DNA from: Enterobacter phage EC-F2
Length of the DNA: 64,000 bases
Reading direction: 5' to 3' (one strand)
Sequence record: MN508624.2
Part shown: positions 1 to 64,000 of the stretch, piece after piece
Layout of the letters: every line of letters starts with the position of its first letter
Position numbering within the stretch: the first letter of the stretch is position 1
The notes under the pieces: generated by a model
Seen by the model: only the letters and a program-made list of their open reading frames with translations
The model's database searches: none
What the model was told of the DNA's origin: nothing
Program-made: the position numbers and the translations under genes

Positions 1-1
1 C

Positions 2-601
2 TCTATGGAACTCGCACAGGAACGCGGTGCATGTGGACTGTTCCACGAAACGAAATATGCACAAGGGCTGTTGCCTATTGACTGGTACTGCAAAAACGTT
101 GATGAACTGGCATCACCTGTGTATAACTGCGATTGGGAATGGTTACGCGGTGAAATCAAAAAACATGGCTTGCGTAACTCAACGCTTTCTGCTTTAATGC
201 CTTGTGAAAGTAGCTCGCAGGTAAGTAACTCAACCAACGGGATTGAACCCCCACGCGGCCCTGTGAGTGTGAAATCTTCGAAAGAAGGTTCATTCAATCA
301 GGTAGTACCAAACCAGAATAATCAGATTGACTTCTATGATTATCTCTGGACAATGGCAAAACGTGGAAACAAAGGTTATCTGTCTCATGTAGCGGTTATG
401 CAGAAGTTTGTTGATCAGGCTATCTCTGCAAACACAAACTATGATCCGGCTAACTTCCCAGATGGTAAAGTGAAATCTGAAATCATCCTTGAAGATCTGC
501 TGTATGCAAACTATTTCGGCATCAAAACGCTGTACTACCACAACACCCGCGACGGTGCAGGTGAGGAAGAAGCGGAAGATTGCGAAGGTTGCAAAATTTG
601 A
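2..601 (+). CDS. nrdA: ribonucleotide reductase alpha subunit NrdA, C-terminal fragment (gene continues upstream of window)
   Basis: In-frame ORF reaching the window edge. The acidic Cys-containing C-terminal tail (EEEAEDCEGCKI) is typical of class Ia NrdA. It is immediately followed by nrdB, as in T4. Confidence 0.8.
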   Translation, partial: SMELAQERGACGLFHETKYAQGLLPIDWYCKNVDELASPVYNCDWEWLRGEIKKHGLRNSTLSALMPCESSSQVSNSTNGIEPPRGPVSVKSSKEGSFNQVVPNQNNQIDFYDYLWTMAKRGNKGYLSHVAVMQKFVDQAISANTNYDPANFPDGKVKSEIILEDLLYANYFGIKTLYYHNTRDGAGEEEAEDCEGCKI

Positions 602-607
602 TTCAAT

Positions 608-626
608 GCCCCTTCGGGGGCTTTTT
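608..626 (+). terminator. GC hairpin gccccttcgggggc + T5 between nrdA and nrdB
   Basis: Perfect 5-bp stem with tetraloop followed by a T-run, seen directly in the sequence. Confidence 0.5.
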
Positions 627-639
627 ATAAGGTAAATCC

Positions 640-1815
640 ATGTTAACTGTAATGAACACAAACCCAGATCACAAACACTTAGAACAGCCTATGTTCTTTG
701 GTGAGGATACGGGCGTAGCACGATACGAAGAACAGAAACACCGTGTATTCGAAACCCTGACTGAAAAACAACTGTCATTCTTCTGGCGACCGGAAGAAGT
801 GGATCTGTCTATCGACCGTATGCAGTACGCGAAAATGCCGGAACACGAAAAAATCATTTTCGATTCAAACCTGCAATATCAAACCCTGCTGGATACCATT
901 CAGGGGCGCGGCCCGAACCTGGCGTTCCTCCCTATCGCTTCCGATGTCTCAATGGAAACGTGGATCGAAACATGGGCGTTCAGTGAAACAATCCATAGCC
1001 GCAGTTACACGCACATTCAGCGCAACCTACACATCGACCCGTCGAAAGAGTTCGATAAGATTCTGCGCAACGAAGCGATCATGAAACGTTCTGCTTCCAT
1101 GACAAAATACTACGATGATCTGATCGCAGAATGTCATGAACTGAAAAATATTGTACTCAAGCTGGAACTGTTTACCTCTCACGGATACCCAGACGAATCG
1201 ATCGCAGAGTACGAGAAGAAACGCAAAGAGCAAATGCGTAAATGCAAGGTTGCTCTATACCTGTGTATGCACGCTGTCAACGCTCTGGAAGCGATCCGCT
1301 TCTACGTGTCGTTTACCTTCACGTTCAACTTTGCCGAACAAGGCAAGATGGAAGGTAACGCGAAGATCATGCGTCTGATTGCCCGTGATGAAGCACTTCA
1401 CCAGAAAGGCACTCAAAGCAAGATCCGACTCTGGCAGATGGGTAAAGATGACCCAGAAATGGCGGAAATCGCTTACCAGTACGAAGAGGAAGCGACAAAG
1501 ATTTTCCTGGAAGTATACGAACAGGAAAAAGAATGGGCTGAACACCTGTTCTCTATCGGTGATGTAGACGGCGTATCCCTGAAAAGTACGATCGCCTATA
1601 TTGAACACCTGACGGATCAGCGTATGCGCGCGGTTGGCTTGCAGTCTCCATTTAAACCAACGCCGAACCCGTATCCATGGATGAACAAATGGTTGAAGTC
1701 TGACAACGTACAGGTAGCCCCGCAAGAGGTTGAAGTAAGTTCTTACCTGGTTGGCAACCTCAACACTGAGATCAGCGACGAAGCCTATGCAAAATGGCGA
1801 CAAAAATACGCTTGA
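640..1815 (+). CDS. nrdB: ribonucleotide reductase beta subunit NrdB (391 aa), uninterrupted by an intron
   Basis: 391-aa ORF with ferritin-like R2 features. Position after nrdA matches T4. Confidence 0.85.
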   Translation: MLTVMNTNPDHKHLEQPMFFGEDTGVARYEEQKHRVFETLTEKQLSFFWRPEEVDLSIDRMQYAKMPEHEKIIFDSNLQYQTLLDTIQGRGPNLAFLPIASDVSMETWIETWAFSETIHSRSYTHIQRNLHIDPSKEFDKILRNEAIMKRSASMTKYYDDLIAECHELKNIVLKLELFTSHGYPDESIAEYEKKRKEQMRKCKVALYLCMHAVNALEAIRFYVSFTFTFNFAEQGKMEGNAKIMRLIARDEALHQKGTQSKIRLWQMGKDDPEMAEIAYQYEEEATKIFLEVYEQEKEWAEHLFSIGDVDGVSLKSTIAYIEHLTDQRMRAVGLQSPFKPTPNPYPWMNKWLKSDNVQVAPQEVEVSSYLVGNLNTEISDEAYAKWRQKYA

Positions 1816-2098
1816 TTGTCGCGTCGTAAACAAGTATAAAAGTGATTGGGATGTCGATATTCAAAGAGGTACGAAGTTCGGCAATCCCTTTTACAAGGGA
1901 ACACGGGGTGAAAACATTCTTAACTTCATCCCGTATTTCCAAAACTTGATTCGAACTGGCGTGATCACAATCGACGAACTGAAAGAACTGGACGGGAAGC
2001 GGTTAGGCTGTAGTTGCAAACCCTTACCGTGTCACGGTGATTATATTGCTCACTGCGTCAATGTGTTGACCGGAAAGGTGAATAAGTTGGATATATAA
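1787..2098 (+). CDS. DUF4326-family protein (GNPF...C-x-C...CHGD motif); alternative TTG start at 1751
   Basis: Motifs FGNPFYKG and GCSCKPLPCHGD. Its stop overlaps the denA start (TAATG). Confidence 0.55.
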   Translation: MQNGDKNTLDCRVVNKYKSDWDVDIQRGTKFGNPFYKGTRGENILNFIPYFQNLIRTGVITIDELKELDGKRLGCSCKPLPCHGDYIAHCVNVLTGKVNKLDI

Positions 2099-2517
2099 TG
2101 GACGATGTAACGTTTGGTGTAATATTTCCTTTGCGTCTGGGTTCAGACAAAAGGATAGATCGGAGTTTTGTTAAATGTGGCGAATTCCGGCATTGTGTGT
2201 ATTTTATTGAAATCGACGGTCGGATAGTGTATGTTGGAAAATGTCGTGATTTGTGGAAGCGGTTAGACACATACCGCAATTCGAAATACTGGCGGGAAGC
2301 AAACCCCAGTAACATTTTGAAAACCGCACGTCTGGAAATGGCAATCAAAAAACGTAAGCGTGTAAATCTTATCGTGACAACACACGATGAAGAAACATAT
2401 CATGATTTTGAAATAAACATGATCCGAAAAATCAATCCTGAATGGAACAAACAGCACTATGACAAATCTAACCAAAAATCAGAAAACCTTATTCAACCAG
2501 TTGATGAAACTGTGTAA
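2098..2517 (+). CDS. denA: GIY-YIG endonuclease II (DenA-like)
   Basis: VYFIEIDGRIVYVGKC...YRN matches the GIY-YIG motif. 139 aa against T4 DenA 136 aa. Located between nrdB and gene 63, as in T4. Confidence 0.75.
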   Translation: MDDVTFGVIFPLRLGSDKRIDRSFVKCGEFRHCVYFIEIDGRIVYVGKCRDLWKRLDTYRNSKYWREANPSNILKTARLEMAIKKRKRVNLIVTTHDEETYHDFEINMIRKINPEWNKQHYDKSNQKSENLIQPVDETV

Positions 2518-3616
2518 CGAAAGCGAATGCTTCTACTTCATTGATCAAAAAACTGTGATGCAAACCAATGTTCGCATCTTTAACTATCGCATGGCGAGCT
2601 ATTCCGACTGGTTAAAACCTGGTGCGCTGGAATGTCGCGGCATCATGTTTGTAATGGATGGGGATACCCCCGTAAAACTCGCCAGTCGCCCTATGGAGAA
2701 GTTTTTCAACTATGCTGAGGTAAAGGCATGGGAAGCACTGAAAGCCTCTCCTGTGACGATTGGTGAAACCGTAGTGGATGTGATGATTAAGGAAGATGGT
2801 TCCCTGATCTCCACCTTCTGTGATTCCGGCTATCTGGGTGTTAAGTCTAAAGCATCCGTTCAATCTGAACAGGCTATGGACGCTATGAGCGTGATCCAGA
2901 CTAACCGCGCATTGTTCGATCGCCTGACCGAACTGGTTAACGATGGTTTCACAGTCAACATGGAATACGTCGCACCGACAAACCGTATTGTAATTGGCTA
3001 TCAGGAACCAGCAGTGGTGATCCTGAACATCCGTAATAACGACACGGGCGAATATGTCGATTATCAGGATATCTTCGCAGATGGTGTATTACGTCCGTTC
3101 CTGGTTGAGCGCGAGAAAATCGAAATCACCGATCTGGATGCGTTCATTACCGAAGCCTACACGAAAGAAGGTTTCGAGGGTTACGTGATCAAAACTGATA
3201 AAGGTTTTGTAAAAGCGAAAACCAACTGGTATGTAAACCTTCACCGCACGAAGGATAGCATCAACAATAACAAAGATCTGTTTTTAAATATTGTTGAAAA
3301 TACCGTCGATGACCTGAAACAAATGTTCCTCGATGATATGTACGCACTCAAGAAAATTGACGCATTCGAAACGTTATTCCTTGATAGTCTGAATCGTCTG
3401 ACTGCAAAAGCATTCCAGGCAATCGAAGACACGAAAGGCAAATCACGCAAAGACTACGCGATCGCCCTGAGCGCAGACTTAACCCCTGACGGTCGTATCA
3501 TCTTCGGGCCTATGATGCGTTATTTCGATGATACCGATAAGCAAAAGCTGGTCGATAACATCGTTGCATTAATGGCGAAGAACTACGAACAGTTTATACC
3601 GGAAGAATATAAATGA
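2459..3616 (+). CDS. rnlA: RNA ligase 1 (T4 gene 63 / RnlA)
   Basis: Strong similarity to T4 Rnl1 (LFNQLMKLC, YASYSDWLKPGALECRGIMF, ASRPMEKFFN, C-terminal FIPEEY). Confidence 0.9.
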   Translation: MTNLTKNQKTLFNQLMKLCNESECFYFIDQKTVMQTNVRIFNYRMASYSDWLKPGALECRGIMFVMDGDTPVKLASRPMEKFFNYAEVKAWEALKASPVTIGETVVDVMIKEDGSLISTFCDSGYLGVKSKASVQSEQAMDAMSVIQTNRALFDRLTELVNDGFTVNMEYVAPTNRIVIGYQEPAVVILNIRNNDTGEYVDYQDIFADGVLRPFLVEREKIEITDLDAFITEAYTKEGFEGYVIKTDKGFVKAKTNWYVNLHRTKDSINNNKDLFLNIVENTVDDLKQMFLDDMYALKKIDAFETLFLDSLNRLTAKAFQAIEDTKGKSRKDYAIALSADLTPDGRIIFGPMMRYFDDTDKQKLVDNIVALMAKNYEQFIPEEYK

Positions 3617-3939
3617 CATTACCAGCCTTTCCAAAGTTAACTTCTTTGGTGTGGCCTGTGCTTGTTGCCCTGTCTTTGGCAGGGCTTTTGTACATGACAA
3701 TCACGCTAAAGAGCGAAAACGATCAATTGGCTAAAGATATCAAAGAGTTACAGGCTGATATCAAAAAAGTCAAAGAGACAAACAACACCAATACGGTGAT
3801 CTATGTCGAACAAAAAGGTAAGGATCAGCAGTTGGTCAAGGATGCCGGACGTAAAGATCTGCTGTTCAAGAAACCAGGACTGATCGAAATCAAGATCAAC
3901 AAGTCCTTCGAAGAGTATATGGCGGAGTACGACAAATGA
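3613..3939 (+). CDS. i-spanin (Rz-like; T4 PseT.3 analog)
   Basis: N-terminal TM segment followed by a charged coiled-coil. Sits upstream of pnk with an overlapping start/stop. Confidence 0.65.
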   Translation: MTLPAFPKLTSLVWPVLVALSLAGLLYMTITLKSENDQLAKDIKELQADIKKVKETNNTNTVIYVEQKGKDQQLVKDAGRKDLLFKKPGLIEIKINKSFEEYMAEYDK

Positions 3940-4253
3940 AAATTGCAACGTTAGCCCTTGTTCTGGGCGTTCTGTTGGTCGGGTGTGCTGAGAAGCCCCC
4001 AGAAAAGATTTTGCCTACGCTCCCCGCTAAGGTGAATCCGGTGAATGTGAAATGGAAAGTGGTTGCAGAAGTCCGAGAGATTGACGGTAAAAAATACCTT
4101 GTCATGCCTTATGACGGAAACCCATACGTTGCCCTTTCATATCCCGATTCGTTAATCTTCCGTAGTTGGATGAATGACGTTAAGCGTCAGAAAGACCAGA
4201 CGGATAACATTCTGTGTACCGTGGGATACCCTGAGAAATGCAAGTCAAAATAA
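3936..4253 (+). CDS. o-spanin lipoprotein (Rz1-like; T4 PseT.2 analog)
   Basis: Signal peptide with LVGC lipobox. Partner of the upstream i-spanin. Confidence 0.65.
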   Translation: MKIATLALVLGVLLVGCAEKPPEKILPTLPAKVNPVNVKWKVVAEVREIDGKKYLVMPYDGNPYVALSYPDSLIFRSWMNDVKRQKDQTDNILCTVGYPEKCKSK

Positions 4254-4405
4254 TTGATACATTCTTTGATGACTTGACGGTCGGAAAGGTGTATGATGCT
4301 GTAGAATCCAAAAATGAACTATTGATTGATAGCGATTGGGGGATTGCAGTCAATCTGCATACCGAAGCCAATCAGGAACTAATTGAATATGAGATCTTGA
4401 AATGA
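4238..4405 (+). CDS. hypothetical 55-aa protein (not in ORF track, <60 aa)
   Basis: ATG at 4238 runs to TGA 4403-4405, which overlaps the pnk ATG (ATGA coupling). MQVKIIDTFFDD... Confidence 0.4.
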   Translation: MQVKIIDTFFDDLTVGKVYDAVESKNELLIDSDWGIAVNLHTEANQELIEYEILK

Positions 4406-5289
4406 ATCTGTTTATTACTGTAGGCGTACCAGGTAGCGGGAAAACTACATGGGCGAAAGAAAAAGCTCGTCAACTGGGGAACACGCTGACTGTTTCCCGT
4501 GACGATATCCGCAAAACCCTTTACTGTGCTGGCGGTGATCTCACTGGCTATCGCTTCACCGAAGAGAAAGAACTGTTTGTTTGCCGTGTGCAAGAAGATA
4601 CAGTTCGTAATGCCCTGGCGAGTGGAAAGAACGTTATCGTTCACAATACCCATTTACACCAAAAAGATCATGATGCGTGGCGAGCAATTGCGAAAGAGTT
4701 CGATGCTGATTTCCATATTGAATGGATTGATTCCGATATTGTAGAACTCCTGAAACGAAACCATAAACGCGGTGTGAATGCTCTGCCTGTTTCCCGTGTC
4801 TGGGCGATGTTCGAACAGTACCGTAAACTCCGTGGCTGGGTTCCGGCTATGAGCTATGCAGATCCGACGAAACCAAAATGCGTTATCTTCGACGTTGACG
4901 GGACTCTAACCAAAGTCGGACAACGTAGCCCGTATGATTTCACGAAAGTAATCAACGATCCGGCTAACCCTCCTGTGCAAGAACTGTTCAGGATGTATAA
5001 GGCCGCTGGCTATGCCTGTGTTGTCGTATCGGGGCGTGAGGGTACTGCGCAGTGCGCACATGATACCGCTGCAAGCCTGATCGGATATGGTGTTGACCTG
5101 AGCGATGGTATCTACATGCGAGAAGAAGGTGATCATCGTCACGATATTCACGTAAAAGAGCAAATACTTGTTGAAAAGATTCTCGATAAGTATTATCCTG
5201 TTCTTGCAGTGGACGACAGGGATACACCAGTCGGGATGTGGCGAATGAACGGTATCCCGTGTTTCCAGGTTGATTACGGCGACTTCTAA
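4402..5289 (+). CDS. pseT: polynucleotide 5'-kinase/3'-phosphatase (PseT/Pnk)
   Basis: Walker A GVPGSGKTTWA plus HAD motif VIFDVDGTL. Co-linear with T4 Pnk. Confidence 0.9.
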   Translation: MNLFITVGVPGSGKTTWAKEKARQLGNTLTVSRDDIRKTLYCAGGDLTGYRFTEEKELFVCRVQEDTVRNALASGKNVIVHNTHLHQKDHDAWRAIAKEFDADFHIEWIDSDIVELLKRNHKRGVNALPVSRVWAMFEQYRKLRGWVPAMSYADPTKPKCVIFDVDGTLTKVGQRSPYDFTKVINDPANPPVQELFRMYKAAGYACVVVSGREGTAQCAHDTAASLIGYGVDLSDGIYMREEGDHRHDIHVKEQILVEKILDKYYPVLAVDDRDTPVGMWRMNGIPCFQVDYGDF

Positions 5290-5296
5290 AAAACAG

Positions 5297-5324
5297 TTGA
5301 CAGTGAGTGCGGGTGTGATAAGAT
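5297..5324 (+). promoter_or_regulatory. sigma70-type early promoter TTGACA-N16-TAAGAT
   Basis: -35 at 5297-5302 and -10 at 5319-5324, upstream of the 5350 ORF. Confidence 0.5.
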
Positions 5325-5349
5325 ACCCGCACAAACAAAGGAGAATATT

Positions 5350-5616
5350 ATGGTTATTCGTGAAAATGAAAATGTGATGGTTGAACTGGGTGATCGTGTT
5401 AAAGTTGAGAATCCTGTTGAACTTCAACTGAAACTCAACCAGTTAGGCCAGCGCATTGCTGATAAAATTCCTGCTGGTTATACAGTGAAGATTGTCCGCG
5501 ATGGTCAGTTCTCCTTCCTTCTGGGTATTCTGAGTCAACGTAACATCGTTGAACAACAGTTCGGGATTCAGTGGAATCCGGTAACTAAATTCGTAACATG
5601 GGCGGCAGTATTATGA
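5350..5616 (+). CDS. hypothetical protein (88 aa)
   Basis: ORF with SD aaaggag upstream. Confidence 0.5.
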   Translation: MVIRENENVMVELGDRVKVENPVELQLKLNQLGQRIADKIPAGYTVKIVRDGQFSFLLGILSQRNIVEQQFGIQWNPVTKFVTWAAVL

Positions 5617-5867
5617 GTGACAAAATCAGAAAGATTCATCAGGCATGGCTCTGTACTGAACCAACGATGCTTCGTTATGGTTGTGTGTTTGGGTTGGTTG
5701 ATAATGATCCTCAACAGGACATTGCAACAAGTCCGGTTGTTGAATACGCGATTCCGGCGAACAAATCGTTTGTTGAAGTGGTGACACGTTCAGGTACTAC
5801 GTATCACATCGTCAACCCTGATAACGATTTCATCAAAGACATTCTGAAATATATGGATGACCGTTAA
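5613..5867 (+). CDS. hypothetical protein (84 aa; ATGA overlap with previous)
   Basis: ATG 5613 overlaps stop 5614-5616 of the upstream ORF. Confidence 0.45.
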   Translation: MSDKIRKIHQAWLCTEPTMLRYGCVFGLVDNDPQQDIATSPVVEYAIPANKSFVEVVTRSGTTYHIVNPDNDFIKDILKYMDDR

Positions 5868-6397
5868 TGAAATTCAAAGTAATGAATATGCTGAGAGCAA
5901 TCGATCGGAGTCAACGTTCTCAATGTATTTCGAATCGTGTAGGTGCTATTATCGCGATTGGTGGTCGTGCCGTCGCGTGGGGCGAAAATAATACGGTTGA
6001 CCTTGATTGTCGTTGCAACTCATGCAACAATCATATGGTGAATGATGACGGTAAACTGAAAGCGGTTGATCGTCCTGAACATTCAGCATGGTCAAACGAT
6101 AACGAAATTCATGCAGAAATGAAAGCGCTATTGAGTGCGCACACAAGAGGTGTTATACTCAAAGACGCAGCACTTTACACAACTGCATCGCCTTGCCCTA
6201 ACTGCGCGAAACATATCGAATGGTATGTTGCTAACGGGGCGATTACATCGGTGTATTATCTCGATAAATACGATCGTGGTAATGATGAATGGATTTCACG
6301 CTTGCAGAAATATGGCTGTGTCGTGGAACAAATTAAACGGGAAGAGTTAGAATCGTTTATCGACTTTTCCAAAGTAGTGTTTAACAACAATGAGTAA
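5867..6397 (+). CDS. cd: dCMP deaminase
   Basis: HAEMKAL and PCPNCAK zinc-binding motifs of cytidine/deoxycytidylate deaminases. T4 synteny pseT-cd-31. Confidence 0.8.
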   Translation: MKFKVMNMLRAIDRSQRSQCISNRVGAIIAIGGRAVAWGENNTVDLDCRCNSCNNHMVNDDGKLKAVDRPEHSAWSNDNEIHAEMKALLSAHTRGVILKDAALYTTASPCPNCAKHIEWYVANGAITSVYYLDKYDRGNDEWISRLQKYGCVVEQIKREELESFIDFSKVVFNNNE

Positions 6398-6746
6398 AGA
6401 AATGTCTGAACTGAAAGTAAAAGCATCCGGCGAATATGTGATCATCGAAGCTACTGCGCGTCCGCAGGGTTCCGAAATCAAATCTGAATCTGGTATCGTG
6501 GTTGGTGTACGCCAGCACGGGGAACAACCTTTTTATGGTAAAGTTGTTTCTGTAGGCGTAGACGTTCCAGCAGAAGCGGCAGAACGAATCCTGGGTAAAT
6601 ATATTCCACTGCCAAGCGCTCACATGGCGAATGTTCCTGACCCTGATCTGGTTGCGGGTTACATTTCCGAAAAAGAAGCAAAAGAGAAGGAAACAAAATA
6701 CGTTTCCGCACATTACAAAGCAATCCAGGCAATCTACGAGATCTAA
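6390..6746 (+). CDS. 31: co-chaperonin GroES-like gp31
   Basis: Aligns with T4 gp31 (GEYVII, SGIVVG, C-terminal HYKAIQAIYEI vs CHYKAIPCLYK). Confidence 0.8.
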   Translation: MSKEMSELKVKASGEYVIIEATARPQGSEIKSESGIVVGVRQHGEQPFYGKVVSVGVDVPAEAAERILGKYIPLPSAHMANVPDPDLVAGYISEKEAKEKETKYVSAHYKAIQAIYEI

Positions 6747-6748
6747 AA

Positions 6749-7000
6749 ATGGCTAAATCAATTCAAGCAATTATCGCTGATACCGTCAGCAAATCCAAAA
6801 AGCTGTTCGACAAAGGCGAAATTCTGGAAGCCCCAGCGCGTATTGACGTAATGACAGCAATGATCATTGATGCGCATCAGGGTAAACTTAAATCCCGTGC
6901 CGATGAAGTCATGGCGTACATCGTCCAGTTCGAAGACGTATGTAAGTACGCGAAAGATGTTGATCCGTTGGTTCGCGAGATCTATCGCAAACAGTTCTAA
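6749..7000 (+). CDS. rIII: RIII-like lysis-inhibition accessory protein
   Basis: 83 aa. Positioned immediately after gene 31 as in T4, with a helical charged composition. Confidence 0.5.
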   Translation: MAKSIQAIIADTVSKSKKLFDKGEILEAPARIDVMTAMIIDAHQGKLKSRADEVMAYIVQFEDVCKYAKDVDPLVREIYRKQF

Positions 7001-7007
7001 AAATTCC

Positions 7008-7084
7008 GGCCCTTTAGCTTAATTGGTTAGAGCGGGTGACTCATAATCGCGCGGTTGCTGGTTCAAGTCCAGCAGGGGCCACCA
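7008..7084 (+). tRNA. tRNA with anticodon CAT (Met, or Ile2 if lysidinylated), CCA encoded
   Basis: Cloverleaf checked by hand: acceptor ggccctt/aggggcc, anticodon loop ctCATaa, T-loop GGTTCAAGTCC. Confidence 0.8.
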
Positions 7085-7089
7085 AATAC

Positions 7090-7165
7090 GCAGGTGTAGT
7101 TCAATTGGTAGAATATCTGGTTTCCATCCAGATTGTTGAGGGTTCGAGTCCCTTCACCTGCTCCA
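7090..7165 (+). tRNA. tRNA-Gly (anticodon TCC), CCA encoded
   Basis: Acceptor gcaggtg/cacctgc, anticodon loop ttTCCat, T-loop GGTTCGAGTCC. Confidence 0.8.
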
Positions 7166-7310
7166 ATTCGGGTGCGTAGCGCAATGCCGTTAAATGGTTC
7201 GGAATATGCAACCTTATCGTATGCGATAGGCTCTGTTGGTATCCGGTAATAGGTTCCCCGGAATGCGGGGTGAAGTAAAGAAACTTCCAGCCCACAAATT
7301 TAAAAGAGAA
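7166..7310 (+). ncRNA. possible small stable RNA downstream of tRNAs (T4 rnaC/rnaD-like position)
   Basis: Non-coding 145-nt stretch with hairpins (e.g. ccccggaatgcgggg). Not a tRNA. Confidence 0.2.
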
Positions 7311-7314
7311 AAAT

Positions 7315-7734
7315 ATGAAAGGTCTTCAAAAGCTGTTTGAGTTAACCCCAAAAATTCGCGAAATCGTCGCTGCATCAACTGAAAAAGAAATCAACGGTAA
7401 ATTGATGAAACTGTTTACCGAAGAAATCACTGATTTCGATAAAGAATATCGTAAAGCGTTCGATGCGTATTCTGTTGATGGTTTCTTTGCATCACCGCAG
7501 GTGAATAGCAAACACGAATATCATCGACGATTCTTTGACTGGTCGATCGTCAATATCGTTCGTCGAACTGATATCGAACCTACGAACCATCAGTTGATCT
7601 CTATAGATTCTTCTGTATTCTTTATCCAGTACCTTATCACTGGTGGATTTAAAGCAGAAGGTATCCCGTTCTGTAACGAAGCTCTGGAAGAAGAGTTCGC
7701 AGAAGCGTATAAGTATATCAAAGCAGTTCGTTAA
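7315..7734 (+). CDS. hypothetical protein (139 aa)
   Basis: ORF with SD gagaaa upstream. Confidence 0.55.
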   Translation: MKGLQKLFELTPKIREIVAASTEKEINGKLMKLFTEEITDFDKEYRKAFDAYSVDGFFASPQVNSKHEYHRRFFDWSIVNIVRRTDIEPTNHQLISIDSSVFFIQYLITGGFKAEGIPFCNEALEEEFAEAYKYIKAVR

Positions 7735-7739
7735 TCAAC

Positions 7740-7765
7740 AGGCTATCTTCGGATAGCCTTTTTTC
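7740..7765 (+). terminator. hairpin aggctatcttcggatagcct + T6
   Basis: Perfect 8-bp stem with tetraloop and T-run. Confidence 0.55.
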
Positions 7766-7776
7766 TGGAGAAGCAT

Positions 7777-8346
7777 ATGCGCTTTTTGAAATACGCAAGC
7801 TGGCTTGTACTGGTTCCCCTGGATATTCTTTCGGGTGTTCTGGCTATTCTGCTGGCTCCTTTCGTGGTTCCGTTCTACAGTGACGAAACCGGACACTTAC
7901 CTAAAGGGTTCCGTTGGATGGAAACATTCGATAACCCGATCGATGGTGATGGTGGACATATCCGGCGTTGGGCTAACATCCGGTATCACTTAGGCGATCT
8001 GGGTGTGTATGCGCAACGTGTAGGCTGGTTGTGGCGTAACAAAGCGTACAACTTCGCTTATCACGTCTTAGGGCGTGAAGCACAGTCAGACTTCGCCTGG
8101 AAGGGCAACCCGAAAACAGAAGGTGGTTCCGATCCTTCGCGTCACGGTTATCTGTTGATGTGGAATGATTCGGCATGGGGGCTTTATGTCTTCAAACCGT
8201 GGCTTAAAGTCGGAAAGGTTCAGTTCTGCTTACGCGTGTATTGCGGGTGGAAACTGAAACAGGAAGTAACTGACCCTAACGGGCTGGATCGTGCAATGCT
8301 GGCGTTCCATATCAACCCGTTACGTTATTATGTCGTAGAAAGGTAA
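7777..8346 (+). CDS. hypothetical membrane-anchored protein (189 aa)
   Basis: N-terminal hydrophobic segment, Trp-rich. Confidence 0.55.
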
Positions 8347-8350
8347 TACA

Positions 8351-8713
8351 ATGAAAGCATATCAGATTTTAGAAGGTTTACACACTGGTACAATCTACCT
8401 GGAAGAAGGTAATGATGTTCGTGTGGTGGTATCCAAAACCCTCGAAATGGATTCAGTGATCGGTAAAGCTCGCGTTGCTCCATTCGCAAAACGTGAAGTT
8501 GATATTGAATTTCAACCCACTGTTAAAGTGGAAGGTGGACAACACTTAAACGTAAACGTGTTGCGTCGCGAAACTCTGGAAGATGCTGTGAAGCATCCAG
8601 AAAAATACCCACAGTTAACGATCCGTGTGTCCGGCTATGCAGTGCGTTTCAATTCACTGACTCCTGAACAACAGCGCGACGTTATCGCCCGAACCTTTAC
8701 AGAGAGTCTATAA
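8351..8713 (+). CDS. grcA: autonomous glycyl-radical cofactor (GrcA/YfiD-like; T4 Y06I-type spare part)
   Basis: C-terminus ...[62 protein letters not shown] carries the RVSGY glycyl-radical signature. Confidence 0.8.
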
Positions 8714-8994
8714 TGGCGATTGAAGACGTACAGGGCTATAAGCCCCATTCGAAAGAAAAGATCGACAAAGTAAACCGCATCAAGGCCGCAGAAGTTGCCC
8801 TGGGCGAAATCTTCAAAGAACTGGATGAAGAGTATTCAAGTGATTACGCGGTATCAGATACCGATTCATTCACTACAGAAGAACTCGATGCGATGCTTGA
8901 ACGTATCCATCAAATCCAAAAGGCGAAAGACCGACTGAAAGAAGCCTCTATGTGGGCGTGTCGCGCGGTGTTCCAGCCCGAAGAAAAGTATTAA
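8713..8994 (+). CDS. hypothetical acidic protein (93 aa)
   Basis: ATGG overlap with the grcA stop. Confidence 0.5.
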   Translation: MAIEDVQGYKPHSKEKIDKVNRIKAAEVALGEIFKELDEEYSSDYAVSDTDSFTTEELDAMLERIHQIQKAKDRLKEASMWACRAVFQPEEKY

Positions 8995-9044
8995 AATCAA
9001 GCCGTTGCCGAAAGGTAGCGGCTTTTTTCGTTTTTATGCAAAAT

Positions 9045-9109
9045 AATGCTTGCACTGAATCGTGAGTATGGTAAAGTACACACATCGAAACGAAACTGAG
9101 GATGACATT
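9045..9109 (+). promoter_or_regulatory. promoter (aaTGCTTgca box-like, then N12, then TATGGT) followed by conserved leader ACACATCGAAACGAAAC
   Basis: MotA-box-like motif 12 nt upstream of a -10-like hexamer. The leader is shared with other cassettes. Confidence 0.35.
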
Positions 9110-9406
9110 ATGAAGAAAACTTACAACATGAAAGAACTGGTTTGCTTCAACACTCGTCGTGAAGCCCGTGCGTATGTTCTGGCTGCTGGTAAGAATACCT
9201 CTGCTGTAATCGACCTGGGTACTGATAAAGCTGTTGGCGCACGTTGGGCTGCTGTTGTGGTTATCGCTGCTCCTGTGACTCCTGTTAAAACTCTGGTTCT
9301 GGGTGCGCGTAAAGCCGAAACTCTGAAAACCAGCACTTGCGGGGCGGGTGGTGTTCATAATGTTACGGTCATTCGAAAAAGATCTTTTAATCGAGTCGGT
9401 GTATGA
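9110..9406 (+). CDS. hypothetical protein (98 aa)
   Basis: ATG 9110 preceded by GAGGAtgacatt. Confidence 0.5.
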   Translation: MKKTYNMKELVCFNTRREARAYVLAAGKNTSAVIDLGTDKAVGARWAAVVVIAAPVTPVKTLVLGARKAETLKTSTCGAGGVHNVTVIRKRSFNRVGV

Positions 9407-9496
9407 AGGTATACGGGGAAAACAGAAAGAACAATCTCCGAAGAGATTGATGTAATCAATGAATTTCTATGTAGACCATACGTTAAGAGAGTTATT

Positions 9497-9937
9497 ATGA
9501 ATATTGGTAGTGGTGATTCATACCCATCATGCGCATTGAGCAACTTCGCCCCGCATCCGTTTACGTTTGACGGGGTAGAATGTGCATCAATGGAGGGCTT
9601 TTTACAAAGTCTGAAATTCAGCAATCCAGATATGCAAGCGCATGTGTGTACGCTGGTTGGTAAAGCCGCCAAGTTCAAAGGCAAGAAAAAGAAATGGTAT
9701 CGCGATCAGACCCTATACTGGAAGGGTATGCCGATTCACCGTGAATCAGAAGCGTATCAAATCCTGATTGAAAACGCGTACAATGCTCTTTTCCTGAATG
9801 ACGGTTTCCGCCGTGCGCTGGCTGCAACCGGAAAAAGTACCTTGACTCATTCAATGGGAAAGAATAAGATGAATGAAACTGTGCTCACTGAACGTGAGTT
9901 TGTCCGAAATTTAACCCGATTGAGAGATCTGTTATGA
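9497..9937 (+). CDS. NADAR (YbiA/DUF1768-like) domain protein
   Basis: LSNFAPHPFTFDGVECASMEGFLQSLKF aligns with the YbiA FSNFAAWPIKVDGKTWPTSEHYFQAQKF core. Confidence 0.6.
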   Translation: MNIGSGDSYPSCALSNFAPHPFTFDGVECASMEGFLQSLKFSNPDMQAHVCTLVGKAAKFKGKKKKWYRDQTLYWKGMPIHRESEAYQILIENAYNALFLNDGFRRALAATGKSTLTHSMGKNKMNETVLTEREFVRNLTRLRDLL

Positions 9938-10212
9938 TAGGTTATAAAGATTATGATGAAAGAGTAGAATGCGCGTTCCTGTTCAAAGGCGCGATCAATC
10001 CGCTGGCATTACTCCACGCGCAGGGCGCTTTGAGTTCTACCCTGATTATGGGTGTTATCTACAAAGCGGGTGTGTATTACGTTACCATCGGCGCGAACAA
10101 CATCAACGTGATCAACAGCTATGTTGAAAAATGCAAGCTGAGAGATATCGTATTCGATAAAATCGAAATGGATGTTCCGGGTTTCGACGCTGTTTATATG
10201 TACAAGGGCTGA
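9934..10212 (+). CDS. hypothetical protein (92 aa)
   Basis: Coupled ORF. Confidence 0.45.
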   Translation: MIGYKDYDERVECAFLFKGAINPLALLHAQGALSSTLIMGVIYKAGVYYVTIGANNINVINSYVEKCKLRDIVFDKIEMDVPGFDAVYMYKG

Positions 10213-10214
10213 TA

Positions 10215-10436
10215 ATGGGTTACGTAATTTATTTCGATTGTTCGGATCTTGATCCGTTCGTTCTGCAACAGGCAAAGAAATATCATCAAGATATCATTGG
10301 TATCAGTGTCACGAACGATGATATGTTGTGCATCGAATTTGATTATTATCGTACATTTGAGCGTGACAAATTCCTTGCGGATATTGAAGCGTTTAAAAGT
10401 ACCCTTTTCTTTGATCGTTATGAGGTTAAATCTTGA
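10215..10436 (+). CDS. hypothetical protein (73 aa)
   Basis: Coupled ORF. Confidence 0.45.
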   Translation: MGYVIYFDCSDLDPFVLQQAKKYHQDIIGISVTNDDMLCIEFDYYRTFERDKFLADIEAFKSTLFFDRYEVKS

Positions 10437-11050
10437 AACCAGTTATTCTTACCGACATTGACGGGATCGCCGTAAAATGGCAGTCGGGGTTGCCGTTCTT
10501 TTTGTCTAAACACAACATGCCGACCGATATCGCGCTGGATATGGTTACGGATGAAAAGTTCCGCGATATGACCGAAATCTTCGGGTGTGATCACCAACTG
10601 GCGAAAATTCTCATGGAAGAATACAACAACAGTTCGTTTATTCGCTATCTAAGCGCGTATGACGATGCGTTGATTGTGATCAACCGCCTGAAAGCCCAAT
10701 ATGATTTCGTGGCTGTCACGGCGCTGGGAACCACTCCTACGGCAAGCCTTAACCGTATTGCGAACCTGAACACGCTGTTCCCTTCTGCATTCAAAGAAGT
10801 GATGGTTGTCGGGCATGGTGAAACCAAAGTACACCGCTACCTGGAAGCGAAAGCCAAATATGGCAATCGTCTGGTTTGCTTCGTTGATGATCTTGCGGTA
10901 AACTTAAACGAATGTCATAACGTCATCAGTCAGTTGCCGTTATTCCATATGTTGCGTGGTGAACGTGAAACCCCGTGGTCGCCTCACCAGTCAGTTAAAT
11001 CATGGTTTGAAATCGAAGAGAAATTACATGATCTTACAGATTCTAAATGA
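10433..11050 (+). CDS. HAD-superfamily hydrolase/phosphatase-like protein
   Basis: N-terminal ILTDIDGI (DxDG motif I of the HAD family). Confidence 0.45.
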   Translation: MKPVILTDIDGIAVKWQSGLPFFLSKHNMPTDIALDMVTDEKFRDMTEIFGCDHQLAKILMEEYNNSSFIRYLSAYDDALIVINRLKAQYDFVAVTALGTTPTASLNRIANLNTLFPSAFKEVMVVGHGETKVHRYLEAKAKYGNRLVCFVDDLAVNLNECHNVISQLPLFHMLRGERETPWSPHQSVKSWFEIEEKLHDLTDSK

Positions 11051-12551
11051 ACTCGCTTCGACTCTGAAAATTTCAGAGAAGGAAGCGATCCTGAAACGTA
11101 ATGCAGGTAATGATCTGCTAAAAGAGATTTTCCGCATTACGTACACGAAACAGATTATGTTTCACATTAAGAAGTTTCCGCAGGTGGACGGTAAGCCAGG
11201 CACAACCCCGCTATCGAATGCTATCGCGGATTTGATGTCTGATTTGGCAACGCGAAAATATACGGGCAATGCAGCCCGTGATCGTCTGCTGGATATCGTA
11301 TCATCGGTGAATGAGAATGATCGCGAAGTGCTTCGCCGTATCATTAACCGCGATCTGGAATGTGGTGCTGGTACAACGTTACCAAACCGCGTATGGAAGA
11401 AACTCATTCCAGAACAGCCTCAGTGCCTCGCTACGCCGTTTAGCGAAAAAGCATTAAAACGTATTCGCTTCCCTGCTTACTCGCAGCTTAAAGCCGATGG
11501 TGCGCGTTGTATGTCCGATCTGTTAGAGAATCAGATCCGCAAAGCAACCCGCGCGGGAAATGAGTATGAAGGTTTGGTGAATCTGGACAAGGATCTGAAA
11601 AAGATTCGTGAATATCTGGGTTATGATGTTGTACTTGATGGAGAACTGATTTATGTCCCTGCTGAAAAAACTGCTGTCGTTCCTTCAAACAGCGTTCCAT
11701 TTAGTCTTGCTGGGTTTATGGGCGATGACGACGATTCTGTTTCTGACCTTGTGGCAGATGTTAGGCGGGAAGCTACCGAGAACGAGACACAAGCGGAAGC
11801 GAAACGCGAAGAGGGCAACGGGATTGTAAACAAATCCCTGAAAGGCACTATCAGCGACGAAGAACAGCGCAATATCGTTTATGTTGTCTGGGATATCGTA
11901 CCGTATGAAGTGTACTATGGTGATGCTCCGAGTGTTCAACCATATTGCGATCGCTTTAGCATCCTGGAAGGTGCGCTGGCTGGCTCTGGTGTAACATCGG
12001 TTAAGCTGATCCCTTCTATCCTGGTGCAGAACTACGCGGAAGCGAAAAAGGATTACAACAATTACCGCAATGACGGTAAAGAGGGTTCAATCCTGAAAAA
12101 CGTTGATTTCAAATGGAAGGATTCACGCGTTGCGGATCAGGTGAAGTTGAAGAACAAAACACCGATCGAACTGCGAATCATTGACGTGTACGAACACACC
12201 AAAGAACCTCATAAGGTTGGCGGGTTCGTGGTTGAGGACTTATCAGGAGAAGCCAGAACAAACACAGGTTCCGGTCTGACTGATACGGATTACCGATACG
12301 ATGAAGACGGTATTAACCGCGTGTACATCCCGTTAGAAGAACGTGGTGAACTGGATCGCGAATACATTATGGCGAACAAAGATGACTATATCGGCGCTAT
12401 CGTCGAAATGGAAGTTGACGGACTCCAGAAATCGAAAACGCGTAAGAAGGGCGAACCTGAGTTCAGTTTCTTCCTGCCAATCATCAAGAAGATTCGACGC
12501 GATAAGACCGAACCGGATGACATTCACGTTATCTTCGCTGATCTGTTTTAA
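11028..12551 (+). CDS. 30: ATP-dependent DNA ligase (T4 gp30)
   Basis: Co-linear with T4 ligase (MILQILNEL, YSQLKADGARC adenylation lysine motif, SNSVPF..NKSLKGTISDEE, C-terminal EGSILKN). Confidence 0.9.
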   Translation: MILQILNELASTLKISEKEAILKRNAGNDLLKEIFRITYTKQIMFHIKKFPQVDGKPGTTPLSNAIADLMSDLATRKYTGNAARDRLLDIVSSVNENDREVLRRIINRDLECGAGTTLPNRVWKKLIPEQPQCLATPFSEKALKRIRFPAYSQLKADGARCMSDLLENQIRKATRAGNEYEGLVNLDKDLKKIREYLGYDVVLDGELIYVPAEKTAVVPSNSVPFSLAGFMGDDDDSVSDLVADVRREATENETQAEAKREEGNGIVNKSLKGTISDEEQRNIVYVVWDIVPYEVYYGDAPSVQPYCDRFSILEGALAGSGVTSVKLIPSILVQNYAEAKKDYNNYRNDGKEGSILKNVDFKWKDSRVADQVKLKNKTPIELRIIDVYEHTKEPHKVGGFVVEDLSGEARTNTGSGLTDTDYRYDEDGINRVYIPLEERGELDREYIMANKDDYIGAIVEMEVDGLQKSKTRKKGEPEFSFFLPIIKKIRRDKTEPDDIHVIFADLF

Positions 12552-12570
12552 ATAGCACTTTTTGCTAAAG

Positions 12571-12643
12571 AAGCCCCTTGCATATGTGAGGGGCTTTTTG
12601 TATATTACACACATCGAAACGAAACAGACAAAAGGAACATCCC
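12571..12643 (+). repeat. PeSL-like cassette: terminator hairpin + TATATT + leader ACACACATCGAAACGAAACAGA + SD
   Basis: Hairpin agcccct-N10-aggggct + T5, then a conserved element seen at least 7 times in the window. Confidence 0.6.
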
Positions 12644-12916
12644 ATGCAAATCACTAAAGAACTCGAAGGCAAAGTAATCGTTCTGGTAAATGAAGACCGT
12701 TTGGCACAACTGGGTAACGGTGGTGAAAAACTGCCAGCGGACGCACTCGAAAGCCTTTCTAAAATGCGCGTGATGCGCGTTACTGACGGTTGGGTTACTT
12801 GTCTGCCTCTGAACGACGAAGACAAAGCCGTATACGATGCACAAGCGGATTCATGGGATATCGAAGTACCTCTGGTAAACATCGAAGTTGAAGAGTGCTA
12901 CGAAATCGAAAAATAA
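12644..12916 (+). CDS. hypothetical protein (90 aa)
   Basis: First ORF after the cassette. Confidence 0.5.
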   Translation: MQITKELEGKVIVLVNEDRLAQLGNGGEKLPADALESLSKMRVMRVTDGWVTCLPLNDEDKAVYDAQADSWDIEVPLVNIEVEECYEIEK

Positions 12917-12968
12917 TGCTTGCTTACTGGGTAATGTAGTGGTACATTACCCATATCGAAACGAAAGG
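12905..12968 (+). promoter_or_regulatory. promoter (aaTGCTTgct box-like) + variant leader CATATCGAAACGAAAGGAG
   Basis: Same architecture as 9045-9109. Confidence 0.35.
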
Positions 12969-13157
12969 AGAAACATCATGAAAATTATACACACTGCAAA
13001 TCAACTTCAAAACGGCAACTACGCTATCCACGATGCTATCGGTGCGCTGGTTGGGGTTTATCTTCATGGTATCAAACTCCTTGAAGTAAGTGGGAATACC
13101 TTTTATGGTGTTGAAAACATCGAAGCAGCGATGGAAATTATCGGTGACCTGAAATGA
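12969..13157 (+). CDS. hypothetical protein (63 aa)
   Basis: ATG 12969 after SD aaaggag. Confidence 0.5.
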   Translation, partial: RNIMKIIHTANQLQNGNYAIHDAIGALVGVYLHGIKLLEVSGNTFYGVENIEAAMEIIGDLK

Positions 13158-13345
13158 GTAAGAAACTCGAAATATTCGAAACTATCAGCGAAGACCCGAA
13201 TCTTCGCTGGTGCTGTGCGAAAACTGGGTTTGATGCTGCATGGGGTGATACTCCAGAACAGGCGCGTAAAAACTGGGAACACCAACAATTGTTTTTTGCC
13301 TGTCGGGTTCCTACCAATTATGAGGGGAGTCAATTGTTAGCATGA
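13154..13345 (+). CDS. hypothetical protein (63 aa)
   Basis: Coupled ORF. Confidence 0.45.
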   Translation: MSKKLEIFETISEDPNLRWCCAKTGFDAAWGDTPEQARKNWEHQQLFFACRVPTNYEGSQLLA

Positions 13346-13632
13346 AAAATAAAGAATATGACCCAATAGAAGTTAAAGAGCGGTTATCGGTAGCAAGAAG
13401 ATTCCTTGAATCTATCGACCCTGATAAACTTGGAAAATGCCCTGATACGATTTGCCTTAATTGTGGGCGATCCGTAATGGTTGGAAAGTGCTGTGATAAT
13501 CAGAATATCGTTATCATGGACAGGAAAGAAGTTTCACCGGAAGTGTGGGATCAGATTCAAGAGATCATCAAAAACCCACCTGAACCGACGAAACGTTTAC
13601 GCGAACTTATGAGCAGGAAAACCACGTTATGA
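13342..13632 (+). CDS. hypothetical Cys-rich (CxxC...CC) small protein
   Basis: CPDTICLNCGR...GKCC. Confidence 0.45.
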   Translation: MKNKEYDPIEVKERLSVARRFLESIDPDKLGKCPDTICLNCGRSVMVGKCCDNQNIVIMDRKEVSPEVWDQIQEIIKNPPEPTKRLRELMSRKTTL

Positions 13633-14003
13633 AAAATGAACCAAGTAAGACTGTGCGCCTTATCCGTTGGGAAGGACAAGAAATCCGTTATGAAGATCAG
13701 GATCGTGAATTCGTCCATGAAATGCTTGCGCATAATCTGGGATTCAAAAACGCCGCACTGGTGATGATGCAGCAAACCAGTGATGAAGACACCTGGCAAT
13801 GCGTCATTCTCGATCTGGACAAAAACAAGGATTACACCGAAGATGAACTGTTTGCGCTCACAGAGAACGCTACAGCGCGTCAGAAGTGCTTCATGATTGA
13901 TATGCCTCGCGAGAACTACGAGAATATCAAGAAAGCCCGTAAACAGAACAAGAACAACGTGTTCGACCTGTTCATGGGCTATCATGAAGAAACTACGGCC
14001 TAA
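13629..14003 (+). CDS. hypothetical protein (124 aa)
   Basis: Coupled ORF. Confidence 0.5.
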   Translation: MKNEPSKTVRLIRWEGQEIRYEDQDREFVHEMLAHNLGFKNAALVMMQQTSDEDTWQCVILDLDKNKDYTEDELFALTENATARQKCFMIDMPRENYENIKKARKQNKNNVFDLFMGYHEETTA

Positions 14004-15103
14004 GCCTCACTGGTTTTGCTGGTGTCGTTAGTAGCCGCTGCCACCTGTACACATTCTAATGTTTGCAGGTGGAAATCTTTTGATACGTCGCGGATACATT
14101 CAACGATCAGATACTTCCCTGAATATTCATCCCCTAACACCTCAATCAATGCCCCCACTTTAACATCCATTCGACCCTGATTGATATCAAACCGAATACG
14201 TTTTTCATAACTGGATAACGTCCGACACTTCACAGCCTGGAACGGTTGACCCTGTTTGTCTGGGTTCTGGAAGTTGTTCTCATATACCGCGTTCCTGTTC
14301 ATGGTGATCCATGCGTTTTCAATATCGGTACTCGCAAGGATATCACTGTACAGTTTTTTATCCGTCATCGAGAAACTAAAGAAACTTGCATCCCCTAACA
14401 GGGTAGTGTTATCCTTATGGGTAATGTATTCTGCTTTAGTGAATACCAAAGCGTCACCTAAAAACGGGTTACTTACGTTGAACTTGTAAGCCTTTAACGG
14501 GGTTTGTGCGAGGATCTCCGTATTGCTTTTCATAAAGATACCGGAACCATCTTCCCACAGATAACAGAAGTCAGACGAATCTACGCTCTGCCCGTTGTCA
14601 CGGATGTAATCAAACATGGTTTCATACGTCCCGCTCAGGCAAGCCGGAGGAATACGCACGTTTGATGCGTCGATAGGCGGCGTGATCAACTTCATATCAT
14701 TATACAGTGCCGTCATGCACTCTGTAATCGTCTGTACGGCGTTGTTACTGAACGAACGGGAAAACTTACGACGAAACACCGTATGCACCGGAGAAAGGTT
14801 TAGGCGCAGTATAGAGCGGTTCATATCATCGGTTTCGACGTTTGAATACAGAACACCGTAGTAATGCTGTTCTAACGTCTGGTTATACTGGAACGACACC
14901 TGGATAATCGGTTTCTCTGTCAACTGATAAATTAACTGGTTATCGTAGATCTGCATCAACGTTTCAGAAGTACCGTTGATGATGGTCTTCTCGCTCATTG
15001 AGACAAGGGCAGGTAACAATTCAAGATAGACGTTATCAGCGAACTTTTCATATGTTGGATATAATTTAACCGACACGACGCGGTTTATAACTTTACTGGA
15101 CAT
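14000..15103 (-). CDS. 27: baseplate hub subunit gp27-like
   Basis: 367 aa. Patchy alignment to the T4 gp27 C-terminal half. Divergent from gp28 across a late-promoter-like spacer. Confidence 0.55.
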   Translation of the reverse strand: MSSKVINRVVSVKLYPTYEKFADNVYLELLPALVSMSEKTIINGTSETLMQIYDNQLIYQLTEKPIIQVSFQYNQTLEQHYYGVLYSNVETDDMNRSILRLNLSPVHTVFRRKFSRSFSNNAVQTITECMTALYNDMKLITPPIDASNVRIPPACLSGTYETMFDYIRDNGQSVDSSDFCYLWEDGSGIFMKSNTEILAQTPLKAYKFNVSNPFLGDALVFTKAEYITHKDNTTLLGDASFFSFSMTDKKLYSDILASTDIENAWITMNRNAVYENNFQNPDKQGQPFQAVKCRTLSSYEKRIRFDINQGRMDVKVGALIEVLGDEYSGKYLIVECIRDVSKDFHLQTLECVQVAAATNDTSKTSEA

Positions 15104-15165
15104 TAGACATCCTCCCTTTATATTCTATTTACTAAATAGTAAATATCGGGATACTTGAGGCGATC

Positions 15166-15744
15166 ATGAAAGAGAAGAAAAACACACTTGATAAATTTAT
15201 GGTTACGCGTTTAAACATCAAGAACAGCAAAAATAAAGTAGTCACGTTGCCTACTGGTGAACAGGTTACGATCCCCCGTCTGGGCTATCGTCATTTCACC
15301 CAGATTAAAGCAATGAAAGACCCAATGCAGTTGCTTGAGTATATCATCAAAGAGATTCAACCGCGCGAATTAACCGCAGCAGAAACCGAATTCCTTTTGA
15401 TTCACCTGCATTATCATAATGACGATAAGGCAATGGCGATACTGAAAGAGATCGGTATTAATCTGGATGATATGAAAATCAGCGAAGCTAAGTATGAACA
15501 TACTTTTGATAACCTTCGATTGGTATTCAACAAACCGACCCTAATGCTGGATGATCTGGCATTACTGCTTAAAGAAGCGTATGACAACGGAAAGCAGATC
15601 GAACTGACGGACGAAAACCGTATTCAATTAATTAACTGCCTGTATCGTTATGAATATGACGATGTAAAACGTGGCGTACTCCAGGAAGTCTATATTGTGC
15701 ATGAGGGGAAAACCATTAAAGGGCTTAACATCATCGGTGAATGA
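15166..15744 (+). CDS. 28: baseplate hub distal subunit gp28-like
   Basis: Size (192 aa) and position immediately upstream of gp29. Confidence 0.5.
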   Translation: MKEKKNTLDKFMVTRLNIKNSKNKVVTLPTGEQVTIPRLGYRHFTQIKAMKDPMQLLEYIIKEIQPRELTAAETEFLLIHLHYHNDDKAMAILKEIGINLDDMKISEAKYEHTFDNLRLVFNKPTLMLDDLALLLKEAYDNGKQIELTDENRIQLINCLYRYEYDDVKRGVLQEVYIVHEGKTIKGLNIIGE

Positions 15745-17495
15745 TAATGGCTAGCAATCCATATTTTAACGAAGAACAACGTCGCCGGATGCAAAATCCA
15801 CCAAAACCACAGGCGCAACCAACTGTTCGGAAGATCCAGGCAACGTTAGATAAAGATTCGATGCGCGAGTTAAAGGATATCAATGATAACACCCTTGAAA
15901 CCGCGCTGAATACTCTGGACATCAAAGACAGTGTGAAATCCTTTGAGGATCGTTTCAAAGAGAAATTCGCTGGCTTCCAAGAACAATACGAACAGGATCA
16001 GCAACCACTTGCTGAACAGTTGCCCGATTTTGTTGGTCCATCGCGTCCACCATCACTGACAGACAACAGCACGAACAGTGTTGATAACTCCGTCAGTGTA
16101 TCGAACCAACACAACCCTTTCAGCAAGATCGAAACATACACCGGAACGATTGCGGAAGCAATCACCAAGTTCCTCGAACTCGCTGAGAAGAAACCGGAAC
16201 CGCCACCTGAACCTGAACCAGTACCGGAAGAGGAACCGGAGGTCGATCGGGACAACAAGAAGATCCGTGATAAGGATAAAGACGAGAAGAAATTCAGTAA
16301 GAAAGTATTGGCCTTACTGGGTTCAATCAAGGATAATACATCCGGTCTTCTGGCTCGCTTTATCGGGTATTCTCTCGAAGCGATAGCGAAGTTTGCCAAG
16401 TGGACTTTGATTATCGGTAGTATCGTGTTTGCTATTGAAGTTTTAGGTAAAGTCATCGCTTCATGGTTTAATGATTTGCTTAATGATGGAGAAGCATCCA
16501 AAAAGTTGTTTGGATCATATTTCAACAATATAAAAGCGTTAGCGAAAAGTATAGATGACGGATTAGATAAATTAGGTGATAAAGATGCAACATTAGCAGA
16601 AAAATTAAAAGCTCTGTTAGTAGAACCGTTTAAGATTCTGGGCAATACCATTAAAACCGCAATCACGGAAGGTATCGGTAATCTAATCTATGCTCTGGGC
16701 GAATATACCGGATCAGAAACGATTACTAACGCCGGACGCGGAATGAAAGTATCAGCACTGCGCGACAAACAAAAATACGGTCTTGACATTGATCCCGATG
16801 ACCTGATTCTGCTGAAACAACAGGAGATCCAGGATCAGAATGATAAAGTGGTTGAGGCACGTTCTAAGGTTGTCGAACAGGTTAAGGCTACTCAAGGTAC
16901 ATTCTCATATGGTTTCGGGCAACAGACGGACGCACAGAAAGCGCTATCTAAGCAATTGGAACAGATGCGCGATCGTGTGGCTATTGAAGAAAAGATCACC
17001 GAAGAGAAGAAGAAAGAACTGAAAGCATTGCAGGAAAACCCCAAACTGTTACAGGCTGAGGTTGATAAAGAGAATGCCGCTAACCGTAAGCGCGTGAACG
17101 AAACCAAACAGACCGAAACCGAGCAAGCGAAAGCGAAACCTAAAGCGGATAGTGAATTTGATCAGGGCGATGAAATTCTGAACAAAGACAATCTGACGGG
17201 CAACGATAAAAAGGTAATGGAAAAACTCATAGAATCGCTTGAAGAGAAAAACAATTCGAACAAGCTGAATGAGGACGACAAAGACCGCTATCGTGATATG
17301 ATCTCCCGCTGGCAGGAAAAGATCACCGCAGTACCGGAAACGAGTGCAAGTATTGACAAGCAACCGGAAGCAGCGAAAGCCCCTGTTCAGCCTACAACGC
17401 CTAACAGTGTTCAGGTCAATAACAAAACAGTAAACAACACGGTTCAGCATTCAGTACAACGAACTGACCGTAAACCATTGATTGCATTAGCTTAA
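15741..17495 (+). CDS. 29: baseplate hub / tail-length determinant gp29-like (584 aa)
   Basis: Size close to T4 gp29 (590 aa). Coiled-coil and PE-rich linker. Precedes gp48. Confidence 0.65.
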   Translation: MIMASNPYFNEEQRRRMQNPPKPQAQPTVRKIQATLDKDSMRELKDINDNTLETALNTLDIKDSVKSFEDRFKEKFAGFQEQYEQDQQPLAEQLPDFVGPSRPPSLTDNSTNSVDNSVSVSNQHNPFSKIETYTGTIAEAITKFLELAEKKPEPPPEPEPVPEEEPEVDRDNKKIRDKDKDEKKFSKKVLALLGSIKDNTSGLLARFIGYSLEAIAKFAKWTLIIGSIVFAIEVLGKVIASWFNDLLNDGEASKKLFGSYFNNIKALAKSIDDGLDKLGDKDATLAEKLKALLVEPFKILGNTIKTAITEGIGNLIYALGEYTGSETITNAGRGMKVSALRDKQKYGLDIDPDDLILLKQQEIQDQNDKVVEARSKVVEQVKATQGTFSYGFGQQTDAQKALSKQLEQMRDRVAIEEKITEEKKKELKALQENPKLLQAEVDKENAANRKRVNETKQTETEQAKAKPKADSEFDQGDEILNKDNLTGNDKKVMEKLIESLEEKNNSNKLNEDDKDRYRDMISRWQEKITAVPETSASIDKQPEAAKAPVQPTTPNSVQVNNKTVNNTVQHSVQRTDRKPLIALA

Positions 17496-17506
17496 AGGAA
17501 ATTTAA

Positions 17507-18601
17507 ATGAAAATTACAGTATTGCAAGACACTGTACAATCATTTGCAGAAATCAAAAATGCTGGCATCCCCTCTGGGGGTGCTGCAACAACTAAAAACG
17601 CGTTGACTCAACCGATCGTAACAGCGGAATTTCCTTCCCAACGTGCAGCAGGTATTGATAACGCTTATAATGCATCAAGCCTGTATAATAACGGCTTGCT
17701 GTTCACTGCATATGAATTCACGGGCGGACTTGCGCCAGGTAGCAAAGACAACTACCGCTCATTACGTCAGGCAGCACAGAATGCGCAACAGATCCTGAGC
17801 GCGAATACAGGCAACGTTCGATATAAACAAGTTTTGAATAGCCGTACTATTGGTACGCTCAACCCCATTTGTCAAATACTTTTACCGCGAAGCCTGAACG
17901 ATAACGAGGTTAACAGCCACCGTTACCAAGATGCAACCGATAGTATTGTTGCTAAAGGACCGTCAAGAGTTGTGTCTAACGTTATCTGGGGCGCTATTGA
18001 GTCTGCTAGTGGTGGTATTTTGGCAGACCGTAGAGAAGCAGTTGATGTTGGTACGAAAGCAGCGTTTCAAGGCTCTGATAAGCGCACAAAGATGTATTAC
18101 AATACATTCGTTATCGAAAGTCGTTATGACCTGTTGGAACTTATTAAAATCTATTATCTGTTCACGGTGCTGGGTTATGGTACGACATCAGGAGGAACTG
18201 CCGCCGAAATAGCAGAATTAGCTAAACAAACAATTAATACATCATCAACAGCAGGGGCAAAACTTATTAATAATGCAATTGCAGGAAATGGCCCTACACC
18301 TACTGTATCTAATGGTTCGATTATAAGCGATCAGGCGGTGGATTTTGTTACTAATATAGAAGTTATTAAATCGCCTCCAGTGTGGTTTATTCGTGACTTC
18401 CAGACAGGTGACAGTTTGCGGTTCCCTCATTCCACGTTCGGGCCAGCAGGTATTACCAGCGTTCGTTTCGGGCGTACAATGGACAACATTGTAAATACGT
18501 TAAGAGAATCACCGAACACCCCGATCGCAGTTGAAATCGAAATTCAGTTTATGGAACTGATCGATATGCGTCAGGATTCGATTTTTGATACGCAGTATTA
18601 A
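17507..18601 (+). CDS. 48: baseplate tail-tube cap gp48-like (364 aa)
   Basis: Same length as T4 gp48. Sits between gp29 and gp54. Confidence 0.65.
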   Translation: MKITVLQDTVQSFAEIKNAGIPSGGAATTKNALTQPIVTAEFPSQRAAGIDNAYNASSLYNNGLLFTAYEFTGGLAPGSKDNYRSLRQAAQNAQQILSANTGNVRYKQVLNSRTIGTLNPICQILLPRSLNDNEVNSHRYQDATDSIVAKGPSRVVSNVIWGAIESASGGILADRREAVDVGTKAAFQGSDKRTKMYYNTFVIESRYDLLELIKIYYLFTVLGYGTTSGGTAAEIAELAKQTINTSSTAGAKLINNAIAGNGPTPTVSNGSIISDQAVDFVTNIEVIKSPPVWFIRDFQTGDSLRFPHSTFGPAGITSVRFGRTMDNIVNTLRESPNTPIAVEIEIQFMELIDMRQDSIFDTQY

Positions 18602-18610
18602 GGGGGAACA

Positions 18611-19474
18611 ATGTTCTATAGCGTAGATGAATTTTTGTCAGGAATGGCAAACCGAGACTTCCAGCGAAGCAACCTGTTTAGTGTTGTATTCGCAACCAGT
18701 CCAGCATCACGCATTCTCGACAGCACGATCGGGAGTATCCGCGATACTTTAATTGATGGTACTATGAGTTCCATTAACGCGAATAACCCGAACGAGTTCA
18801 TGAACGCTATTACAGGGGGCGTAAGCAAGCTATTCAGCTATACGGTTGATAAAGCTATTATGTCCCTGAACAAAACAGGTTTCAGTAAAATCATGGGGGC
18901 GTTAAGCCCTCGTTTAATTACTTCCCTGTTTGGTGATAGTGTTTACGGACAGATGCTAACAGAATTCCGTGACAAAATGATGTACAATATGGGGTTGAGC
19001 ATCGTTGGTGTTCAGTTGCCTGGTAAAACACTGGGTTATGAATACGTGTATAATGGCGGTGTACCCCAGATCCGATTCACCCGACCGGAGAATGGTGAAT
19101 TATCGCTAACGTTCCGTGTGGATTCAGAAGCGCGTAACCTGAAAGTATTCAACGAATGGTTATCAGCTATTCGTGATGATGTCTCAGGCCAGTTCGCATT
19201 CATTGATGAAGTATCAAGCGCGATCCAGGTAAACTTGCACAATCGCGATGGTGTCCCGCACAGCACGTATGTATTCCAGAAGTGTTTGCCTGTTAAAGTC
19301 AGCAACCCAGAACTGAGTTATGAAAGCAATAACGAAATCTGGACATTCACTGTTGACTTTGCATATAAAACAGGCTGGCTTGTTGAAGCAGATAAAGAAG
19401 GTTGGGACGGATTCAAACAATCACTTATCGAAGGTGCAGCAATTGCCGTTCGTGGTGTGGTTACAGGACAATAA
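18611..19474 (+). CDS. 54: baseplate tail-tube initiator gp54
   Basis: N-terminus MFYSVDEFLSGMANRDFQRSNLFSVVFATSP aligns with T4 gp54 MYSLEEFNNQAINADFQRNNMFSCVFATTP. A gp19-like motif is also present. Confidence 0.85.
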   Translation: MFYSVDEFLSGMANRDFQRSNLFSVVFATSPASRILDSTIGSIRDTLIDGTMSSINANNPNEFMNAITGGVSKLFSYTVDKAIMSLNKTGFSKIMGALSPRLITSLFGDSVYGQMLTEFRDKMMYNMGLSIVGVQLPGKTLGYEYVYNGGVPQIRFTRPENGELSLTFRVDSEARNLKVFNEWLSAIRDDVSGQFAFIDEVSSAIQVNLHNRDGVPHSTYVFQKCLPVKVSNPELSYESNNEIWTFTVDFAYKTGWLVEADKEGWDGFKQSLIEGAAIAVRGVVTGQ

Positions 19475-19495
19475 GGGGCGAAAGCCCCTTTTGAG
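19474..19495 (+). terminator. hairpin aaggggcgaaagcccctt + TTT between gp54 and gp51 (attenuator?)
   Basis: Perfect stem-loop. Confidence 0.4.
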
Positions 19496-19501
19496 GTTAA
19501 A

Positions 19502-20245
19502 ATGATTGATATAATCCGCGTAAAACTCCCTGGTGGAGTGAAGCGATTCCCTATGTTTACCGTGCGCGATCAGTTGAGTTTCTTACTCACAAGCGCGGAC
19601 ATGGAAGGGAAGACGCTCACAGAACAGCAAGAAATGCTGGATGAAATTTTAGATATTCTGTATCCGGGTTATTCCCGCACCGAACAGGAAAACATTTTCA
19701 CTAAGGTGTATTGTGTATCGTTCGGTAAGAACGCAATCAAGATCCGAATCAAAGGCAGCAGCGGACAATCAGAAGCATTCATGCATGTAACTGATTACGT
19801 TTTGCAAAATGAATATGCCCTTGATGACTCGCTTACTCTGGGATTCAAATTCCCGAAACATCGTAACAACAGTGAACAATTATTCCTTGAATGTATCCAG
19901 TATGTCAAGCAGGACGGCGAAAGATACGAATGGAATGCATTAGACGAGGATACAAAGAACGCGATCCTGGATCTGGTGTCTATTGAAGATATGGAAAATA
20001 TCGTTAAACTGTTACGCAAGTCCTGTCATGTTACCGTGCGTGATATTGAGTTCAGCGACTTATTGACACTGTACAAAATCCTGTTCAACAAATCAGAACT
20101 GAATGAGTTCTTCAAAACCAACTATTTGTTAAATAAGAATACCGTACAGATTGAACCTATAATGAATGGAAGCCCGATGGAACGTTCAATTTACGTTGCA
20201 CTGCTGGCGGAAGACTTGAAACGAAAAGAGAATGCAAATGCGTAA
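19502..20245 (+). CDS. 51: baseplate hub assembly protein gp51-like (247 aa)
   Basis: Size matches T4 gp51 (249 aa). Within the hub cluster. Confidence 0.45.
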   Translation: MIDIIRVKLPGGVKRFPMFTVRDQLSFLLTSADMEGKTLTEQQEMLDEILDILYPGYSRTEQENIFTKVYCVSFGKNAIKIRIKGSSGQSEAFMHVTDYVLQNEYALDDSLTLGFKFPKHRNNSEQLFLECIQYVKQDGERYEWNALDEDTKNAILDLVSIEDMENIVKLLRKSCHVTVRDIEFSDLLTLYKILFNKSELNEFFKTNYLLNKNTVQIEPIMNGSPMERSIYVALLAEDLKRKENANA

Positions 20246-20795
20246 ACATACACCCCGACATATCCCAAAATATAATGTGACTTATCGCCCGTTAACCATT
20301 GGCGATCTTGATGACACGGATAACTTCATTATTGAAGGTGATGTGTTCAAGCATCAGCGCGATTATGTTTACATTATGGCTCTGTTCGACAGTATCAACA
20401 AAGAGACTGTAGATCTCCAAATCAAATGCCCTGAATGCGGGGAACTGATTAAGTTTGTGCTCAATCGTCATCATATCATGGTGGATGAATACGAAGAAAA
20501 GCTGTACGGCAATGAGATCAAGATTTCAGTCGAACCACACCGCACCGGAAAGGAAGAGTTACCCGAACTGATTAAGTTTGTAGTCATCGACGGTGAACAA
20601 ATCTTATGGGATGACTGTAAAGAGTCAGAGAAAGAAGCCGTTCTGGATAGTATCGACTATCCGGTCTTTAAATCAATAAATAGCGCTCTGGATAAGCCAG
20701 CAATCGTTGCAAACATTCCGGTAAGGTGTTCGTGTGGCTACGAGCATATCGTTGCACTGAGAGGCTTAGAGGCGTTTCTAAAGGTGGTTGGATAA
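20232..20795 (+). CDS. 26: baseplate hub subunit gp26-like (two CxxC pairs)
   Basis: 187 aa. Sits between gp51 and gp25. CPECG...CSCG. Confidence 0.45.
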   Translation: MQMRKHTPRHIPKYNVTYRPLTIGDLDDTDNFIIEGDVFKHQRDYVYIMALFDSINKETVDLQIKCPECGELIKFVLNRHHIMVDEYEEKLYGNEIKISVEPHRTGKEELPELIKFVVIDGEQILWDDCKESEKEAVLDSIDYPVFKSINSALDKPAIVANIPVRCSCGYEHIVALRGLEAFLKVVG

Positions 20796-21189
20796 AATGG
20801 GTGTTAACCTTCGCTTACTGTATAGCGATATCGATCCCAACTTAACAAAAGACTGGAACAATGACGTAGCCGCCTCGAAAGGGGCGGCAGCGGTAAAGAA
20901 TAGTCTGATCGGTATCGTAACAACACAAAAAGGCACACGGCCTTTCGATAGCAACTTTGGTTGTGAGATCGGGGAACAGATTTTCGAGAACATGAACCCG
21001 CTAACAGCGGAAGCAGTAAGGACTTCGATTGTCTCCGCGATCCGTGCATACGAACCCCGTGTTTACAATCTGGATGTTGAAGTGATTCCGCAGTATGACG
21101 AAAACGCAATCACCGTGACGATTTACTACAGCATCATTGATGAACCGGAAGAAGTAGAAAGAATCAAACTCCAGCTATCATCCTCATAA
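20788..21189 (+). CDS. 25: baseplate wedge subunit gp25
   Basis: LYSDIDPNLTKDWNNDV...GTRPFDSNFGC...IKLQLSS aligns along the full length with T4 gp25. Confidence 0.9.
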   Translation: MDKMGVNLRLLYSDIDPNLTKDWNNDVAASKGAAAVKNSLIGIVTTQKGTRPFDSNFGCEIGEQIFENMNPLTAEAVRTSIVSAIRAYEPRVYNLDVEVIPQYDENAITVTIYYSIIDEPEEVERIKLQLSSS

Positions 21190-21191
21190 CA

Positions 21192-21217
21192 AAAAGCCCC
21201 GAAAGGGGCTTTTCTTA
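21192..21217 (+). terminator. hairpin aagccccgaaaggggctt + T-rich
   Basis: Follows the gp25 stop. Confidence 0.55.
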
Positions 21218-21712
21218 TTCCATCACGATCCAGCCCATTAGCTGTTGATATCGCAATTCGAACGGGGTGATGAAAGAGCGGTTATTGATAACCTTCGTTC
21301 CGTTGTAGGACTTAATCACTTCCTCACCACGAAGCACATATTCGTATACTTCGTCCATCGTATCATAACGCACTTCTTCGACTTCGAAGCAGAAGTTGGA
21401 ATATTCAATCATCCCGATCTTGTTCGCGTAACGACGTTCGATACAGCCCTGTTTTTCAATCTGAGTGATCGCAGTATCAATGAACTGCGCAAGTGCTTGC
21501 ATGAAATTACCACATTCGACTTCACGGCCTCCGCTTGAGATAGCCAGGTAAACGCGGCTCAATCCATCATTGCCGATGTAACCGATACAGTCACCGCCAA
21601 TATAGACAGACCAGACTTTACCCATCGGCCCCATACCCATACGATTCTCACTACCAGAAACACCTTTCAGTAACAGTGCCATGATACCGCCGCGAACGTA
21701 ATTAATTTTCAT
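21215..21712 (-). CDS. hypothetical protein (165 aa)
   Basis: ORF. Start could be at an internal Met. Confidence 0.5.
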   Translation of the reverse strand: MKINYVRGGIMALLLKGVSGSENRMGMGPMGKVWSVYIGGDCIGYIGNDGLSRVYLAISSGGREVECGNFMQALAQFIDTAITQIEKQGCIERRYANKIGMIEYSNFCFEVEEVRYDTMDEVYEYVLRGEEVIKSYNGTKVINNRSFITPFELRYQQLMGWIVME

Positions 21713-21722
21713 GATAAGCCCC

Positions 21723-21953
21723 TTATTTTTTCAGGTTGATTAACCAAGATGGTTGGGTTTCTAAACTAACCGCTTTCCAAGCATATGCAACACTATAACC
21801 GGAATACGTCTGACATACAACAGCATTTTCATTTAAATATTTCACTTTGTGATCTGCCTCTTGTTCATCCAGGGCAGCACACACGATATTCTTTTCATAC
21901 ACTCCGCCGTTTGGCTGGATAATGGTTTCTTCAATCAGATAAACGCTGTTCAT
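21723..21953 (-). CDS. hypothetical protein (76 aa)
   Basis: ORF. Confidence 0.45.
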   Translation of the reverse strand: MNSVYLIEETIIQPNGGVYEKNIVCAALDEQEADHKVKYLNENAVVCQTYSGYSVAYAWKAVSLETQPSWLINLKK

Positions 21954-22222
21954 GCTAATTCCTTCTCGATTGCTTCGATGATGTGGAGAACGTAACCGTT
22001 CAGTTCTTTTGCTTTATCAGCGGCTTCAACCATACCATAACGAGGAACTTCTAAAACGTTCGCACCTTCGAGCAGGTTGCTTTCGATGTCTACGATTACA
22101 TAGCTCTCACCGATTGCCGCGCCTTTTCTCCAGTCTTTTACGAACTTCATCATTTTAGCTTTCATGTTCTCGTTCCTTTTGGCTGTTCCGTTTCGATATG
22201 TGTAATATAACAAAGCCCTCAC
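21950..22222 (-). CDS. hypothetical protein (90 aa)
   Basis: ORF immediately downstream of a PeSL cassette. Confidence 0.5.
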   Translation of the reverse strand: MRALLYYTYRNGTAKRNENMKAKMMKFVKDWRKGAAIGESYVIVDIESNLLEGANVLEVPRYGMVEAADKAKELNGYVLHIIEAIEKELA

Positions 22223-22245
22223 GCGAACGCAAGGGCTTTTTTGGA
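22183..22245 (-). repeat. PeSL-like cassette (hairpin gccctcacgcgaacgcaagggc + TTATATT + ACACATATCGAAACGGAACAG)
   Basis: The hairpin is an exact copy of the one at 33221-33247. Confidence 0.6.
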
Positions 22246-22899
22246 TTAACTGAATTTATTATAGAGAGTAAAATTAATCCCTATAGAATTCAGTGCTTTA
22301 CATGTTGCATCAAGATCTGTTGGTTCGATTTCGATGATGTATTTCAACGCTGTGTTTACTGGAATGGTTTCTGGTTCTTCGAAAGATGCCAGGGTTGGTG
22401 CTTTCACCGTTTCTGGTTCAGCAAGCACGGTTTTCTTTACGTCAAACGCTTCTTTGAACTTGTTGATTCTTTTTAGCAGGTCATCAATCAATTCGATGTT
22501 AGCTCCGTCGAATTGTCTGGTTTGTTCCAGCATACTCGTAATCTTTCCGTATGTAGTGCGTCTGGTTTGTTCCGTGTAATTCCCGACTTCATAACGGTCG
22601 ATCCGGTCGATGATTGCCCGAATGTGTCCAAGATTAGCGCGATCGAAATACGCAATCAGCTTAGATTTTCTGAACACGAACATATATGGAGCATTACCGA
22701 CAATGTAATGAGTTGCCGTTAGACCAAAACTAGGATCGATCAGAATTTTAACCGTGTTGAAATACGGGATTAAATTTATTTCACGTTCAGGTAAACGGAA
22801 AACTTCATCTTTAAAGTTCTTCCCAATCCGGTCGATCTCTTCCAGAGTTTTACCCATCATCGACGAAATTATTTCAATTTTTTTAGATACATAAGCCAT
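22246..22899 (-). CDS. hypothetical protein (217 aa)
   Basis: ORF. Confidence 0.55.
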   Translation of the reverse strand: MAYVSKKIEIISSMMGKTLEEIDRIGKNFKDEVFRLPEREINLIPYFNTVKILIDPSFGLTATHYIVGNAPYMFVFRKSKLIAYFDRANLGHIRAIIDRIDRYEVGNYTEQTRRTTYGKITSMLEQTRQFDGANIELIDDLLKRINKFKEAFDVKKTVLAEPETVKAPTLASFEEPETIPVNTALKYIIEIEPTDLDATCKALNSIGINFTLYNKFS

Positions 22900-22917
22900 T
22901 TTTCAATTCTCATTTAA

Positions 22918-23208
22918 TTAATGCATAAAAGATTTGACGTACTTCACGATTTCTTCACGACACATATCGACCGGAGTATCCTCAGCAATAGCAGCATGAC
23001 AGAAGATTTCACCATCCAGCCAGAACGATAGCATGTACTGAATATCCCGACCTTCGTTTTCTTTCTGGTGTTTCTTGATGCGATCAAATGCATCATCCAT
23101 GCTTTCGGTAGCTGTAAGCATTTCAGATTCACCCGCTACAGCAGCCATTTCCCCAGCTTCATCACTGAATTCGCTTTCCAGTTCTTCCCAGTATACTATC
23201 GTTATCAT
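22918..23208 (-). CDS. hypothetical acidic protein (96 aa)
   Basis: ORF. Confidence 0.5.
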   Translation of the reverse strand: MITIVYWEELESEFSDEAGEMAAVAGESEMLTATESMDDAFDRIKKHQKENEGRDIQYMLSFWLDGEIFCHAAIAEDTPVDMCREEIVKYVKSFMH

Positions 23209-23341
23209 GGATTACCCCAAACAGATTTTACATTTACAGAGAGGACATTCCGCCTCTTTAACGCGCAAGCGCTTTGTTGCTGTTCGCTTCGCTGTGTTGT
23301 GATCATACACATGCAAACAGCGATAACAGATCACCAATCGT

Positions 23342-23809
23342 TTAGCCGTCATAACCACCACCGCAACGAACATCACCTTCAATGAACAGTTCGCGGTTAT
23401 CTCTCAGGAGATTGTATTTCTTTTCGAGTTCCGGCCCGAATGCGTCCGCGTCGTCATACCAGTCATAGTCATAACTTCCGGTTTCATCGTCGTATTCCGG
23501 TTCGTCGCCGCGCTCATTGAAGTGAACGATTTTAACATCATCCAGATTCAGTTCTTTCAGCTTGTCCCAGATGCGGGTTATTTCGACGCTATTACATCCG
23601 AACGCTTCCAGTGTGATTGTGCCGTCATCGTGTATTTGAGGTAAATCCCAGCGAGGACGAGTATCATCAAACATATCCATCAGAGATTCAACGTTTGACT
23701 CACCGTAAATCTTTGCAACTTCCTGTTCTTTACCAGGGCGGACAAGTCCGACCCCGATGATAAAACTACTGCTTGAGCTATTGCTAACGAACCCAGAACG
23801 AATCTTCAT
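23342..23809 (-). CDS. hypothetical acidic protein, paralog A of the MKIRSGFVSNSSSSSF family
   Basis: 17-aa N-terminus identical to the 27247-27759 product, with many synonymous nucleotide differences. Confidence 0.6.
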   Translation of the reverse strand: MKIRSGFVSNSSSSSFIIGVGLVRPGKEQEVAKIYGESNVESLMDMFDDTRPRWDLPQIHDDGTITLEAFGCNSVEITRIWDKLKELNLDDVKIVHFNERGDEPEYDDETGSYDYDWYDDADAFGPELEKKYNLLRDNRELFIEGDVRCGGGYDG

Positions 23810-23997
23810 CGTCTTGCCTCATATTTCGCGTTCTCCGCGATTTTCTCATGATACAGGTTGTATGACAACACCAGCGGGATACAAGCTACTATAAGCCCGA
23901 TGATAGCCAGTTGATATTCGCGTTTATCGAACGCCATGAATGTAATCGTAGCGCCCAGAATAAACACACCTAACGCAATGATGAAGAATAATGTCAT
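23806..23997 (-). CDS. small membrane protein (63 aa, two TM segments)
   Basis: Hydrophobic ORF. Confidence 0.5.
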   Translation of the reverse strand: MTLFFIIALGVFILGATITFMAFDKREYQLAIIGLIVACIPLVLSYNLYHEKIAENAKYEARR

Positions 23998-24620
23998 TTT
24001 GGCAGGGTATCCATTTCACGAGATTTTGCTTTCAGGATGTCAATCACAGTAGTCATCGCCTGTTCTACATCACCATCATAGTGAATCAGGAATGTTTTGT
24101 GAAGTCCCATGATCAGACGATTGATGATATAAGCCATTTCTGACGGCAACAGTTTACCATTCTGGCGATCGTACTTTCCAAACAAGCGGTAGAGTTCTGC
24201 GCTGTTGCCTGGCTTCTCAATGCTGAAATTATGCATCCCAGACAGAATACCATCCAGATACAGAACAGTTTTGTTATCACTGCGCAGGTGTCCGCCGACC
24301 TTGTAGTAGTTGCTGAATACATACGGTTTTTCGCGGATATCTTCGATATCGAAATCACCATGATCTTCGATGTTGCCAACATGGGCGAAGAAATGATGAT
24401 CTTCCAGTTCGAGAAGGATTGCACCCTTTTTGTATGGGAATCCGACTAAATCGATCTGCCAGCCATTTTCACCGACAAAGACATCATCGACAACCACGAA
24501 ATCCGGCAGCATAGGCGCGTATGCGTGGTTCTTTTCGTTGTTTTCACGATAGGCTTGTGGTTCGGACAGATACAGGATATCGCCTTTTACAACTTCACCC
24601 CAGAATACGTTACGTGACAT
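23994..24620 (-). CDS. hypothetical protein (about 208 aa; start set at MSRNVFWGE after the terminator)
   Basis: The ORF track start at 24659 lies inside the terminator hairpin, so the internal ATG at 24620 is preferred. Confidence 0.5.
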   Translation of the reverse strand: MSRNVFWGEVVKGDILYLSEPQAYRENNEKNHAYAPMLPDFVVVDDVFVGENGWQIDLVGFPYKKGAILLELEDHHFFAHVGNIEDHGDFDIEDIREKPYVFSNYYKVGGHLRSDNKTVLYLDGILSGMHNFSIEKPGNSAELYRLFGKYDRQNGKLLPSEMAYIINRLIMGLHKTFLIHYDGDVEQAMTTVIDILKAKSREMDTLPK

Positions 24621-24635
24621 ATTATTTTCCTCAAT

Positions 24636-24660
24636 ATGCCCCCTTTCGGGGGCGGTCATT
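24636..24660 (-). terminator. bidirectional hairpin gcccccgaaagggggc
   Basis: Perfect 6-bp GC stem, downstream of the vWA gene. Confidence 0.5.
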
Positions 24661-24661
24661 G

Positions 24662-26908
24662 TTAGATTTTGACTTCTTTTTCTTCCAGGACGATTTCACA
24701 TTCGAATGATGTGGTTTCCCAGACTTTCCAGAAATCGGATGGAATATTATCTTCTTTCGGAAGAATATCTTTTGCAGCGATAGAAACTTTGGTTTCTTCG
24801 AAGTCCAGATCCGCGAACCATGCATGGGCTACTACAACACCGTACATTACGCGACTTAAACGGGCATTCAGTTTACGGACTTCCTGAATCGTTGCCTTTG
24901 TCTGCTTATCAAGATACTCGACTACCTGATCTTTGTCAAGCGCATCCAGTTCAGATTTCACCTGATCATAAGCCCACAGGATAATCAGGTCGCCGTTGTT
25001 CAGTTTCTTCTTACCTTCTTCACGCTTCGCGACGGTAGCCGCTACAGCAGGAAGGGAGGAAACACCCTTGATTTTCACGTTCAGTTCTTTCGACATGTAA
25101 ACATCAGTCGATTCTGTGCGCTCAACCTTCGGAGAGAACCCGTAATCACGAATACCCTGTTCAGACAGCCATTCACCCGCAGCCTCACCAAAGCGCTGTT
25201 TCAGCCCTTCTGCGTTGCGCAGTCCGATCGCGTTGTCACGGAAGAACTTCATAACCTTCTGACGGCCTTTCAGGATTTCCAGACGCACGTTATCAGTCAC
25301 GAACTCTTTACCGCTTAACCCGCGAGTCATGCCACGGTTAACCAGAGGCAGAGAGGTAAAGTCTACCAGAACAGACATACGATCATCACCGATTTTTTCG
25401 AGCGGCTTGATAGTCAGGCCAGAAGCACGAAGGTTTTTCAGTGTCGGAATATCGGTTTCCAGCGGCAGAACTTTAACGTTCACGATACCATCTTTAACGA
25501 TGGTGAAGTTACGCACCTGCTTAGTTTCGACTTTTTCCGGCAGACCGAATTCTTTCTGTTTGCTTTCTGGGATAGTCACATACCCTTCCAGATCCGTGTT
25601 GATGGAAATGTTCGGACGGGAACTGTTACCCACCAGATGTTTAACCGATACTTTGGTTGTGGTTTGGGTAAATTTCGGTGTCCAGACTTCATGCGCTACC
25701 ATTTGCGCCGCCAGTGCTTTACGTTCTTCTGGGGTTGCAGCGTTTGCGATCTGTTCGGTCAGTTGATCCAGTGTATCATCTTCTTTCTGTACCGTCTGAC
25801 GGCCTGTGCGGTTGTACGCCCAGTGCTCAGAAGACAGGTCGATCACTGTGTCAGTTTGTGCCAGCAGTTCGAGCGCATCAACCAGAGTGAACGCGTTTTC
25901 GTCTGGAACCATGTTGTAATCAATACCATCAACGAAACGCTGTGATGGATCTACAACAGCCTGTGCAATCAGGTCTTTCGCGTTGGAGTAGTCCTGTTTG
26001 GTAAAGCAGTTGTCATACGCCTTGATCAGACGGACATCACCCAGCTTTTGAAGCACTTTCCATGCCAGATCAGGGTTCATTGTGTGCAGTGCATGATAAA
26101 GCACGACATACAGAACTTGCTGTTCGCTGGCGATGTTCGGATCGAAACCGTCAACATCGTTGATCGCGTTTTCACCCAGCGCCCAGATGTTTTTGATGTG
26201 TTCTGGAACCAGCACAACACCGTTTGCAGCGTTCAGGACATACACGCGCCCTTCGTCCAGGTAGATCGCGTGGGTAGCATCAGCAACTTTGACTTCGATA
26301 CGTGCGGAAGTCTGCGCGGTGATGATTTCGTTAAATGCTGGTTCGTATGCGTCGAAACCTTCAACGAATTTGTGCAATGCGTTGGTTGCTTCTGCCATTT
26401 TTTCCAGCAGAGGACGGTTTACATAATAACCGTATTCCAGGAACGCGATACTGTTGAAAGTCAGTGGCAGAACCGCACACGCTTTCAGAATATCATCGGT
26501 ACGCCAGCAGTTATCATAACCATCGGTCAGGAAGATCAGGCTGTTCAGGTTGCCGTTTTCGGATTGCAGATCGGTAGCGATTTCCGCAGCCAGATTCAAC
26601 GGCTCAACAAAGCCAGTACAACCCGTAGGTTTCAGGTAACGGTCGATAGCCGCGCAGATGTTAGACAGGTCAGAGACATTGCTAACCTTCTCACCACGGA
26701 ACACCGTGCCGTAATCGCCTTTGCTGGAGAAGTACAGGATCGAAACGGTGTCATCCTGTTTAACCAGACTCGCCAGGTTTGCTTTCAGGTGTTTACGGAT
26801 CTTAGGCAGTTCGTTGTACATTGAACCGGATACGTCACACACGAAAACGTGGTTTGTCGGGGTTGGCTTCGATACAGCGTTTTTGAATTCGATATTTGTG
26901 ATTGACAT
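24662..26908 (-). CDS. von Willebrand factor A (vWA) domain protein, 748 aa
   Basis: N-terminal MIDAS motif VFVCDVSGSM...T...LTDG. Large uncharacterised C-terminal region. Confidence 0.65.
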   Translation of the reverse strand: MSITNIEFKNAVSKPTPTNHVFVCDVSGSMYNELPKIRKHLKANLASLVKQDDTVSILYFSSKGDYGTVFRGEKVSNVSDLSNICAAIDRYLKPTGCTGFVEPLNLAAEIATDLQSENGNLNSLIFLTDGYDNCWRTDDILKACAVLPLTFNSIAFLEYGYYVNRPLLEKMAEATNALHKFVEGFDAYEPAFNEIITAQTSARIEVKVADATHAIYLDEGRVYVLNAANGVVLVPEHIKNIWALGENAINDVDGFDPNIASEQQVLYVVLYHALHTMNPDLAWKVLQKLGDVRLIKAYDNCFTKQDYSNAKDLIAQAVVDPSQRFVDGIDYNMVPDENAFTLVDALELLAQTDTVIDLSSEHWAYNRTGRQTVQKEDDTLDQLTEQIANAATPEERKALAAQMVAHEVWTPKFTQTTTKVSVKHLVGNSSRPNISINTDLEGYVTIPESKQKEFGLPEKVETKQVRNFTIVKDGIVNVKVLPLETDIPTLKNLRASGLTIKPLEKIGDDRMSVLVDFTSLPLVNRGMTRGLSGKEFVTDNVRLEILKGRQKVMKFFRDNAIGLRNAEGLKQRFGEAAGEWLSEQGIRDYGFSPKVERTESTDVYMSKELNVKIKGVSSLPAVAATVAKREEGKKKLNNGDLIILWAYDQVKSELDALDKDQVVEYLDKQTKATIQEVRKLNARLSRVMYGVVVAHAWFADLDFEETKVSIAAKDILPKEDNIPSDFWKVWETTSFECEIVLEEKEVKI

Positions 26909-27247
26909 TTAAATTTTCTCGTATTTGAATTTTTCTAAAATTTCGTTAACTTTATTGCTTACTGCTTCGACTGTACGATCACACCCGAACTTACGCGCCA
27001 GGAGTTCAACGTATTCATCCATCGTAGTGAGTTTGGATTCAGCAACGTCAAACGCAAGCGCATACATTACCGGATTCCATACCCGAACGATTTGGAGAGT
27101 ATACTCGTTCAGTTCAAATCGTTCAAGATATTTTCGCAAAGAAAATACATCAAACGGTGCGGGACGATCCTGGCTAAAGGGGATCGACTCCCCTAATGCA
27201 TAGCGAGGCATAACAACACAAACTTCTGTTTTCAGTTTATTATCCAT
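26909..27247 (-). CDS. hypothetical protein (112 aa)
   Basis: ORF directly upstream of the vWA gene. Confidence 0.5.
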   Translation of the reverse strand: MDNKLKTEVCVVMPRYALGESIPFSQDRPAPFDVFSLRKYLERFELNEYTLQIVRVWNPVMYALAFDVAESKLTTMDEYVELLARKFGCDRTVEAVSNKVNEILEKFKYEKI

Positions 27248-27759
27248 CAGTGATGACTCTTTGATGTGTGTTCAAGGTTGCGGAAGATGTTTCCATGTTC
27301 CAGTTGAGTTCCGATCGGGCCGCATTCATCGGAGTACGTGAATTCATAGATAAACACGCCGTCCTGATTGCCGAACTTCGTGTTGTACTCTTCGTACAAC
27401 CACATTTTGATCAGAGCGTCTTTCTCTTCTGTTTCCAGATCGTACCAGTCTCGCCCGTCATACGCAAGCGCGATTTGAGGGTTTGAACGGTAGCGGGTTT
27501 CCGCGTTTTCTTCGGTTTCCCAGTCATAGCGCTTATCGTCGTAGAACGATTCAAAGCTATTACCCAGATGACCGCCTAAGTCACGATGAACGTGACTGAC
27601 CACTTCTTCCGCTGTCAACGGCGGATCGTAGTAACCACAATCAGGGACGCAATCGCCCATCATTTCGCGCAGGTTGTCGATATTAGTCGGATCTTTCGGG
27701 AACCGGACGATGAAACTACTTGATGAACTGTTGCTCACAAAACCAGAACGGATTTTCAT
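27247..27759 (-). CDS. hypothetical acidic protein, paralog B of the MKIRSGFVSNSSSSSF family
   Basis: Shares the N-terminus with the 23342-23809 product. Confidence 0.6.
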   Translation of the reverse strand: MKIRSGFVSNSSSSSFIVRFPKDPTNIDNLREMMGDCVPDCGYYDPPLTAEEVVSHVHRDLGGHLGNSFESFYDDKRYDWETEENAETRYRSNPQIALAYDGRDWYDLETEEKDALIKMWLYEEYNTKFGNQDGVFIYEFTYSDECGPIGTQLEHGNIFRNLEHTSKSHH

Positions 27760-27989
27760 TTTACATCCTCAAATTGTAAGTTTTCTTTGGTTGCGTTCGC
27801 AATGGCTTTTTCGTTGTTCAGTGTTACTATGCGCAGACGTTCGCCAGTAAAGCCGTCGCATTCAGTGATACTCACCCAGTCAAAAGGTTTAGCCATTTCA
27901 ATCGCACGTTCCAGCGATACGGTAGAACCGACTAAATCACTAAATGTATAGTAATCTTCGCTTAAACTTTCAACAGTATAAATTTTCAT
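27756..27989 (-). CDS. hypothetical protein (77 aa)
   Basis: Coupled ORF. Confidence 0.45.
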   Translation of the reverse strand: MKIYTVESLSEDYYTFSDLVGSTVSLERAIEMAKPFDWVSITECDGFTGERLRIVTLNNEKAIANATKENLQFEDVK

Positions 27990-28228
27990 GATACTTTACC
28001 CTTTGTTTCGGATTTCAGGACGATGTTACTGTAAGGATCTTTTGCTACCAGTTCCCACAGGTCGCCAGGATGTTCCCCGCTACGGTAGACGGATGAACGG
28101 ATGATTTCGTTAAACTTGCTCAGGGCTTCGTCGATGTCGTCATACCCGCGTTTGAGGGGCTTACGATTGCAACGAATGAAGAACATTTCGTTGGTATTCT
28201 CCCCGCGTTCGGCGTTTTTATTTTTCAT
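27986..28228 (-). CDS. hypothetical protein (80 aa)
   Basis: Coupled ORF. Confidence 0.45.
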   Translation of the reverse strand: MKNKNAERGENTNEMFFIRCNRKPLKRGYDDIDEALSKFNEIIRSSVYRSGEHPGDLWELVAKDPYSNIVLKSETKGKVS

Positions 28229-28497
28229 TCGAGCACCATTTTACCAATAACTTCTTCATAGGTCACAGGGTTCGGTTCATAACCGTTAGCGCCTATTGTA
28301 TCGCCTACTCTGTTCCCCACCAATACAGCAACCGCAACTTTCTTACCGTCTTTCCATGCGATGAATTCGAGATCATCGGCAACATACGGGAAGGTTTCGT
28401 GATTGTTCACTGCGTCGATACAGTCCAGAATGGTATCGGATGCGCAGATCAGATTACCAGGCTCACAATCAACAAGACATTCAACAGTATAGATCAT
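28225..28497 (-). CDS. hypothetical protein (90 aa)
   Basis: Coupled ORF. Confidence 0.45.
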   Translation of the reverse strand: MIYTVECLVDCEPGNLICASDTILDCIDAVNNHETFPYVADDLEFIAWKDGKKVAVAVLVGNRVGDTIGANGYEPNPVTYEEVIGKMVLE

Positions 28498-28518
28498 AAT
28501 AACTTCCTCACGAAAAAA

Positions 28519-28540
28519 GCCCCTTTCGGGGCTTGATTAA
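28519..28540 (-). terminator. hairpin agccccgaaaggggct + T6 (minus strand)
   Basis: Follows the stop of the 28541-28819 gene. Confidence 0.5.
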
Positions 28541-28819
28541 TCAGTGTCCGAACACACCACGGATAGACTCTGCGAAAGCGTACAGTTCAGGGTTTTTCGC
28601 TTTCACTGTTTCGATTTGTTCCAGGATGTAATCTGGTTTGTATTTCGCACCGAACCAGCAGTAAGAGAAAGAACGATCCCACATGAACACGTTGTAGTAT
28701 TCACCGTTACGCACTTCAACCATCACGTAACCTGGATTAGAACCCAGCGGGTAATCTTTCAGGAGATTGAATTTCGCACCAGCGCCAGTACATCCGTTAA
28801 ACAGGTCATTAAAAGTCAT
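28541..28819 (-). CDS. hypothetical protein (92 aa)
   Basis: ORF preceded by a leader variant GAAACGAAACTGAAAAGGAACA. Confidence 0.5.
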   Translation of the reverse strand: MTFNDLFNGCTGAGAKFNLLKDYPLGSNPGYVMVEVRNGEYYNVFMWDRSFSYCWFGAKYKPDYILEQIETVKAKNPELYAFAESIRGVFGH

Positions 28820-28860
28820 GGTATGTTCCTTTTCAGTTTCGTTTCAACAAGGCCAATATA

Positions 28861-29076
28861 TTACACTTCGTTAAACCATGCAAGATATTTCTTCTCTTGT
28901 CTGTTCAAAACGTCATAACAAGAGGCGACACAAACGGTTTCCCACACAACTTCATCGTAAGCATTCACGAAGCGAATGATCAGAGTTTTGCCATTAGTCA
29001 TCAAAGCCGGAGTGAACCCAAGTTCTTTAACCGCTTTTACTTTCTTCTGGAATAACGCTTTAGTCATGTTAGCCAT
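28861..29076 (-). CDS. hypothetical protein (about 71 aa, start MANMTK)
   Basis: Start chosen after SD aaaggagg. Confidence 0.45.
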   Translation of the reverse strand: MANMTKALFQKKVKAVKELGFTPALMTNGKTLIIRFVNAYDEVVWETVCVASCYDVLNRQEKKYLAWFNEV

Positions 29077-29116
29077 TTTGTGCCTCCTTTGTTTCGGTAA
29101 AGCTAAGGTATCACTA

Positions 29117-30037
29117 TCAATCAGACAGTGCAAGCACTTTTTTAATTTGTTTTGCAATTGCTTCGATCACCGGAACCGAAACAGAGTTCCCTGCCTGTTT
29201 ATATGCTTGCTTCTTGCTTGTCGGGATCTGGAATGAATCTGGGAAGCCCTGCAAGCGGAAACATTCACGCGGGGTTAATCGTCGTGGGTTCTTCCCGTCC
29301 TGTAACACCAGACATTGAACACCGTCCTTGAAGTATTGGGCTGTTATCGTCCCAGTACACACAGAATCGCTTGTGACGGCCTGATAACCGAAACCCTTAC
29401 CGTTTGCCTTATTTCGTTCCTTACGCTCTCTAAAGCCTTTCCATGCGTTATCTGAGAGGGTGAATGAATCATCAGCATCTTCGAGGATGTCGCCTACGCG
29501 TGTAGGTGTACGCGGGGGAACAGGAAATGAAAAGAATACATCATCCAGGAAGCAGACAATAAACACGCGTTCCCGTCTTTGGGGTAGTCCGAAATCCTTT
29601 GTGTTCAGGCGTTGATAGAATACGTTATATCCTTCGGCCTCCAGAAGCCCGTAAATCGTTTTAAACGTCTTCCCCTTGTCATGGGTTAGCAGTTCAGGCA
29701 CGTTCTCAAAGAACAACACACGGGGCTTTTTAGCGCGTATAATGCGGAGGATTTCGAAGAACACCGTACCGCGTACATCATCAAAGCCCAGTTTCAATCC
29801 GGCTTTACTGAACGCCTGACACGGGAACCCCGCGAGCAGGATATCATGATCAGGTACTTTGTTTTCATCAATGGCGAATAGATCACCCTGTAGGTTATCA
29901 TCGCCCCAGTTTTCGATATATGTTTGCTGTGCGAACTTGTCGATTTCAGACGTTAAAAGGCATTCGACACCGCCGAACGCCTTATCAAATCCTAATCGAA
30001 CCCCGCCCACACCAGCGCAGAGGTCAATTATTTTCAT
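29117..30037 (-). CDS. DNA (cytosine-5)-methyltransferase, Dcm-like orphan MTase (306 aa)
   Basis: Motif I IDLCAGVGG, motif IV GFPCQAFS, motif VI ENV, and a QRRERVFIV region. Confidence 0.85.
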   Translation of the reverse strand: MKIIDLCAGVGGVRLGFDKAFGGVECLLTSEIDKFAQQTYIENWGDDNLQGDLFAIDENKVPDHDILLAGFPCQAFSKAGLKLGFDDVRGTVFFEILRIIRAKKPRVLFFENVPELLTHDKGKTFKTIYGLLEAEGYNVFYQRLNTKDFGLPQRRERVFIVCFLDDVFFSFPVPPRTPTRVGDILEDADDSFTLSDNAWKGFRERKERNKANGKGFGYQAVTSDSVCTGTITAQYFKDGVQCLVLQDGKNPRRLTPRECFRLQGFPDSFQIPTSKKQAYKQAGNSVSVPVIEAIAKQIKKVLALSD

Positions 30038-30303
30038 ACGTCAAAATCAATCTCGTCGATTTTGTATGAGTTTTCGTCAATGTCCGCCCATAGGGTTACA
30101 TTAACGTGTTTGCTATCTTCGTACAACTGGCGACCATCAATCCCGCCCGTGTAATTACTTTCGGTACGTTCAGTAACTTCCAGTCGGAGGCTATCGCGCA
30201 TGATCTGAACAACAGCCTGTTCCAGTGTAACTGCGTCTGGGTTTTTGGTATCGCCCAGTACAACATCTTTAACGTTCAAAATAATATCAGTCATTAGTGC
30301 CAC
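30034..30303 (-). CDS. hypothetical protein (89 aa)
   Basis: Coupled ORF. Confidence 0.45.
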   Translation of the reverse strand: MALMTDIILNVKDVVLGDTKNPDAVTLEQAVVQIMRDSLRLEVTERTESNYTGGIDGRQLYEDSKHVNVTLWADIDENSYKIDEIDFDV

Positions 30304-30536
30304 TCCGTTTTAATACCATGTCGGTATGCGTCAATCCCCAGCGGGGTAATCAGCAACCATGCTTTCGAATTATCGTGATAGCCCGTTACCCTTCGAGCGT
30401 AACCTTTTTGAATCAGGGCATCACGCCCTGATTTGCTGGGTACGTCATCGAAATCTAAGTCTAGCACCTTAGTTGCATATCCGTAAAGTTTATACAGAAC
30501 ATCAATTTCAGCGCCGGACAATTTAGGATACATCAT
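30294..30536 (-). CDS. hypothetical protein (80 aa)
   Basis: Coupled ORF. Confidence 0.45.
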   Translation of the reverse strand: MMYPKLSGAEIDVLYKLYGYATKVLDLDFDDVPSKSGRDALIQKGYARRVTGYHDNSKAWLLITPLGIDAYRHGIKTEWH

Positions 30537-31534
30537 TTGTAATACCCCACAACATGATCGCGGTATACGCGTTCGATGAAATCGTTCCAGAATTCGCGGT
30601 CAACTTCTTTCGGATATGTTGAAATCGCTGCAAGCCGTTCGACTTCGCCCATGACTTCTTCCAGCTTTTCCTGTACGGTTGCGAACGGTACACCGCCAGC
30701 TTTAACCAGTTTCAGGAATGCGCTATCAGGCAGAGGATAAACGATATCACCATCTTTGTAAATCTGGATCAACTGCATACCACCGCGTAAAGCGTGACTT
30801 AAAGCCTTCCAGTCGATGCCGTTGTTGGCTTCTGCTTGTCGTGCGCGTTCTCCGTATTCATCCCAGAGTTTATACACAGACTTACGCATTTCATCGGCTT
30901 TGATCGTGAACTGGAATTTACGCCCCAGCACTTCATAGAAGTCCTGACAACCAGATTTCATTGTCGTGTCGGTAACGAATCGACAGAACTCGTTTGTAGG
31001 GAAACGATCCTTGATGTCAGACACTTTCACTTCACGCGTATAGCGTTTCATATCTGGTGTGAATTCCTGAATACCACCGATCGTTTCGGTTTCTTTCAGT
31101 ACATCGACAACTTCGCGCAGTGCAGCCAGTCGGGAACCCTTCACGCCATATTTCGCGGCTTGCTTACGAACATAACCGAACAAGCCAGTTAGTTCAGTGG
31201 TGTAAAAACGCCAGCGGTTAGCGCGGATATACTGCCAGATTTCAGAGTTAGCGATCAGCTTGTCATCCGAAGCGTGAAGCATATCGAGCGCTACGGTATC
31301 ACCATCACACGCAAGACTAATGAACTTAGTCAGACTATACAACTGACGGTCAACGTCGTCTACGGTGTTTTTAGAGCTTTTATCGCCTGTGCTGGTGTCA
31401 ATAGTCTTCGGGGCTTTCCCCAGGAGAATATCGCGCGGGTGCGGGAGAAAGATCCCTTTATAGTCTTTGTCGCTTGTCGGTGTGTTCAGTCCGTACAGGT
31501 GAGAACCGAACACGGTTTCCATTACAGTTTTCAA
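30533..31534 (-). CDS. polymerase-beta-superfamily nucleotidyltransferase-domain protein (333 aa)
   Basis: N-terminal GSHLYGLNTPTSDKDYKG fits the NTase GS-x9-13-[DE]h[DE] motif. Long helical C-terminal region. Confidence 0.55.
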   Translation of the reverse strand: MKTVMETVFGSHLYGLNTPTSDKDYKGIFLPHPRDILLGKAPKTIDTSTGDKSSKNTVDDVDRQLYSLTKFISLACDGDTVALDMLHASDDKLIANSEIWQYIRANRWRFYTTELTGLFGYVRKQAAKYGVKGSRLAALREVVDVLKETETIGGIQEFTPDMKRYTREVKVSDIKDRFPTNEFCRFVTDTTMKSGCQDFYEVLGRKFQFTIKADEMRKSVYKLWDEYGERARQAEANNGIDWKALSHALRGGMQLIQIYKDGDIVYPLPDSAFLKLVKAGGVPFATVQEKLEEVMGEVERLAAISTYPKEVDREFWNDFIERVYRDHVVGYYK

Positions 31535-31929
31535 AATTCAACCCCCAGGGTTTTTGCGATACCGCGCAGTTCAGCGGTAGTGATATTTGGTACACGCGTT
31601 ACATGTCCACGACCGAACGCGTCTTTGATTTTATCAGTAAGTTCGACACGGTACAAATGTTCTTTGTATTCGTCTTCGCTGTGATAACCCTGTGTATGGT
31701 TATTCCAGTCATTAGCGCTACCAGTTTTTCGATCAAGTCGCTCAACACGGAAATCTTTAATATCGGTGATATTTGGATCTTCCGACGCATACAGGTATTG
31801 ACGGGCAACCTTGATCACATACAGGGTGCGCGGTCGTGGGGTATTGTGATGACTGTATCGACGAATACCAGGATCAAACAGGGTATCACCCACTTTCACA
31901 TCAGTTAAATCTATCATTTCATTTTCCAA
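31531..31929 (-). CDS. hypothetical protein (132 aa)
   Basis: ORF. Confidence 0.5.
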   Translation of the reverse strand: MENEMIDLTDVKVGDTLFDPGIRRYSHHNTPRPRTLYVIKVARQYLYASEDPNITDIKDFRVERLDRKTGSANDWNNHTQGYHSEDEYKEHLYRVELTDKIKDAFGRGHVTRVPNITTAELRGIAKTLGVEF

Positions 31930-32165
31930 CGTTTTGACTTTTCACAGTAGAACACCGGAAGACGTGCCAGAACTGGCTTCACTACGTCTTCCCCTGTGTT
32001 CGTGTTATGAACCACTTCGATCGTAAGGGATTGCCCTTCGGACGGCCTTACAATGTCCAGTTCCAGGATCTCGCGATTACCCTTTGTATTGATTTCCGCT
32101 ACGTAGTAATCGTGCCCGTTGATGTTTACGACATCACCCATAATAACGCTAATTGTGTGAATCAT
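31914..32165 (-). CDS. hypothetical protein (83 aa)
   Basis: ORF. Confidence 0.45.
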   Translation of the reverse strand: MIHTISVIMGDVVNINGHDYYVAEINTKGNREILELDIVRPSEGQSLTIEVVHNTNTGEDVVKPVLARLPVFYCEKSKRWKMK

Positions 32166-32719
32166 GAGTATGCAAACTTAATTTTAACATTCAGGGAATC
32201 CAGCAGGATCGCGTCACGTCCATCAATGACGGTTAATCCCATGTATTTGTTATCGTCTGTGCTCTTACGGGAGTACATGCGACAAACCAGAGAACCATCT
32301 TGTGCGATGTATTCGACGTGGTATTCACGGCGTTCTGACGTGAAGATATCCCCAACAACAACCGGACGATCGACGGGTTGGCGTTTAGTCCCTTCGTAGG
32401 ACAGTTTGCCGTTGCCGTCTGGGGTACATTCCGCACCTTTCAGCAGGATTTGTGTCACTCGAACAGATTCTACGGTTCCCGCGATCAACATTGCTGGATC
32501 AGCGGTTCCCATTTTCAGGATCAGCGTTGAACTTGTTTTGTACCGTGATGGTTCAGTGACGAACACGTAAACCATATCGTTCTTATCACGGGCAACAGAT
32601 TGCAGCGTGAATTGCATTTGACCAGGCAGTCCAGACATCGCAATGTGAACACGATTACCAGGTTCCAGCGCCATACGAGATTTTACATCAGTGATACCGC
32701 TAACAGTTGCTACTTTCAT
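32162..32719 (-). CDS. hypothetical protein (185 aa)
   Basis: ORF. Confidence 0.5.
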   Translation of the reverse strand: MKVATVSGITDVKSRMALEPGNRVHIAMSGLPGQMQFTLQSVARDKNDMVYVFVTEPSRYKTSSTLILKMGTADPAMLIAGTVESVRVTQILLKGAECTPDGNGKLSYEGTKRQPVDRPVVVGDIFTSERREYHVEYIAQDGSLVCRMYSRKSTDDNKYMGLTVIDGRDAILLDSLNVKIKFAYS

Positions 32720-32988
32720 GATTTAATTCCTTCAAAGTCTTCATTATATTTCCAGTACACGTTAAAGTTACGACAATCGTGGTCAGAAGTCAACGTATAT
32801 TTTTCTTTTGTTTTCTCGTCGGTGATCACCATCGTTTCGTTTTCAATCGAGTCAACACCATAGACGAACACTTTATCACCGCGTTTATTCAGGAACGCTT
32901 CACCTGTTTCAATCAACTGCCAGCAGTTGACGGGTAAACCACCCGCGCAAATCGGACGGTTTACGAGGCAGTAAGGACGTTTAATCAT
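32716..32988 (-). CDS. hypothetical protein (90 aa)
   Basis: ORF. Confidence 0.45.
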   Translation of the reverse strand: MIKRPYCLVNRPICAGGLPVNCWQLIETGEAFLNKRGDKVFVYGVDSIENETMVITDEKTKEKYTLTSDHDCRNFNVYWKYNEDFEGIKS

Positions 32989-33179
32989 TTAAATTCTTCC
33001 ATTGCATAGGAAGTAAGATCTTTGAAATACCTTGCGGTGTTGCCTTCTGGGTTGTTTGTAATCTCCATCAGGATAACAGCACCATCAACTCCTGCTTTCT
33101 TAGCCATGAATGAAATGGCTTCGGTAGCAATAATCGTTGCTTTCATAACATCAGCTTTAGAAACGTTGATCGTATTCAT
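32985..33179 (-). CDS. hypothetical protein (64 aa)
   Basis: First ORF after the PeSL cassette. Confidence 0.45.
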   Translation of the reverse strand: MNTINVSKADVMKATIIATEAISFMAKKAGVDGAVILMEITNNPEGNTARYFKDLTSYAMEEFK

Positions 33180-33189
33180 TTTTCTTCCT

Positions 33190-33247
33190 TTTCATTATTC
33201 ATGCGGTATGTGTATATAATACAAAAGCCCTCACGCGAACGCAAGGG
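33190..33247 (-). repeat. PeSL-like cassette (same hairpin as 22209-22242; degenerate leader)
   Basis: aaagccctcacgcgaacgcaagggctttttt is duplicated exactly. Confidence 0.55.
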
Positions 33248-33263
33248 CTTTTTTAATCTTTTA

Positions 33264-34331
33264 TCAGAGTCCCGTGAAAGCCACAACGATTTGATAGTGG
33301 TCATCGAAGAATTCCCCTTGTCGTTGTACGACCTCATGTAAGGGCATCCAGAACGCCTCTAGCGCATCGTCAGAACCGCCCATAATGCGGGGCAGACTAC
33401 CATCATTGTTAGGCTCTAACTTGATGTACTGCGCCACAGTCGGTTTTGAGAAGTATACGGAACGCTTCGGATGATCGAACAGCATCGAATTACGGATTGA
33501 ACCACGAATAACCTTTTCAGGAACCTTGATCCGTACCTCTTCGAGCAGTTCACGGATCGCACAATCCAGGAACGTTTCATTTGCGTTTTTGTGTCCACCA
33601 GGAAGGGCTAACGCGTCTTTACCTGGGGCAAACTTACGGCGAATTACCAGCAGGTGATTGTTACACACAACCACACTATCACCCGTGCAGCAGTTTAGCG
33701 CTTCTGGGTATGGGTAGTTTTTGAATTTCTCCAATTCGCTTTCCCATTTCTCGTATTCGTAGTACAGTCGCCAAAATGTATCCGTCATCATCCATGAATT
33801 GATATAACTCACAGTAGACGAAGGAACATAACGAGATAGTTTCTTATCCCATCCATTCTTATGCAAAAAGATGGTTGGTCGCAAATCGGTCGCAGATAAA
33901 TCTTTCCCGTCAACCTTAACTGGATCTACCGGAACATGAGTCCATCCAAACGCTTTCAGCCAGTATGAATCAGCATCCTTTTCGTAACCATAGATCGCGA
34001 TGTTGTCGCCTTTGGTTTCGTCGATTGCTGTACGAACAGAGGTTTTCCATTTTTCTTCGTTGTAAAGATAATCAGGAATATGAGCAAATTTAACACGACA
34101 AACATCTTCGTATTTGTATTCAGTCATCAGCCACGAAAAGATCATTCTTTCGCGTTCGTTCGCTGTCAGCGGGTTTAAAACGTTAGGGTAAGCATATGCT
34201 GAACCCAGAAGGATGTAAACGGTTTTTGCTTCTTCGAGTGCTTTACGCACCATTGCTGCATGACCATTATGGAAGGGTTGGAATCTGCCAATTACGACAG
34301 CTTTATCAAATTGTTTCATAACGTGCTCCAC
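33264..34331 (-). CDS. natV: bifunctional nicotinamide-mononucleotide adenylyltransferase / Nudix ADP-ribose pyrophosphatase (NadM/NatV-like)
   Basis: N-terminal VIGRFQPFHNGH (HxGH nucleotidyltransferase motif). C-terminal Nudix box GGHKNANETFLDCAIRELLEEV. Confidence 0.75.
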   Translation of the reverse strand: MEHVMKQFDKAVVIGRFQPFHNGHAAMVRKALEEAKTVYILLGSAYAYPNVLNPLTANERERMIFSWLMTEYKYEDVCRVKFAHIPDYLYNEEKWKTSVRTAIDETKGDNIAIYGYEKDADSYWLKAFGWTHVPVDPVKVDGKDLSATDLRPTIFLHKNGWDKKLSRYVPSSTVSYINSWMMTDTFWRLYYEYEKWESELEKFKNYPYPEALNCCTGDSVVVCNNHLLVIRRKFAPGKDALALPGGHKNANETFLDCAIRELLEEVRIKVPEKVIRGSIRNSMLFDHPKRSVYFSKPTVAQYIKLEPNNDGSLPRIMGGSDDALEAFWMPLHEVVQRQGEFFDDHYQIVVAFTGL

Positions 34332-34343
34332 GTTTAAAGGTTA

Positions 34344-34442
34344 ATCATAAAACAGACGCAATCACCAATACACCAAGAAAACCGCCAATAAAGCCGAAGA
34401 ATAGCGAAATGAAGATAGTAAGGATGATCTGTTTTATGTTCA
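34344..34442 (-). CDS. 32-aa hydrophobic micro-protein (MNIKQIILTIFISLFFGFIGGFLGVLVIASVL)
   Basis: ATG with SD. A single TM helix. Lies between the SPFH gene and natV. Confidence 0.35.
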
Positions 34443-34454
34443 TTGTAGTATTCT

Positions 34455-34480
34455 CGTTCGGAGAAAGCCCCCGCTCTGGG
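34455..34480 (-). terminator. hairpin agcccccagagcgggggct
   Basis: After the SPFH gene stop. Confidence 0.45.
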
Positions 34481-34492
34481 GGCTTTAAACCC

Positions 34493-35419
34493 TTATTTAC
34501 GAGAATCGAAAATCACTTTACCAGCGTAATCAGAACCCATGACAGTTTGAGGTACACCGCCCTGATATTTTTCCGCGATGGTCTGCTGAACATCAAGTTC
34601 TTTCCAGCGGATCATTTCTGGGGTGATTGTGCGTTGCAGAATGGCGTTCGCTTCGGCTTCTTTCTTAGCCGCATACAGACGGGCATCAGCATCACGTTCG
34701 TTAGCTTGTGCAGCGTTGCTACGGGCTTCTTTGTCGGCTACTGCCTGAACAACCGCCTGTTGAGCGATTTGCTCTTTACGCGCAAGTTCTGCTTTTTCTG
34801 CATTCACCTGTTCTTCACGAATTTTCGTGTTTTCAACCTGTTTCTTGATCGCTTCCGGCAGGTCGATATCCTGCAAGAATACCTGTTTCACGGTGTAACC
34901 GTAAGGACGGGCATACTCTTCTACTTCCTGCTGAATCGCGATCTGTAGCTGGCTTTGAACTTCTGCATTATACAGATCCTGTGCTTTCGGTACAGATTTA
35001 CCGAACTCACGGACAGTTGACAGAAGTTTTTCAGTCACATATTTATCCAGCGCCTGATCCTGACTACCCGCATTGATACGGTTGATCGGGGCTTTGCTAC
35101 CATCGAACTGTAACATCACGGTCATATCCACAGTGGATTTGAATTTATCCTGGGACGGAACCTGCAATTTGTCAAACTTCATTGCGATGTCTTTGGTGTT
35201 GAACACCTCGAAATCAGCCAGTGGGTTTACCAGGTGGAAGCCAGGCAGAACAGGCTTCGGTGAAACTTTACCCATGAAGGTTTGAGTTTTTACCGTACCA
35301 TCCTGAACGATAGTGTACGAGTTCGGAACCAGCCACAGTGCGGCGATTACGCCCAGAGCGATCAGAGTGGTTTTCTTTGGGTTGTTTACGATAGTGTTTA
35401 AGTTCATCATTATTTCCAT
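34493..35419 (-). CDS. SPFH/band-7 (prohibitin/HflK-like) membrane protein
   Basis: N-terminal TM segment, band-7 core, and a C-terminal AQ/E-rich coiled coil. Confidence 0.65.
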   Translation of the reverse strand: MEIMMNLNTIVNNPKKTTLIALGVIAALWLVPNSYTIVQDGTVKTQTFMGKVSPKPVLPGFHLVNPLADFEVFNTKDIAMKFDKLQVPSQDKFKSTVDMTVMLQFDGSKAPINRINAGSQDQALDKYVTEKLLSTVREFGKSVPKAQDLYNAEVQSQLQIAIQQEVEEYARPYGYTVKQVFLQDIDLPEAIKKQVENTKIREEQVNAEKAELARKEQIAQQAVVQAVADKEARSNAAQANERDADARLYAAKKEAEANAILQRTITPEMIRWKELDVQQTIAEKYQGGVPQTVMGSDYAGKVIFDSRK

Positions 35420-35480
35420 TGGGTTTATGTTTCAATTCGATAGTTATTCTATCATCACTTTTTCGCTTGTCAAACTCTTT

Positions 35481-35870
35481 TTAAGAAAGTTTTGTCAGCT
35501 TGTAAATCGTTTGATAGCACAAGCCTTTGATCTCGTCCAGGACGTTCTTCAATGAACTATCTACTGAATCATAGATTTCGTTGGCTTCATCGGCTATTTT
35601 ACGGAGATACGCGACCGTGTCAAGCACATTTTCTGTTTTTAATACGGGTTTGTATCGACCAGTAATGCCTATATGGATTTCGGTGAATTTATCAACCAAA
35701 TCCTGCATATCTTCGTAAAACCCTTCAAATGCTTTATGCTGTGAATATGAACCAGTCGCAAAATGTGCGCTGTGCATATAGGTTACAGACATTAAGCAAG
35801 TGCCAATAAAGGCATCAATTTTACTCGCGGTATCGCGTTCTGTTACTTCGTTAAACGTCTGCATCTTCAT
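35481..35870 (-). CDS. hypothetical protein (129 aa)
   Basis: ORF. Confidence 0.5.
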   Translation of the reverse strand: MKMQTFNEVTERDTASKIDAFIGTCLMSVTYMHSAHFATGSYSQHKAFEGFYEDMQDLVDKFTEIHIGITGRYKPVLKTENVLDTVAYLRKIADEANEIYDSVDSSLKNVLDEIKGLCYQTIYKLTKLS

Positions 35871-35873
35871 CCC

Positions 35874-36164
35874 TTATGAACGATGAATAGCGGCGAATTC
35901 ACTTGCAACCCGTAGCCCTAAACGTTTACATTCGGGTTCGGATTTACATTGCTTCTGCTGCCATTTTCGTTCCATGTAATTATAGAATAGTTCACTGGTA
36001 TTTACGCTGGGAGGGATGGTGTCAAGATATACCTGTAGCGCCGCATTGATATAGTAATCGAACTCTTTGGCGACTACTGACCTATCATCAGCATGTGATG
36101 ACGGAGACAAGATTAACAAACCAAACATCAGCGCTTTAGATATGCGTTTAATGTTCATAAGCAA
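35874..36164 (-). CDS. secreted/periplasmic hypothetical protein (signal peptide ...SSHA|DD)
   Basis: N-terminal signal peptide. Confidence 0.5.
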   Translation of the reverse strand: MLMNIKRISKALMFGLLILSPSSHADDRSVVAKEFDYYINAALQVYLDTIPPSVNTSELFYNYMERKWQQKQCKSEPECKRLGLRVASEFAAIHRS

Positions 36165-36224
36165 TTCTCTACGTGCTTACGGATCAACAATAGATCCGTT
36201 CCTGTATATATTTATAGCAAAAAA

Positions 36225-36250
36225 GGGGCGAATCGCCCCTTATGTAAAAT
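36225..36250. terminator. bidirectional hairpin aaggggcgaatcgcccctt flanked by A/T runs
   Basis: Perfect 7-bp stem. Confidence 0.5.
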
Positions 36251-36265
36251 TAGTCTAAAAATACA

Positions 36266-36658
36266 TCAAGTTATCTCATACCAGCATAAGCTACGCTCAA
36301 AAGCGCGGATCTTATTTGCGTTCTCGATATTTTCATCCCATCCAATCACGCCAGCTTTCATCCGGCGTAACTCCTGACGCATTTTAGCGCGTACTTTCGA
36401 ATCAATCTTTTTCACAGCGATTGAAAGCATCGCGGAGATATCACGATGAGCTTTGTTACCGTCGCGATTCAGGTTTTTATCGAACCGGATATATGCACAA
36501 CCTGATTTGTGTTTCCAGTTGGTTGTATACCAACGTAAACCATCAGAACTTTCCCCGTGCTGTGCATAATACTCTGAAAATGCTTTTGTCTCTTCGATCT
36601 GTTCGATGGAGGACTTATCACGGACTGGAACATATTTCTTACGGTAAGTACGGCTCAT
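36266..36658 (-). CDS. hypothetical basic protein (130 aa)
   Basis: ORF. Confidence 0.5.
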   Translation of the reverse strand: MSRTYRKKYVPVRDKSSIEQIEETKAFSEYYAQHGESSDGLRWYTTNWKHKSGCAYIRFDKNLNRDGNKAHRDISAMLSIAVKKIDSKVRAKMRQELRRMKAGVIGWDENIENANKIRAFERSLCWYEIT

Positions 36659-36688
36659 AGTGTTCTCCTTTGTTTGTCTGAATACACC

Positions 36689-37243
36689 TTAACAGTTCAG
36701 ACCAACATTATCAAGAAGTTTTTCGTGATAATGTTTGCGACAGAGCGAAACGTATTTGTCTTCGGCTCCGATCTCAACCTGCTCCCCTTCGGTTACGAAG
36801 TTGCCTTGTGCGTCGATACGTGCAACCGTAGTTGCTTTGCTTCCACAGTGACACATTCCGCGCAGTTCTCGGATCTCGTCTGCCCAGGCCAACAACCAGT
36901 AAGAACCCTCGAACAGATTCAACTGGAAATCAGTACGCAGACCGTAAGCCATTACAGGGATTTCGAGTTCGTCAACAACGCGACATAGATCGAAAACATT
37001 TTTCTTCGAAAGGAATTGCGCCTCGTCAACGAAGATGCAAGCAATTTTATTCCGGCGCTGAATGTCCCAGAACAGATCCATATCAGGCGCAATCAATTGA
37101 CACTTTTCGTTCAGCCCGATACGCGAACTCACTGTGTTTGATGTGCGGGTGTCGATTGCTGGCTTATAGATTACAACACGCATACCGCGTTCTTTGTAAT
37201 TGTGCGCGTCCGTCAACAGTCGCGCACTCTTTCCAGCGTTCAT
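36689..37243 (-). CDS. tk: thymidine kinase (ATG MNAGKS start; may extend to a TTG at 37273)
   Basis: MNAGKSARLL P-loop, VDEAQF, VMAYGLRTDF, CHCG...SLCRKHY zinc ribbon. Co-linear with T4 Tk. Confidence 0.85.
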   Translation of the reverse strand: MNAGKSARLLTDAHNYKERGMRVVIYKPAIDTRTSNTVSSRIGLNEKCQLIAPDMDLFWDIQRRNKIACIFVDEAQFLSKKNVFDLCRVVDELEIPVMAYGLRTDFQLNLFEGSYWLLAWADEIRELRGMCHCGSKATTVARIDAQGNFVTEGEQVEIGAEDKYVSLCRKHYHEKLLDNVGLNC

Positions 37244-37265
37244 TGATGCATAGTGATAATACAAT

Positions 37266-37481
37266 TTAGCCAATTGTAAACCATCCTTTACCCATGAGTT
37301 TTTTGTTACGTCGCGCAAGATGCTCTTTGATTTCCGGCATCTGGATAGCAATATCATACTCTTCTTTCGTCATGGTATGATTTGCGCAACCCATACACCC
37401 GCACACCTGCGCGTTACACCAACGGAGTGTTCCGTATGTCGCAATCACCTTCATTGCTTTAGCTTTGATTTTGTCAGTCAT
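37266..37481 (-). CDS. hypothetical Cys-rich small protein (CNAQVCGCMGC)
   Basis: ORF. Start trimmed to avoid overlap with the upstream gene. Confidence 0.4.
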   Translation of the reverse strand: MTDKIKAKAMKVIATYGTLRWCNAQVCGCMGCANHTMTKEEYDIAIQMPEIKEHLARRNKKLMGKGWFTIG

Positions 37482-37761
37482 GATTATAACCGCCCATTTC
37501 GCTATCTTGTGCTTTATGGATATCAAGATACCACATATTGATTTTGCTTTTCAGTTCGCCCATTTCTTTATCCAGTCCTTCATCAACAAGACAAAGAATG
37601 TCAACCACCGTTTTACGCTGTGTGATGTTGATTTTGTTCGCTTTCATGGACTGCGCCAGCGCTTCACAGGTTTTCACCAGTGCGGCGCGTTGTCCTTTGA
37701 TTGCGGCGATCCGTTTGTTCGCTTTCTTGATCGCCCGACCTGCTTTGATAGGATCAATCAT
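37474..37761 (-). CDS. hypothetical protein (95 aa)
   Basis: ORF. Confidence 0.45.
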   Translation of the reverse strand: MIDPIKAGRAIKKANKRIAAIKGQRAALVKTCEALAQSMKANKINITQRKTVVDILCLVDEGLDKEMGELKSKINMWYLDIHKAQDSEMGGYNHD

Positions 37762-37966
37762 GATTAGCTCGCTCCACTGCTACCGCATCACGAACAGCAT
37801 CTTCGATTTCATTTTCAACGAAATCCAGGATATCCGCTGTAATGTCGTCGATACAGGATTGATTGTAGTTGCGTGAATCAGGATCATCATCTTCGGCATA
37901 ATCCTGATACGCTTCGCCCAGTTGTTTCAGTTTATGTTTTAACAGCTTTTGTTCTTGTGGTCTCAT
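37754..37966 (-). CDS. hypothetical acidic protein (70 aa)
   Basis: ORF. Confidence 0.45.
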   Translation of the reverse strand: MRPQEQKLLKHKLKQLGEAYQDYAEDDDPDSRNYNQSCIDDITADILDFVENEIEDAVRDAVAVERANHD

Positions 37967-38139
37967 TCTCTCGCCTCTTTACGTCCGGCATCAACCAGAT
38001 CATCCACAAAGCTAACGATATCATCCCACCAATCCAGCGCTTCCTGTGATGCTTTCGCGTCACCATCAAGGAAACGGTCACGAGCGCTCGCAAACTTCTC
38101 TATTTTGCTATAGAGCTTTTCTTTATTTGCTTCAATCAT
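37967..38139 (-). CDS. hypothetical 56-aa protein (not in track)
   Basis: ATGA overlaps at both ends (38136-38139 and 37966-37969). Confidence 0.35.
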
Positions 38140-38633
38140 GATAAGTCCGCCTTACGTGGATCAACCGATGGATCGAAGTGAACGACGATGATCGGGTAAT
38201 CTCCCGTACACTCGTCAATAATAGCGCTAATACGCAACCAATCGCCCCCAGCAAGCCCCGCACCGATAAGAGGGGTAATGATAGGCAATTTTTCAGGAAA
38301 CGCACTGGCGCGTTCTACGGCGCTCACAAAGCATGACCGGATTGCATCATAATCCACTTGTGGGCCAGTACCCCAGAATTTAAACTGAGTGTAGGCATTG
38401 AAGACAATCTGACCTTCTTCCGTCATGTAGATGGAGTTAGTGCCTAACTTCCGCTGATCGCCTTTCATAGTCAGTGCATCAATTTTGAACGCACCAGGGA
38501 TTTTGTGCTTCACTTCTTTAGCAATACCCGCGCCCATGTTGCAATAACAGTTACACCCATGAATCAAGTGTACTTTTCGTTTCAGGAACAACTCTACAGC
38601 GTTCCCTTTGATTTCTTTAATAATCATTTTCAT
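38136..38633 (-). CDS. macrodomain (ADP-ribose binding/hydrolase) protein
   Basis: HGCNCYCNMGAGIAKEV and PLIGAGLAGGDW match macrodomain Gly-rich motifs. Confidence 0.65.
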   Translation of the reverse strand: MKMIIKEIKGNAVELFLKRKVHLIHGCNCYCNMGAGIAKEVKHKIPGAFKIDALTMKGDQRKLGTNSIYMTEEGQIVFNAYTQFKFWGTGPQVDYDAIRSCFVSAVERASAFPEKLPIITPLIGAGLAGGDWLRISAIIDECTGDYPIIVVHFDPSVDPRKADLS

Positions 38634-38715
38634 CACCTGTATAGTGGCGGTAAGCCAGCACAGCCAGCCCCGCGATCACAACCACAACACACATTAAGAT
38701 ATAACCTGTGTTCAT
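38618..38715 (-). CDS. 32-aa single-TM micro-protein (MNTGYILMCVVVVIAGLAVLAYRHY...)
   Basis: Translationally coupled upstream of the macro gene. Confidence 0.35.
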
Positions 38716-38848
38716 TTAAATTGGTCATCCCATCTTTGCCACGCTTCCAACTCGTCATCATACACAGGGAACGAGGTTTCGTTTGGCTGTTTAACGTAAT
38801 ACCAGATAATGATTGCAGCAGCAATCACACACCCATAAAAGATCACTA
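38713..38848 (-). CDS. 45-aa single-TM micro-protein (MLGLVIFYGCVIAAAIIIWYY...)
   Basis: ATGA overlap with the next ORF. Confidence 0.35.
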
Positions 38849-38857
38849 ATCCCAACA

Positions 38858-39178
38858 TCAGTATAATCCTATGCCAGCAACATATTCATCAACCAGGTAA
38901 GTACGGAGTTTTTCACAACGTTCCTTATTTGGCGCATTGGTACAGAGGTTCATCATTGGTTCAGACTGTAAAAACTCATGCAGTTTAACCAACTTCTGAC
39001 GCTTGAAGAGGTGCGCGTTTTCTTCGCCCCACACATAAGCCGCGTCCAGTTGTTCGGCAATCACCTGTTCACATACCGCAACGTCTTTAATGTCACGATT
39101 ATTGCAGAGTTCAGCCAGTCGATCATCAGCATGAGCAAAGCCAGCAAACAGAGTGAGTAACAGCGCAAGTTTTTTCAT
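38858..39178 (-). CDS. secreted hypothetical protein (signal peptide ...AHA|DD; 4 Cys)
   Basis: Signal peptide. Confidence 0.5.
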   Translation of the reverse strand: MKKLALLLTLFAGFAHADDRLAELCNNRDIKDVAVCEQVIAEQLDAAYVWGEENAHLFKRQKLVKLHEFLQSEPMMNLCTNAPNKERCEKLRTYLVDEYVAGIGLY

Positions 39179-39187
39179 CGTTTTACC

Positions 39188-39799
39188 TTAGTATGAATCG
39201 TTTTCGATAGGGGTATAATAATGGGTTTCACAGACATACGCAAGCACTGATCGCAAACTATCGCTTTCAAATTCTGGCTTTTGATTGCGTTTCAGGCTCC
39301 AGCCAGTGAAACACATCCAGCGTTCTTCTGCAACGTCAAATGCTAACCAGTACGTATTGAACTCTGAACATGTATGTTCGAAGATATCGAACAGTAATTT
39401 ACCGCCGATCGGCTTCACATATGGCTTCACGCGTTGAAGCGATTTCAGAACTGATTCGAGGTTACTGCGATCCTCATTCATCGCAATACGGAGAATATGC
39501 TGATTGGTTTCTGGGTTATACCCATCGATCGCAAGTCCCATATCCTGGAAGAACTTAGTCGCATCACGGAAAATTTCATGTCCGCTGTTCGGTGAATTGA
39601 TGTAAAACTCCATACGTTGTTTTGGAGTCATCGCACGGACGCGGGACGCGGTAGCCTTGTCGATCTCTTCTTTGATCTCCTGACGGCCTTTCAGTAACCC
39701 GTTCAGCTTTTCCTGATAGGGTTTCATTACCGCCCTGATCTCGTCGATACGTTCATCAACGATCGCTAACTGCTGTTCCGGTGTCAGTTTAGTTTCCAT
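39188..39799 (-). CDS. hypothetical protein (203 aa)
   Basis: ORF. Confidence 0.55.
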   Translation of the reverse strand: METKLTPEQQLAIVDERIDEIRAVMKPYQEKLNGLLKGRQEIKEEIDKATASRVRAMTPKQRMEFYINSPNSGHEIFRDATKFFQDMGLAIDGYNPETNQHILRIAMNEDRSNLESVLKSLQRVKPYVKPIGGKLLFDIFEHTCSEFNTYWLAFDVAEERWMCFTGWSLKRNQKPEFESDSLRSVLAYVCETHYYTPIENDSY

Positions 39800-39800
39800 G

Positions 39801-40205
39801 TTAAGCCCCTACGCGCACAAAGCGATCTTCAATTGCATCATTAACACATTCGTAAATGCTAACGTCATTCGGGACGTGCTTACGAATACCCACTTTCACG
39901 ATATCCATGATCTCTTTGTTGCTACCCCACACGTTCAGGTTGAAGTAAACACCGCCGCTATGAATTGTGTTGTTGCCAACATCAAGATACGTATCTTGAC
40001 TTTCGCAGATAAACAGTTTGCGTTTTTCTTCACCATATGCGAAGTAAATGCTGAAAGATTCCATGCGATGACGATCGACCGTGATGGTGTCTACTTTAAC
40101 CTTTGGATCTTTGTTCAGTTCGTCCAGCACACCCTGAATGATGTGCAGCATGTTAGGCTTGATGATAGTTGGATGACTGGTAATAACTCGATGTGATGTG
40201 CTCAT
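39801..40205 (-). CDS. hypothetical protein (134 aa)
   Basis: ORF downstream of a PeSL cassette. Confidence 0.5.
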   Translation of the reverse strand: MSTSHRVITSHPTIIKPNMLHIIQGVLDELNKDPKVKVDTITVDRHRMESFSIYFAYGEEKRKLFICESQDTYLDVGNNTIHSGGVYFNLNVWGSNKEIMDIVKVGIRKHVPNDVSIYECVNDAIEDRFVRVGA

Positions 40206-40221
40206 AATTTAATCCTCAATA

Positions 40222-40270
40222 GTTGGTACACACATAATAAAAAAGCCCCTGCGAAATTGCAAGGGCTTTT
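40222..40270 (-). repeat. PeSL-like cassette (hairpin gcccctgcgaaattgcaagggc; variant leader)
   Basis: Same hairpin family. Confidence 0.5.
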
Positions 40271-40272
40271 TA

Positions 40273-40923
40273 TCAGATAATGCGTTTTTCTTCTAACAGC
40301 TTCGCGGTATGGTTAACCATGCGAGCGTAATCACGGGCTTCTTTCTTTGAATACTTGAATCCCGCGTTGTAACTCGCCAGCGCCTTTTTCAAGTCGCCTT
40401 TGTGGTAATCAAGCCAGTATTCCAGTTCGTGAAGTGCATACTTGGAACCACCCCGAAGGGTTTCGAGCTTATTGATTACTACGCGTTTGGAATATGATTT
40501 ATCCATTCGTGCGGACGCGCTACGGGCTGTTACTTGAAAACAACCATAAGCATGATGATTCTTTTTGCCTTTCCCTACGTTCTCACATGCGCGAGACTCG
40601 ATCCAGGCAATAGCCGCTAAATGATATCCCAAACGTTTCGATGTTTCCGATTCAACTGGCTTTGCAGTTTTGAGATCGTATTCGTTACCGATCCTGAAAG
40701 CGTACTCCAAAACCTTTTTCTGCTTTGGTGTAATATCATCCAATTCCTTAACATAACTGGGGGCATTGGCTGGCGCTTTCTTCATTACTGTTGCTTGTTG
40801 TAGCGGTAAAGTTGACTTCACAGAAGGGAGTGTTTGGATAAACTCTCCTAACGGATCAGTCGCCGCGTTGCCAGAAAAAGAGCATAAGGCAACAACAAAA
40901 GGTAGTATCCATTTGAATTTCAT
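40273..40923 (-). CDS. soluble lytic transglycosylase (SLT-domain) with signal peptide
   Basis: Signal peptide MKFKWILPFVVALCSFSGNAA, then WIESRA...YGCFQV (catalytic Glu plus GLMQ-like motif). Confidence 0.6.
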   Translation of the reverse strand: MKFKWILPFVVALCSFSGNAATDPLGEFIQTLPSVKSTLPLQQATVMKKAPANAPSYVKELDDITPKQKKVLEYAFRIGNEYDLKTAKPVESETSKRLGYHLAAIAWIESRACENVGKGKKNHHAYGCFQVTARSASARMDKSYSKRVVINKLETLRGGSKYALHELEYWLDYHKGDLKKALASYNAGFKYSKKEARDYARMVNHTAKLLEEKRII

Positions 40924-41459
40924 GGGCTTTCCTTATTATAAAAAGTTCCAAAATTTAACAACGCTGATTTTTTATACACATTACTTGCTTCTTCGGGATC
41001 ATCAAAAGAACCGAGATATGTCACTTTACCATACAATGTTATTTGCGCAATCCATTTTTGGTTTGAGCTATTCCATGTAACACCAGTAAATCCAGAAGTG
41101 TTGTTTTTCTGCATACCTTTCTTTTGTGAATTTTGTGTGTTGGTTACTTCTTGTAAGTTTCTAATACCATCACCAAAAGCAACGCCTTTTTTATGATCTA
41201 TCATGACAGGGAGATTGCCAGTAGAAACATAATAGACTATTCGATGTCTTCTAAGCTGTTTTCCTTTGAAGTTTATAACTGTGTATCCGTCCTTTCTTAG
41301 TGTTCCTGCAACAGAACCAATTTTAATCTTTCTATTGGTTGATACAGTCCATACACATAGTCCGGTTGACGTATCAACACTAATATAGTTAAGTAATTCG
41401 TCTATCAGGTCTTTTTCTTCTGATAGCGTTCTTTCTCCCCATCCATAAGATTTCTTCAT
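40920..41459 (-). CDS. HNH-AP2 homing endonuclease (free-standing)
   Basis: HRIVYYV...MIDHKKG...NL (HNH_3) plus C-terminal GVTWNSSNQKWIAQI...GSFDDPEEASNVY (AP2 domain). Confidence 0.75.
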   Translation of the reverse strand: MKKSYGWGERTLSEEKDLIDELLNYISVDTSTGLCVWTVSTNRKIKIGSVAGTLRKDGYTVINFKGKQLRRHRIVYYVSTGNLPVMIDHKKGVAFGDGIRNLQEVTNTQNSQKKGMQKNNTSGFTGVTWNSSNQKWIAQITLYGKVTYLGSFDDPEEASNVYKKSALLNFGTFYNKESP

Positions 41460-41511
41460 TGTAATACCTTTTTTGTAACAAGAGAGGGCTATGATACCCT
41501 CGTCTTATTAT

Positions 41512-42081
41512 TTATGCAACGATTTCACGCTGTTTTGCTTCGGTCAGCTTGTTCTCGATGAATTCAGCAATGTTATAGTTTGAAATTGACGCAATCGGAT
41601 CGTGCAGCGCTATGATTTCATCAAACGATACCCGAACCACATGTTTAAAGTGAACGCTCCAGCTAGTCGTAAAGATTTCGCTGTTGTTGAACCCACAATC
41701 AGGGCTGAACATGGCGCGATATTCGTACCCTGTGTATTCTTTCAAACGGTTTGCGCTGTGCGCGTTGCTGGTGATCAGGAATTTCCCCTGGTGAGTCTCA
41801 ACCACAAAGAAATAGCCCAGACGTTCTTTATTGTCCAGCATCGTTTCAAACTTACGATTATTTTCTTCGCGATCAACACGGGTTTCGATCATCTTCCAGA
41901 CCTGTTCATATTCAGGCCAATCATGCTCGACAACAACCGCTTCCAGGGGTTCTTTGTGTTGCTCTTTTCGGTAGCGCTCAACTTTACTTAGCACCGCAGA
42001 GAGAAGCAGTTTATCGCTATCACTTAACGCGGAATCAATATCCGCATGTTTCATCACGACATAACGTTCTTCACGTTTCAT
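41512..42081 (-). CDS. hypothetical protein (189 aa)
   Basis: ORF. Confidence 0.55.
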   Translation of the reverse strand: MKREERYVVMKHADIDSALSDSDKLLLSAVLSKVERYRKEQHKEPLEAVVVEHDWPEYEQVWKMIETRVDREENNRKFETMLDNKERLGYFFVVETHQGKFLITSNAHSANRLKEYTGYEYRAMFSPDCGFNNSEIFTTSWSVHFKHVVRVSFDEIIALHDPIASISNYNIAEFIENKLTEAKQREIVA

Positions 42082-42247
42082 ACTACTACATCCTTATCAC
42101 AGACCGGACACCGAATCACACGATACACATCACGACCGCCAGTGTAATCAGTTGATACCTTTTCTTTGACATCCTGCGCAGTGTATGACAGAACAGCACC
42201 ACAACGACAGGCAGTTTGTTTTGGGGTAATGCTTACAACTTGAACCA
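42075..42247 (-). CDS. 57-aa zinc-ribbon micro-protein (CRC...CPVC)
   Basis: ATG with SD. Its stop overlaps the downstream ATG. Confidence 0.35.
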
Positions 42248-42255
42248 TAATAACC

Positions 42256-42450
42256 TCACAAGAATAGTTTCACTTCGCTACCGCATTTCGGGCAGACGAT
42301 ATGTTTTTTCACGATGTAATCAGCAGCACGGAAGAAACCGTTGTAGAACACTTCGTTTTTCTTCTGTACATCAGACAGTTCATACTCTAACCCACTTTTG
42401 CAATTAGCGCAAACGGTAATTAGCTTTGGACTGATAATAACGTTGATCAT
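42256..42450 (-). CDS. zinc-ribbon protein (CANC...CPKC), 64 aa
   Basis: Two CxxC pairs. Confidence 0.45.
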   Translation of the reverse strand: MINVIISPKLITVCANCKSGLEYELSDVQKKNEVFYNGFFRAADYIVKKHIVCPKCGSEVKLFL

Positions 42451-42454
42451 GTAT

Positions 42455-42485
42455 ACCTCACGAAAAAGGGGCCGAAGCCCCCTTG
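42455..42485 (-). terminator. hairpin ggggcttcggcccc + T6 (minus strand)
   Basis: Downstream of the phoH stop. Confidence 0.5.
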
Positions 42486-42486
42486 A

Positions 42487-43833
42487 TCAAAAATTGTCTT
42501 CAACAAAAGCTGCAAGTCGCCCACGATATACGGTATCCAGGATCACATGACTTGAATGACCGTACTCTTTAAGTTTTTCAACCGCATACACAAAGCCGTT
42601 GTTAACAGCAGTATTGCGCGGGTTGTCAATCTGTTTAATGTTCCCGCATAGTATCAGAAGGGTGTTCTCACCGCAACGGGAAATGATGGATTTGATTTCG
42701 TGATTGCTCAAGTTTTGACATTCATCAACAATCAGAACCGAACCTTTACCCGGATCAGGATGCCCGATTGAGCGCCCACGGAAGTAATACAGGCTAGGGA
42801 ACTGGACAACGTTTTTCTCCAGCAGCCCTTCTACGTATTTGTCAACTTCCGGTTGATCCTTAAACAGAATGTTCAGGCTCGTAATACATGGTTCTACAGC
42901 AGGACGCAGTTTTTCGCCAAGAGTACCAGGTAAGAACCCGATTTCGCCCGACAGAGGGCTATCTGCCTTGACATACATCAGGTTTGCGAAGTGTCCCGCG
43001 TTTACCATGTGCATTGCACCAGCAACAGCCAGCATGGTTTTACCTGAACCCGCCGCGCCCATGATGGTCACAACGTCATTGTTTTTGTCCAGAATAGCAT
43101 CAACGAATGACGCTTGCAGAGCATCGCGAGGCTGGATTGTTTTCATCAGCTTACGCTTTAACGCCTGTTCGTGCTTAATAGGCAACACTTCAAGCTGAAA
43201 CTCTCCAGCATTCACCACACGCCCTACAATCTCACCACACGATAGAATGTATTGGTTAGGGTAGAAATCCGCGTCAGGAAGCGATGAATACGTTATAACG
43301 GCAACAGGCCCGACATACTCCAGGACTTCAACAGTTTCCCAGAACAGAGGCAGGTCGATATAACCTGAATACAACACATCACTATCTTTCAGCGAGTCAT
43401 CGCCAGTGTATTGAAGAACCGAACAACCTTTAGACATCGCGATCAACAGCATGTTAATGTCACGAGTCACCAGAGTTGCGCCCTGCTGAATACAAGTTGC
43501 AATGATCCGCACATCCTGTTTATCCAGAGGGAATTCTTCGGTGCCGTCATAATCGACGATTTTCAGTGTTACGCTTTCCGGTACTGCTGGGTTCGATAAG
43601 TTTAACGAAACCCCTGTTTGGGTAATTGCTTCATAATTTTGTCCCAGGATTGCTTTGGACAAAAGCCGGATCGCCAGTCGTGCTTCATGAGCGGTTCGCT
43701 CTTTGCTTTTCAGGTGATCCAGTTCTTCCATCGTTGCAGCGGTGATAATGATTTCGCTGTCAGGTTCGATGTAAGAATAGATTGAATATGGGTTACTAAT
43801 CAAAACATTGGTGTCTAATACGTATTTTGACAT
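42487..43833 (-). CDS. phoH: PIN-domain + PhoH-like ATPase (PhoH2-type)
   Basis: N-terminal VLDTNVLI (PIN), Walker A GAAGSGKT, Walker B LIVDECQN. Confidence 0.8.
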   Translation of the reverse strand: MSKYVLDTNVLISNPYSIYSYIEPDSEIIITAATMEELDHLKSKERTAHEARLAIRLLSKAILGQNYEAITQTGVSLNLSNPAVPESVTLKIVDYDGTEEFPLDKQDVRIIATCIQQGATLVTRDINMLLIAMSKGCSVLQYTGDDSLKDSDVLYSGYIDLPLFWETVEVLEYVGPVAVITYSSLPDADFYPNQYILSCGEIVGRVVNAGEFQLEVLPIKHEQALKRKLMKTIQPRDALQASFVDAILDKNNDVVTIMGAAGSGKTMLAVAGAMHMVNAGHFANLMYVKADSPLSGEIGFLPGTLGEKLRPAVEPCITSLNILFKDQPEVDKYVEGLLEKNVVQFPSLYYFRGRSIGHPDPGKGSVLIVDECQNLSNHEIKSIISRCGENTLLILCGNIKQIDNPRNTAVNNGFVYAVEKLKEYGHSSHVILDTVYRGRLAAFVEDNF

Positions 43834-43842
43834 ACATTAACC

Positions 43843-44430
43843 TTATGTGGTTTCGTTAAAAAATGTGCCGAAAACCTCTTTCGCTTTCCGGTCATAAACG
43901 GCTTTTGCTTCTTCTGGAGTGGTATAATACCCCAAAAATTTTCTTTTTCCATCTATGTTTATCTGCGCTTTATACTTCCCATTTGCTTTGTGATAAGAAA
44001 CACCTTTCAACCCCGTACTGCTGTTTGAATTACATTTCTTTTTCATCGCGTTTTGTTGGTTCGTCGCTTTCTGTAGATTTCTTGCTGTATCTCCATTTTC
44101 AACACCATGCACATGATCTACGATAGGAGGAAGATAACCATTCTCAACGTAAAACACTATTCGGTGTCGCAAATACATAGAACCTTTAAAATGAATTTGG
44201 GAATACTCGTTCTTGCTTCCGGCTTCACTTCCAGGAGACATAGGGCCGCGCTGAATTTTCCAATACACTTTTCCCGTAGATGTATCAACATCTACATAAC
44301 TCAGAAGAGACTCAATCCCTTGAATCTCTTCCTGTATGGTTCTTGATGAATAACCATGACTTTTCATTACATACCCAAACGGATAATATGGATATATGGG
44401 AACGGGTGAAGATGACTTGAACGCATACAC
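43843..44430 (-). CDS. HNH-AP2 homing endonuclease (second copy)
   Basis: HRIVFYV...VDHVHG...NL plus GVSYHKANGKYKAQINIDGKRKFLGYYTTPEEAKAVYD. Confidence 0.75.
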   Translation of the reverse strand: MYAFKSSSPVPIYPYYPFGYVMKSHGYSSRTIQEEIQGIESLLSYVDVDTSTGKVYWKIQRGPMSPGSEAGSKNEYSQIHFKGSMYLRHRIVFYVENGYLPPIVDHVHGVENGDTARNLQKATNQQNAMKKKCNSNSSTGLKGVSYHKANGKYKAQINIDGKRKFLGYYTTPEEAKAVYDRKAKEVFGTFFNETT

Positions 44431-44837
44431 AAGGTCAGCGTTTTTGCCAGTTCAAACCGTTCGTCGATCGTCGTGTCACATTCATCGAAAATCAGGTTGA
44501 TTGCCTGATACTTGATCGTTTGTCCACGGAAAATGGTATTCAGATCTTGTTTTTTCGACAGAATGAAAGACGAATCATCGCCCTTATCCAGTCCATGTTC
44601 TGTCGCAGCACAAATACCCATTTGCTTTGTCGGTGCAACGTAGATATTCAGTGTCCCTTTCGACTGCTTGATGATATCGAAAGCTGCTTTGGTTTTACCC
44701 GACATCCGGCCCATATCCAGCGCAGTTTCGAAAATAGACACACCGCCGCATTCTTGCCCCCAACGCCCATCAATGATTCGCGCAAGGTGCAGGTTACGTG
44801 ACTGCTTTACAGCGTCAACATAGAATTGTGAAATCAT
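44367..44837 (-). CDS. small P-loop NTPase-like protein (GRMSGKT Walker A, LIFDECD Walker B); its 3' end reads into the HNH gene
   Basis: Motifs seen. The C-terminal 21 codons overlap the HNH ORF start. Confidence 0.4.
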   Translation of the reverse strand: MISQFYVDAVKQSRNLHLARIIDGRWGQECGGVSIFETALDMGRMSGKTKAAFDIIKQSKGTLNIYVAPTKQMGICAATEHGLDKGDDSSFILSKKQDLNTIFRGQTIKYQAINLIFDECDTTIDERFELAKTLTLCMRSSHLHPFPYIHIIRLGM

Positions 44838-44846
44838 GTTGTCGCC

Positions 44847-45242
44847 TTATGCAAGTTCAACGTGTGGTGCGTCGATAAATTTCGTTTCAATAGGAAGATT
44901 TGGATCGTTCTTCCAGTTGATACCGTAACGCAGTTTTACACCCTGTTCATCAGCGGCTTGTTTCACTGCATTCAGGACAGGCAACCACACTTTCGGGTTA
45001 GTCTGCCAGCCAGCAGGGAGAACGCTAGGATACAGATCCACAGCATCACCAGTGATGTGTTTTGAGTTCATGGTCTGGGAAACACCCTTGCGGACGTTCT
45101 CGCGCTGTTGCTCTACGGTGCGCAAACCTTCGCGTACACCAAAATCAACAGGTGAGAGTTCCAGAGCACGTTTTACTACCTTAACCAGTTCCGGCTTCAC
45201 GCCTTGCAGGTTGTTCAGGCTTTTCTGACTAAATTTAAACAT
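44847..45242 (-). CDS. peptidase M15-family (VanY / L-Ala-D-Glu peptidase-like) cell-wall hydrolase
   Basis: SKHITGDAVDL (HxxGxAxD) and DAPHVE motifs. Confidence 0.55.
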   Translation of the reverse strand: MFKFSQKSLNNLQGVKPELVKVVKRALELSPVDFGVREGLRTVEQQRENVRKGVSQTMNSKHITGDAVDLYPSVLPAGWQTNPKVWLPVLNAVKQAADEQGVKLRYGINWKNDPNLPIETKFIDAPHVELA

Positions 45243-45312
45243 ACATACCTCTATTATGAAAATACCCTATATGGGCTACACAGGGTATTTACGGTTTAAG
45301 AGGCGCAACGTT

Positions 45313-45738
45313 TTACATGTAACCCCAAATTGCATCTTCCGCGCGATCGCGTTTCCAGCGAATCGTCATTTCAACACTCTCCTGTTTGTCATCAGGAGGA
45401 AGTTTATCATTATTGATTTGTTCAATATATGCTTGCGCATCTGCTTCGCTACGGAACAACGCATGGAAATTATAATGGTTGCGCCCAGTTACGTTACGAT
45501 CATCCAGAGAGAATTGACCTTTATTTTCCCAATCATCATACACAGTGATTCCGTTAACAAACAGCCCCAGCCCACGATGTTCACGCGGGAAGCCAGTGAT
45601 GATATGTTTTCGACCCATCTGTGCCTTTTCACCAGTGATACTGATTACTTCGTACAGGATTGCGCCAGGTTTGATATCTTTCAGGACAGCACGTTTTTCA
45701 AAAGCGTTCATAATGTATTCCTCACAATTAGTTTTCAT
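45313..45738 (-). CDS. hypothetical protein (141 aa)
   Basis: ORF. Confidence 0.5.
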   Translation of the reverse strand: MKTNCEEYIMNAFEKRAVLKDIKPGAILYEVISITGEKAQMGRKHIITGFPREHRGLGLFVNGITVYDDWENKGQFSLDDRNVTGRNHYNFHALFRSEADAQAYIEQINNDKLPPDDKQESVEMTIRWKRDRAEDAIWGYM

Positions 45739-45766
45739 ATACAGATTACCACAATCTGTTTTGATG

Positions 45767-46087
45767 TCAACAAGGTTTATCGTTTTTATTTGGGAAAGTT
45801 AGCGTAAACAGGCGATCGTGTAATGCCTCGATCCGGTCATACGCTTGTTTCAGGATCGTCTTATCTTCTGGGTTCGTTGTCTCGATGCAGATCAGTTCGT
45901 CCGAGTCGATAGCGATCACATCATCCATCAGTGAAGCGAATACGTTCACGTCAGGGTGAGTCAATTCCTTTATCTCCGCTTCCATCCCGTCATGCTGGGA
46001 TAACAGTTCGATGATATCGCGCTGTAAATCTCCCTGGTACGGGAATCCGGTTTGAAGATGGTTGATAATTCTTTCTGCTTTGGTCAT
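45767..46087 (-). CDS. hypothetical protein (106 aa)
   Basis: ORF. Confidence 0.5.
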   Translation of the reverse strand: MTKAERIINHLQTGFPYQGDLQRDIIELLSQHDGMEAEIKELTHPDVNVFASLMDDVIAIDSDELICIETTNPEDKTILKQAYDRIEALHDRLFTLTFPNKNDKPC

Positions 46088-46094
46088 ATTTCAC

Positions 46095-46125
46095 CTACAA
46101 AAAAGCCCCTTTCGGGGCTGGGATT
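46095..46125 (-). terminator. hairpin agccccgaaaggggct + T6 (minus strand)
   Basis: After the stop of the 46124 gene. Confidence 0.5.
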
Positions 46126-46387
46126 AAATGTCTTTGCACTGGCAAACACCGTATTTGGTGAAAGGCTTGTCACCGCTCAGGTAAGACCAGAAATCGCAAG
46201 CCTGTTCAGCGGTTTCGAAGATTGCAGCATCATAGAAGCCGTGTTCTTCGTTACCATCTTTATTGAGGAACACAGGAAGCCAGCTTTGCGGTTTGAAGCA
46301 GTCAGTAACAACTACCCAACCTTCTTTCGCTTTCATTGCTTCTTTGTTCGCTTCAACCATTTCCAGCATTTCGTTCAGTAAGTTCAT
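46124..46387 (-). CDS. hypothetical protein (87 aa)
   Basis: ORF. Confidence 0.5.
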   Translation of the reverse strand: MNLLNEMLEMVEANKEAMKAKEGWVVVTDCFKPQSWLPVFLNKDGNEEHGFYDAAIFETAEQACDFWSYLSGDKPFTKYGVCQCKDI

Positions 46388-46459
46388 TTTAATCCCCTTG
46401 TTTATCTGTTTCGTTGTCTACGAGAGAGATATTACCACAACGGGGATTAGTGTCAACAG

Positions 46460-46723
46460 TTATTCGAAACGAATTGTGCTATTTTTGAAAAACATTCCAG
46501 AGCACACAGATCCTTTGATCTGCTTGCCGTTCACACCAGTTGCTTCGAATCCGGTTGAATATGTGTCTTTTTCGGAACACGCAAACCACTTGTAACCCGT
46601 GAACTGGATGTTCGTATAACCCTGTGCTTCCAGGATACGCTGTGCTTCTTTCTCGTCAGTACAGCTTGACTGCAAGAGCACAACAACGGCAACCATCAAA
46701 ATACACACAACAATTTTCCACAT
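46460..46723 (-). CDS. putative lipoprotein/secreted protein (MWKIVVCILMVAVVVLLQSSC...)
   Basis: Signal peptide with Cys after LLQSS. Confidence 0.5.
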   Translation of the reverse strand: MWKIVVCILMVAVVVLLQSSCTDEKEAQRILEAQGYTNIQFTGYKWFACSEKDTYSTGFEATGVNGKQIKGSVCSGMFFKNSTIRFE

Positions 46724-46726
46724 AAT

Positions 46727-47155
46727 TTATACTCTTTTAAGGTTAGTTTTGCTGGCTTCGATCCAGCTTACTTGGTTAGATCCAATATCACCCAGACATA
46801 CAGTTGTATGACTAAATGTGTTCGGTAAAGAAACACCATCAGGAGATAACAACAAATCATGTACACTTACGCTGGTTGCATACAAATAACCACCGGACGT
46901 ATACAGTGTTTTTATGAAATCATATGAATCGTTGGGCCACTTGAAACGGTATTTCTGGTTCCAGAGTTCAACTTCATGCACATCATATTCATCGAACAGG
47001 GGATCGTTGCCCTTTGTCGCTTCGTAAAGCGCACCGCGCCATTCAACTAAATCCGCTTCGATATCACTTACACAAAACTCTTCTTTTGCGCTCAGTTTAT
47101 CAAGCATCATTTCAATAGTGCGGATAGCCATGCTTAATTCACGATCGAGTTTCAT
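46727..47155 (-). CDS. hypothetical protein (start MKLDREL; ATGA overlap)
   Basis: The internal Met gives an exact ATGA junction with the upstream gene. Confidence 0.45.
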   Translation of the reverse strand: MKLDRELSMAIRTIEMMLDKLSAKEEFCVSDIEADLVEWRGALYEATKGNDPLFDEYDVHEVELWNQKYRFKWPNDSYDFIKTLYTSGGYLYATSVSVHDLLLSPDGVSLPNTFSHTTVCLGDIGSNQVSWIEASKTNLKRV

Positions 47156-47475
47156 ACAATACCCTCTTCTTCGAGCACTTCCCAGATCAGGCGATCCAGG
47201 TGCATCAGGTTCCACATAACGGAGTCATACGAACCCAGCGAGCGGGAGTAAATCACTCCCCATGAACGATAAGCCTTTTGGAATGATTCAGCACTGTTTT
47301 CATCGTGCGGCATATCGTCACCCGAAGCGATCAGCAGTTTCAGAACCATCAGGCTATTAAGCGCCTTTGGCGTGAATTCTTGTTCGCTTAACTTCATCGC
47401 GTAGCGTTCGATGATCGCGATTGACTTCGGATCTTTAATACGCCCATCTGTACGGCGCGTTTTAAACGCGCTCAT
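47152..47475 (-). CDS. hypothetical protein (start uncertain; alternatives at 47505/47565)
   Basis: The ORF overlaps the upstream gene if the first Met is used. Confidence 0.4.
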   Translation of the reverse strand: MSAFKTRRTDGRIKDPKSIAIIERYAMKLSEQEFTPKALNSLMVLKLLIASGDDMPHDENSAESFQKAYRSWGVIYSRSLGSYDSVMWNLMHLDRLIWEVLEEEGIV

Positions 47476-47479
47476 TAAT

Positions 47480-47860
47480 TCATCGACTACGGCGATACAC
47501 TTCATATGCTTCATCCTTTTCCTGTGCAGACATCCGATTATAGCGGATCTCTTCGCGCTGTTCAACTTCTCTCACGGCTTCGGCTTTCTTCTCAGCAGTG
47601 AGTATGTGATGAACTACAGCGTTTCGGATTCCCCAGAGATATTCAATCATCTGCATATCTTCAACGGTGTGATAACCTTTCGCATCACATTCAAATACAA
47701 TTTCATCGCGTTCTGTCATTGCTAACTGTGCAGTAGAAGGACAAATAACCATTCCAGAGTATTTTTCAATCAACGATTCCAGTGTACGCGGTTTTGCTGG
47801 AATGTCAATAGATACCGGAACCATTCGCATCGTTGAATCGTTATGGGATTGATAAATCAT
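47480..47860 (-). CDS. hypothetical protein (126 aa)
   Basis: ATGA overlap with the upstream gene. Confidence 0.5.
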   Translation of the reverse strand: MIYQSHNDSTMRMVPVSIDIPAKPRTLESLIEKYSGMVICPSTAQLAMTERDEIVFECDAKGYHTVEDMQMIEYLWGIRNAVVHHILTAEKKAEAVREVEQREEIRYNRMSAQEKDEAYEVYRRSR

Positions 47861-48153
47861 CAGTAAGTAATCTCCGCAAACTGCATTCTACGCTCAATCG
47901 CATGGATAGCGTTATCACGCTGTTCTTTGTTTTCATATCCAGCCCAGGTAATCGGGGTTGAACAGATCAGGTGAAAAGTGATTGCTGGGTGTCTCTTCCC
48001 TTCAACAACGATTGTTGCATCATCTTCGATCCAGGTTACGTGATCCAGATTCACCGGATAGTTTCTTACGGTAACAGATTCACCAACCAAAGGCGACACG
48101 TCCAGAATATCACGATCGCTGACATATGATTTAATACGAGATACGATTAACAT
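47860..48153 (-). CDS. hypothetical protein (97 aa), translationally coupled to the radical-SAM gene
   Basis: Stop/start overlap at 48153. Confidence 0.5.
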   Translation of the reverse strand: MLIVSRIKSYVSDRDILDVSPLVGESVTVRNYPVNLDHVTWIEDDATIVVEGKRHPAITFHLICSTPITWAGYENKEQRDNAIHAIERRMQFAEITY

Positions 48154-49304
48154 TATTTTAACTCCACTGCATATACATCGGTTTCAGGGGCTTTGTGTAC
48201 GCGCATATCTTTACCACATACCGCATAAGCCGGACAGTTACGGCAACCGTTATGATCCTTGTTGCCCGTCAGTTCTTTACGGAACTGTTTTGTTTTCGGG
48301 TGTTCCCAGATATCCTTCACAAAATCTTCGGCTTCCAGAACATCCAGACCTTCTTCCCAGCCACCTTCAACCCAGCGTTCGGTAAACGAGCAAGGGAAGA
48401 ACTGACCACGTTCGTTGATATAAGAGCTAAACATCGTCGCTTCACAGTCTTCGGCGTATTGCTTGTACTGTTCGAAGTTCGGGTGTCCCTCCATCGCTTC
48501 AACGAAAGCGGGGGCTGAACAGCTATCGAATCCAAATCCTACACCAGAATCGAGGCAATATTCAACAAGTTTTTTATATTGTTCGCGGGTAACGGTGTCC
48601 CAGTTCTTACCGCGTCCTTTTTGTTTCAGTCCCAGGAACACGATCGCGTTGACTTGTTTCAGGCGCGGATCATTCTTCACGGCATCAACCACGTTAAACG
48701 CATCATCATAGGTTTTCGAGCTAACCATGAAGTGAAGGTTGATTTGCTGTTGTCCGGCTTCTGTCAGGTTCGCTACTGAGTCGAAAGCGACATCAAAACC
48801 AGCGTGTTTATAAACCGATACCGCAACAGCCCCAGCAACCGCCGCTAAACGCGCTGCAACGTCTTTTGATACGTCAGCAATGGTAAGGTTCGGCACAATG
48901 CCTTTAGAACGCGCATACGCCATCATATCGAACATATCGGGGTTTGTTTGCCCCTGTGCATCAGCACCGAGTGCGCATTGAGTAAGCCAGGGCATTTTGT
49001 CGATGATTTTTTTGAAGTTGGCAAGATCCATGTTGAACCCGTTCGGGTTATTGGACTTGTAGCAGAACCCGCAGAGTTTACCCGCTGGACCGTTGCATTT
49101 GGTAGTGATCTCGATATCGAGAATTTCGGGGAATGGTGCGTATTCTGGATCGTGGGAATATGTTGCACCCCAGCGAGCGAATTCACCAGTATCAACGTTG
49201 AAATTATAGTTGTAGAACTTCGAGCGAGCGAAGCGCATATTGCCGTGTTGATAGATGAACAGGGACGGCGCTTTGATGCTGGTAACGATATCGACAGTTT
49301 TCAT
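48153..49304 (-). CDS. radical-SAM-like enzyme with atypical Cys spacing and a C-terminal Cys cluster (start set at MKTVDIV)
   Basis: TTKCNGPAGKLCGFCY (C-x8-C-x2-C), glycine-rich GADAQGQTNPD region. C-terminal CSF...NGCRNCPAYAVCG is twitch/SPASM-like. Confidence 0.5.
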   Translation of the reverse strand: MKTVDIVTSIKAPSLFIYQHGNMRFARSKFYNYNFNVDTGEFARWGATYSHDPEYAPFPEILDIEITTKCNGPAGKLCGFCYKSNNPNGFNMDLANFKKIIDKMPWLTQCALGADAQGQTNPDMFDMMAYARSKGIVPNLTIADVSKDVAARLAAVAGAVAVSVYKHAGFDVAFDSVANLTEAGQQQINLHFMVSSKTYDDAFNVVDAVKNDPRLKQVNAIVFLGLKQKGRGKNWDTVTREQYKKLVEYCLDSGVGFGFDSCSAPAFVEAMEGHPNFEQYKQYAEDCEATMFSSYINERGQFFPCSFTERWVEGGWEEGLDVLEAEDFVKDIWEHPKTKQFRKELTGNKDHNGCRNCPAYAVCGKDMRVHKAPETDVYAVELK

Positions 49305-49314
49305 AATATAATTC

Positions 49315-49521
49315 TCAAAATTTAACATGGGATTGGAAGACAGCGCGAGCAAGGCTTTCATTGTCGAACGGTATCGACTGGTGTTTCTCTTTGCTGTCAA
49401 TGTTAACGCGCCAGAACTCACTCGAACCGTTTTTGGTGGAGTAATGCATCAGCGTTACCGTTTTATTCTTTTCCAGGAAAGTACGTTTGTCAATCTCTGT
49501 TTTGATTTCGTGCTGCATCAT
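49315..49521 (-). CDS. hypothetical protein (68 aa)
   Basis: ORF. Confidence 0.45.
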   Translation of the reverse strand: MMQHEIKTEIDKRTFLEKNKTVTLMHYSTKNGSSEFWRVNIDSKEKHQSIPFDNESLARAVFQSHVKF

Positions 49522-49778
49522 TTTACACTCCGTTTCAGTTTACGTTCGTCAGCCAGTTCTTTTTTGTACAGTTTAATGTACTTCCCGTTAAGGGTGCGAA
49601 GCTGTTGGAAAACCTTGTTGCACAAAGCACGTTTCGCTTTGTATTCCGGCGTATTGCGGATTGATTCGATCGTCATACCCATTTCGTTTTTAGGGTAAGC
49701 GCTTAACTCCGCGCCGATCTCTCTGTACCAGTTGCTTAACTGATCACGCTGTGCTTTGTACTCTTCAAAAGTTAACAT
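49518..49778 (-). CDS. hypothetical basic protein (86 aa)
   Basis: ORF. Confidence 0.5.
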   Translation of the reverse strand: MLTFEEYKAQRDQLSNWYREIGAELSAYPKNEMGMTIESIRNTPEYKAKRALCNKVFQQLRTLNGKYIKLYKKELADERKLKRSVK

Positions 49779-49924
49779 TATAACTGATCTCCGTAATCTT
49801 TCGCTGCATCTTCGGGGGTTGCATCCAGTCGGTAAAGCTCAACGGCTAACGGACTGGGTTTGATTTCGCGGTTCAGGATCTCACTGATACCGCGAAGGAA
49901 TTCGATATAAGGACGGAATCTCAT
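49779..49924 (-). CDS. 47-aa hypothetical protein (not in track)
   Basis: ATGA overlap at 49921-49924. Stop abuts the next ATG. Confidence 0.35.
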
Positions 49925-50172
49925 TTGATACGTACCGCGTTAAAAGCCTGGTTGCGCAGTTCATAAGCCTGTTCAAGCTGTTCAGTAGTGAACAGAGGGC
50001 TATCGGTATTAGTGGTGAAACTACAAATGGTTTTGTTGTCGGCGTTGACTTCTTCAACAACGATTTCATAACCCCATGCCCCACTGTACTCACATTTCAC
50101 GTTCCGGTACTTGATGTAAACTGCTGCAACATCTTCTTTTTTGTAGTTCCGGCTTTTGTAGATGATTTCCAT
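49921..50172 (-). CDS. hypothetical protein (83 aa)
   Basis: Preceded by the leader motif CACACATCGAAACGAAGGAGG. Confidence 0.5.
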   Translation of the reverse strand: MEIIYKSRNYKKEDVAAVYIKYRNVKCEYSGAWGYEIVVEEVNADNKTICSFTTNTDSPLFTTEQLEQAYELRNQAFNAVRIK

Positions 50173-50226
50173 GATTTCCTCCTTCGTTTCGATGTGTGTA
50201 CAATAACAGATCAGGGTTATGGAGTT

Positions 50227-50400
50227 TTAGCAATTCGTGCTAATTACAGTAGCATTTCCATTTGCAACAGAACGCTCCAGGGATTCGGCGGTAACAGTGA
50301 ATTCAGGGAACCATTGACCGATATTGCTTGACCACCACCAGACATTCACGCCGTCAGTTTTGAATTCGATGTTCAGGTAGTTACTGAAAATATGTTTCAT
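50227..50400 (-). CDS. hypothetical Trp-rich protein (57 aa, start MKHIFSN)
   Basis: Internal ATG after SD aagggga. Avoids overlap. Confidence 0.4.
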   Translation of the reverse strand: MKHIFSNYLNIEFKTDGVNVWWWSSNIGQWFPEFTVTAESLERSVANGNATVISTNC

Positions 50401-50410
50401 GTTATTCCCC

Positions 50411-50689
50411 TTATGCCATTTTCTTAGCGATTTTCCATGCGGCTTTGAACGCTGGAACATCTTCAACATCAACCCAGAAACCAGAACCGAAACCATCGTT
50501 GTAGCAAGGGCAACCGTCGCAGTAGTTTTCCCAGGTCATCACTTTACCACCAACAGAAGCACCAGTTTCCATCGCACGTAATGCATCTTCAACTTTTTCC
50601 AGTTTTTCTGCATTGTCGTCATAAATGATGAAGTACCATTTGCCGTTGTATTCGTTACCCAGTTTGATTGCTTCGCGAACAAGTTTCAT
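50411..50689 (-). CDS. hypothetical protein (92 aa, start MKLVREAIK)
   Basis: The true start follows the PeSL leader. The longer ORF-track version includes the leader. Confidence 0.5.
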   Translation of the reverse strand: MKLVREAIKLGNEYNGKWYFIIYDDNAEKLEKVEDALRAMETGASVGGKVMTWENYCDGCPCYNDGFGSGFWVDVEDVPAFKAAWKIAKKMA

Positions 50690-50699
50690 GATGTTTTCC

Positions 50700-50765
50700 T
50701 TTCTCTGTTTCGTTTCGATGTGTGTAATATAACAAAAGCCCCTGGCGGTTGCAAGGGGCTTTTTA
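50700..50765 (-). repeat. PeSL-like cassette (hairpin gcccctggcggttgcaaggggc + TTATATTACACACATCGAAACGAAACAGAGAAAGGAAAA)
   Basis: Near-identical to the cassette at 52411-52487. Confidence 0.6.
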
Positions 50766-50776
50766 AACAAAAAGTG

Positions 50777-51022
50777 CTATTTTGTTTCTTCGAGGATTCG
50801 AAGGATTTCGGCGCGGGTGATTGGATGTTTTGCCAGCTCACGGATCGCGTGGTCAACGTGTATCTTACACATCAAAAACTTCTCCCCGCACTTGTCGCAT
50901 GTTGCATACATATCGCCATGTATACGCCCGATTGCATCAGTCACCCAATAACGCATCCATGCATAAGGAGTTCCCCGCATCCATCCGGTAGCAACATGAT
51001 TGCATTTACGTTTACCGAACAT
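50777..51022 (-). CDS. small Cys/His-rich protein (CDKCGEKF...C..HVDH), possible zinc finger
   Basis: ORF. Confidence 0.45.
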   Translation of the reverse strand: MFGKRKCNHVATGWMRGTPYAWMRYWVTDAIGRIHGDMYATCDKCGEKFLMCKIHVDHAIRELAKHPITRAEILRILEETK

Positions 51023-51023
51023 A

Positions 51024-51626
51024 TCACCACCCGTTAGGATTGCGGAAATGGGTTTGCCAGTAGCGCAGTTGTTCGCGGTTCATGTTTTGGTTATCAATCA
51101 CCATACCCTGAATCATCTGCAACATCATGCGGGTTTGATTGACATCCTCCAGGCTCGCTATACGCTGTTTTAAGGCTTTGTTTTCCTCTTCTAACTCAAC
51201 CATACGGTTGTATGCGTTGACGCGCTCCAGAGGCATATCAGGGCGCTCTTTGAGGACACGGGCGCGGGATACTTCGCATTCGTGATTTGCTTTCCAGTGC
51301 GCGGCTTCTGATTCTGCTTTTTGCTTGTCTCGAAGCGCGAGTGACAGATCGCTAACCAGATCCAGAACCGTTTGCGGATCTACGGTTTCCAGATATTTTC
51401 CGAGACCCTCTTCCCAGCTTTTAATCTGTGTAGGGCTGTCGCCATATGGAACACCATATGAGAACGCGCGTTTATACTCTTTGCCCCTGAAACCATATTC
51501 CTGATTTCCCTGGATGCTCATATTTTCAACGAGAGTCCACTTACTACCCATCATAGAAGAAATCGAACGGGCTGATTTTTCAATTTCTTCAAGTTTTTCA
51601 CTTGTTACTTTCATTTTGTACTCCAC
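51024..51626 (-). CDS. hypothetical coiled-coil protein (200 aa)
   Basis: ORF. Confidence 0.55.
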   Translation of the reverse strand: MEYKMKVTSEKLEEIEKSARSISSMMGSKWTLVENMSIQGNQEYGFRGKEYKRAFSYGVPYGDSPTQIKSWEEGLGKYLETVDPQTVLDLVSDLSLALRDKQKAESEAAHWKANHECEVSRARVLKERPDMPLERVNAYNRMVELEEENKALKQRIASLEDVNQTRMMLQMIQGMVIDNQNMNREQLRYWQTHFRNPNGW

Positions 51627-52027
51627 AAATCATATTGTGCGCGAAGGATAGCGTAAAGGCTACCGATATTGATTGAATCGACCGGACACTGGAACAAATC
51701 AGAGCGCATCATATTGAACTCAATATTGTTCTGTTCAACGAAGTTACCGATCATTGATGTCCAGCCCATCACCAGGTTATATCCGTCTTCGGATAACCCG
51801 TAAGCTAGGTTAACCCTGATACAACGCTTATCAGCCAGTTCTACGCTGATACAGTTACTTGAATGCATGGAATTGCATGGGAATTTGCTAGGAAACTTAC
51901 GGAACATCTGGGTAAGGAGTTTAGCCGTTTCAATGTTGATTGCGCGTTCCTGATCCCTTTGCGCCTGGTTGTCATGACGGCGATTCAGATACTTTTCCAT
52001 TTTTGGGTTGAGATTCACATGTTGCAT
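51611..52027 (-). CDS. hypothetical protein (138 aa)
   Basis: ORF. Confidence 0.5.
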   Translation of the reverse strand: MQHVNLNPKMEKYLNRRHDNQAQRDQERAINIETAKLLTQMFRKFPSKFPCNSMHSSNCISVELADKRCIRVNLAYGLSEDGYNLVMGWTSMIGNFVEQNNIEFNMMRSDLFQCPVDSINIGSLYAILRAQYDLWSTK

Positions 52028-52236
52028 AATATATTCCTCACAGGTTTAAAGCGTTCTTTTCCGGTTCCATTACATGAACTGCATTTCGGAGATCGGTCGC
52101 TATCATATCGCCCCGATCCGTTACATGCAACACATTTCCGTAATTTCCAGCCATACACGAACCGCATGTAATAATCGGTTCGTGCGGCCTTGCGTTCGTG
52201 GAAGTTCATACTTTGTTGTAAACCTGAACCAGCCAC
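52015..52236 (-). CDS. DnaJ-type zinc-finger-like small protein (CVACNGSGR...CSSCNGTGK)
   Basis: Two CxxCxGxG repeats. Confidence 0.5.
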   Translation of the reverse strand: MAGSGLQQSMNFHERKAARTDYYMRFVYGWKLRKCVACNGSGRYDSDRSPKCSSCNGTGKERFKPVRNILCNM

Positions 52237-52409
52237 ATTTCGATGTTCGGCGCGTAAGTAACGTTTACCATCGGCATAGTGCGGTATTTGTAAGCGGCTT
52301 TGTATGCTTCCAGTTCGGTCGCAACACAGAAAGAGAAACCGTTGTCATAACGTTCGGCGTTAGCAACTTCACAACCAACAACAGCAGCAATGTTTTTGTT
52401 CATGTTCAT
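52206..52409 (-). CDS. hypothetical protein (67 aa)
   Basis: First ORF after the PeSL cassette. Confidence 0.5.
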   Translation of the reverse strand: MNMNKNIAAVVGCEVANAERYDNGFSFCVATELEAYKAAYKYRTMPMVNVTYAPNIEMWLVQVYNKV

Positions 52410-52410
52410 G

Positions 52411-52487
52411 ATGATTTTCCTTTCTCTGTTTCGTTTCGATGTGTGTAATATAACAAAGCCCCTGCATTACTGCAAGGGCTTTTTTGA
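52411..52487 (-). repeat. PeSL-like cassette (hairpin gcccctgcattactgcaagggc + conserved promoter/leader)
   Basis: Identical 40-nt leader to 50700-50740. Confidence 0.6.
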
Positions 52488-52489
52488 TA

Positions 52490-52795
52490 TTATTCGAAAT
52501 TTTCCGGCAATTGATCTACAAGTGCTTGAGTTTGATGAAGTTCTTCACTCAATTTATCGCGATAATGAACCAGTTCGCGGGTTCTTGCCGCTGAATAGCT
52601 AATGATTTTATCAGCAGTAGCGGTGTACCCGTAGCCGGAACACGCAATTTCCAGCTTTGCATTATCACCGTTAGGTACGCGGATATGAGCATAACCAAGC
52701 AGGTTTTTAACCGCTTGCAACAGGTCATGATCTTCTTTACCGATGATAAACTGGTTTGGTTCTACTGAATCAATAAGTTCTTCGTCTTTGTTCAT
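52490..52795 (-). CDS. hypothetical protein (101 aa)
   Basis: ORF. Confidence 0.5.
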   Translation of the reverse strand: MNKDEELIDSVEPNQFIIGKEDHDLLQAVKNLLGYAHIRVPNGDNAKLEIACSGYGYTATADKIISYSAARTRELVHYRDKLSEELHQTQALVDQLPENFE

Positions 52796-53304
52796 TTTGC
52801 AGCCTTATACATTTCCAGGACGCGGTTCATATGCTCTTGTGATTGAGGCACACCCGCGAAGTTCAATTTGATGAAGAATTCCAGACGATCCTTTTTGGTA
52901 CATTCATCCAGCCCCAGGGCAGGTAATGACATGTTTTCAAAGGTTCGCTGTTCGTGTCGTGGCAATTCGTCCCAGAACAATCGGGAACCGTCCGGCATAG
53001 GAAGACCAATTTCACCTTCGTAAAATTTGATAATCGTTGTCAGGCGTTGTTTGCCGTCGATGACTTCTACCCAGTGAGTTTCATTAAACTGACTATCAAC
53101 CGCGATCGCGATGACACCACAAGGGAAACCAGTCATTAACGTAGTCAGGAATGCATCTTGCTCTTTCTGCGTCCACACATAGGGGCGCTGATAGGATGGA
53201 TTCAGATCCAGATCGTTATGCTTCCACCAGTTGAGATAGCTCCCAACCATGATCGCGACTGCGAAAAGTTCGGAGTTCCCGAAGTCGGTTATGTATAATT
53301 TCAT
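52792..53304 (-). CDS. stand-alone DUF262 (ParB/GmrSD N-terminal-like) domain protein
   Basis: NPSYQRPYVW and VIDGKQRLTT match the DUF262 signature motifs. Confidence 0.6.
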   Translation of the reverse strand: MKLYITDFGNSELFAVAIMVGSYLNWWKHNDLDLNPSYQRPYVWTQKEQDAFLTTLMTGFPCGVIAIAVDSQFNETHWVEVIDGKQRLTTIIKFYEGEIGLPMPDGSRLFWDELPRHEQRTFENMSLPALGLDECTKKDRLEFFIKLNFAGVPQSQEHMNRVLEMYKAAK

Positions 53305-53642
53305 CAGACATGATTAATCACCCATCCCAACAAACCAGTATTGATAGCCGCAACGGTAAAGCAGATCACAGCCAACACCCGCGCGTTGTGTACTTTGGTT
53401 TTCAGTTCTGCGATCTCCTGATCCTTTTCACTTTCGAACTCGTCACGGGTTCCATAGTAACCAGGATCAGCAGCGGTTGCGATACGCACCTTATCGGTTT
53501 CGAAGAGTGTTGATTTGCCATGATCAACGCCAACCACACCCAGAATACCATCACGATCGGTATTCACGATCCCGTGCTTTCCGGCTTCGGCATATTTGCC
53601 GTTCTTAATGGTAACTACACGATCGCCAGCTTTGTAAGTCAT
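53304..53642 (-). CDS. hypothetical protein with C-terminal TM segment (112 aa)
   Basis: ORF. Confidence 0.5.
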   Translation of the reverse strand: MTYKAGDRVVTIKNGKYAEAGKHGIVNTDRDGILGVVGVDHGKSTLFETDKVRIATAADPGYYGTRDEFESEKDQEIAELKTKVHNARVLAVICFTVAAINTGLLGWVINHV

Positions 53643-53647
53643 AATAA

Positions 53648-53908
53648 TTACTCTTTCACGTTTTGTTGTAGGAACTCTAACAGCTTTCCTTCGGCCTGTA
53701 AAGCATAAAGTTTATTCAGCTTTGCTATGTTCTCAAAGTCTGATTTTTCGCTGAACGACCAGACACCATCATCGGAAACCAGCGCACCAACCGATACGCC
53801 AGTTTCAGGATCACGCGTCAACGCCAGCCCCAGGGGATGTAGGATATCTTTATTGATTTTCCAGATCAACCCCAATTGAGATAAGGTGTTGAAATCAACG
53901 TGACTCAT
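53648..53908 (-). CDS. hypothetical protein (start MSHVDFNT)
   Basis: Internal Met chosen. 14-nt overlap with the upstream gene. Confidence 0.4.
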   Translation of the reverse strand: MSHVDFNTLSQLGLIWKINKDILHPLGLALTRDPETGVSVGALVSDDGVWSFSEKSDFENIAKLNKLYALQAEGKLLEFLQQNVKE

Positions 53909-54290
53909 TAGGCATCGCACCGAATGACAACAGCCCCATACGATGATCGTTATCTGATTCACCAGTGCTGAATTCAAATTCTTCACCGCTGATACTGATA
54001 GCACGGAAACCATCTTTCAGGTACGGCAACAGATACAGAGGGATCAGCATCATTTTTGAATCGTCATCCCACTTACGGAAGCCCAGGTTTTTCATTTCTT
54101 CCAGAGTCAGGTCATTTGGATCGACTGGTTCGAAATCAGGGGAAGCGTAAAGGCGTCCTGGAAGATCGCGAATATTTTTCACGGTGAATGAATCACCCCA
54201 TGACTTATACGCGATAGGTTCAGCGGCGCGGGTTGCGGTAGCCAGAAGGATCATTTGGCAGATTTGGAAAGTAGTTGCTTTTGGTTTCAT
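53895..54290 (-). CDS. hypothetical protein (131 aa)
   Basis: ORF. Confidence 0.5.
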   Translation of the reverse strand: MKPKATTFQICQMILLATATRAAEPIAYKSWGDSFTVKNIRDLPGRLYASPDFEPVDPNDLTLEEMKNLGFRKWDDDSKMMLIPLYLLPYLKDGFRAISISGEEFEFSTGESDNDHRMGLLSFGAMPNESR

Positions 54291-54700
54291 GATGTATATC
54301 CCACAAGTTTAGTCAGTAAATTCCCCATAGTCTTACGCGCATGATCGCGGATCTGGCTATACGGAACATATTTGAAGTCATCCATTTCAGTAATGGTTCG
54401 ACCATTTTTAACGAAGGTTGAAGCACAAACACATTTTTCTGCTTCGGGGTAATTATTACCCACATATACGAATAACACAAGCTCTTTTTTACTCGTATAA
54501 TCAATCAGACCCAGGCTCAACAGTTCGTGTTGTTCAACTACAACGCCCGTTTCCTCGAAGCATTCACGGATAGCAGCATTGATCGGGGATTCGCCTTTTT
54601 CGATATGCCCCTTTGGGATGTCCCAATGAGGCGTTTCGGTTGCGTGGCCCATTAAAACGCTGCCGTTATTCAGGAAGAGAATACCAGCAGACCGTTCCAT
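54287..54700 (-). CDS. Nudix hydrolase
   Basis: Nudix box GHIEKGESPINAAIRECFEETGV. Confidence 0.75.
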   Translation of the reverse strand: MERSAGILFLNNGSVLMGHATETPHWDIPKGHIEKGESPINAAIRECFEETGVVVEQHELLSLGLIDYTSKKELVLFVYVGNNYPEAEKCVCASTFVKNGRTITEMDDFKYVPYSQIRDHARKTMGNLLTKLVGYTS

Positions 54701-54945
54701 TACTGTGCTCCGAACTTACGATCGTATGCTGCCAGCGCTTTATCTGCTGCATCAACTGCCTGAGTGTGTTTGTTAGCGGATTTCTCGCTGAACACTTCGC
54801 GGTAAATGGCAACCCAGAGGGATCGGCGGGTCTGTTCGCTTTCTTCATTGACGCGAGAAGCCGCAAAAGCGTTATGTTCTTTGATCAGTTGTGCGAATTC
54901 AGCATCATGATCAATGGTTTGTTGTTGAATAGCTGTAGAAGTCAT
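54700..54945 (-). CDS. hypothetical protein (81 aa)
   Basis: ORF. Confidence 0.45.
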   Translation of the reverse strand: MTSTAIQQQTIDHDAEFAQLIKEHNAFAASRVNEESEQTRRSLWVAIYREVFSEKSANKHTQAVDAADKALAAYDRKFGAQ

Positions 54946-55208
54946 AATTCACCTATTTCTTTCAGTTCAGTTTTGAGTTTTTCGAGGGTTGATTGGTACT
55001 GAATGCCGTTCACAATGTCGTTGCGTCGGGCATAATACAGCGTACCAGTTTTGTTTATCTCTGCCAACACTTCTTTATCGAGTTTATCAGGTTCATTGCT
55101 AAATGCAATCCTGAACATTTCTTCGGCGTTCGGCGCGAATCCGTTACAGAACGTGATACCGAGTTTCGGATCGAAGAATATCAGGGATACTTTATTCACT
55201 TTTTCCAT
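54942..55208 (-). CDS. hypothetical protein (start MEKVNKV)
   Basis: Internal Met chosen to limit overlap. Confidence 0.4.
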   Translation of the reverse strand: MEKVNKVSLIFFDPKLGITFCNGFAPNAEEMFRIAFSNEPDKLDKEVLAEINKTGTLYYARRNDIVNGIQYQSTLEKLKTELKEIGEL

Positions 55209-55494
55209 AATGTTCTTCGTAATCCTCGCATTCTGGGAGATAGGTTTCGCAGAACATACACAGCGTGAAGAATGTAGGCTGGCGAATTCCGATATTATCG
55301 GGTAAGTACATCCAGAACGTGTTAGCAAACACGATGAACGTTTTCAGGTTTTCAACGGTTACGGTACTGATACCGTCATAACCGGATTGAGTAATTGCGC
55401 GTTCCAGGGGAACAGGGTATTGCTCGCAGTAGTTGGCGTAATGTTCGCTTGTCACCAGCGCATTAGCCGCTTTTACGAGATCGGTAATTTTCAT
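55192..55494 (-). CDS. hypothetical protein (100 aa)
   Basis: ORF. Confidence 0.5.
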   Translation of the reverse strand: MKITDLVKAANALVTSEHYANYCEQYPVPLERAITQSGYDGISTVTVENLKTFIVFANTFWMYLPDNIGIRQPTFFTLCMFCETYLPECEDYEEHYGKSE

Positions 55495-55757
55495 TCAATA
55501 TATCCCCAACGAATTTTTACGTTATCTTCTGACGCCGGACTTGTAGGAGTCGGGTACGGATAGCTTTGCGCTTCCCACAGATAAACAACAGCATGTTTTG
55601 TCAATTCTTCGATAACTTCATCGAAAGTACCGACACTGGTTTGTAAAGGCAACGAGAAAGGTTTATCGTTGGTTTCTACTTGAGCGATTGGCCCATCTAC
55701 CAAGATAACACGAACCGTTGTGTGCTCAGACATATGAGCATAGATTTTGTTTTTCAT
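55491..55757 (-). CDS. hypothetical protein (88 aa)
   Basis: ORF. Confidence 0.5.
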   Translation of the reverse strand: MKNKIYAHMSEHTTVRVILVDGPIAQVETNDKPFSLPLQTSVGTFDEVIEELTKHAVVYLWEAQSYPYPTPTSPASEDNVKIRWGYIE

Positions 55758-56092
55758 GCGGGTACATATTCCACTTTGACAGGTTTTGCGATAAGGCGTT
55801 CTTTAGTGAAGCCTTGCCCGTTACAGATATCACAAGTAACATTGAAGTCTTCCATCTGATCAACCCAGCCAGAATCCGGTAAGCCAGAAGGATACGTGTT
55901 AACACGTTTGACTTCGAACCCTTTACCCTCGCATTTCGGGCATTTGTGTGGGTACTGGGATTTAACCATACTCAGCAGTTGCCCCAGCGTTGTTGAACGA
56001 TCGAAGCGTTCGACCAGTGCCATTACATCAGCAATACGAATCGAACCAGCATCAATAACGGTATACAGGTTTTTCGGTACATTTGAGCGCAT
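55754..56092 (-). CDS. DnaJ-type zinc-finger-like protein (CPKCEGKGF...CDICNGQGF), start MRSNVPK
   Basis: Two CxxCxGxG motifs. Start set after the upstream micro-ORF. Confidence 0.45.
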   Translation of the reverse strand: MRSNVPKNLYTVIDAGSIRIADVMALVERFDRSTTLGQLLSMVKSQYPHKCPKCEGKGFEVKRVNTYPSGLPDSGWVDQMEDFNVTCDICNGQGFTKERLIAKPVKVEYVPA

Positions 56093-56101
56093 AGTATATT
56101 T

Positions 56102-56242
56102 CTCACTTAAAAAATTTTTTGATGAAAGAGAGGAACAATCCACCACCGAACATGATCCAGTATCCCGCGCCGTCACCGTTAAACAGGACATACACAGCGA
56201 CACCATAGCAAAAGATTTCCGCGATATTCAGTAAGTTTCTCA
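56102..56242 (-). CDS. 46-aa two-TM micro-protein (MRNLLNIAEIFCYGVAVYVLF...)
   Basis: Strong SD aaaggaggg, hydrophobic. Confidence 0.4.
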
Positions 56243-56332
56243 TAACTCCCTCCTTTGTCTACACCAGGTATTTTACCAGAAAGTAGATTACTGTCAACAA
56301 CAAAGTTTTATCAACCCACTTATCACCAGTCA

Positions 56333-56473
56333 TTAGTAATCCCCTACAGGTTGAGAAGATGCAACGCTCAGGATACGGAAAGAGCATTCATTCCATTTGC
56401 AATAAGTTTTCGCACAGTGAACAGTGCCTTTCATTACAAACCCGTTTGAGAACACCAGCCAGTAAAGTTTCAT
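56333..56473 (-). CDS. 46-aa Cys-containing micro-protein (MKLYWLVFSNGFVMKGTVHCAKTYCKWNEC...)
   Basis: First ATG after the PeSL leader (GAAACAAAGGAGGcaatcATG). Confidence 0.35.
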   Translation of the reverse strand: MKLYWLVFSNGFVMKGTVHCAKTYCKWNECSFRILSVASSQPVGDY

Positions 56474-56477
56474 GATT

Positions 56478-56537
56478 GCCTCCTTTGTTTCGACACCCCT
56501 AATATAACAAAAGCCCCTGCACTAATGCAAGGGCTTT
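56478..56537 (-). repeat. PeSL-like cassette (hairpin gcccctgcactaatgcaagggc + TTATATTAGGGGTGTCGAAACAAAGGAGG)
   Basis: Same hairpin family. Confidence 0.55.
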
Positions 56538-56539
56538 TT

Positions 56540-57097
56540 TCAAATATTTTTCAACATGTGTAGTTGAGGCGGACAATCTTTTGAAGCAATCAGGCGATCC
56601 AGGCGTGACATAACGCGTCTGTAGCCGTCATACTCGAACTTGATTTTGGGTGCGATGTAGTTTACATGGATTGCGTTTCGCGTGTTCAGGCTCAACGTGT
56701 ACTCAGGGATAACGGTTCGGAATCGTAAAGCAATCACTGGCTTTTCGTGAGCAACCGAATCATCCATGTTTTCTAACATCTGGACGGTGAACGCACAGGC
56801 AAACACTTTGCCATTAATCCGGCGATATGCAATGACTTCTTGCATACCTTCGTTTTTCGCTTTCACCGCGTAATACAGAACGTTACACGAATAATGTTTA
56901 GCGAGACTATTAAGAATTTCACTGTAGATCGCAAAGTCTTTTTTGACTGACGCGGAACGATCCAGGAATCGGTCTGCGATGTGATCTGTAGTCATTGAAA
57001 CCTTTGTCACATACCAATCACTTAACGCTTTACTGAAATTTTGGTTAACTTCTCTGCGTAAGTTATTGATAACATACATCAATCGTGCTCTGTTCAT
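56540..57097 (-). CDS. hypothetical protein (185 aa)
   Basis: ORF. Confidence 0.55.
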   Translation of the reverse strand: MNRARLMYVINNLRREVNQNFSKALSDWYVTKVSMTTDHIADRFLDRSASVKKDFAIYSEILNSLAKHYSCNVLYYAVKAKNEGMQEVIAYRRINGKVFACAFTVQMLENMDDSVAHEKPVIALRFRTVIPEYTLSLNTRNAIHVNYIAPKIKFEYDGYRRVMSRLDRLIASKDCPPQLHMLKNI

Positions 57098-57100
57098 AAA

Positions 57101-57724
57101 TCACCCATTATGTTTAAAGTATTCGATTTGACGCAGACGTTTTTCCGCTGCCTCTTTCGAATCATATTCACCAAGTTCTTTCGTGCGATCATGGTTCAGT
57201 ATAACCCACTTATCGCCGCGATGTTCGATGTGCTCCGTGATGTCTTCGACTTTTTTATCCAGATCCAACGGTTCAGCATCTTCCTGGATGATAGTCAAAT
57301 CTACGGGCAATGTCAACAGTCTTTTAACTCCGCTGATATCTTCGATGCGGGAATCATACGCGAGGGTTACATGTGGTTTGTAATCGTCATAATCGTATGT
57401 TGCTCCAGCATCCATTGCATCTTTGAAGCGGCTATGGAGATAATCAGACTCCAGAACACCCACGATCGTATTACCGTATTTCGTTTCCCACTTCTCCACG
57501 TCAACCAGTCGGGCAGGTTCAGAGATACCGGATGCAGGGAACAGATCAACCGTCTTACGGCTATACACAATCGTTGTATGCAGCTTTGCAGCGGAAACAG
57601 GATTCTCTACACCCAGAAGTTTTTGCACCTTCGCGAGCGCTTCACAGGAAGCCTGATCGAACTTCGCACACATATAGATCCCCGGATCAACTACGGGTTT
57701 CGCTACTTCAATAAAACTTTTCAT
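57101..57724 (-). CDS. 2H phosphoesterase (LigT / Acb1-like; T4 57B position)
   Basis: Two H-x-T-x motifs (LHTTIVY, PHVTLAY). Adjacent to the 57A- and gene 1-like genes. Confidence 0.6.
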   Translation of the reverse strand: MKSFIEVAKPVVDPGIYMCAKFDQASCEALAKVQKLLGVENPVSAAKLHTTIVYSRKTVDLFPASGISEPARLVDVEKWETKYGNTIVGVLESDYLHSRFKDAMDAGATYDYDDYKPHVTLAYDSRIEDISGVKRLLTLPVDLTIIQEDAEPLDLDKKVEDITEHIEHRGDKWVILNHDRTKELGEYDSKEAAEKRLRQIEYFKHNG

Positions 57725-57734
57725 GTGTACTCCA

Positions 57735-57765
57735 AATGAAAAGGGGGCTTTCGCCCCCCAGTGGT
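57735..57765 (-). terminator. hairpin ggggggcgaaagccccc + T-rich (minus strand) between 57A and the 2H gene
   Basis: Strong GC stem. Confidence 0.5.
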
Positions 57766-57783
57766 TAAACGCCTAAGCGTTAA

Positions 57784-58050
57784 TTATGCTTTTGATGCAT
57801 CAATCGCTTCATCGTCGCCAGCGGTTTCTGCTGTTGCTGGCAGAAGTGCTTTGATCGCGCCGACCAGGGCATCAGGGGATACACCCTGCGAACCGTCGAT
57901 TTCCAGAAGACTGCAAATTTGGCCTACGAGTTGACGGTGATTTGCCAGTTCTTGTTCTTTACCCTGAATGATTTCGTTCAGGTCGAATACACGGGCTTTC
58001 AGGATCAGGACATCGTTTTGAAGCTGTTGGGTTTGGTTTTGTTCAGTCAT
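57784..58050 (-). CDS. 57A: gp57A-like tail-fibre assembly chaperone
   Basis: MTEQNQTQQLQNDVLILKARVFDL resembles T4 gp57A MSEQTIEQKLSAEIVTLKSRILD. Size 88 against 79 aa. Sits next to gene 1. Confidence 0.55.
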   Translation of the reverse strand: MTEQNQTQQLQNDVLILKARVFDLNEIIQGKEQELANHRQLVGQICSLLEIDGSQGVSPDALVGAIKALLPATAETAGDDEAIDASKA

Positions 58051-58053
58051 TGT

Positions 58054-58722
58054 TTACACTCTTAAAAGATTGAATACATTAAGCACGTTACGTTTCAAAT
58101 CGTCTAACGTACCATTATTTAGGATTGTATAATCACTCAAGCCAGGTGTCAAACCTTGCTCTGTTGAATGATTATCTTCAATACCAGTTTCACGTTCAAG
58201 GAACACAAAGCGAGTCCCGAACTTGCTCAGGTATTTATATTCATGCGGTTGACGCACATCGGTAATGATAAAGTGATCCTCGTAGGATTTCAACATTTTT
58301 TGAAGCGCAATTGAAGTCCAGATAGACGGATCTATTTTACAAACAATATCAGTCCCGAACACCTGCATCAAACGGCGAATCGTCCAGGGCTGGCTGTTTT
58401 CTTCGCAAATTTTATGAGCGATAACATCTGCGTTACTCATGAAGAACCCGCGAGAACTTAATTTTTTGATACCGCTAGAAAACAGCGCGTATGCATCGTT
58501 ATTGGACATCACCAGCGGGGCTTCACGATCACCCTCATAGAATGGGTTCTTCGCTGCCAGCGCTCGCAATTGCGTGTTATCGTGATGTTCCATAGAACGT
58601 TTCAGGATAGCTTTGATTTCGTCGGCTAACGCGATAACTTCAACATTGCGGAAGTTATGCACAACCATTTGAGCAACGGTATCTTTACCCGTTCGCTTTT
58701 TACCACAAATACCATAAATCAT
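58054..58722 (-). CDS. 1: deoxynucleoside monophosphate kinase (T4 gene 1)
   Basis: GICGKKRTGKDT against T4 GVKRSGKDT, and WTIRRLMQVFGTDIV against WSVRRLMQALGTDLI. Confidence 0.85.
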   Translation of the reverse strand: MIYGICGKKRTGKDTVAQMVVHNFRNVEVIALADEIKAILKRSMEHHDNTQLRALAAKNPFYEGDREAPLVMSNNDAYALFSSGIKKLSSRGFFMSNADVIAHKICEENSQPWTIRRLMQVFGTDIVCKIDPSIWTSIALQKMLKSYEDHFIITDVRQPHEYKYLSKFGTRFVFLERETGIEDNHSTEQGLTPGLSDYTILNNGTLDDLKRNVLNVFNLLRV

Positions 58723-59270
58723 TTTTGCGTTTTCCGTGGAGTAGGCACGATCACCCGTCCGTCGATCTCAATTTCCATGTGAGCGAAGTTGAACATCGTC
58801 ATACAGGATACGGCTTCATCCGAATCATTGGTATACATAAGCTCAAGCTCTCCGAGGTTGGAGGGCCAAGCGCCATAGAAGCGAAATGTCGCTACAGTTT
58901 TTGACTGCGAGTTATCCAGGATATGCAAAGCCATTGCCTGTTGTGGTTCACTCCAACGCACGGAATCGAAGGTGTTAAAATCGACAGTACCGAGCATCCA
59001 AAGGTAAACCCCAAGATACGATCGCAGTTCTTCATCAACAGCAAAACGAATAGTCAGTGGATCGAACTCCATTGCAGATCCTGGGATCTTCCCTCGAATC
59101 ATTGGGTTCAGTGGGACATCCGTAATTGGAATGTTGATAGCAGGTAGTGTAACACCCTGAACCTGTAGTTTCAACCCTTTTACATAATCATTGTCAGGAA
59201 TATCTAACATGAAGTTAGTAGGTGAAATCTGGTTCAGGATCATAGCAGTTGTATTCATGATGATCTCCAT
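58719..59270 (-). CDS. 3: tail completion / tube-terminator protein gp3-like (tail-tube gp19-family motif)
   Basis: YGAWPSNLGELELMY resembles gp19 LWPTNVGELQLDW. Adjacent to gene 1 as T4 gene 3. 183 against 176 aa. Confidence 0.5.
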   Translation of the reverse strand: MEIIMNTTAMILNQISPTNFMLDIPDNDYVKGLKLQVQGVTLPAINIPITDVPLNPMIRGKIPGSAMEFDPLTIRFAVDEELRSYLGVYLWMLGTVDFNTFDSVRWSEPQQAMALHILDNSQSKTVATFRFYGAWPSNLGELELMYTNDSDEAVSCMTMFNFAHMEIEIDGRVIVPTPRKTQK

Positions 59271-59294
59271 TTTATAGATATTTAGATCAAGACC

Positions 59295-59454
59295 GTGAGC
59301 GAAGCGAACACACGAACGAAGTGAGTGTTATGTACGATGTACTGTTTATAATATTTATATTTTATATATAGAGAAAACAGTACATTTCCGTATACTTTTT
59401 ATACAATCGTTAACTATCCGTCTTCGCTTCGCTTGACGGAACTCGCTTCGCTCG
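59295..59454. promoter_or_regulatory. divergent control region with nested inverted repeats (outer GAGCGAAGCGAA / TTCGCTTCGCTC; inner GTACTGTTT / AAACAGTAC) around an AT-rich core
   Basis: Seen directly. Lies between gp3 (-) and the internal-protein gene (+). CTAAATA-type late promoter motifs sit at both edges. Confidence 0.45.
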
Positions 59455-59526
59455 CGATCTAATTTTTAGTTGATCTATTCAATAAATAGGTATATCATAC
59501 CTATACTTTCAAAAGAGATTGAAAAC

Positions 59527-60312
59527 ATGAAATCATTCAAAGAACTACTTTCTGAATCTGTTCAGAACAAAAAATTTGCTAAGACCGTTGATCTGGTTGA
59601 CCGTGGTAACGCTGCAAAAGGTCAGATTGGTTTCCTGCATTTTGCACATGGTGCTGATTACGATGTGTATGCGCCGGACTCCCACGATCTCGCTTACTTC
59701 GGTAAAGGTGTTGTCCGCCTGAAAGGTAAAACCACTGGCAAGACTCAGGCAGCGTATATTGACTGGGCGAAAGGCACTGTTTCATTCTACAGCGGTGATC
59801 CTGCTGACGATCTGAAATTTGACAAGCCACTGAAATTCAAAGGCGCTTCCCTGTACAAAGAAGCCGAAGAAAACCTGGATCTGTACAATCAGTTGGCGGA
59901 AGATTTCGAGATTGATCTGCCTCTGGATGAAGCATTGGTGAAAGGAAAGGTGTACAAGCTCCCAAGTAACGATATGTGCTTGCTGTATACCGGACGTACC
60001 AAAACCAAAGAAACAGGTGAATACGCCGTGTTTACGGTTGTAGATGCCTCTGGAAAGCCTCGTCTGGTATCGGGTAAACGCTTTACCCAGGAATACAAAG
60101 GTGATGTTCTGTCTAAACTGGTTCTAGCTGAATCAGAAGATTTGAACGAAGCCGCTAAAGGTATTCGCGAAAAAGTTATTGCGGTGTTGGTGAAACGCGG
60201 GTTTAACGAAAAAGACGCAGAAAAGATGGTTGATAAAAACCTGAAAGATGCGATGAAGATTCGACCTGGTGCAACCCCTGGCAAACTCGCGGAAATCGTG
60301 AGTACCCTGTAA
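59527..60312 (+). CDS. internal head protein (IPIII-like) with capsid-targeting sequence MKSFKELLSE
   Basis: N-terminus matches the T4 CTS MKTYQEFIAE pattern, including the LxE prohead-protease site. Lys-rich. SD agag upstream. Confidence 0.65.
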   Translation: MKSFKELLSESVQNKKFAKTVDLVDRGNAAKGQIGFLHFAHGADYDVYAPDSHDLAYFGKGVVRLKGKTTGKTQAAYIDWAKGTVSFYSGDPADDLKFDKPLKFKGASLYKEAEENLDLYNQLAEDFEIDLPLDEALVKGKVYKLPSNDMCLLYTGRTKTKETGEYAVFTVVDASGKPRLVSGKRFTQEYKGDVLSKLVLAESEDLNEAAKGIREKVIAVLVKRGFNEKDAEKMVDKNLKDAMKIRPGATPGKLAEIVSTL

Positions 60313-60315
60313 AAA

Positions 60316-60345
60316 TAAAGCCCCTTCCTTTCGGTTGGGGCTTTT
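60316..60345. terminator. bidirectional hairpin agcccc-ttcctttcggtt-ggggct + T5
   Basis: Lies between the convergent IP and gp2 genes. Confidence 0.55.
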
Positions 60346-60347
60346 TG

Positions 60348-61202
60348 TTAATATCTGTTCCAAACTTTCTTCGCGCTGTATGGTTTTCCTTTGGACTGGA
60401 AAGCCTGTGTAGGCAACCAAACTGCTTTAGCCCAATCTTTCGGGGCGATCTCTGCAAGCGGTGAACGTAGATGGGCTGGCAGGTAGGCTTTGATCATTTG
60501 ATCAGCCCCGCGCATTCCCTTCACGTTGTTCCAATTGATTTTCAGTCTGGTTTTGTTAGAAAGTCGATCTGTTGATCCGTAGCCACGTTTCAGGAGTTCT
60601 TCTAAAAACTCTTGACGTGCTCGCGGTGGCGCATAGTGCAAGTTCAGCCCGTACAGAACCAAGTTACCCGCTTTCGAACGTCCTGAACCCAGGAAAATGA
60701 TCAGCGGGAACCGATCCCAGTATGGCAGGGTGTCTTTGTATTTCGCATCGTAGATGAACGTATACAAGCGACCCGTTGCTGGTTTCGCAACCCTGTGCGT
60801 CTTAATGCTGGTTTTGATGAAATCACCAAACCAATCGGTCGAATCTTTCTGACGTTTCGCAGCGGTTACGCCAACAGTCATTTTCTTCAAACTGTTGCGG
60901 AAATCGTTTACGATATCAACCGCGTGTTTTTTGCGATAGTCATTACGTTTGCGTCGGGCTTCGGTTTCTGCTTTACGGCGTTCGATTTCATCATCAATCT
61001 GCTGCTTATAGCGGTGCATAGACTTTGTGAACGTTGCGTATGCAATCCCGTTTTCGTCCGCGAACTTTTTGGCTGTCATGCCTTTTAATTTTGCGCGTCG
61101 GAATTTGATACCAAGTTCAACCCATTCACCCAGCTTTCGCTTCGGTGGCGGTTTTGGCTTGTCTTCTTCTGCGATGATCTCGAACTCAAAAATAAAACTC
61201 AT
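60348..61202 (-). CDS. 2: DNA end-protector protein gp2-like (basic, 284 aa)
   Basis: Size and position next to gp4. K/R-rich. Confidence 0.5.
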   Translation of the reverse strand: MSFIFEFEIIAEEDKPKPPPKRKLGEWVELGIKFRRAKLKGMTAKKFADENGIAYATFTKSMHRYKQQIDDEIERRKAETEARRKRNDYRKKHAVDIVNDFRNSLKKMTVGVTAAKRQKDSTDWFGDFIKTSIKTHRVAKPATGRLYTFIYDAKYKDTLPYWDRFPLIIFLGSGRSKAGNLVLYGLNLHYAPPRARQEFLEELLKRGYGSTDRLSNKTRLKINWNNVKGMRGADQMIKAYLPAHLRSPLAEIAPKDWAKAVWLPTQAFQSKGKPYSAKKVWNRY

Positions 61203-61223
61203 AATTCCCTCCGTTTAGGGTAT

Positions 61224-61691
61224 TTATTGCCCTTTCCATCCGAACACACGTTTCAATGTGTCCTCTGTGATGATCTTGAACTCCCAGCCCTTTTGTTTTG
61301 CTGCTGCATTCGCGGCTTTCCATTTGTCGATGTTTACCGCATAAGTATACAGCGCATCAACAAATTTCTTTTTGTTGTGAACGTTGTTGTTCGCTGGCTT
61401 AGGTGGGGGCAACGTTTCTTTCATCGGTTTGACTTCCCAAAGGTAGGTCACACCGTTATCCATTTCAACATAGAAATCCATGAAATAGCGCCGTCGCTTT
61501 CCGTCTGCGTTGCTGAAATAAGGGATCACAACCTCTTCACTGTTCCAGCGTTTCACATGCGGGTTTCTATCAAGCCAGTTCATAATATATTTTTCCCAGC
61601 TTGAACGATACGTTATCTTTCGCGGATCTCCCTTATATTTCTGTATGTTCTGGGGCATAAAAGACCCCTTGTATGTCTGTCTTCCAGCCAT
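61224..61691 (-). CDS. 4: head completion protein gp4
   Basis: RSSWE...EEVVIPY...FKIITEDTLKRVFG pattern matches T4 gp4. Confidence 0.7.
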   Translation of the reverse strand: MAGRQTYKGSFMPQNIQKYKGDPRKITYRSSWEKYIMNWLDRNPHVKRWNSEEVVIPYFSNADGKRRRYFMDFYVEMDNGVTYLWEVKPMKETLPPPKPANNNVHNKKKFVDALYTYAVNIDKWKAANAAAKQKGWEFKIITEDTLKRVFGWKGQ

Positions 61692-61734
61692 TTTAGATCC
61701 TAAATATAGTAAACATTAGATAGGGGAAATTACA

Positions 61735-62289
61735 ATGTTATTTTCGTTCTTTCCACCAGTTGATTACAAAGGCACACCAACTACTGATATCTACCGCGAT
61801 TATCGTTTTTACTTTAACCGTGTGATCAGGAATTATAAGCCGCGTACATATCAACTGACAGGTTCATTAAGACCCGAACAATTAGCGGAAACGCTATACG
61901 GAAACCAGCAATACTACTGGGTTATCCTGATGCTTAACGATAATTATGATCCGTTTTACGGATGGATTACCGATCAGGAAACGGCTTATCAATGCGCTAT
62001 CCAGCGTTATTCAAAAGCAGGTGGTGAACAGGTTCTTTATCATATGGATGGTAAGGGCAACCGTTATTACAATTTGGTTGAAGACCCTACGAATTCCGGT
62101 CATTGGTATGACAAAGGCGATAAGAACATGCGTTATTTGCAGTACCAGGGAACATTAGTCCCTGTAGATATTTATGAAGATGCGGTGCTTCAAAATGAAG
62201 CAAAACGAACCATCAAGATTATTAACCCCTCTGATATTCAATCGTTTGTAAGTGATTATATCAAGGAAATGGAAAAGGCAAACCTATGA
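61735..62289 (+). CDS. 53: baseplate wedge subunit gp53
   Basis: Aligns along the full length with T4 gp53 (MLFSFFPPVDY, RTYQLTGSLRPEQLAETLYGNQQYYWVILMLNDNYDPFYGWITDQETAYQ). Confidence 0.9.
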   Translation: MLFSFFPPVDYKGTPTTDIYRDYRFYFNRVIRNYKPRTYQLTGSLRPEQLAETLYGNQQYYWVILMLNDNYDPFYGWITDQETAYQCAIQRYSKAGGEQVLYHMDGKGNRYYNLVEDPTNSGHWYDKGDKNMRYLQYQGTLVPVDIYEDAVLQNEAKRTIKIINPSDIQSFVSDYIKEMEKANL

Positions 62290-64000
62290 AATACGGTGGA
62301 AATAAATACTCCCCTTTCTTTGAGGGGGTGGTCGAAGAAGTCGATGATCCTCGTCTATTGGGGCGTGTTCAGGTGCGTGTATTCGGTGAGCATCCGGCAC
62401 AGAAACAAAAATCTGAAACTATCGGTATTCCGGTTGAGGAATTGCCGTGGATGATGCCTATTCAGGATATTCGCAGCGCCGCTATTTCTGGTGTTGGTTT
62501 TTCCCCGACTGGTATCACGCGCGGTAGTTTTGTTATCGGTTACTGGCGCGATAAATGGCACCAGGACGGCGTTATACTGGGAACCTTTGCGGGTGAGTAC
62601 CGAGAGAAGCCGGACACCCAGAAAGGCTTCTGTGACCCGTTTGGCGAGTATCCTCGTTATGTAGGTAACGATGTCAACGTACTGGCTCGTGGTGGCGCAG
62701 AGGGGCGCGGTTCTTCGAGCGTGATTATTCGTGATGCTAACAGTTCGTTAGCTGTCAATCCAGATGATCGCCCACTTGACGAGATCCCAGAAGATAACCG
62801 TCCTGATACTGGCGGGTTCACTATCGAAACCATGCTTAAACAGGATGAAGGTATCCGCACAAAATGGTATATTGATAGTGAAGGTTATCCGACTATCGGG
62901 ATCGGGCATTTGCTTATCATGGAGAAAACCCGTGATACTGCGAAGATTAACGCCGCGATCAGTAAAGCAGTTGGTCGAGAAGTAACCAATGGAACGATCA
63001 CAGCAGAAGAAGTTTCAACGCTGTTTGCTCAGGATTTGGCAAAAGTCCGGCAGGGGATCAGCAACACTTCAAACGTTCGAGAAGTATACGTGACGTTAAA
63101 CCGTCCTCGTCAAATGGCAATCGAAAACATGTGCTTCCAGATGGGTGTTGGTGGTGTTGCCAAATTTACTAATGCTCTGGCTGCTATGAAGCGTCAGGAC
63201 TGGCAAACCGCTTACAACGAACTGCGAAACTCAACATGGGCTAACCAGACACCAGGACGTTCTTCACGCGTATCTAAAATCGTGCTGACGGGCAACCTCG
63301 AATCATACGGTGTTCAGGTTCCAGATCCAGAAGGGCGTTCATTGAGTGCTGCATACAATGCTGTTGTGTTGGCTGCATCAAACCCAGAAGATCCTTTTGT
63401 TCCTGGTGATACTCGCGTAATGTTCGAGGAACCTAAATCCGCATACGCTGCTGAATATCCATACAACATGGTATTCGAATCCCGTTCTGGACACATTCAG
63501 GAATTCGACGATACACCAGGCTTTGAACGTTACAACCGTGTTCACCCAGCAGGATCATACGAAGAAATTCGCCCTGATGGAACCCGTGTTGTTAAAATCG
63601 TTGGTGATGATTATCAAATCGTCATGCAAGGCCGTAAATTAAACGTTAAGGGTAATTTACAGGTTGTTATCGAGGGTGATGCGTTCATTTACAATATGGG
63701 TAACGTTCAACAGACCGTTGATGGTAACGTGACCGAGTTCGTTCGCGGTAATGTAAATCAAACCGTTGAAGGTGAATATTTTGGGCTGATTAAAGGCAAC
63801 GCAGAATTAACCGTTGAAAAAGATGCAACCGTAAACGTGAATCAGAATTTAATGGCTAACGTTAAACAGAATGCAACCGTTGCCGTAACAGAAGATGCAA
63901 CAATTACCGCAAAAAATGCTCTGATTGATATTGAGCAAGATTTGGATATTGGCGCACGTAATATCAACATGCGAGCATCGAATAATACTTTCATTGATTC
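62286..64000 (+). CDS. 5: baseplate hub + tail lysozyme gp5 (N-terminal approx. 571 aa; continues past window)
   Basis: N-terminal OB domain VVEEVDDPRLLGRVQVRVFGEHP. T4-lysozyme motif YIDSEGYPTIGIGHLL. VxGxxxx beta-helix repeats at the end. ATGA overlap with gp53. Confidence 0.9.
   Translation, partial: MKYGGNKYSPFFEGVVEEVDDPRLLGRVQVRVFGEHPAQKQKSETIGIPVEELPWMMPIQDIRSAAISGVGFSPTGITRGSFVIGYWRDKWHQDGVILGTFAGEYREKPDTQKGFCDPFGEYPRYVGNDVNVLARGGAEGRGSSSVIIRDANSSLAVNPDDRPLDEIPEDNRPDTGGFTIETMLKQDEGIRTKWYIDSEGYPTIGIGHLLIMEKTRDTAKINAAISKAVGREVTNGTITAEEVSTLFAQDLAKVRQGISNTSNVREVYVTLNRPRQMAIENMCFQMGVGGVAKFTNALAAMKRQDWQTAYNELRNSTWANQTPGRSSRVSKIVLTGNLESYGVQVPDPEGRSLSAAYNAVVLAASNPEDPFVPGDTRVMFEEPKSAYAAEYPYNMVFESRSGHIQEFDDTPGFERYNRVHPAGSYEEIRPDGTRVVKIVGDDYQIVMQGRKLNVKGNLQVVIEGDAFIYNMGNVQQTVDGNVTEFVRGNVNQTVEGEYFGLIKGNAELTVEKDATVNVNQNLMANVKQNATVAVTEDATITAKNALIDIEQDLDIGARNINMRASNNTFID

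Follow-up and report, generated by a model that had tools for sequence, protein, structure and literature searches.

A minus-strand gene in the 64,000-nt stretch of Enterobacter phage EC-F2 DNA that we analysed (sequence record MN508624.2; hereafter the window) encodes a protein in which an archaeal-type NMN adenylyltransferase (NMNAT) domain is fused to a Nudix domain. Every sequence test applied to this protein agrees on its identity, and together they support its assignment as a bifunctional enzyme of the NatV/NadM-Nudix type. The nicotinamide phosphoribosyltransferase partner, NadV (Nampt), is supported as lying outside the window by relatives that are 97-99% identical to it. We consider it very probable that NatV and this distant NadV act as a NARP2 pathway of NAD+ salvage, which would blunt defences that deplete NAD+.

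Domain architecture and homologues of the NatV protein

The NMNAT domain, a HIGH nucleotidyltransferase, occupies the N-terminal part of the natV product (approximately residues 1-165; 33825..34319, minus strand), and the Nudix domain its C-terminal part (approximately residues 211-351; 33267..33689, minus strand). Both were recognised above Pfam gathering scores, as CTP_transf_like (residues 13-70, E 8.6e-9) and NUDIX (residues 219-340, E 2.6e-14), these two ranges being counted along a 355-aa reading frame. The product also matched PHROG 395 (E 3e-99) and seven NCBIfam PRK05379 models (bifunctional NMN adenylyltransferase/Nudix hydrolase), six of them end to end and the best with the whole model covered at E 7e-75. 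Its scores fell under every PRK05379 equivalog cut-off (best, 252.4 bits vs 397), cut-offs that delimit narrow bacterial equivalog groups. A sub-cut-off score combined with a full-model match of this strength points to divergence and not to another architecture, and by its sequence the product is a diverged member of the NadM-Nudix architecture, outside the bacterial equivalog groups.

The best two matches among solved structures were characterised NadM-Nudix enzymes, both colinear over nearly the whole protein: that of Synechocystis (PDB 2qjo; E 2.5e-53, residues 4-349 on 7-338) and that of Francisella tularensis (PDB 2qjt; E 2e-45, residues 3-346 on 6-342). In these alignments (351-aa numbering), GRFQPFH17NGH20, whose HNGH motif is encoded at 34260-34271 (minus strand), pairs with GRFQPFHLGH in 2qjo and GRFQPFHKGH in 2qjt, and LS142ATDLR147, an SxTxxR motif (SATDLR, 33879-33896, minus strand), pairs with FSSTAIR in 2qjo, FNATEFR in 2qjt and ISATDFR in the proteins of KVP40 and ValKK3. 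The Nudix box GHKNANETFLDCAIRELLEEVRI (33528-33596, minus strand), which runs from G242 to I264, was compared with the consensus Gx5Ex7REUxEExGU; E248, R256, E257, E260 and E261 are present, and the last glycine of the consensus is an arginine here and in 2qjo and an asparagine in 2qjt. The Nudix domain also carries FDHPKRS, which is conserved across the family. The sequence-only reading had described the frame as an HxGH nucleotidyltransferase joined to a Nudix box, hence NatV-like, and had named a lack of the catalytic His and Glu residues as the finding that would overturn it; Pfam, NCBIfam, the PDB alignments and the motifs all agree with that description, and H17, H20, E248, E257, E260 and E261 are all in place.

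GRFQPFHxGH, SxTxxR, REL.EE and FDxPxRS are thus common to EC-F2 NatV and the bacterial NadM-Nudix enzymes (Synechocystis slr0787, 2qjo; F. tularensis, 2qjt/2r5w), from which it differs in being phage-encoded and in scoring below equivalog cut-offs built on the bacterial proteins. Among phage proteins, it is 99.4% identical to its orthologue in Enterobacter phage ENT3. With NatV of Vibrio phage KVP40, the protein behind the established phage pathway, it shares 40.5% identity across 348 aa (E 1e-85; residues 7-351 on 4-341).

Gene start and local gene order

The ORF finder listed a minus-strand frame of 355 aa at 33264..34331 with a GTG start. This GTG, at 34331, overlaps the Shine-Dalgarno sequence GGAG (34326..34329, minus strand), which is invariant in four phages and annotated as a ribosome-binding site in Miller and Matisse; 6 nt past GGAG comes an ATG at 34319, at which the annotations of relatives begin the gene, giving 351 aa. 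On the strength of the overlap, the spacing to the ATG and the annotation of start and ribosome-binding site in relatives, we placed the start of natV most likely at ATG 34319 rather than GTG 34331, so that the coding sequence (351 aa plus stop) spans 33264..34319 on the minus strand. The reading frame proposed earlier at 33264-34331 is therefore kept, its start moves by 12 nt, and its strand, which had been left unstated, is minus.

Along the minus strand, tk is followed by a hypothetical gene, rI, a DUF5856 gene, an SPFH/band-7 gene (34493..35419), a hairpin, a 32-aa ORF and natV; beyond natV come a strong hairpin, small ORFs and a gene for an RlaP/NrdC.11-like nucleotidyltransferase. Miller and the Slopekvirus Matisse share this arrangement. 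The hairpin upstream of natV (AAAGCCCCC-loop-GGGGGCTTT; 34464..34486, minus strand) follows the stop codon of the SPFH gene, and in four phages its stem is invariant and its loop variable. The hairpin directly after the natV stop codon (33223..33252, minus strand) has a 13-bp stem, is terminator-like and coincides with a terminator annotated in Miller and Matisse. Two near-consensus sigma-70 promoter-like sites were found upstream of the SPFH gene, and a scan for promoters of the sigma-70 type returned none between the SPFH gene and natV. The site at 35446..35473 (minus strand; TTGACA-16-TAGAAT, 11/12, with TG) may be the early promoter of a unit made up of the SPFH gene, the 32-aa ORF and natV. 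With promoter-like sites ahead of the SPFH gene, none between it and natV, and a terminator-like hairpin behind natV, natV plausibly closes an early transcription unit.

Between the SPFH gene and natV lies a hydrophobic 32-aa micro-ORF (34345..34443, minus strand), which is unannotated and conserved, as judged by DNA alignment and the ORF listing; tblastn gave nothing for it, most likely owing to low-complexity masking. It is predicted to encode a membrane peptide and could be a candidate partner of natV. Elsewhere, the window also holds a Macro-domain gene and a second Nudix gene.

Relatives of the window and the location of nadV

Over the 6 kb around natV, identity is 98.9% with Enterobacter phages ENT3 and BHU20, 93.9-97.2% with Cronobacter phages Invicta, SemperBestia, Cronuts, leB, leN, leE and JC03, and 91.9-98.0% with further Enterobacter and Klebsiella phages. 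Across the whole window, 63.3 kb aligned with ENT3 (51485-116721), the identity averaging 97.2%. Invicta is classified in the genus Pseudotevenvirus of the Straboviridae (the RB43/RB16 group of T4-type phages), and by sequence similarity the window belongs with the RB43/leB-like T4-type phages of this genus. With a genome of roughly 178 kb, the window would amount to about a third of the whole.

Searching the window with the NadV of Invicta by tblastn gave nothing better than E 0.06, in agreement with the earlier observation that these 64 kb contain no NadV. In Invicta itself, gp18 (9060-10493) is annotated as a "putative nicotinamide phosphoribosyltransferase" and lies far from its natV, gp188 (113762-114817). 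This protein passes the NCBIfam PRK09198 cut-off (460 vs 405 bits) and matches bacterial and human Nampt structures over its full length (E 1e-106 to 1e-85), scores that identify it as a true Nampt. ENT3 carries a single, intact NadV of 477 aa (7489-8919) that is 99.4% identical to the Invicta orthologue; its natV is at 80708-81760, 71.8 kb away and on the opposite strand, which in terms of the window would put nadV about 42.6 kb past the right end. At the DNA level, NadV was found in all of the 18 distinct phages nearest to the 6-kb natV region, and the totals of records are similar (NadV DNA in 65, NatV with at least 80% aa identity in 61). In leE, the annotation splits NadV into two CDSs and the match is 11 nt shorter, so that the partner may be broken in at least this relative.

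The sequence-only reading had left three fates for the partner, namely elsewhere, replaced or absent, and had allowed that a genome lacking any enzyme to feed NatV would speak against it. The relatives, all of which carry NadV/Nampt among those checked, favour the first fate, with nadV about 72 kb away in ENT3, and tell against the other two. Such a distance is normal: in KVP40, the reference case, the 20 kb to the left and to the right of natV (KVP40.0162, 94507-95532) contain no nadV by annotation or tblastn, and no Nampt is annotated within 6 kb of natV in the KVP40-like phage ValKK3. Some other phages have the two genes side by side, an example being Vibrio phage PG07 (NadV 16332-17633, NatV 17747-18694). 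Since natV also stands without nadV nearby in KVP40, their separation is not unusual, and the partner is missing because of where the window ends, as is typical of T4-type phages, in which the halves of the pathway lie tens of kilobases apart, so that 64 kb often show one of them alone. An apparently orphaned natV in such a window is no anomaly.

Proposed pathway and its role in infection

In the pathway that we propose, NadV would convert nicotinamide and PRPP to NMN, and the N-terminal domain of NatV would join AMP from ATP to NMN, yielding NAD+. The Nudix domain would act on ADP-ribose, and possibly on related dinucleotides, breaking it at the pyrophosphate bond to give AMP and ribose-5-phosphate; we take ADP-ribose to be its substrate by analogy with NadM-Nudix and KVP40 NatV. 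The ribose-5-phosphate could then be turned into PRPP for NadV by a PRPP synthetase, presumably that of the host, as none was found in the phage. By keeping NAD+ available during infection, NadV and NatV would blunt Thoeris, DSR and SIR2-type defences. The statement that such enzymes rebuild NAD+ from ADP-ribose and nicotinamide thus needs amending: nicotinamide is correct, and the other substrate of NARP2 is PRPP, ADP-ribose entering only by way of ribose-5-phosphate.

An anti-defence role can be inferred from the preprint of Osterman et al., in which NARP2, tested with the KVP40 genes, abolished defence by type I Thoeris and DSR2; those KVP40 proteins share only about 40% identity with their counterparts in the EC-F2 lineage. 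Of the immune systems named in the sequence-only reading, Thoeris and DSR are accordingly borne out for NARP2 in their type I and DSR2 forms, and SEFIR is not, being listed in the preprint under NARP1, so that two pathways had been mixed.

The same KVP40 result speaks against a reading in which the pair is chiefly a metabolic booster that, whenever the phage infects, provides extra NAD+ for its nucleotide and DNA metabolism, with anti-defence at most a side benefit. This reading draws on the Osterman preprint, according to which NAD+ rises with NARP2 even where the cells have no defence system, in agreement with earlier KVP40 work, and on the setting of both genes among those for nucleotide metabolism (tk near natV; nrdD/nrdG, thioredoxin and a methylase near nadV). 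The booster and anti-defence roles are compatible, and nothing in the sequence tells them apart; as an account of what the pair is chiefly for, we regard the metabolic one as rather unlikely.

The two halves of NatV differ in conservation. Compared with Matisse, the Nudix half is 92% identical at the amino acid level and the NMNAT half 67%; compared with ValKK3, the values are 51% and 36%. Recent recombination with Slopekvirus was considered as the source of the high Nudix identity and rejected, given that 42% of the identical codons still differ synonymously. Such frequent synonymous changes indicate purifying selection on the Nudix half rather than recent exchange. This pattern could be taken to mean that the selected activity resides mainly in the Nudix half, which would remove ADP-ribose or toxic or signalling molecules derived from it, with NMN adenylylation secondary, and the Macro-domain gene and second Nudix gene could then reflect a broader investment in ADP-ribose handling. 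Unequal conservation of domains is, however, common in fusion proteins, the catalytic motifs of the NMNAT half are intact and conserved, and the strict co-occurrence with NadV in the literature argues that NMN adenylylation is needed, all of which makes a primacy of the Nudix half improbable. Slimmer still are the chances of two more specific ideas suggested by conservation patterns, that the Nudix half has a target of its own, such as immune signals derived from ADP-ribose, and, separately, that the product of the 32-aa micro-ORF works with NatV.

Other NAD+ routes and NAD+ consumers

That NatV and NadV form a NARP2 pair agrees with how this pathway has been delimited. Osterman et al. define NARP2 by the presence of both genes in one genome and not by their adjacency, and put its frequency at about 1.1% of phage genomes; by their count, Nmnat accompanies a KVP40-type Nampt in 94% of the phages that have the latter, and no phage combines NARP1 with NARP2; no NadM without NadV has been reported in the literature. 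"Nmnat-associated" is the label that their Table S2 gives to the Nampt of Cronobacter phage GAP161, Citrobacter phage Miller and Klebsiella phage KP15, and the start of the GAP161 sequence quoted there is identical to ENT3 NadV. The relatives thus have a Nampt of the Nmnat-associated class, and an Adps gene was not found in ENT3, both of which fit NARP2.

NARP1 (Adps and Namat, by way of ADP-ribose pyrophosphate) ends in the same product, NAD+, and its Namat is a homologue of Nampt (gp72 of mycobacteriophage LeBron and ENT3 NadV are 30% identical, E 2e-39). It differs from NARP2 in requiring a Prs-like Adps, in having no NMNAT step and in the class of its Nampt-family protein, which is "Adps-associated". 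LeBron is assigned to that class in the table of Osterman et al., its gp71 being the NARP1 Adps, and gp71 was used as a query in tblastn and in phmmer on six-frame ORFs; with hits allowed up to E 1, neither ENT3 nor the window gave a Prs/Adps-like gene, a moderately strong negative given that it comes from one distant query. Replacement of NadV by NARP1 was discarded on this result. A search for ADP-ribose pyrophosphokinase and Namat genes, which had been suggested along with one for nadV, therefore returned no Adps in ENT3 and NadV as its only gene of the Namat/Nampt family, and the search for nadV succeeded throughout the nearest relatives, with intact genes in ENT3 and Invicta. NARP3 (a NadR-like RNK-NMNAT and the PnuC transporter) likewise ends with the NMNAT reaction of a HIGH-family nucleotidyltransferase; in NARP3 the fusion partner of the NMNAT is a ribosylnicotinamide kinase and the supply comes from imported nicotinamide riboside, whereas the NMNAT of EC-F2 is fused to Nudix and paired with Nampt.

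These observations leave very little room for an orphan natV, that is, for a phage in which NadV is absent or replaced by Adps/Namat or NadR/PnuC, or in which NatV is served by host NMN alone. Such a phage would account for the 64 kb without NadV, but it conflicts with the intact nadV at a conserved distant locus in every close relative checked, with the missing Prs/Adps homologue and with the published pattern of co-occurrence. Equally remote is the proposal that the pathway refills NAD+ spent by the phage's own ADP-ribosyltransferases: T4-type phages often carry such NAD+-consuming enzymes according to the T4 annotation, and Iyer et al. connect ADP-ribose-processing domains with them in T4-like phages, but phmmer and tblastn, accepting hits to E 1, gave no homologue of T4 Alt, ModA or ModB in the ENT3 genome or the window, a search that very divergent ones could escape. 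In T4, alt adjoins the DNA ligase gene; in the window, the interval from the ligase gene (10956-12551) to the baseplate genes (from 14000) has no coding-strand ORF of at least 130 aa.

Comparison with described NARP2 phages

The entries for GAP161, Miller and KP15 in Table S2 place the RB43/leB-like lineage in the published catalogue, and natV and nadV are therefore an already described NARP2 pair. Nothing in EC-F2 is new in kind, as such phages of Enterobacter, Cronobacter, Klebsiella and Citrobacter are catalogued as NARP2 carriers and have their natV and nadV routinely annotated. For phage therapy against Enterobacter and Klebsiella, NARP2 may widen the range of infectable hosts to those with NAD+-depleting defences.

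KVP40 NatV, the NMNAT/Nudix half of NARP2, resembles that of EC-F2 in its two-domain architecture, its length (341 vs 351 aa) and all of its motifs, and both KVP40 and EC-F2-type phages are T4-type Straboviridae with natV unlinked to nadV. KVP40 differs in genus and host, the EC-F2 window belonging to a Pseudotevenvirus of Enterobacteriaceae, and in the neighbours of natV, which in the window follows the SPFH gene and the 32-aa micro-ORF. The KVP40 genome, for its part, also carries nadR and a Sir2-like gene.

Unequal conservation of the two halves of NatV

The two halves of NatV, the 351-residue NatV/NadM-Nudix enzyme encoded at 33264..34319 (-), are conserved to different degrees. Amino acid identity to the protein of the Slopekvirus Matisse was 92% in the C-terminal Nudix half (33267..33689, -) and 67% in the N-terminal NMNAT half (33825..34319, -), and the corresponding values against ValKK3, a KVP40-like phage, were 51% and 36%. 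Between the Nudix halves of EC-F2 and Matisse, 42% of the identical codons still differed synonymously, which points to purifying selection as the source of the high conservation and speaks against recent exchange.

Sequence elements upstream of natV

A gene for an SPFH/band-7 membrane protein (34493..35419, -; 308 aa) lies immediately upstream of natV, an arrangement that is kept in the Citrobacter phage Miller and in Matisse. Its stop codon is immediately followed by a hairpin, AAAGCCCCC-loop-GGGGGCTTT (34464..34486, -), whose stem was invariant and whose loop was variable among the four phages compared. This hairpin may act as a terminator or attenuator in front of natV and an unannotated hydrophobic micro-ORF of 32 aa, MNIKQIILTIFISLFFGFIGGFLGVLVIASVL (34345..34443, -), located between the SPFH/band-7 gene and natV. 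DNA alignment and ORF listing showed that the micro-ORF is also intact in the Cronobacter phage Invicta, Miller and Matisse, with many of the DNA differences from these phages falling at third codon positions; the records of Invicta, Miller and Matisse carry no annotation for it.

ADP-ribose-related and nucleotidyltransferase genes

A Macro-domain protein of 166 aa (Pfam Macro, E 3e-6) is encoded at 38136..38636 (-), approximately 0.8 kb upstream of tk and hence also upstream of natV, with all three genes on the same strand. In KVP40, the tk.4 gene is annotated with an A1pp/Macro motif but does not adjoin tk. A second, stand-alone Nudix hydrolase of 137 aa (54287..54700, -; Pfam NUDIX, E 2.5e-16), the counterpart of which is annotated as a nudix hydrolase in Invicta, may be an enzyme of the T4 NudE type. 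An RlaP/NrdC.11-like nucleotidyltransferase of 333 aa (30533..31534, -; Pfam RlaP, E 1.3e-10) is encoded 1.7 kb downstream of natV; KVP40 and ValKK3 have a homologous NrdC.11-like gene approximately 5 kb from natV, in a different gene order.

NAD+-related genes in relatives and other accessory genes

Searches of the whole genome of the closest relative, ENT3 (PV358066.1), with tblastn and phmmer at E values up to 1 revealed no homologue of the T4 ADP-ribosyltransferases Alt, ModA and ModB, and no Prs/Adps-like gene, which the alternative route NARP1 requires. In the Cronobacter phage leE, which keeps natV, the locus for the Nampt partner NadV (KX443552.1, 152634-154056) is annotated as a pair of CDSs, and its DNA match falls 11 nt short of the 1434-nt query; together, these features suggest that this NadV is frameshifted and possibly inactive.

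Other accessory genes in the window encode a protein of 748 aa that carries a von Willebrand A domain at its N terminus (24662..26908, -), a C5 cytosine DNA methylase (29117..30037, -), a 448-aa PIN and PhoH fusion (42487..43833, -), and a SPASM-domain protein (48153..49421, -) annotated as radical SAM in Invicta.

Follow-up and report, generated by a model that had tools for sequence, protein, structure and literature searches.

In this work we address a question raised by a short stretch of the Enterobacter phage EC-F2 genome (sequence record MN508624.2), where a macrodomain gene directly follows two micro-ORFs encoding single-TM peptides: what role does the macrodomain protein play, and are the membrane peptides its partners or only its neighbours? 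The window, that is the whole stretch of 64,000 nucleotides that was analysed, belongs to a T4-like Pseudotevenvirus with ~97% identity to Enterobacter phages Nando and EBPL. The joint answer, which we hold to be probable, is that the macrodomain gene is orthologous to tk.4 (adfM) of T4 and has an anti-DarTG2 role, and that the micro-ORFs are genuine genes, but probably independent neighbours.

In the genome of this T4-like Pseudotevenvirus, the locus represents the early-gene region of tk and vs. All genes discussed here (vs, the micro-ORFs, the macrodomain gene and tk) are carried on the minus strand, as are the signals described below. The upstream boundary of the unit is an intrinsic terminator at 40240..40271, located after a vs.1-like gene and overlapped by a promoter-like TTGCAA/TATTAT sequence; the annotation of phage Maroon has a terminator here too. 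At the other end, downstream of tk (36689-37273), come a 130-aa ORF and then a strong intrinsic terminator at 36223..36241, with a Maroon annotation at the equivalent place. The sequence-only reading had taken the macrodomain gene for the last member of the chain, but it lies in the middle of the operon: its stop codon shares the ATGA at 38136-38139 with the start codon of a 58-aa ORF (phrog_19420; 37963..38139, minus strand), and the chain runs on through overlapping ORFs of 58, 70, 95 and ~71 aa up to tk. The 58-aa ORF is missing from several close relatives, and in Slopekvirus it is placed upstream of the macrodomain gene. The chain of ATGA and TAATG overlaps described earlier is indeed tight, with ATGA (4-nt overlap) joining the two micro-ORFs, but the Vs/48-aa ORF junction is TGATG with a 1-nt overlap, and the 32-aa ORF and the macrodomain gene share 11 nt (ATGATTATTAA). 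Such start/stop overlaps are the general style of the whole early operon and indicate no special link between these three genes.

At the head of this group stands a protein of 106 aa (38858..39178, minus strand) that begins with a Sec-type signal peptide (MKKLALLLTLFAGFAHA) and contains four cysteines; it agrees with the secreted protein previously suggested at these positions and can now be named as a homologue of Vs ('valyl tRNA synthetase modifier'). It matches phrog_1256 at 1e-21, and BLASTP against T4 Vs gave 27% identity (E 3e-4), both proteins having a signal-peptide-like N-terminus. A local Pfam scan of the window protein gave no match; homologues on other contigs carry PF26829 ValRS_modifier. 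The Pfam and NCBIfam scans returned no match of meaning for the micro-proteins, Vs and the 203-aa and 134-aa ORFs, and those to PetG, PIP-CTERM, RecN and viperin were rejected, all being far under their own cut-offs.

The macrodomain protein counts 163 aa and is encoded at 38136..38627 on the minus strand. The ORF lister had extended it to 38136-38636, but the real start is the ATG at 38627, because the N-terminus MIIKEIKG is conserved in Lw1, GuL6, Slopekviruses and T4 and because a Shine-Dalgarno sequence AGGTGA (38633..38638, minus strand) is located 5 nt upstream of this ATG, inside the 32-aa ORF. The same two observations rule out GTG 38636 and ATG 38633 as starts. Pfam PF01661 (Macro) matched residues 25-135 with 27.6 bits against a cut-off of 22 (E 3e-6), and this domain is precomputed on most homologues; the protein also matches phrog_335 at 1e-59. 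Its AF2 model (pLDDT 94.1, pTM 0.90) has the three-layer alpha/beta/alpha macro fold, for which Foldseek returned TARG1, Poa1p, BT1257, DarG and SCO6735 as the best structures (prob 1.00, TM 0.63-0.82), with viral and MacroD-type macrodomains only lower in the list. Using the single sequence, a PDB search gave weak matches only (E ~1e-5), and with a profile of 40 sequences E values of 1e-15 to 4e-17 were reached. The best sequence and profile matches were SCO6735 (5E3B) and BT1257 (2FG1/2AFC), and all 15 PDB profile matches fell into the ALC1-like class (TARG1/DarG/SCO6735/Poa1p), none of them into the MacroD, PARG or viral Mac1 classes. By its predicted fold, the window protein is a confident macrodomain of this class, and the macrodomain call made by the sequence-only reading is therefore upheld by HMM, profile and model. 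The HMM comparison which that reading proposed gave a split outcome, with Macro above its threshold and DarG under it. The NCBIfam DarG antitoxin model (NF048014) aligns over the macrodomain part of the window protein with 23.9 bits against a cut-off of 250, covering only profile positions 11-155 of 338 with no C-terminal domain, and DarG was rejected as an identification; no ART gene (darT) was found among the neighbours of the macrodomain gene.

Orthology with T4 is indicated by three observations. The window protein aligns with T4 Tk.4 over its full length (157 of 163 residues) with 36% identity and an E value of 4e-30; T4 Tk.4 used as a query finds the macrodomain ORF as its sole match in the window; and the position of the gene between vs and tk is conserved in T4-like genomes. 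In sequence the protein is closer to stand-alone bacterial macrodomains (45-53% identity) than to T4 Tk.4. The T4 gene tk.4 was recently described as AdfM (anti-DarT factor Macrodomain), with both a transposon screen and a clean knockout leading to DarTG2 sensitivity; hydrolysis by the T4 protein is there inferred, not demonstrated (preprint, bioRxiv 10.1101/2025.11.20.689424). Independent precedent comes from the PhiKZ macrodomain AdfM, which protects against DarTG2 (Cell Rep 2026, PMC13309987). Deletion phenotypes on DarTG hosts had been proposed for the EC-F2 gene from its letters alone, and such a phenotype has since been reported for T4 Tk.4/AdfM (bioRxiv 10.1101/2025.11.20.689424). In EC-F2 the protein is most likely an early product, translated from a polycistronic mRNA. 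As such it would strip the ADP-ribose which host DarT2 sets on thymidines of single-stranded phage DNA, and this removal would restore replication and defeat the DarTG2 defence.

The residues of the active site allow the presumed chemistry to be narrowed. Across 40 homologues N26 and Q81 do not vary, and they line up with Asn27 and Gln85 of SCO6735; N26 lies in an H-x-C-N motif, and Q81 occupies the position of DarG Lys80 (in FPTK) and TARG1 Lys84. The window protein thus carries the Gln and Asn of the SCO6735/BT1257 subclass. SCO6735 hydrolyses DarT-made thymidine-ADPr DNA and is highly active, its Q85A variant being dead and N27S nearly dead (PMC9411070). The EC-F2 protein probably uses the same Gln-based, lysine-independent chemistry, in which Q81 would position the distal ribose and N26 would position Q81. 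A further mark of the subclass is a 'mobile loop' that exceeds the one in DarG/TARG1 by five residues; here the profile alignment has ~3 inserted residues after the Gln in BT1257/SCO6735 and none in DarG, which suggests that the loop of the window protein is shorter, of DarG length. The substrate could differ or be broader, as the class also acts on protein-Glu-ADPr, O-acetyl-ADP-ribose and ADP-ribose-1''-phosphate.

It is on this last point that a different function has to be weighed, namely that of a metabolic or housekeeping enzyme: a Poa1p-like ADP-ribose-1''-phosphate phosphatase, an O-acetyl-ADP-ribose deacetylase, or an eraser tuning phage ADP-ribosyltransferases of the Alt/ModA/ModB type. 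The T4 gene is annotated with an 'A1pp phosphatase motif', some sources call its homologues 'O-acetyl-ADP-ribose deacetylase', and Poa1p is found, by similarity only, among the best sequence and fold matches. Such names are homology transfers, however, and the one genetic phenotype on record for T4 tk.4 is DarTG2 sensitivity. The N/Q pair moreover matches SCO6735, which is a thymidine-ADPr DNA hydrolase, although these activities are not mutually exclusive. We regard a primarily metabolic role as unlikely and keep to the anti-DarTG2 assignment.

The second part of the question concerns the micro-ORFs. The first of them, described earlier as a TM peptide of 45 aa, encodes 48 aa at 38712..38858 (minus strand), and the end coordinate 38848 given with that description cuts it by 10 nt. 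It has an N-terminal TM helix (Kyte-Doolittle mean hydropathy of 2.77 over a 17-residue stretch) and a tail motif VYDDELEAW, and matches phrog_10683 over its full length (positions 1-48/48, E 1e-35). This ORF was found in 61 phage records at 70-100% identity. Between Pseudotevenvirus species its pS is 0.65-0.84 against a pN of 0.07-0.18 (dN/dS ~0.03-0.08), the differences being concentrated at third codon positions, and in both shifted frames pN is at least as high as pS; loci L001 and L002 were left out of this comparison, and tblastn confirmed that the ORFs are present there. Y-DDE of the motif is unchanged even in L018 and Phynn, which are distant members, and YDDEL is kept down to relatives at 19-27% identity. 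Searching a collection of 5.8 billion proteins with the family profile returned only 18 clusters, all from T4-like phages, and no Pfam domain or annotated relative.

The second micro-ORF (38617..38715, minus strand) overlaps both of its neighbours and encodes, as previously proposed, a 32-aa peptide with a single TM segment (mean hydropathy of 2.91, computed in the same way). It matches phrog_34526 at positions 1-32/32 (E 1e-26) and was found by tblastn in 44 phage records. Positional homologues with a TM segment and an acidic ...NDY end are encoded by Yersinia phage JC221 and contig L020, and a diverged 31-aa TM variant occupies the same position in RB43, Lw1, Miller, GuL6 and CfP1. For the 31/32-aa ORF pS is ~0.51-0.55 and pN ~0.12-0.13, calculated from small counts. 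To our knowledge neither phrog family has a member of known function. A 63-aa ORF with a TTG start (38633..38824, minus strand) competes with both, its frame being shifted by +1 against the 48-aa ORF and by +2 against the 32-aa ORF. In each case the shifted frame looks non-coding, with pN at least equal to pS, and the 63-aa ORF is therefore not a gene; frame-specific pS/pN thus bears out the view that it is in the wrong frame. Conservation of the micro-ORFs in related phages, on which the sequence-only reading had made its proposal depend, was found together with purifying selection. Judged from sequence, the 48-aa and 32-aa ORFs are real genes for phage-specific micro-proteins predicted to be anchored in the inner membrane. 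In distant homologues the TM segment is followed by positive charges, which points to an N-out/C-in topology in which the acidic tails would lie in the cytoplasm.

The macrodomain and the two peptides could nevertheless form one module, in which the peptides hold the macrodomain at the inner membrane, bring it there or activate it, perhaps close to the site of DNA entry or replication, or sense a membrane-linked defence that the macrodomain counteracts. Start/stop overlaps join the three genes, and a TM micro-ORF lies directly upstream of the macrodomain gene and overlaps its start in five diverged lineages (the window type, the RB43 type, JC221, L020 and L018), an adjacency which could reflect some functional or expression link. 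The conserved, probably cytoplasmic YDDEL-x-W of the 48-aa family also resembles a binding motif. The overlaps, however, carry no specific information, because all genes in the operon overlap their neighbours, and comparison of loci revealed a mosaic presence and absence of all neighbour genes. In T4, T6 and Potts1 vs overlaps the macrodomain gene directly, without micro-ORFs, and T4 AdfM acts without such peptides. Citrobacter phage Miller and contigs L023/L024 have the micro-ORF(s) downstream of vs with the macrodomain gene absent at this locus, and in Slopekviruses vs is followed by two different TM micro-ORFs, then by a gap and a 62-aa gene, and only then by the macrodomain gene. Furthermore, from one species to another the second micro-ORF becomes almost unrecognisable, whereas the macrodomain stays 74-80% identical. 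The implied partnership of macrodomain and membrane peptides is not borne out by these arrangements, and a dedicated module appears quite improbable; the micro-ORFs are probably independent neighbours. They would belong to a variable set of small genes following the signal-peptide protein Vs, and translation would pass from them to the macrodomain gene as between every neighbouring pair in the operon, such coupling being plausible from the overlaps.

A related proposal brings in Vs. The 48-aa 'TM + YDDEL-x-W' peptide and the next TM peptide might build a conserved inner-membrane module with a periplasmic, disulfide-containing Vs. In lineages where the macrodomain shares the translational chain, this arrangement might control how much AdfM is made or where it goes, and could bring it to the membrane, at which injected or replicating ssDNA meets DarT2. 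We consider it a speculative idea with a low chance of being right, which if true would make the micro-proteins phage membrane effectors or anti-defence accessories of a new class.

Macrodomains in general bind ADP-ribose derivatives, and the protein might accordingly bind or hydrolyse the signal or adduct of another NAD/ADP-ribose defence, such as Thoeris signals or RNA- and protein-targeting ARTs, e.g. CmdTAC. There is a weak similarity to the ThsA macro domain (Thoeris, PF20016; 16.2 bits, E 0.009), but it is below the cut-off of 25 bits and was rejected, and by structure as by profile the protein stands closest to DNA- and protein-ADPr hydrolases of the TARG1/DarG class. In the T4 screen tk.4 came up specifically with DarTG2, and T4, which has Tk.4, is still strongly restricted by CmdTAC (PMC11618068), a report in which we found no link to a phage macrodomain. 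This makes another defence as the target very unlikely. Weakest of all is the notion that the micro-ORFs are a non-coding spacer carrying ribosomes from vs to the macrodomain gene, since, despite their very short length and a second micro-ORF that diverges strongly between species with position and length kept, frame-specific purifying selection is strong on the 48-aa ORF and moderate on the 31-aa ORF, TM hydrophobicity is conserved across non-alignable variants, the YDDEL motif persists in remote relatives and the micro-ORFs survive where there is no macrodomain gene to couple to.

The locus is for the most part explained and ordinary, and these results do not overturn current understanding. 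Anti-DarTG2 counter-defence by AdfM would be extended from T4 to Pseudotevenviruses, which have Enterobacter, Klebsiella, Citrobacter and Cronobacter as hosts and could be used in phage therapy, and the widespread database label 'phosphatase' would be corrected. A Gln-type, SCO6735-like active site in the phage AdfM family, instead of the Lys-type one of DarG, is a concrete biochemical prediction. The two small, selected families of membrane micro-proteins travel with vs and not with the macrodomain, which steers away from a presumed macrodomain-peptide complex.

Among known systems, T4 Tk.4 shares with the EC-F2 protein its stand-alone form (~155-163 aa), the MI[IV]K.IKG N-terminus, the HGCNC, YTQ and IGAG motifs and the vs-tk slot; the two loci differ in the two TM micro-ORFs which EC-F2 has between vs and the macrodomain gene, and in their downstream neighbours. 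SCO6735 and BT1257 likewise have Gln where DarG and TARG1 have their catalytic Lys, and the same supporting Asn in H-x-C-N, but they are cellular proteins with ~25% identity and, judging from gaps in the alignment with the phage family profile, extra residues in the loop after the Gln. With DarG (5M3E, 5M3I, 7OMU) the fold, the class and the presumed removal of ADPr from ssDNA thymidine are common, whereas the window protein, which at 163 aa is far shorter than the profile of 338 positions, is without the C-terminal DarT-binding domain and without a paired toxin, and has Gln in place of Lys80. PhiKZ gp104, the chimallivirus AdfM, is likewise, by its description, a phage DarG2-like macrodomain protecting against DarTG2, but its phage is of a different lineage, and the protein undergoes import into the phage nucleus (PMC13309987). 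The two peptides, finally, are full-length members of the small single-pass membrane proteins encoded in early regions of T4-like phages (phrog_10683, phrog_34526 and RB43 ORF149c), families restricted to these phages and annotated as hypothetical proteins in many GenBank records.

All genes of interest lie on the minus strand. In megablast the interval 37400-40300 was matched by 173 phage records, the best (95-98% identity) being Enterobacter phages Nando and EBPL, Citrobacter phages Citrof4 and Maroon (Straboviridae; Pseudotevenvirus), and Cronobacter and Klebsiella phages. In transcription order the region opens with a vs.1-like SLT protein gene (40273-40923), followed by a terminator (40271-40240), ORFs of 134 aa (39801-40205) and 203 aa (39188-39799), a homologue of Vs, the "valyl-tRNA synthetase modifier" (38858-39178; T4 vs, L003 4387-4734, minus strand), ORFs of 48 aa (38712-38858) and 32 aa (38617-38715), the macrodomain gene (38136-38627), ORFs of 58 aa (37963-38139), 70 aa (37754-37966), 95 aa (37474-37761) and about 71 aa (37266-37481), tk (36689-37273), a 130-aa ORF (36266-36658) and a second terminator (36241-36223). 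With 13 and 8 stem pairs, the two terminators are stronger than any other in the region, and they match the positions of terminators annotated in Maroon. The macrodomain gene therefore occupies a central position in a unit spanning about 4 kb and 12 genes, with a stop/next-start overlap at nearly every junction. Such an operon would be transcribed early as one mRNA. The ORFs described in the sequence-only reading do exist, although three details needed correction: the first micro-ORF encodes 48 and not 45 aa, the 32-aa ORF overlaps the macrodomain gene by 11 nt (ATGATTATTAA) and not by an ATGA or TAATG junction, and the macrodomain gene does not end the chain, as the 58-aa ORF comes next with an ATGA overlap.

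Several neighbours deserve mention. A promoter-like TTGCAA-17-TATTAT overlaps the strong terminator 3' of the vs.1-like gene (40234-40271, minus strand), so that signals for termination and re-initiation coincide within 38 nt. Neither of the two ORFs located between vs.1 and vs (134 aa and 203 aa) has a counterpart in T4 or gave a Pfam or NCBIfam match; the label "S-adenosylmethionine decarboxylase", carried by the 134-aa ORF in one GenBank record, was not substantiated, and Lw1, Miller and CfP1 lack the 203-aa gene. From this phage to T4 the Vs family conserves four cysteines and a Sec signal peptide of the classical type (MKKLALLLTLFAGFAHA/DD), an unexpected feature if, as stated, the protein binds a synthetase in the cytoplasm; T4 vs is reported to be conditionally needed in minimal medium (HIDEN-SEQ preprint, bioRxiv 10.1101/2025.11.20.689424). 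Directly 5' of tk, the ORF of about 71 aa bears a Cys-rich motif (WCNAQVCGCMGCANH) conserved in loci L013 and L018; a search for a family match returned none, and it may encode a small metal-binding protein.

The macrodomain gene starts at ATG 38627, with AGGTGA 5 nt upstream, and the N-terminus of its 163-aa product, MIIKEIKGNAV, is kept in Lw1, GuL6 and Slopekvirus (MIVKYIKGDIV in T4 Tk.4). The overlaps would let ribosomes move on from one gene to the next, and the macrodomain gene would also have its own strong Shine-Dalgarno sequence. The protein matched Pfam Macro at 27.6 bits (threshold 22), and the NCBIfam DarG profile over the macrodomain half only, far below cut-off; homologues were found in 2,945 phage records (tblastn). 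A profile of 40 sequences matched BT1257 (4e-17), SCO6735 (1.5e-15), DarG macrodomains of M. tuberculosis (2e-11) and T. aquaticus (2e-10), TARG1 (6e-10) and Poa1p (1e-9). The AlphaFold2 model (pLDDT 94.1, pTM 0.90) retrieved the same set from the PDB with Foldseek (probability 1.00, TM 0.63-0.82), and the macrodomain fold proposed earlier thus holds. Invariant HGCN (N26) aligns with HVCN (Asn27) of SCO6735, and invariant YTQ (Q81) with IGQ of SCO6735 and BT1257 as well as with DarG FPTK, the site of catalytic Lys80. SCO6735 cleaves DarT-made thymidine-ADPr on DNA, and its Q85A and N27S mutants are inactive and nearly inactive, respectively (PMC9411070). A match to phrog_335, "phosphatase" (1e-59), and that to Poa1p would suit a Poa1p-like phosphatase; with the active-site pair aligned as in SCO6735, we regard this role, like that of an OAADPr deacetylase or a regulator of phage ARTs, as unlikely. 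More probably, the protein would act on phage ssDNA, hydrolysing the ADP-ribosyl-thymidine that DarT2 makes there, with Q81 and N26 in the roles of their SCO6735 equivalents. It is 45-53% similar to stand-alone 151-aa bacterial macrodomains (P0043-P0118; Nonlabens, Rufibacter and Roseimicrobium, for example) vs 36% to T4 Tk.4, which hints at phage-bacteria exchange or at rapid divergence among the T4-like phages.

The sequence-only reading implied that the two TM peptides are partners of the macrodomain, and adjacency in one operon would fit a complex. Comparison of related loci argues against an obligate link, and such a complex seems quite improbable. In T4, T6 and Marfavirus Potts1 the macrodomain gene directly follows vs; in Moonvirus Merlin and an Aeromonas phage it is preceded instead by a signal-peptide protein of 134-140 aa. 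Conversely, Citrobacter phage Miller has vs, 48-aa, 31-aa and 58-aa ORFs with no macrodomain gene at the locus, and contigs L023 and L024, also without one between vs and tk, have vs, a 49-aa ORF, a 47-aa YDDEL peptide, a gap, three other ORFs and tk. These macrodomain-less vs-tk intervals (L007, Miller, 1172-2121; L023 755-2862; L024 2032-4154) make the three natural "ΔadfM" relatives, which should be DarTG2-sensitive if no copy resides elsewhere. In Slopekviruses two unrelated TM micro-ORFs (38 and about 41 aa) come after vs; about 45 nt separate the second of them from a 62-aa gene, which precedes the macrodomain gene. This 62-aa gene is the homologue of our 58-aa ORF, which lies downstream of the macrodomain gene. 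The two Slopekvirus micro-ORFs (MAIWIFIIMAAVVVFLAY... and MMTMFSAGYFIGVVIGFIIFGGVLY...) overlap each other (L009, Klebsiella phage KP1LMA, 1052-1277; L016 and L017, 2824-3049), the second being unannotated in KP1LMA. Small genes between vs.1 and tk have thus been gained and lost independently, as tabulated by presence and absence. The recurrent pattern is one to three TM micro-proteins after Vs, and by gene order the peptides follow vs more than the macrodomain gene, with one exception: in Pantoea phage Phynn a YDDE peptide lies near the macrodomain gene without a recognisable Vs.

The macrodomain gene is the counterpart of T4 tk.4. T4 and T6 share the order vs.1, vs, tk.4, tk.3, tk.2, tk.1, tk, with an ATGA overlap of vs and tk.4 in T4; the proteins are 36% identical over their whole length (E 4e-30), and Tk.4 as query found this ORF alone in the window. 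In the RB43 reference (L005, NC_007023.1) the gene is split into 30-aa and 132-aa ORFs (1736-1828 and 1830-2228) by a frameshift within the HGCNC motif, which reflects a sequencing error or marks a pseudogene; in the near-identical GuL6 the gene is whole (162 aa). DarTG2 resistance persists in T4 lacking adfA and adfN, and a further factor was predicted (PMC11825919). In the HIDEN-SEQ preprint tk.4 alone reached significance on a DarTG2 host, and its clean knockout rendered T4 DarTG2-sensitive (bioRxiv 10.1101/2025.11.20.689424), so the deletion test on DarTG hosts proposed earlier has in effect been done for the orthologue. That the protein counters another ADPr-based defence, as its fold might allow, appears very unlikely beside this phenotype.

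Both micro-ORFs are conserved in related phages. The 48-aa ORF matches phrog_10683 end to end and occurs genus-wide in 61 records (70-100% identity), including RB43, RB16, Lw1, Miller, CfP1, IME-CF2 and GuL6; the 32-aa ORF matches phrog_34526 and occurs in 44. Between species the former shows pS 0.61-0.84 and pN 0.07-0.18 (Nei-Gojobori; dN/dS about 0.03-0.08 where computable), with 19-24 out of 28-42 differences at third codon positions, and pN at least equal to pS in both shifted frames. Its family comprises only 18 clusters in 5.8 billion proteins (profile search), and no Pfam domain is assigned to any of them; every named member comes from a T4-like phage, and the contigs inspected also proved T4-like. 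Distant members, a 47-aa group (MIWF.LMVIIIVLLILRWRKVERDRKKWDVVYDDELQYW...) and Phynn, retain the hydrophobic helix at the N-terminus together with the W...Y-DDE motif, which is invariant, and their Arg/Lys cluster directly behind the helix suggests, by the positive-inside rule, a cytoplasmic tail. Recognisable 32-aa homologues in Yersinia phage JC221 (MTTEYVILSLVVCVVGILVICFRSKMDDYDNDY) and contig L020 (MYPIFLLVVCIAGLIAAIVIGSVVDDIENDY) keep the 11-nt overlap with the macrodomain start. In RB43, Lw1, Miller, GuL6 and CfP1 this slot is filled by a TM peptide of 31 aa whose sequence (MSIGLQFALLISAVILMGLVIGIGYKMGNKE) differs strongly (pS 0.51-0.55 vs pN 0.12-0.13), with shifted frames that look non-coding. 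The 63-aa ORF (38633-38824, minus strand) runs in a frame that is one of the non-coding-like shifted frames of both micro-ORFs, in agreement with its earlier dismissal as the wrong frame. A 17-residue segment of mean hydropathy at least 2.1 occurs in every variant, except the truncated L018 call. The 183-nt "gap" between vs and the macrodomain gene of JC221 (L019, 2314-2511), without called genes, contains a TM ORF of about 30 aa that has a GTG start and overlaps the stop of vs, as well as a homologue (33 aa) of our 32-aa peptide. Non-coding spacers, as the sequence divergence in the second slot might suggest, are hardly credible given this selection on the peptides. They would be anchored in the inner membrane in an N-out/C-in orientation, with acidic tails in the cytoplasm, and would have a function separate from the macrodomain.

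Among known systems, the name AdfM (anti-DarT factor Macrodomain) and the proposed enzymatic removal of ADP-ribose from DNA come from the authors of the T4 study (bioRxiv 10.1101/2025.11.20.689424), and a chimallivirus macrodomain of PhiKZ bears the same name and role (PMC13309987). GenBank already holds near-identical genomes with the macrodomain gene and micro-ORFs annotated. The macrodomain gene, with a function predicted from homology, adds to a family for which a function was published in 2025-2026. Our additions on the micro-proteins, annotated as hypotheticals, are modest: they are real genes and associate with vs.
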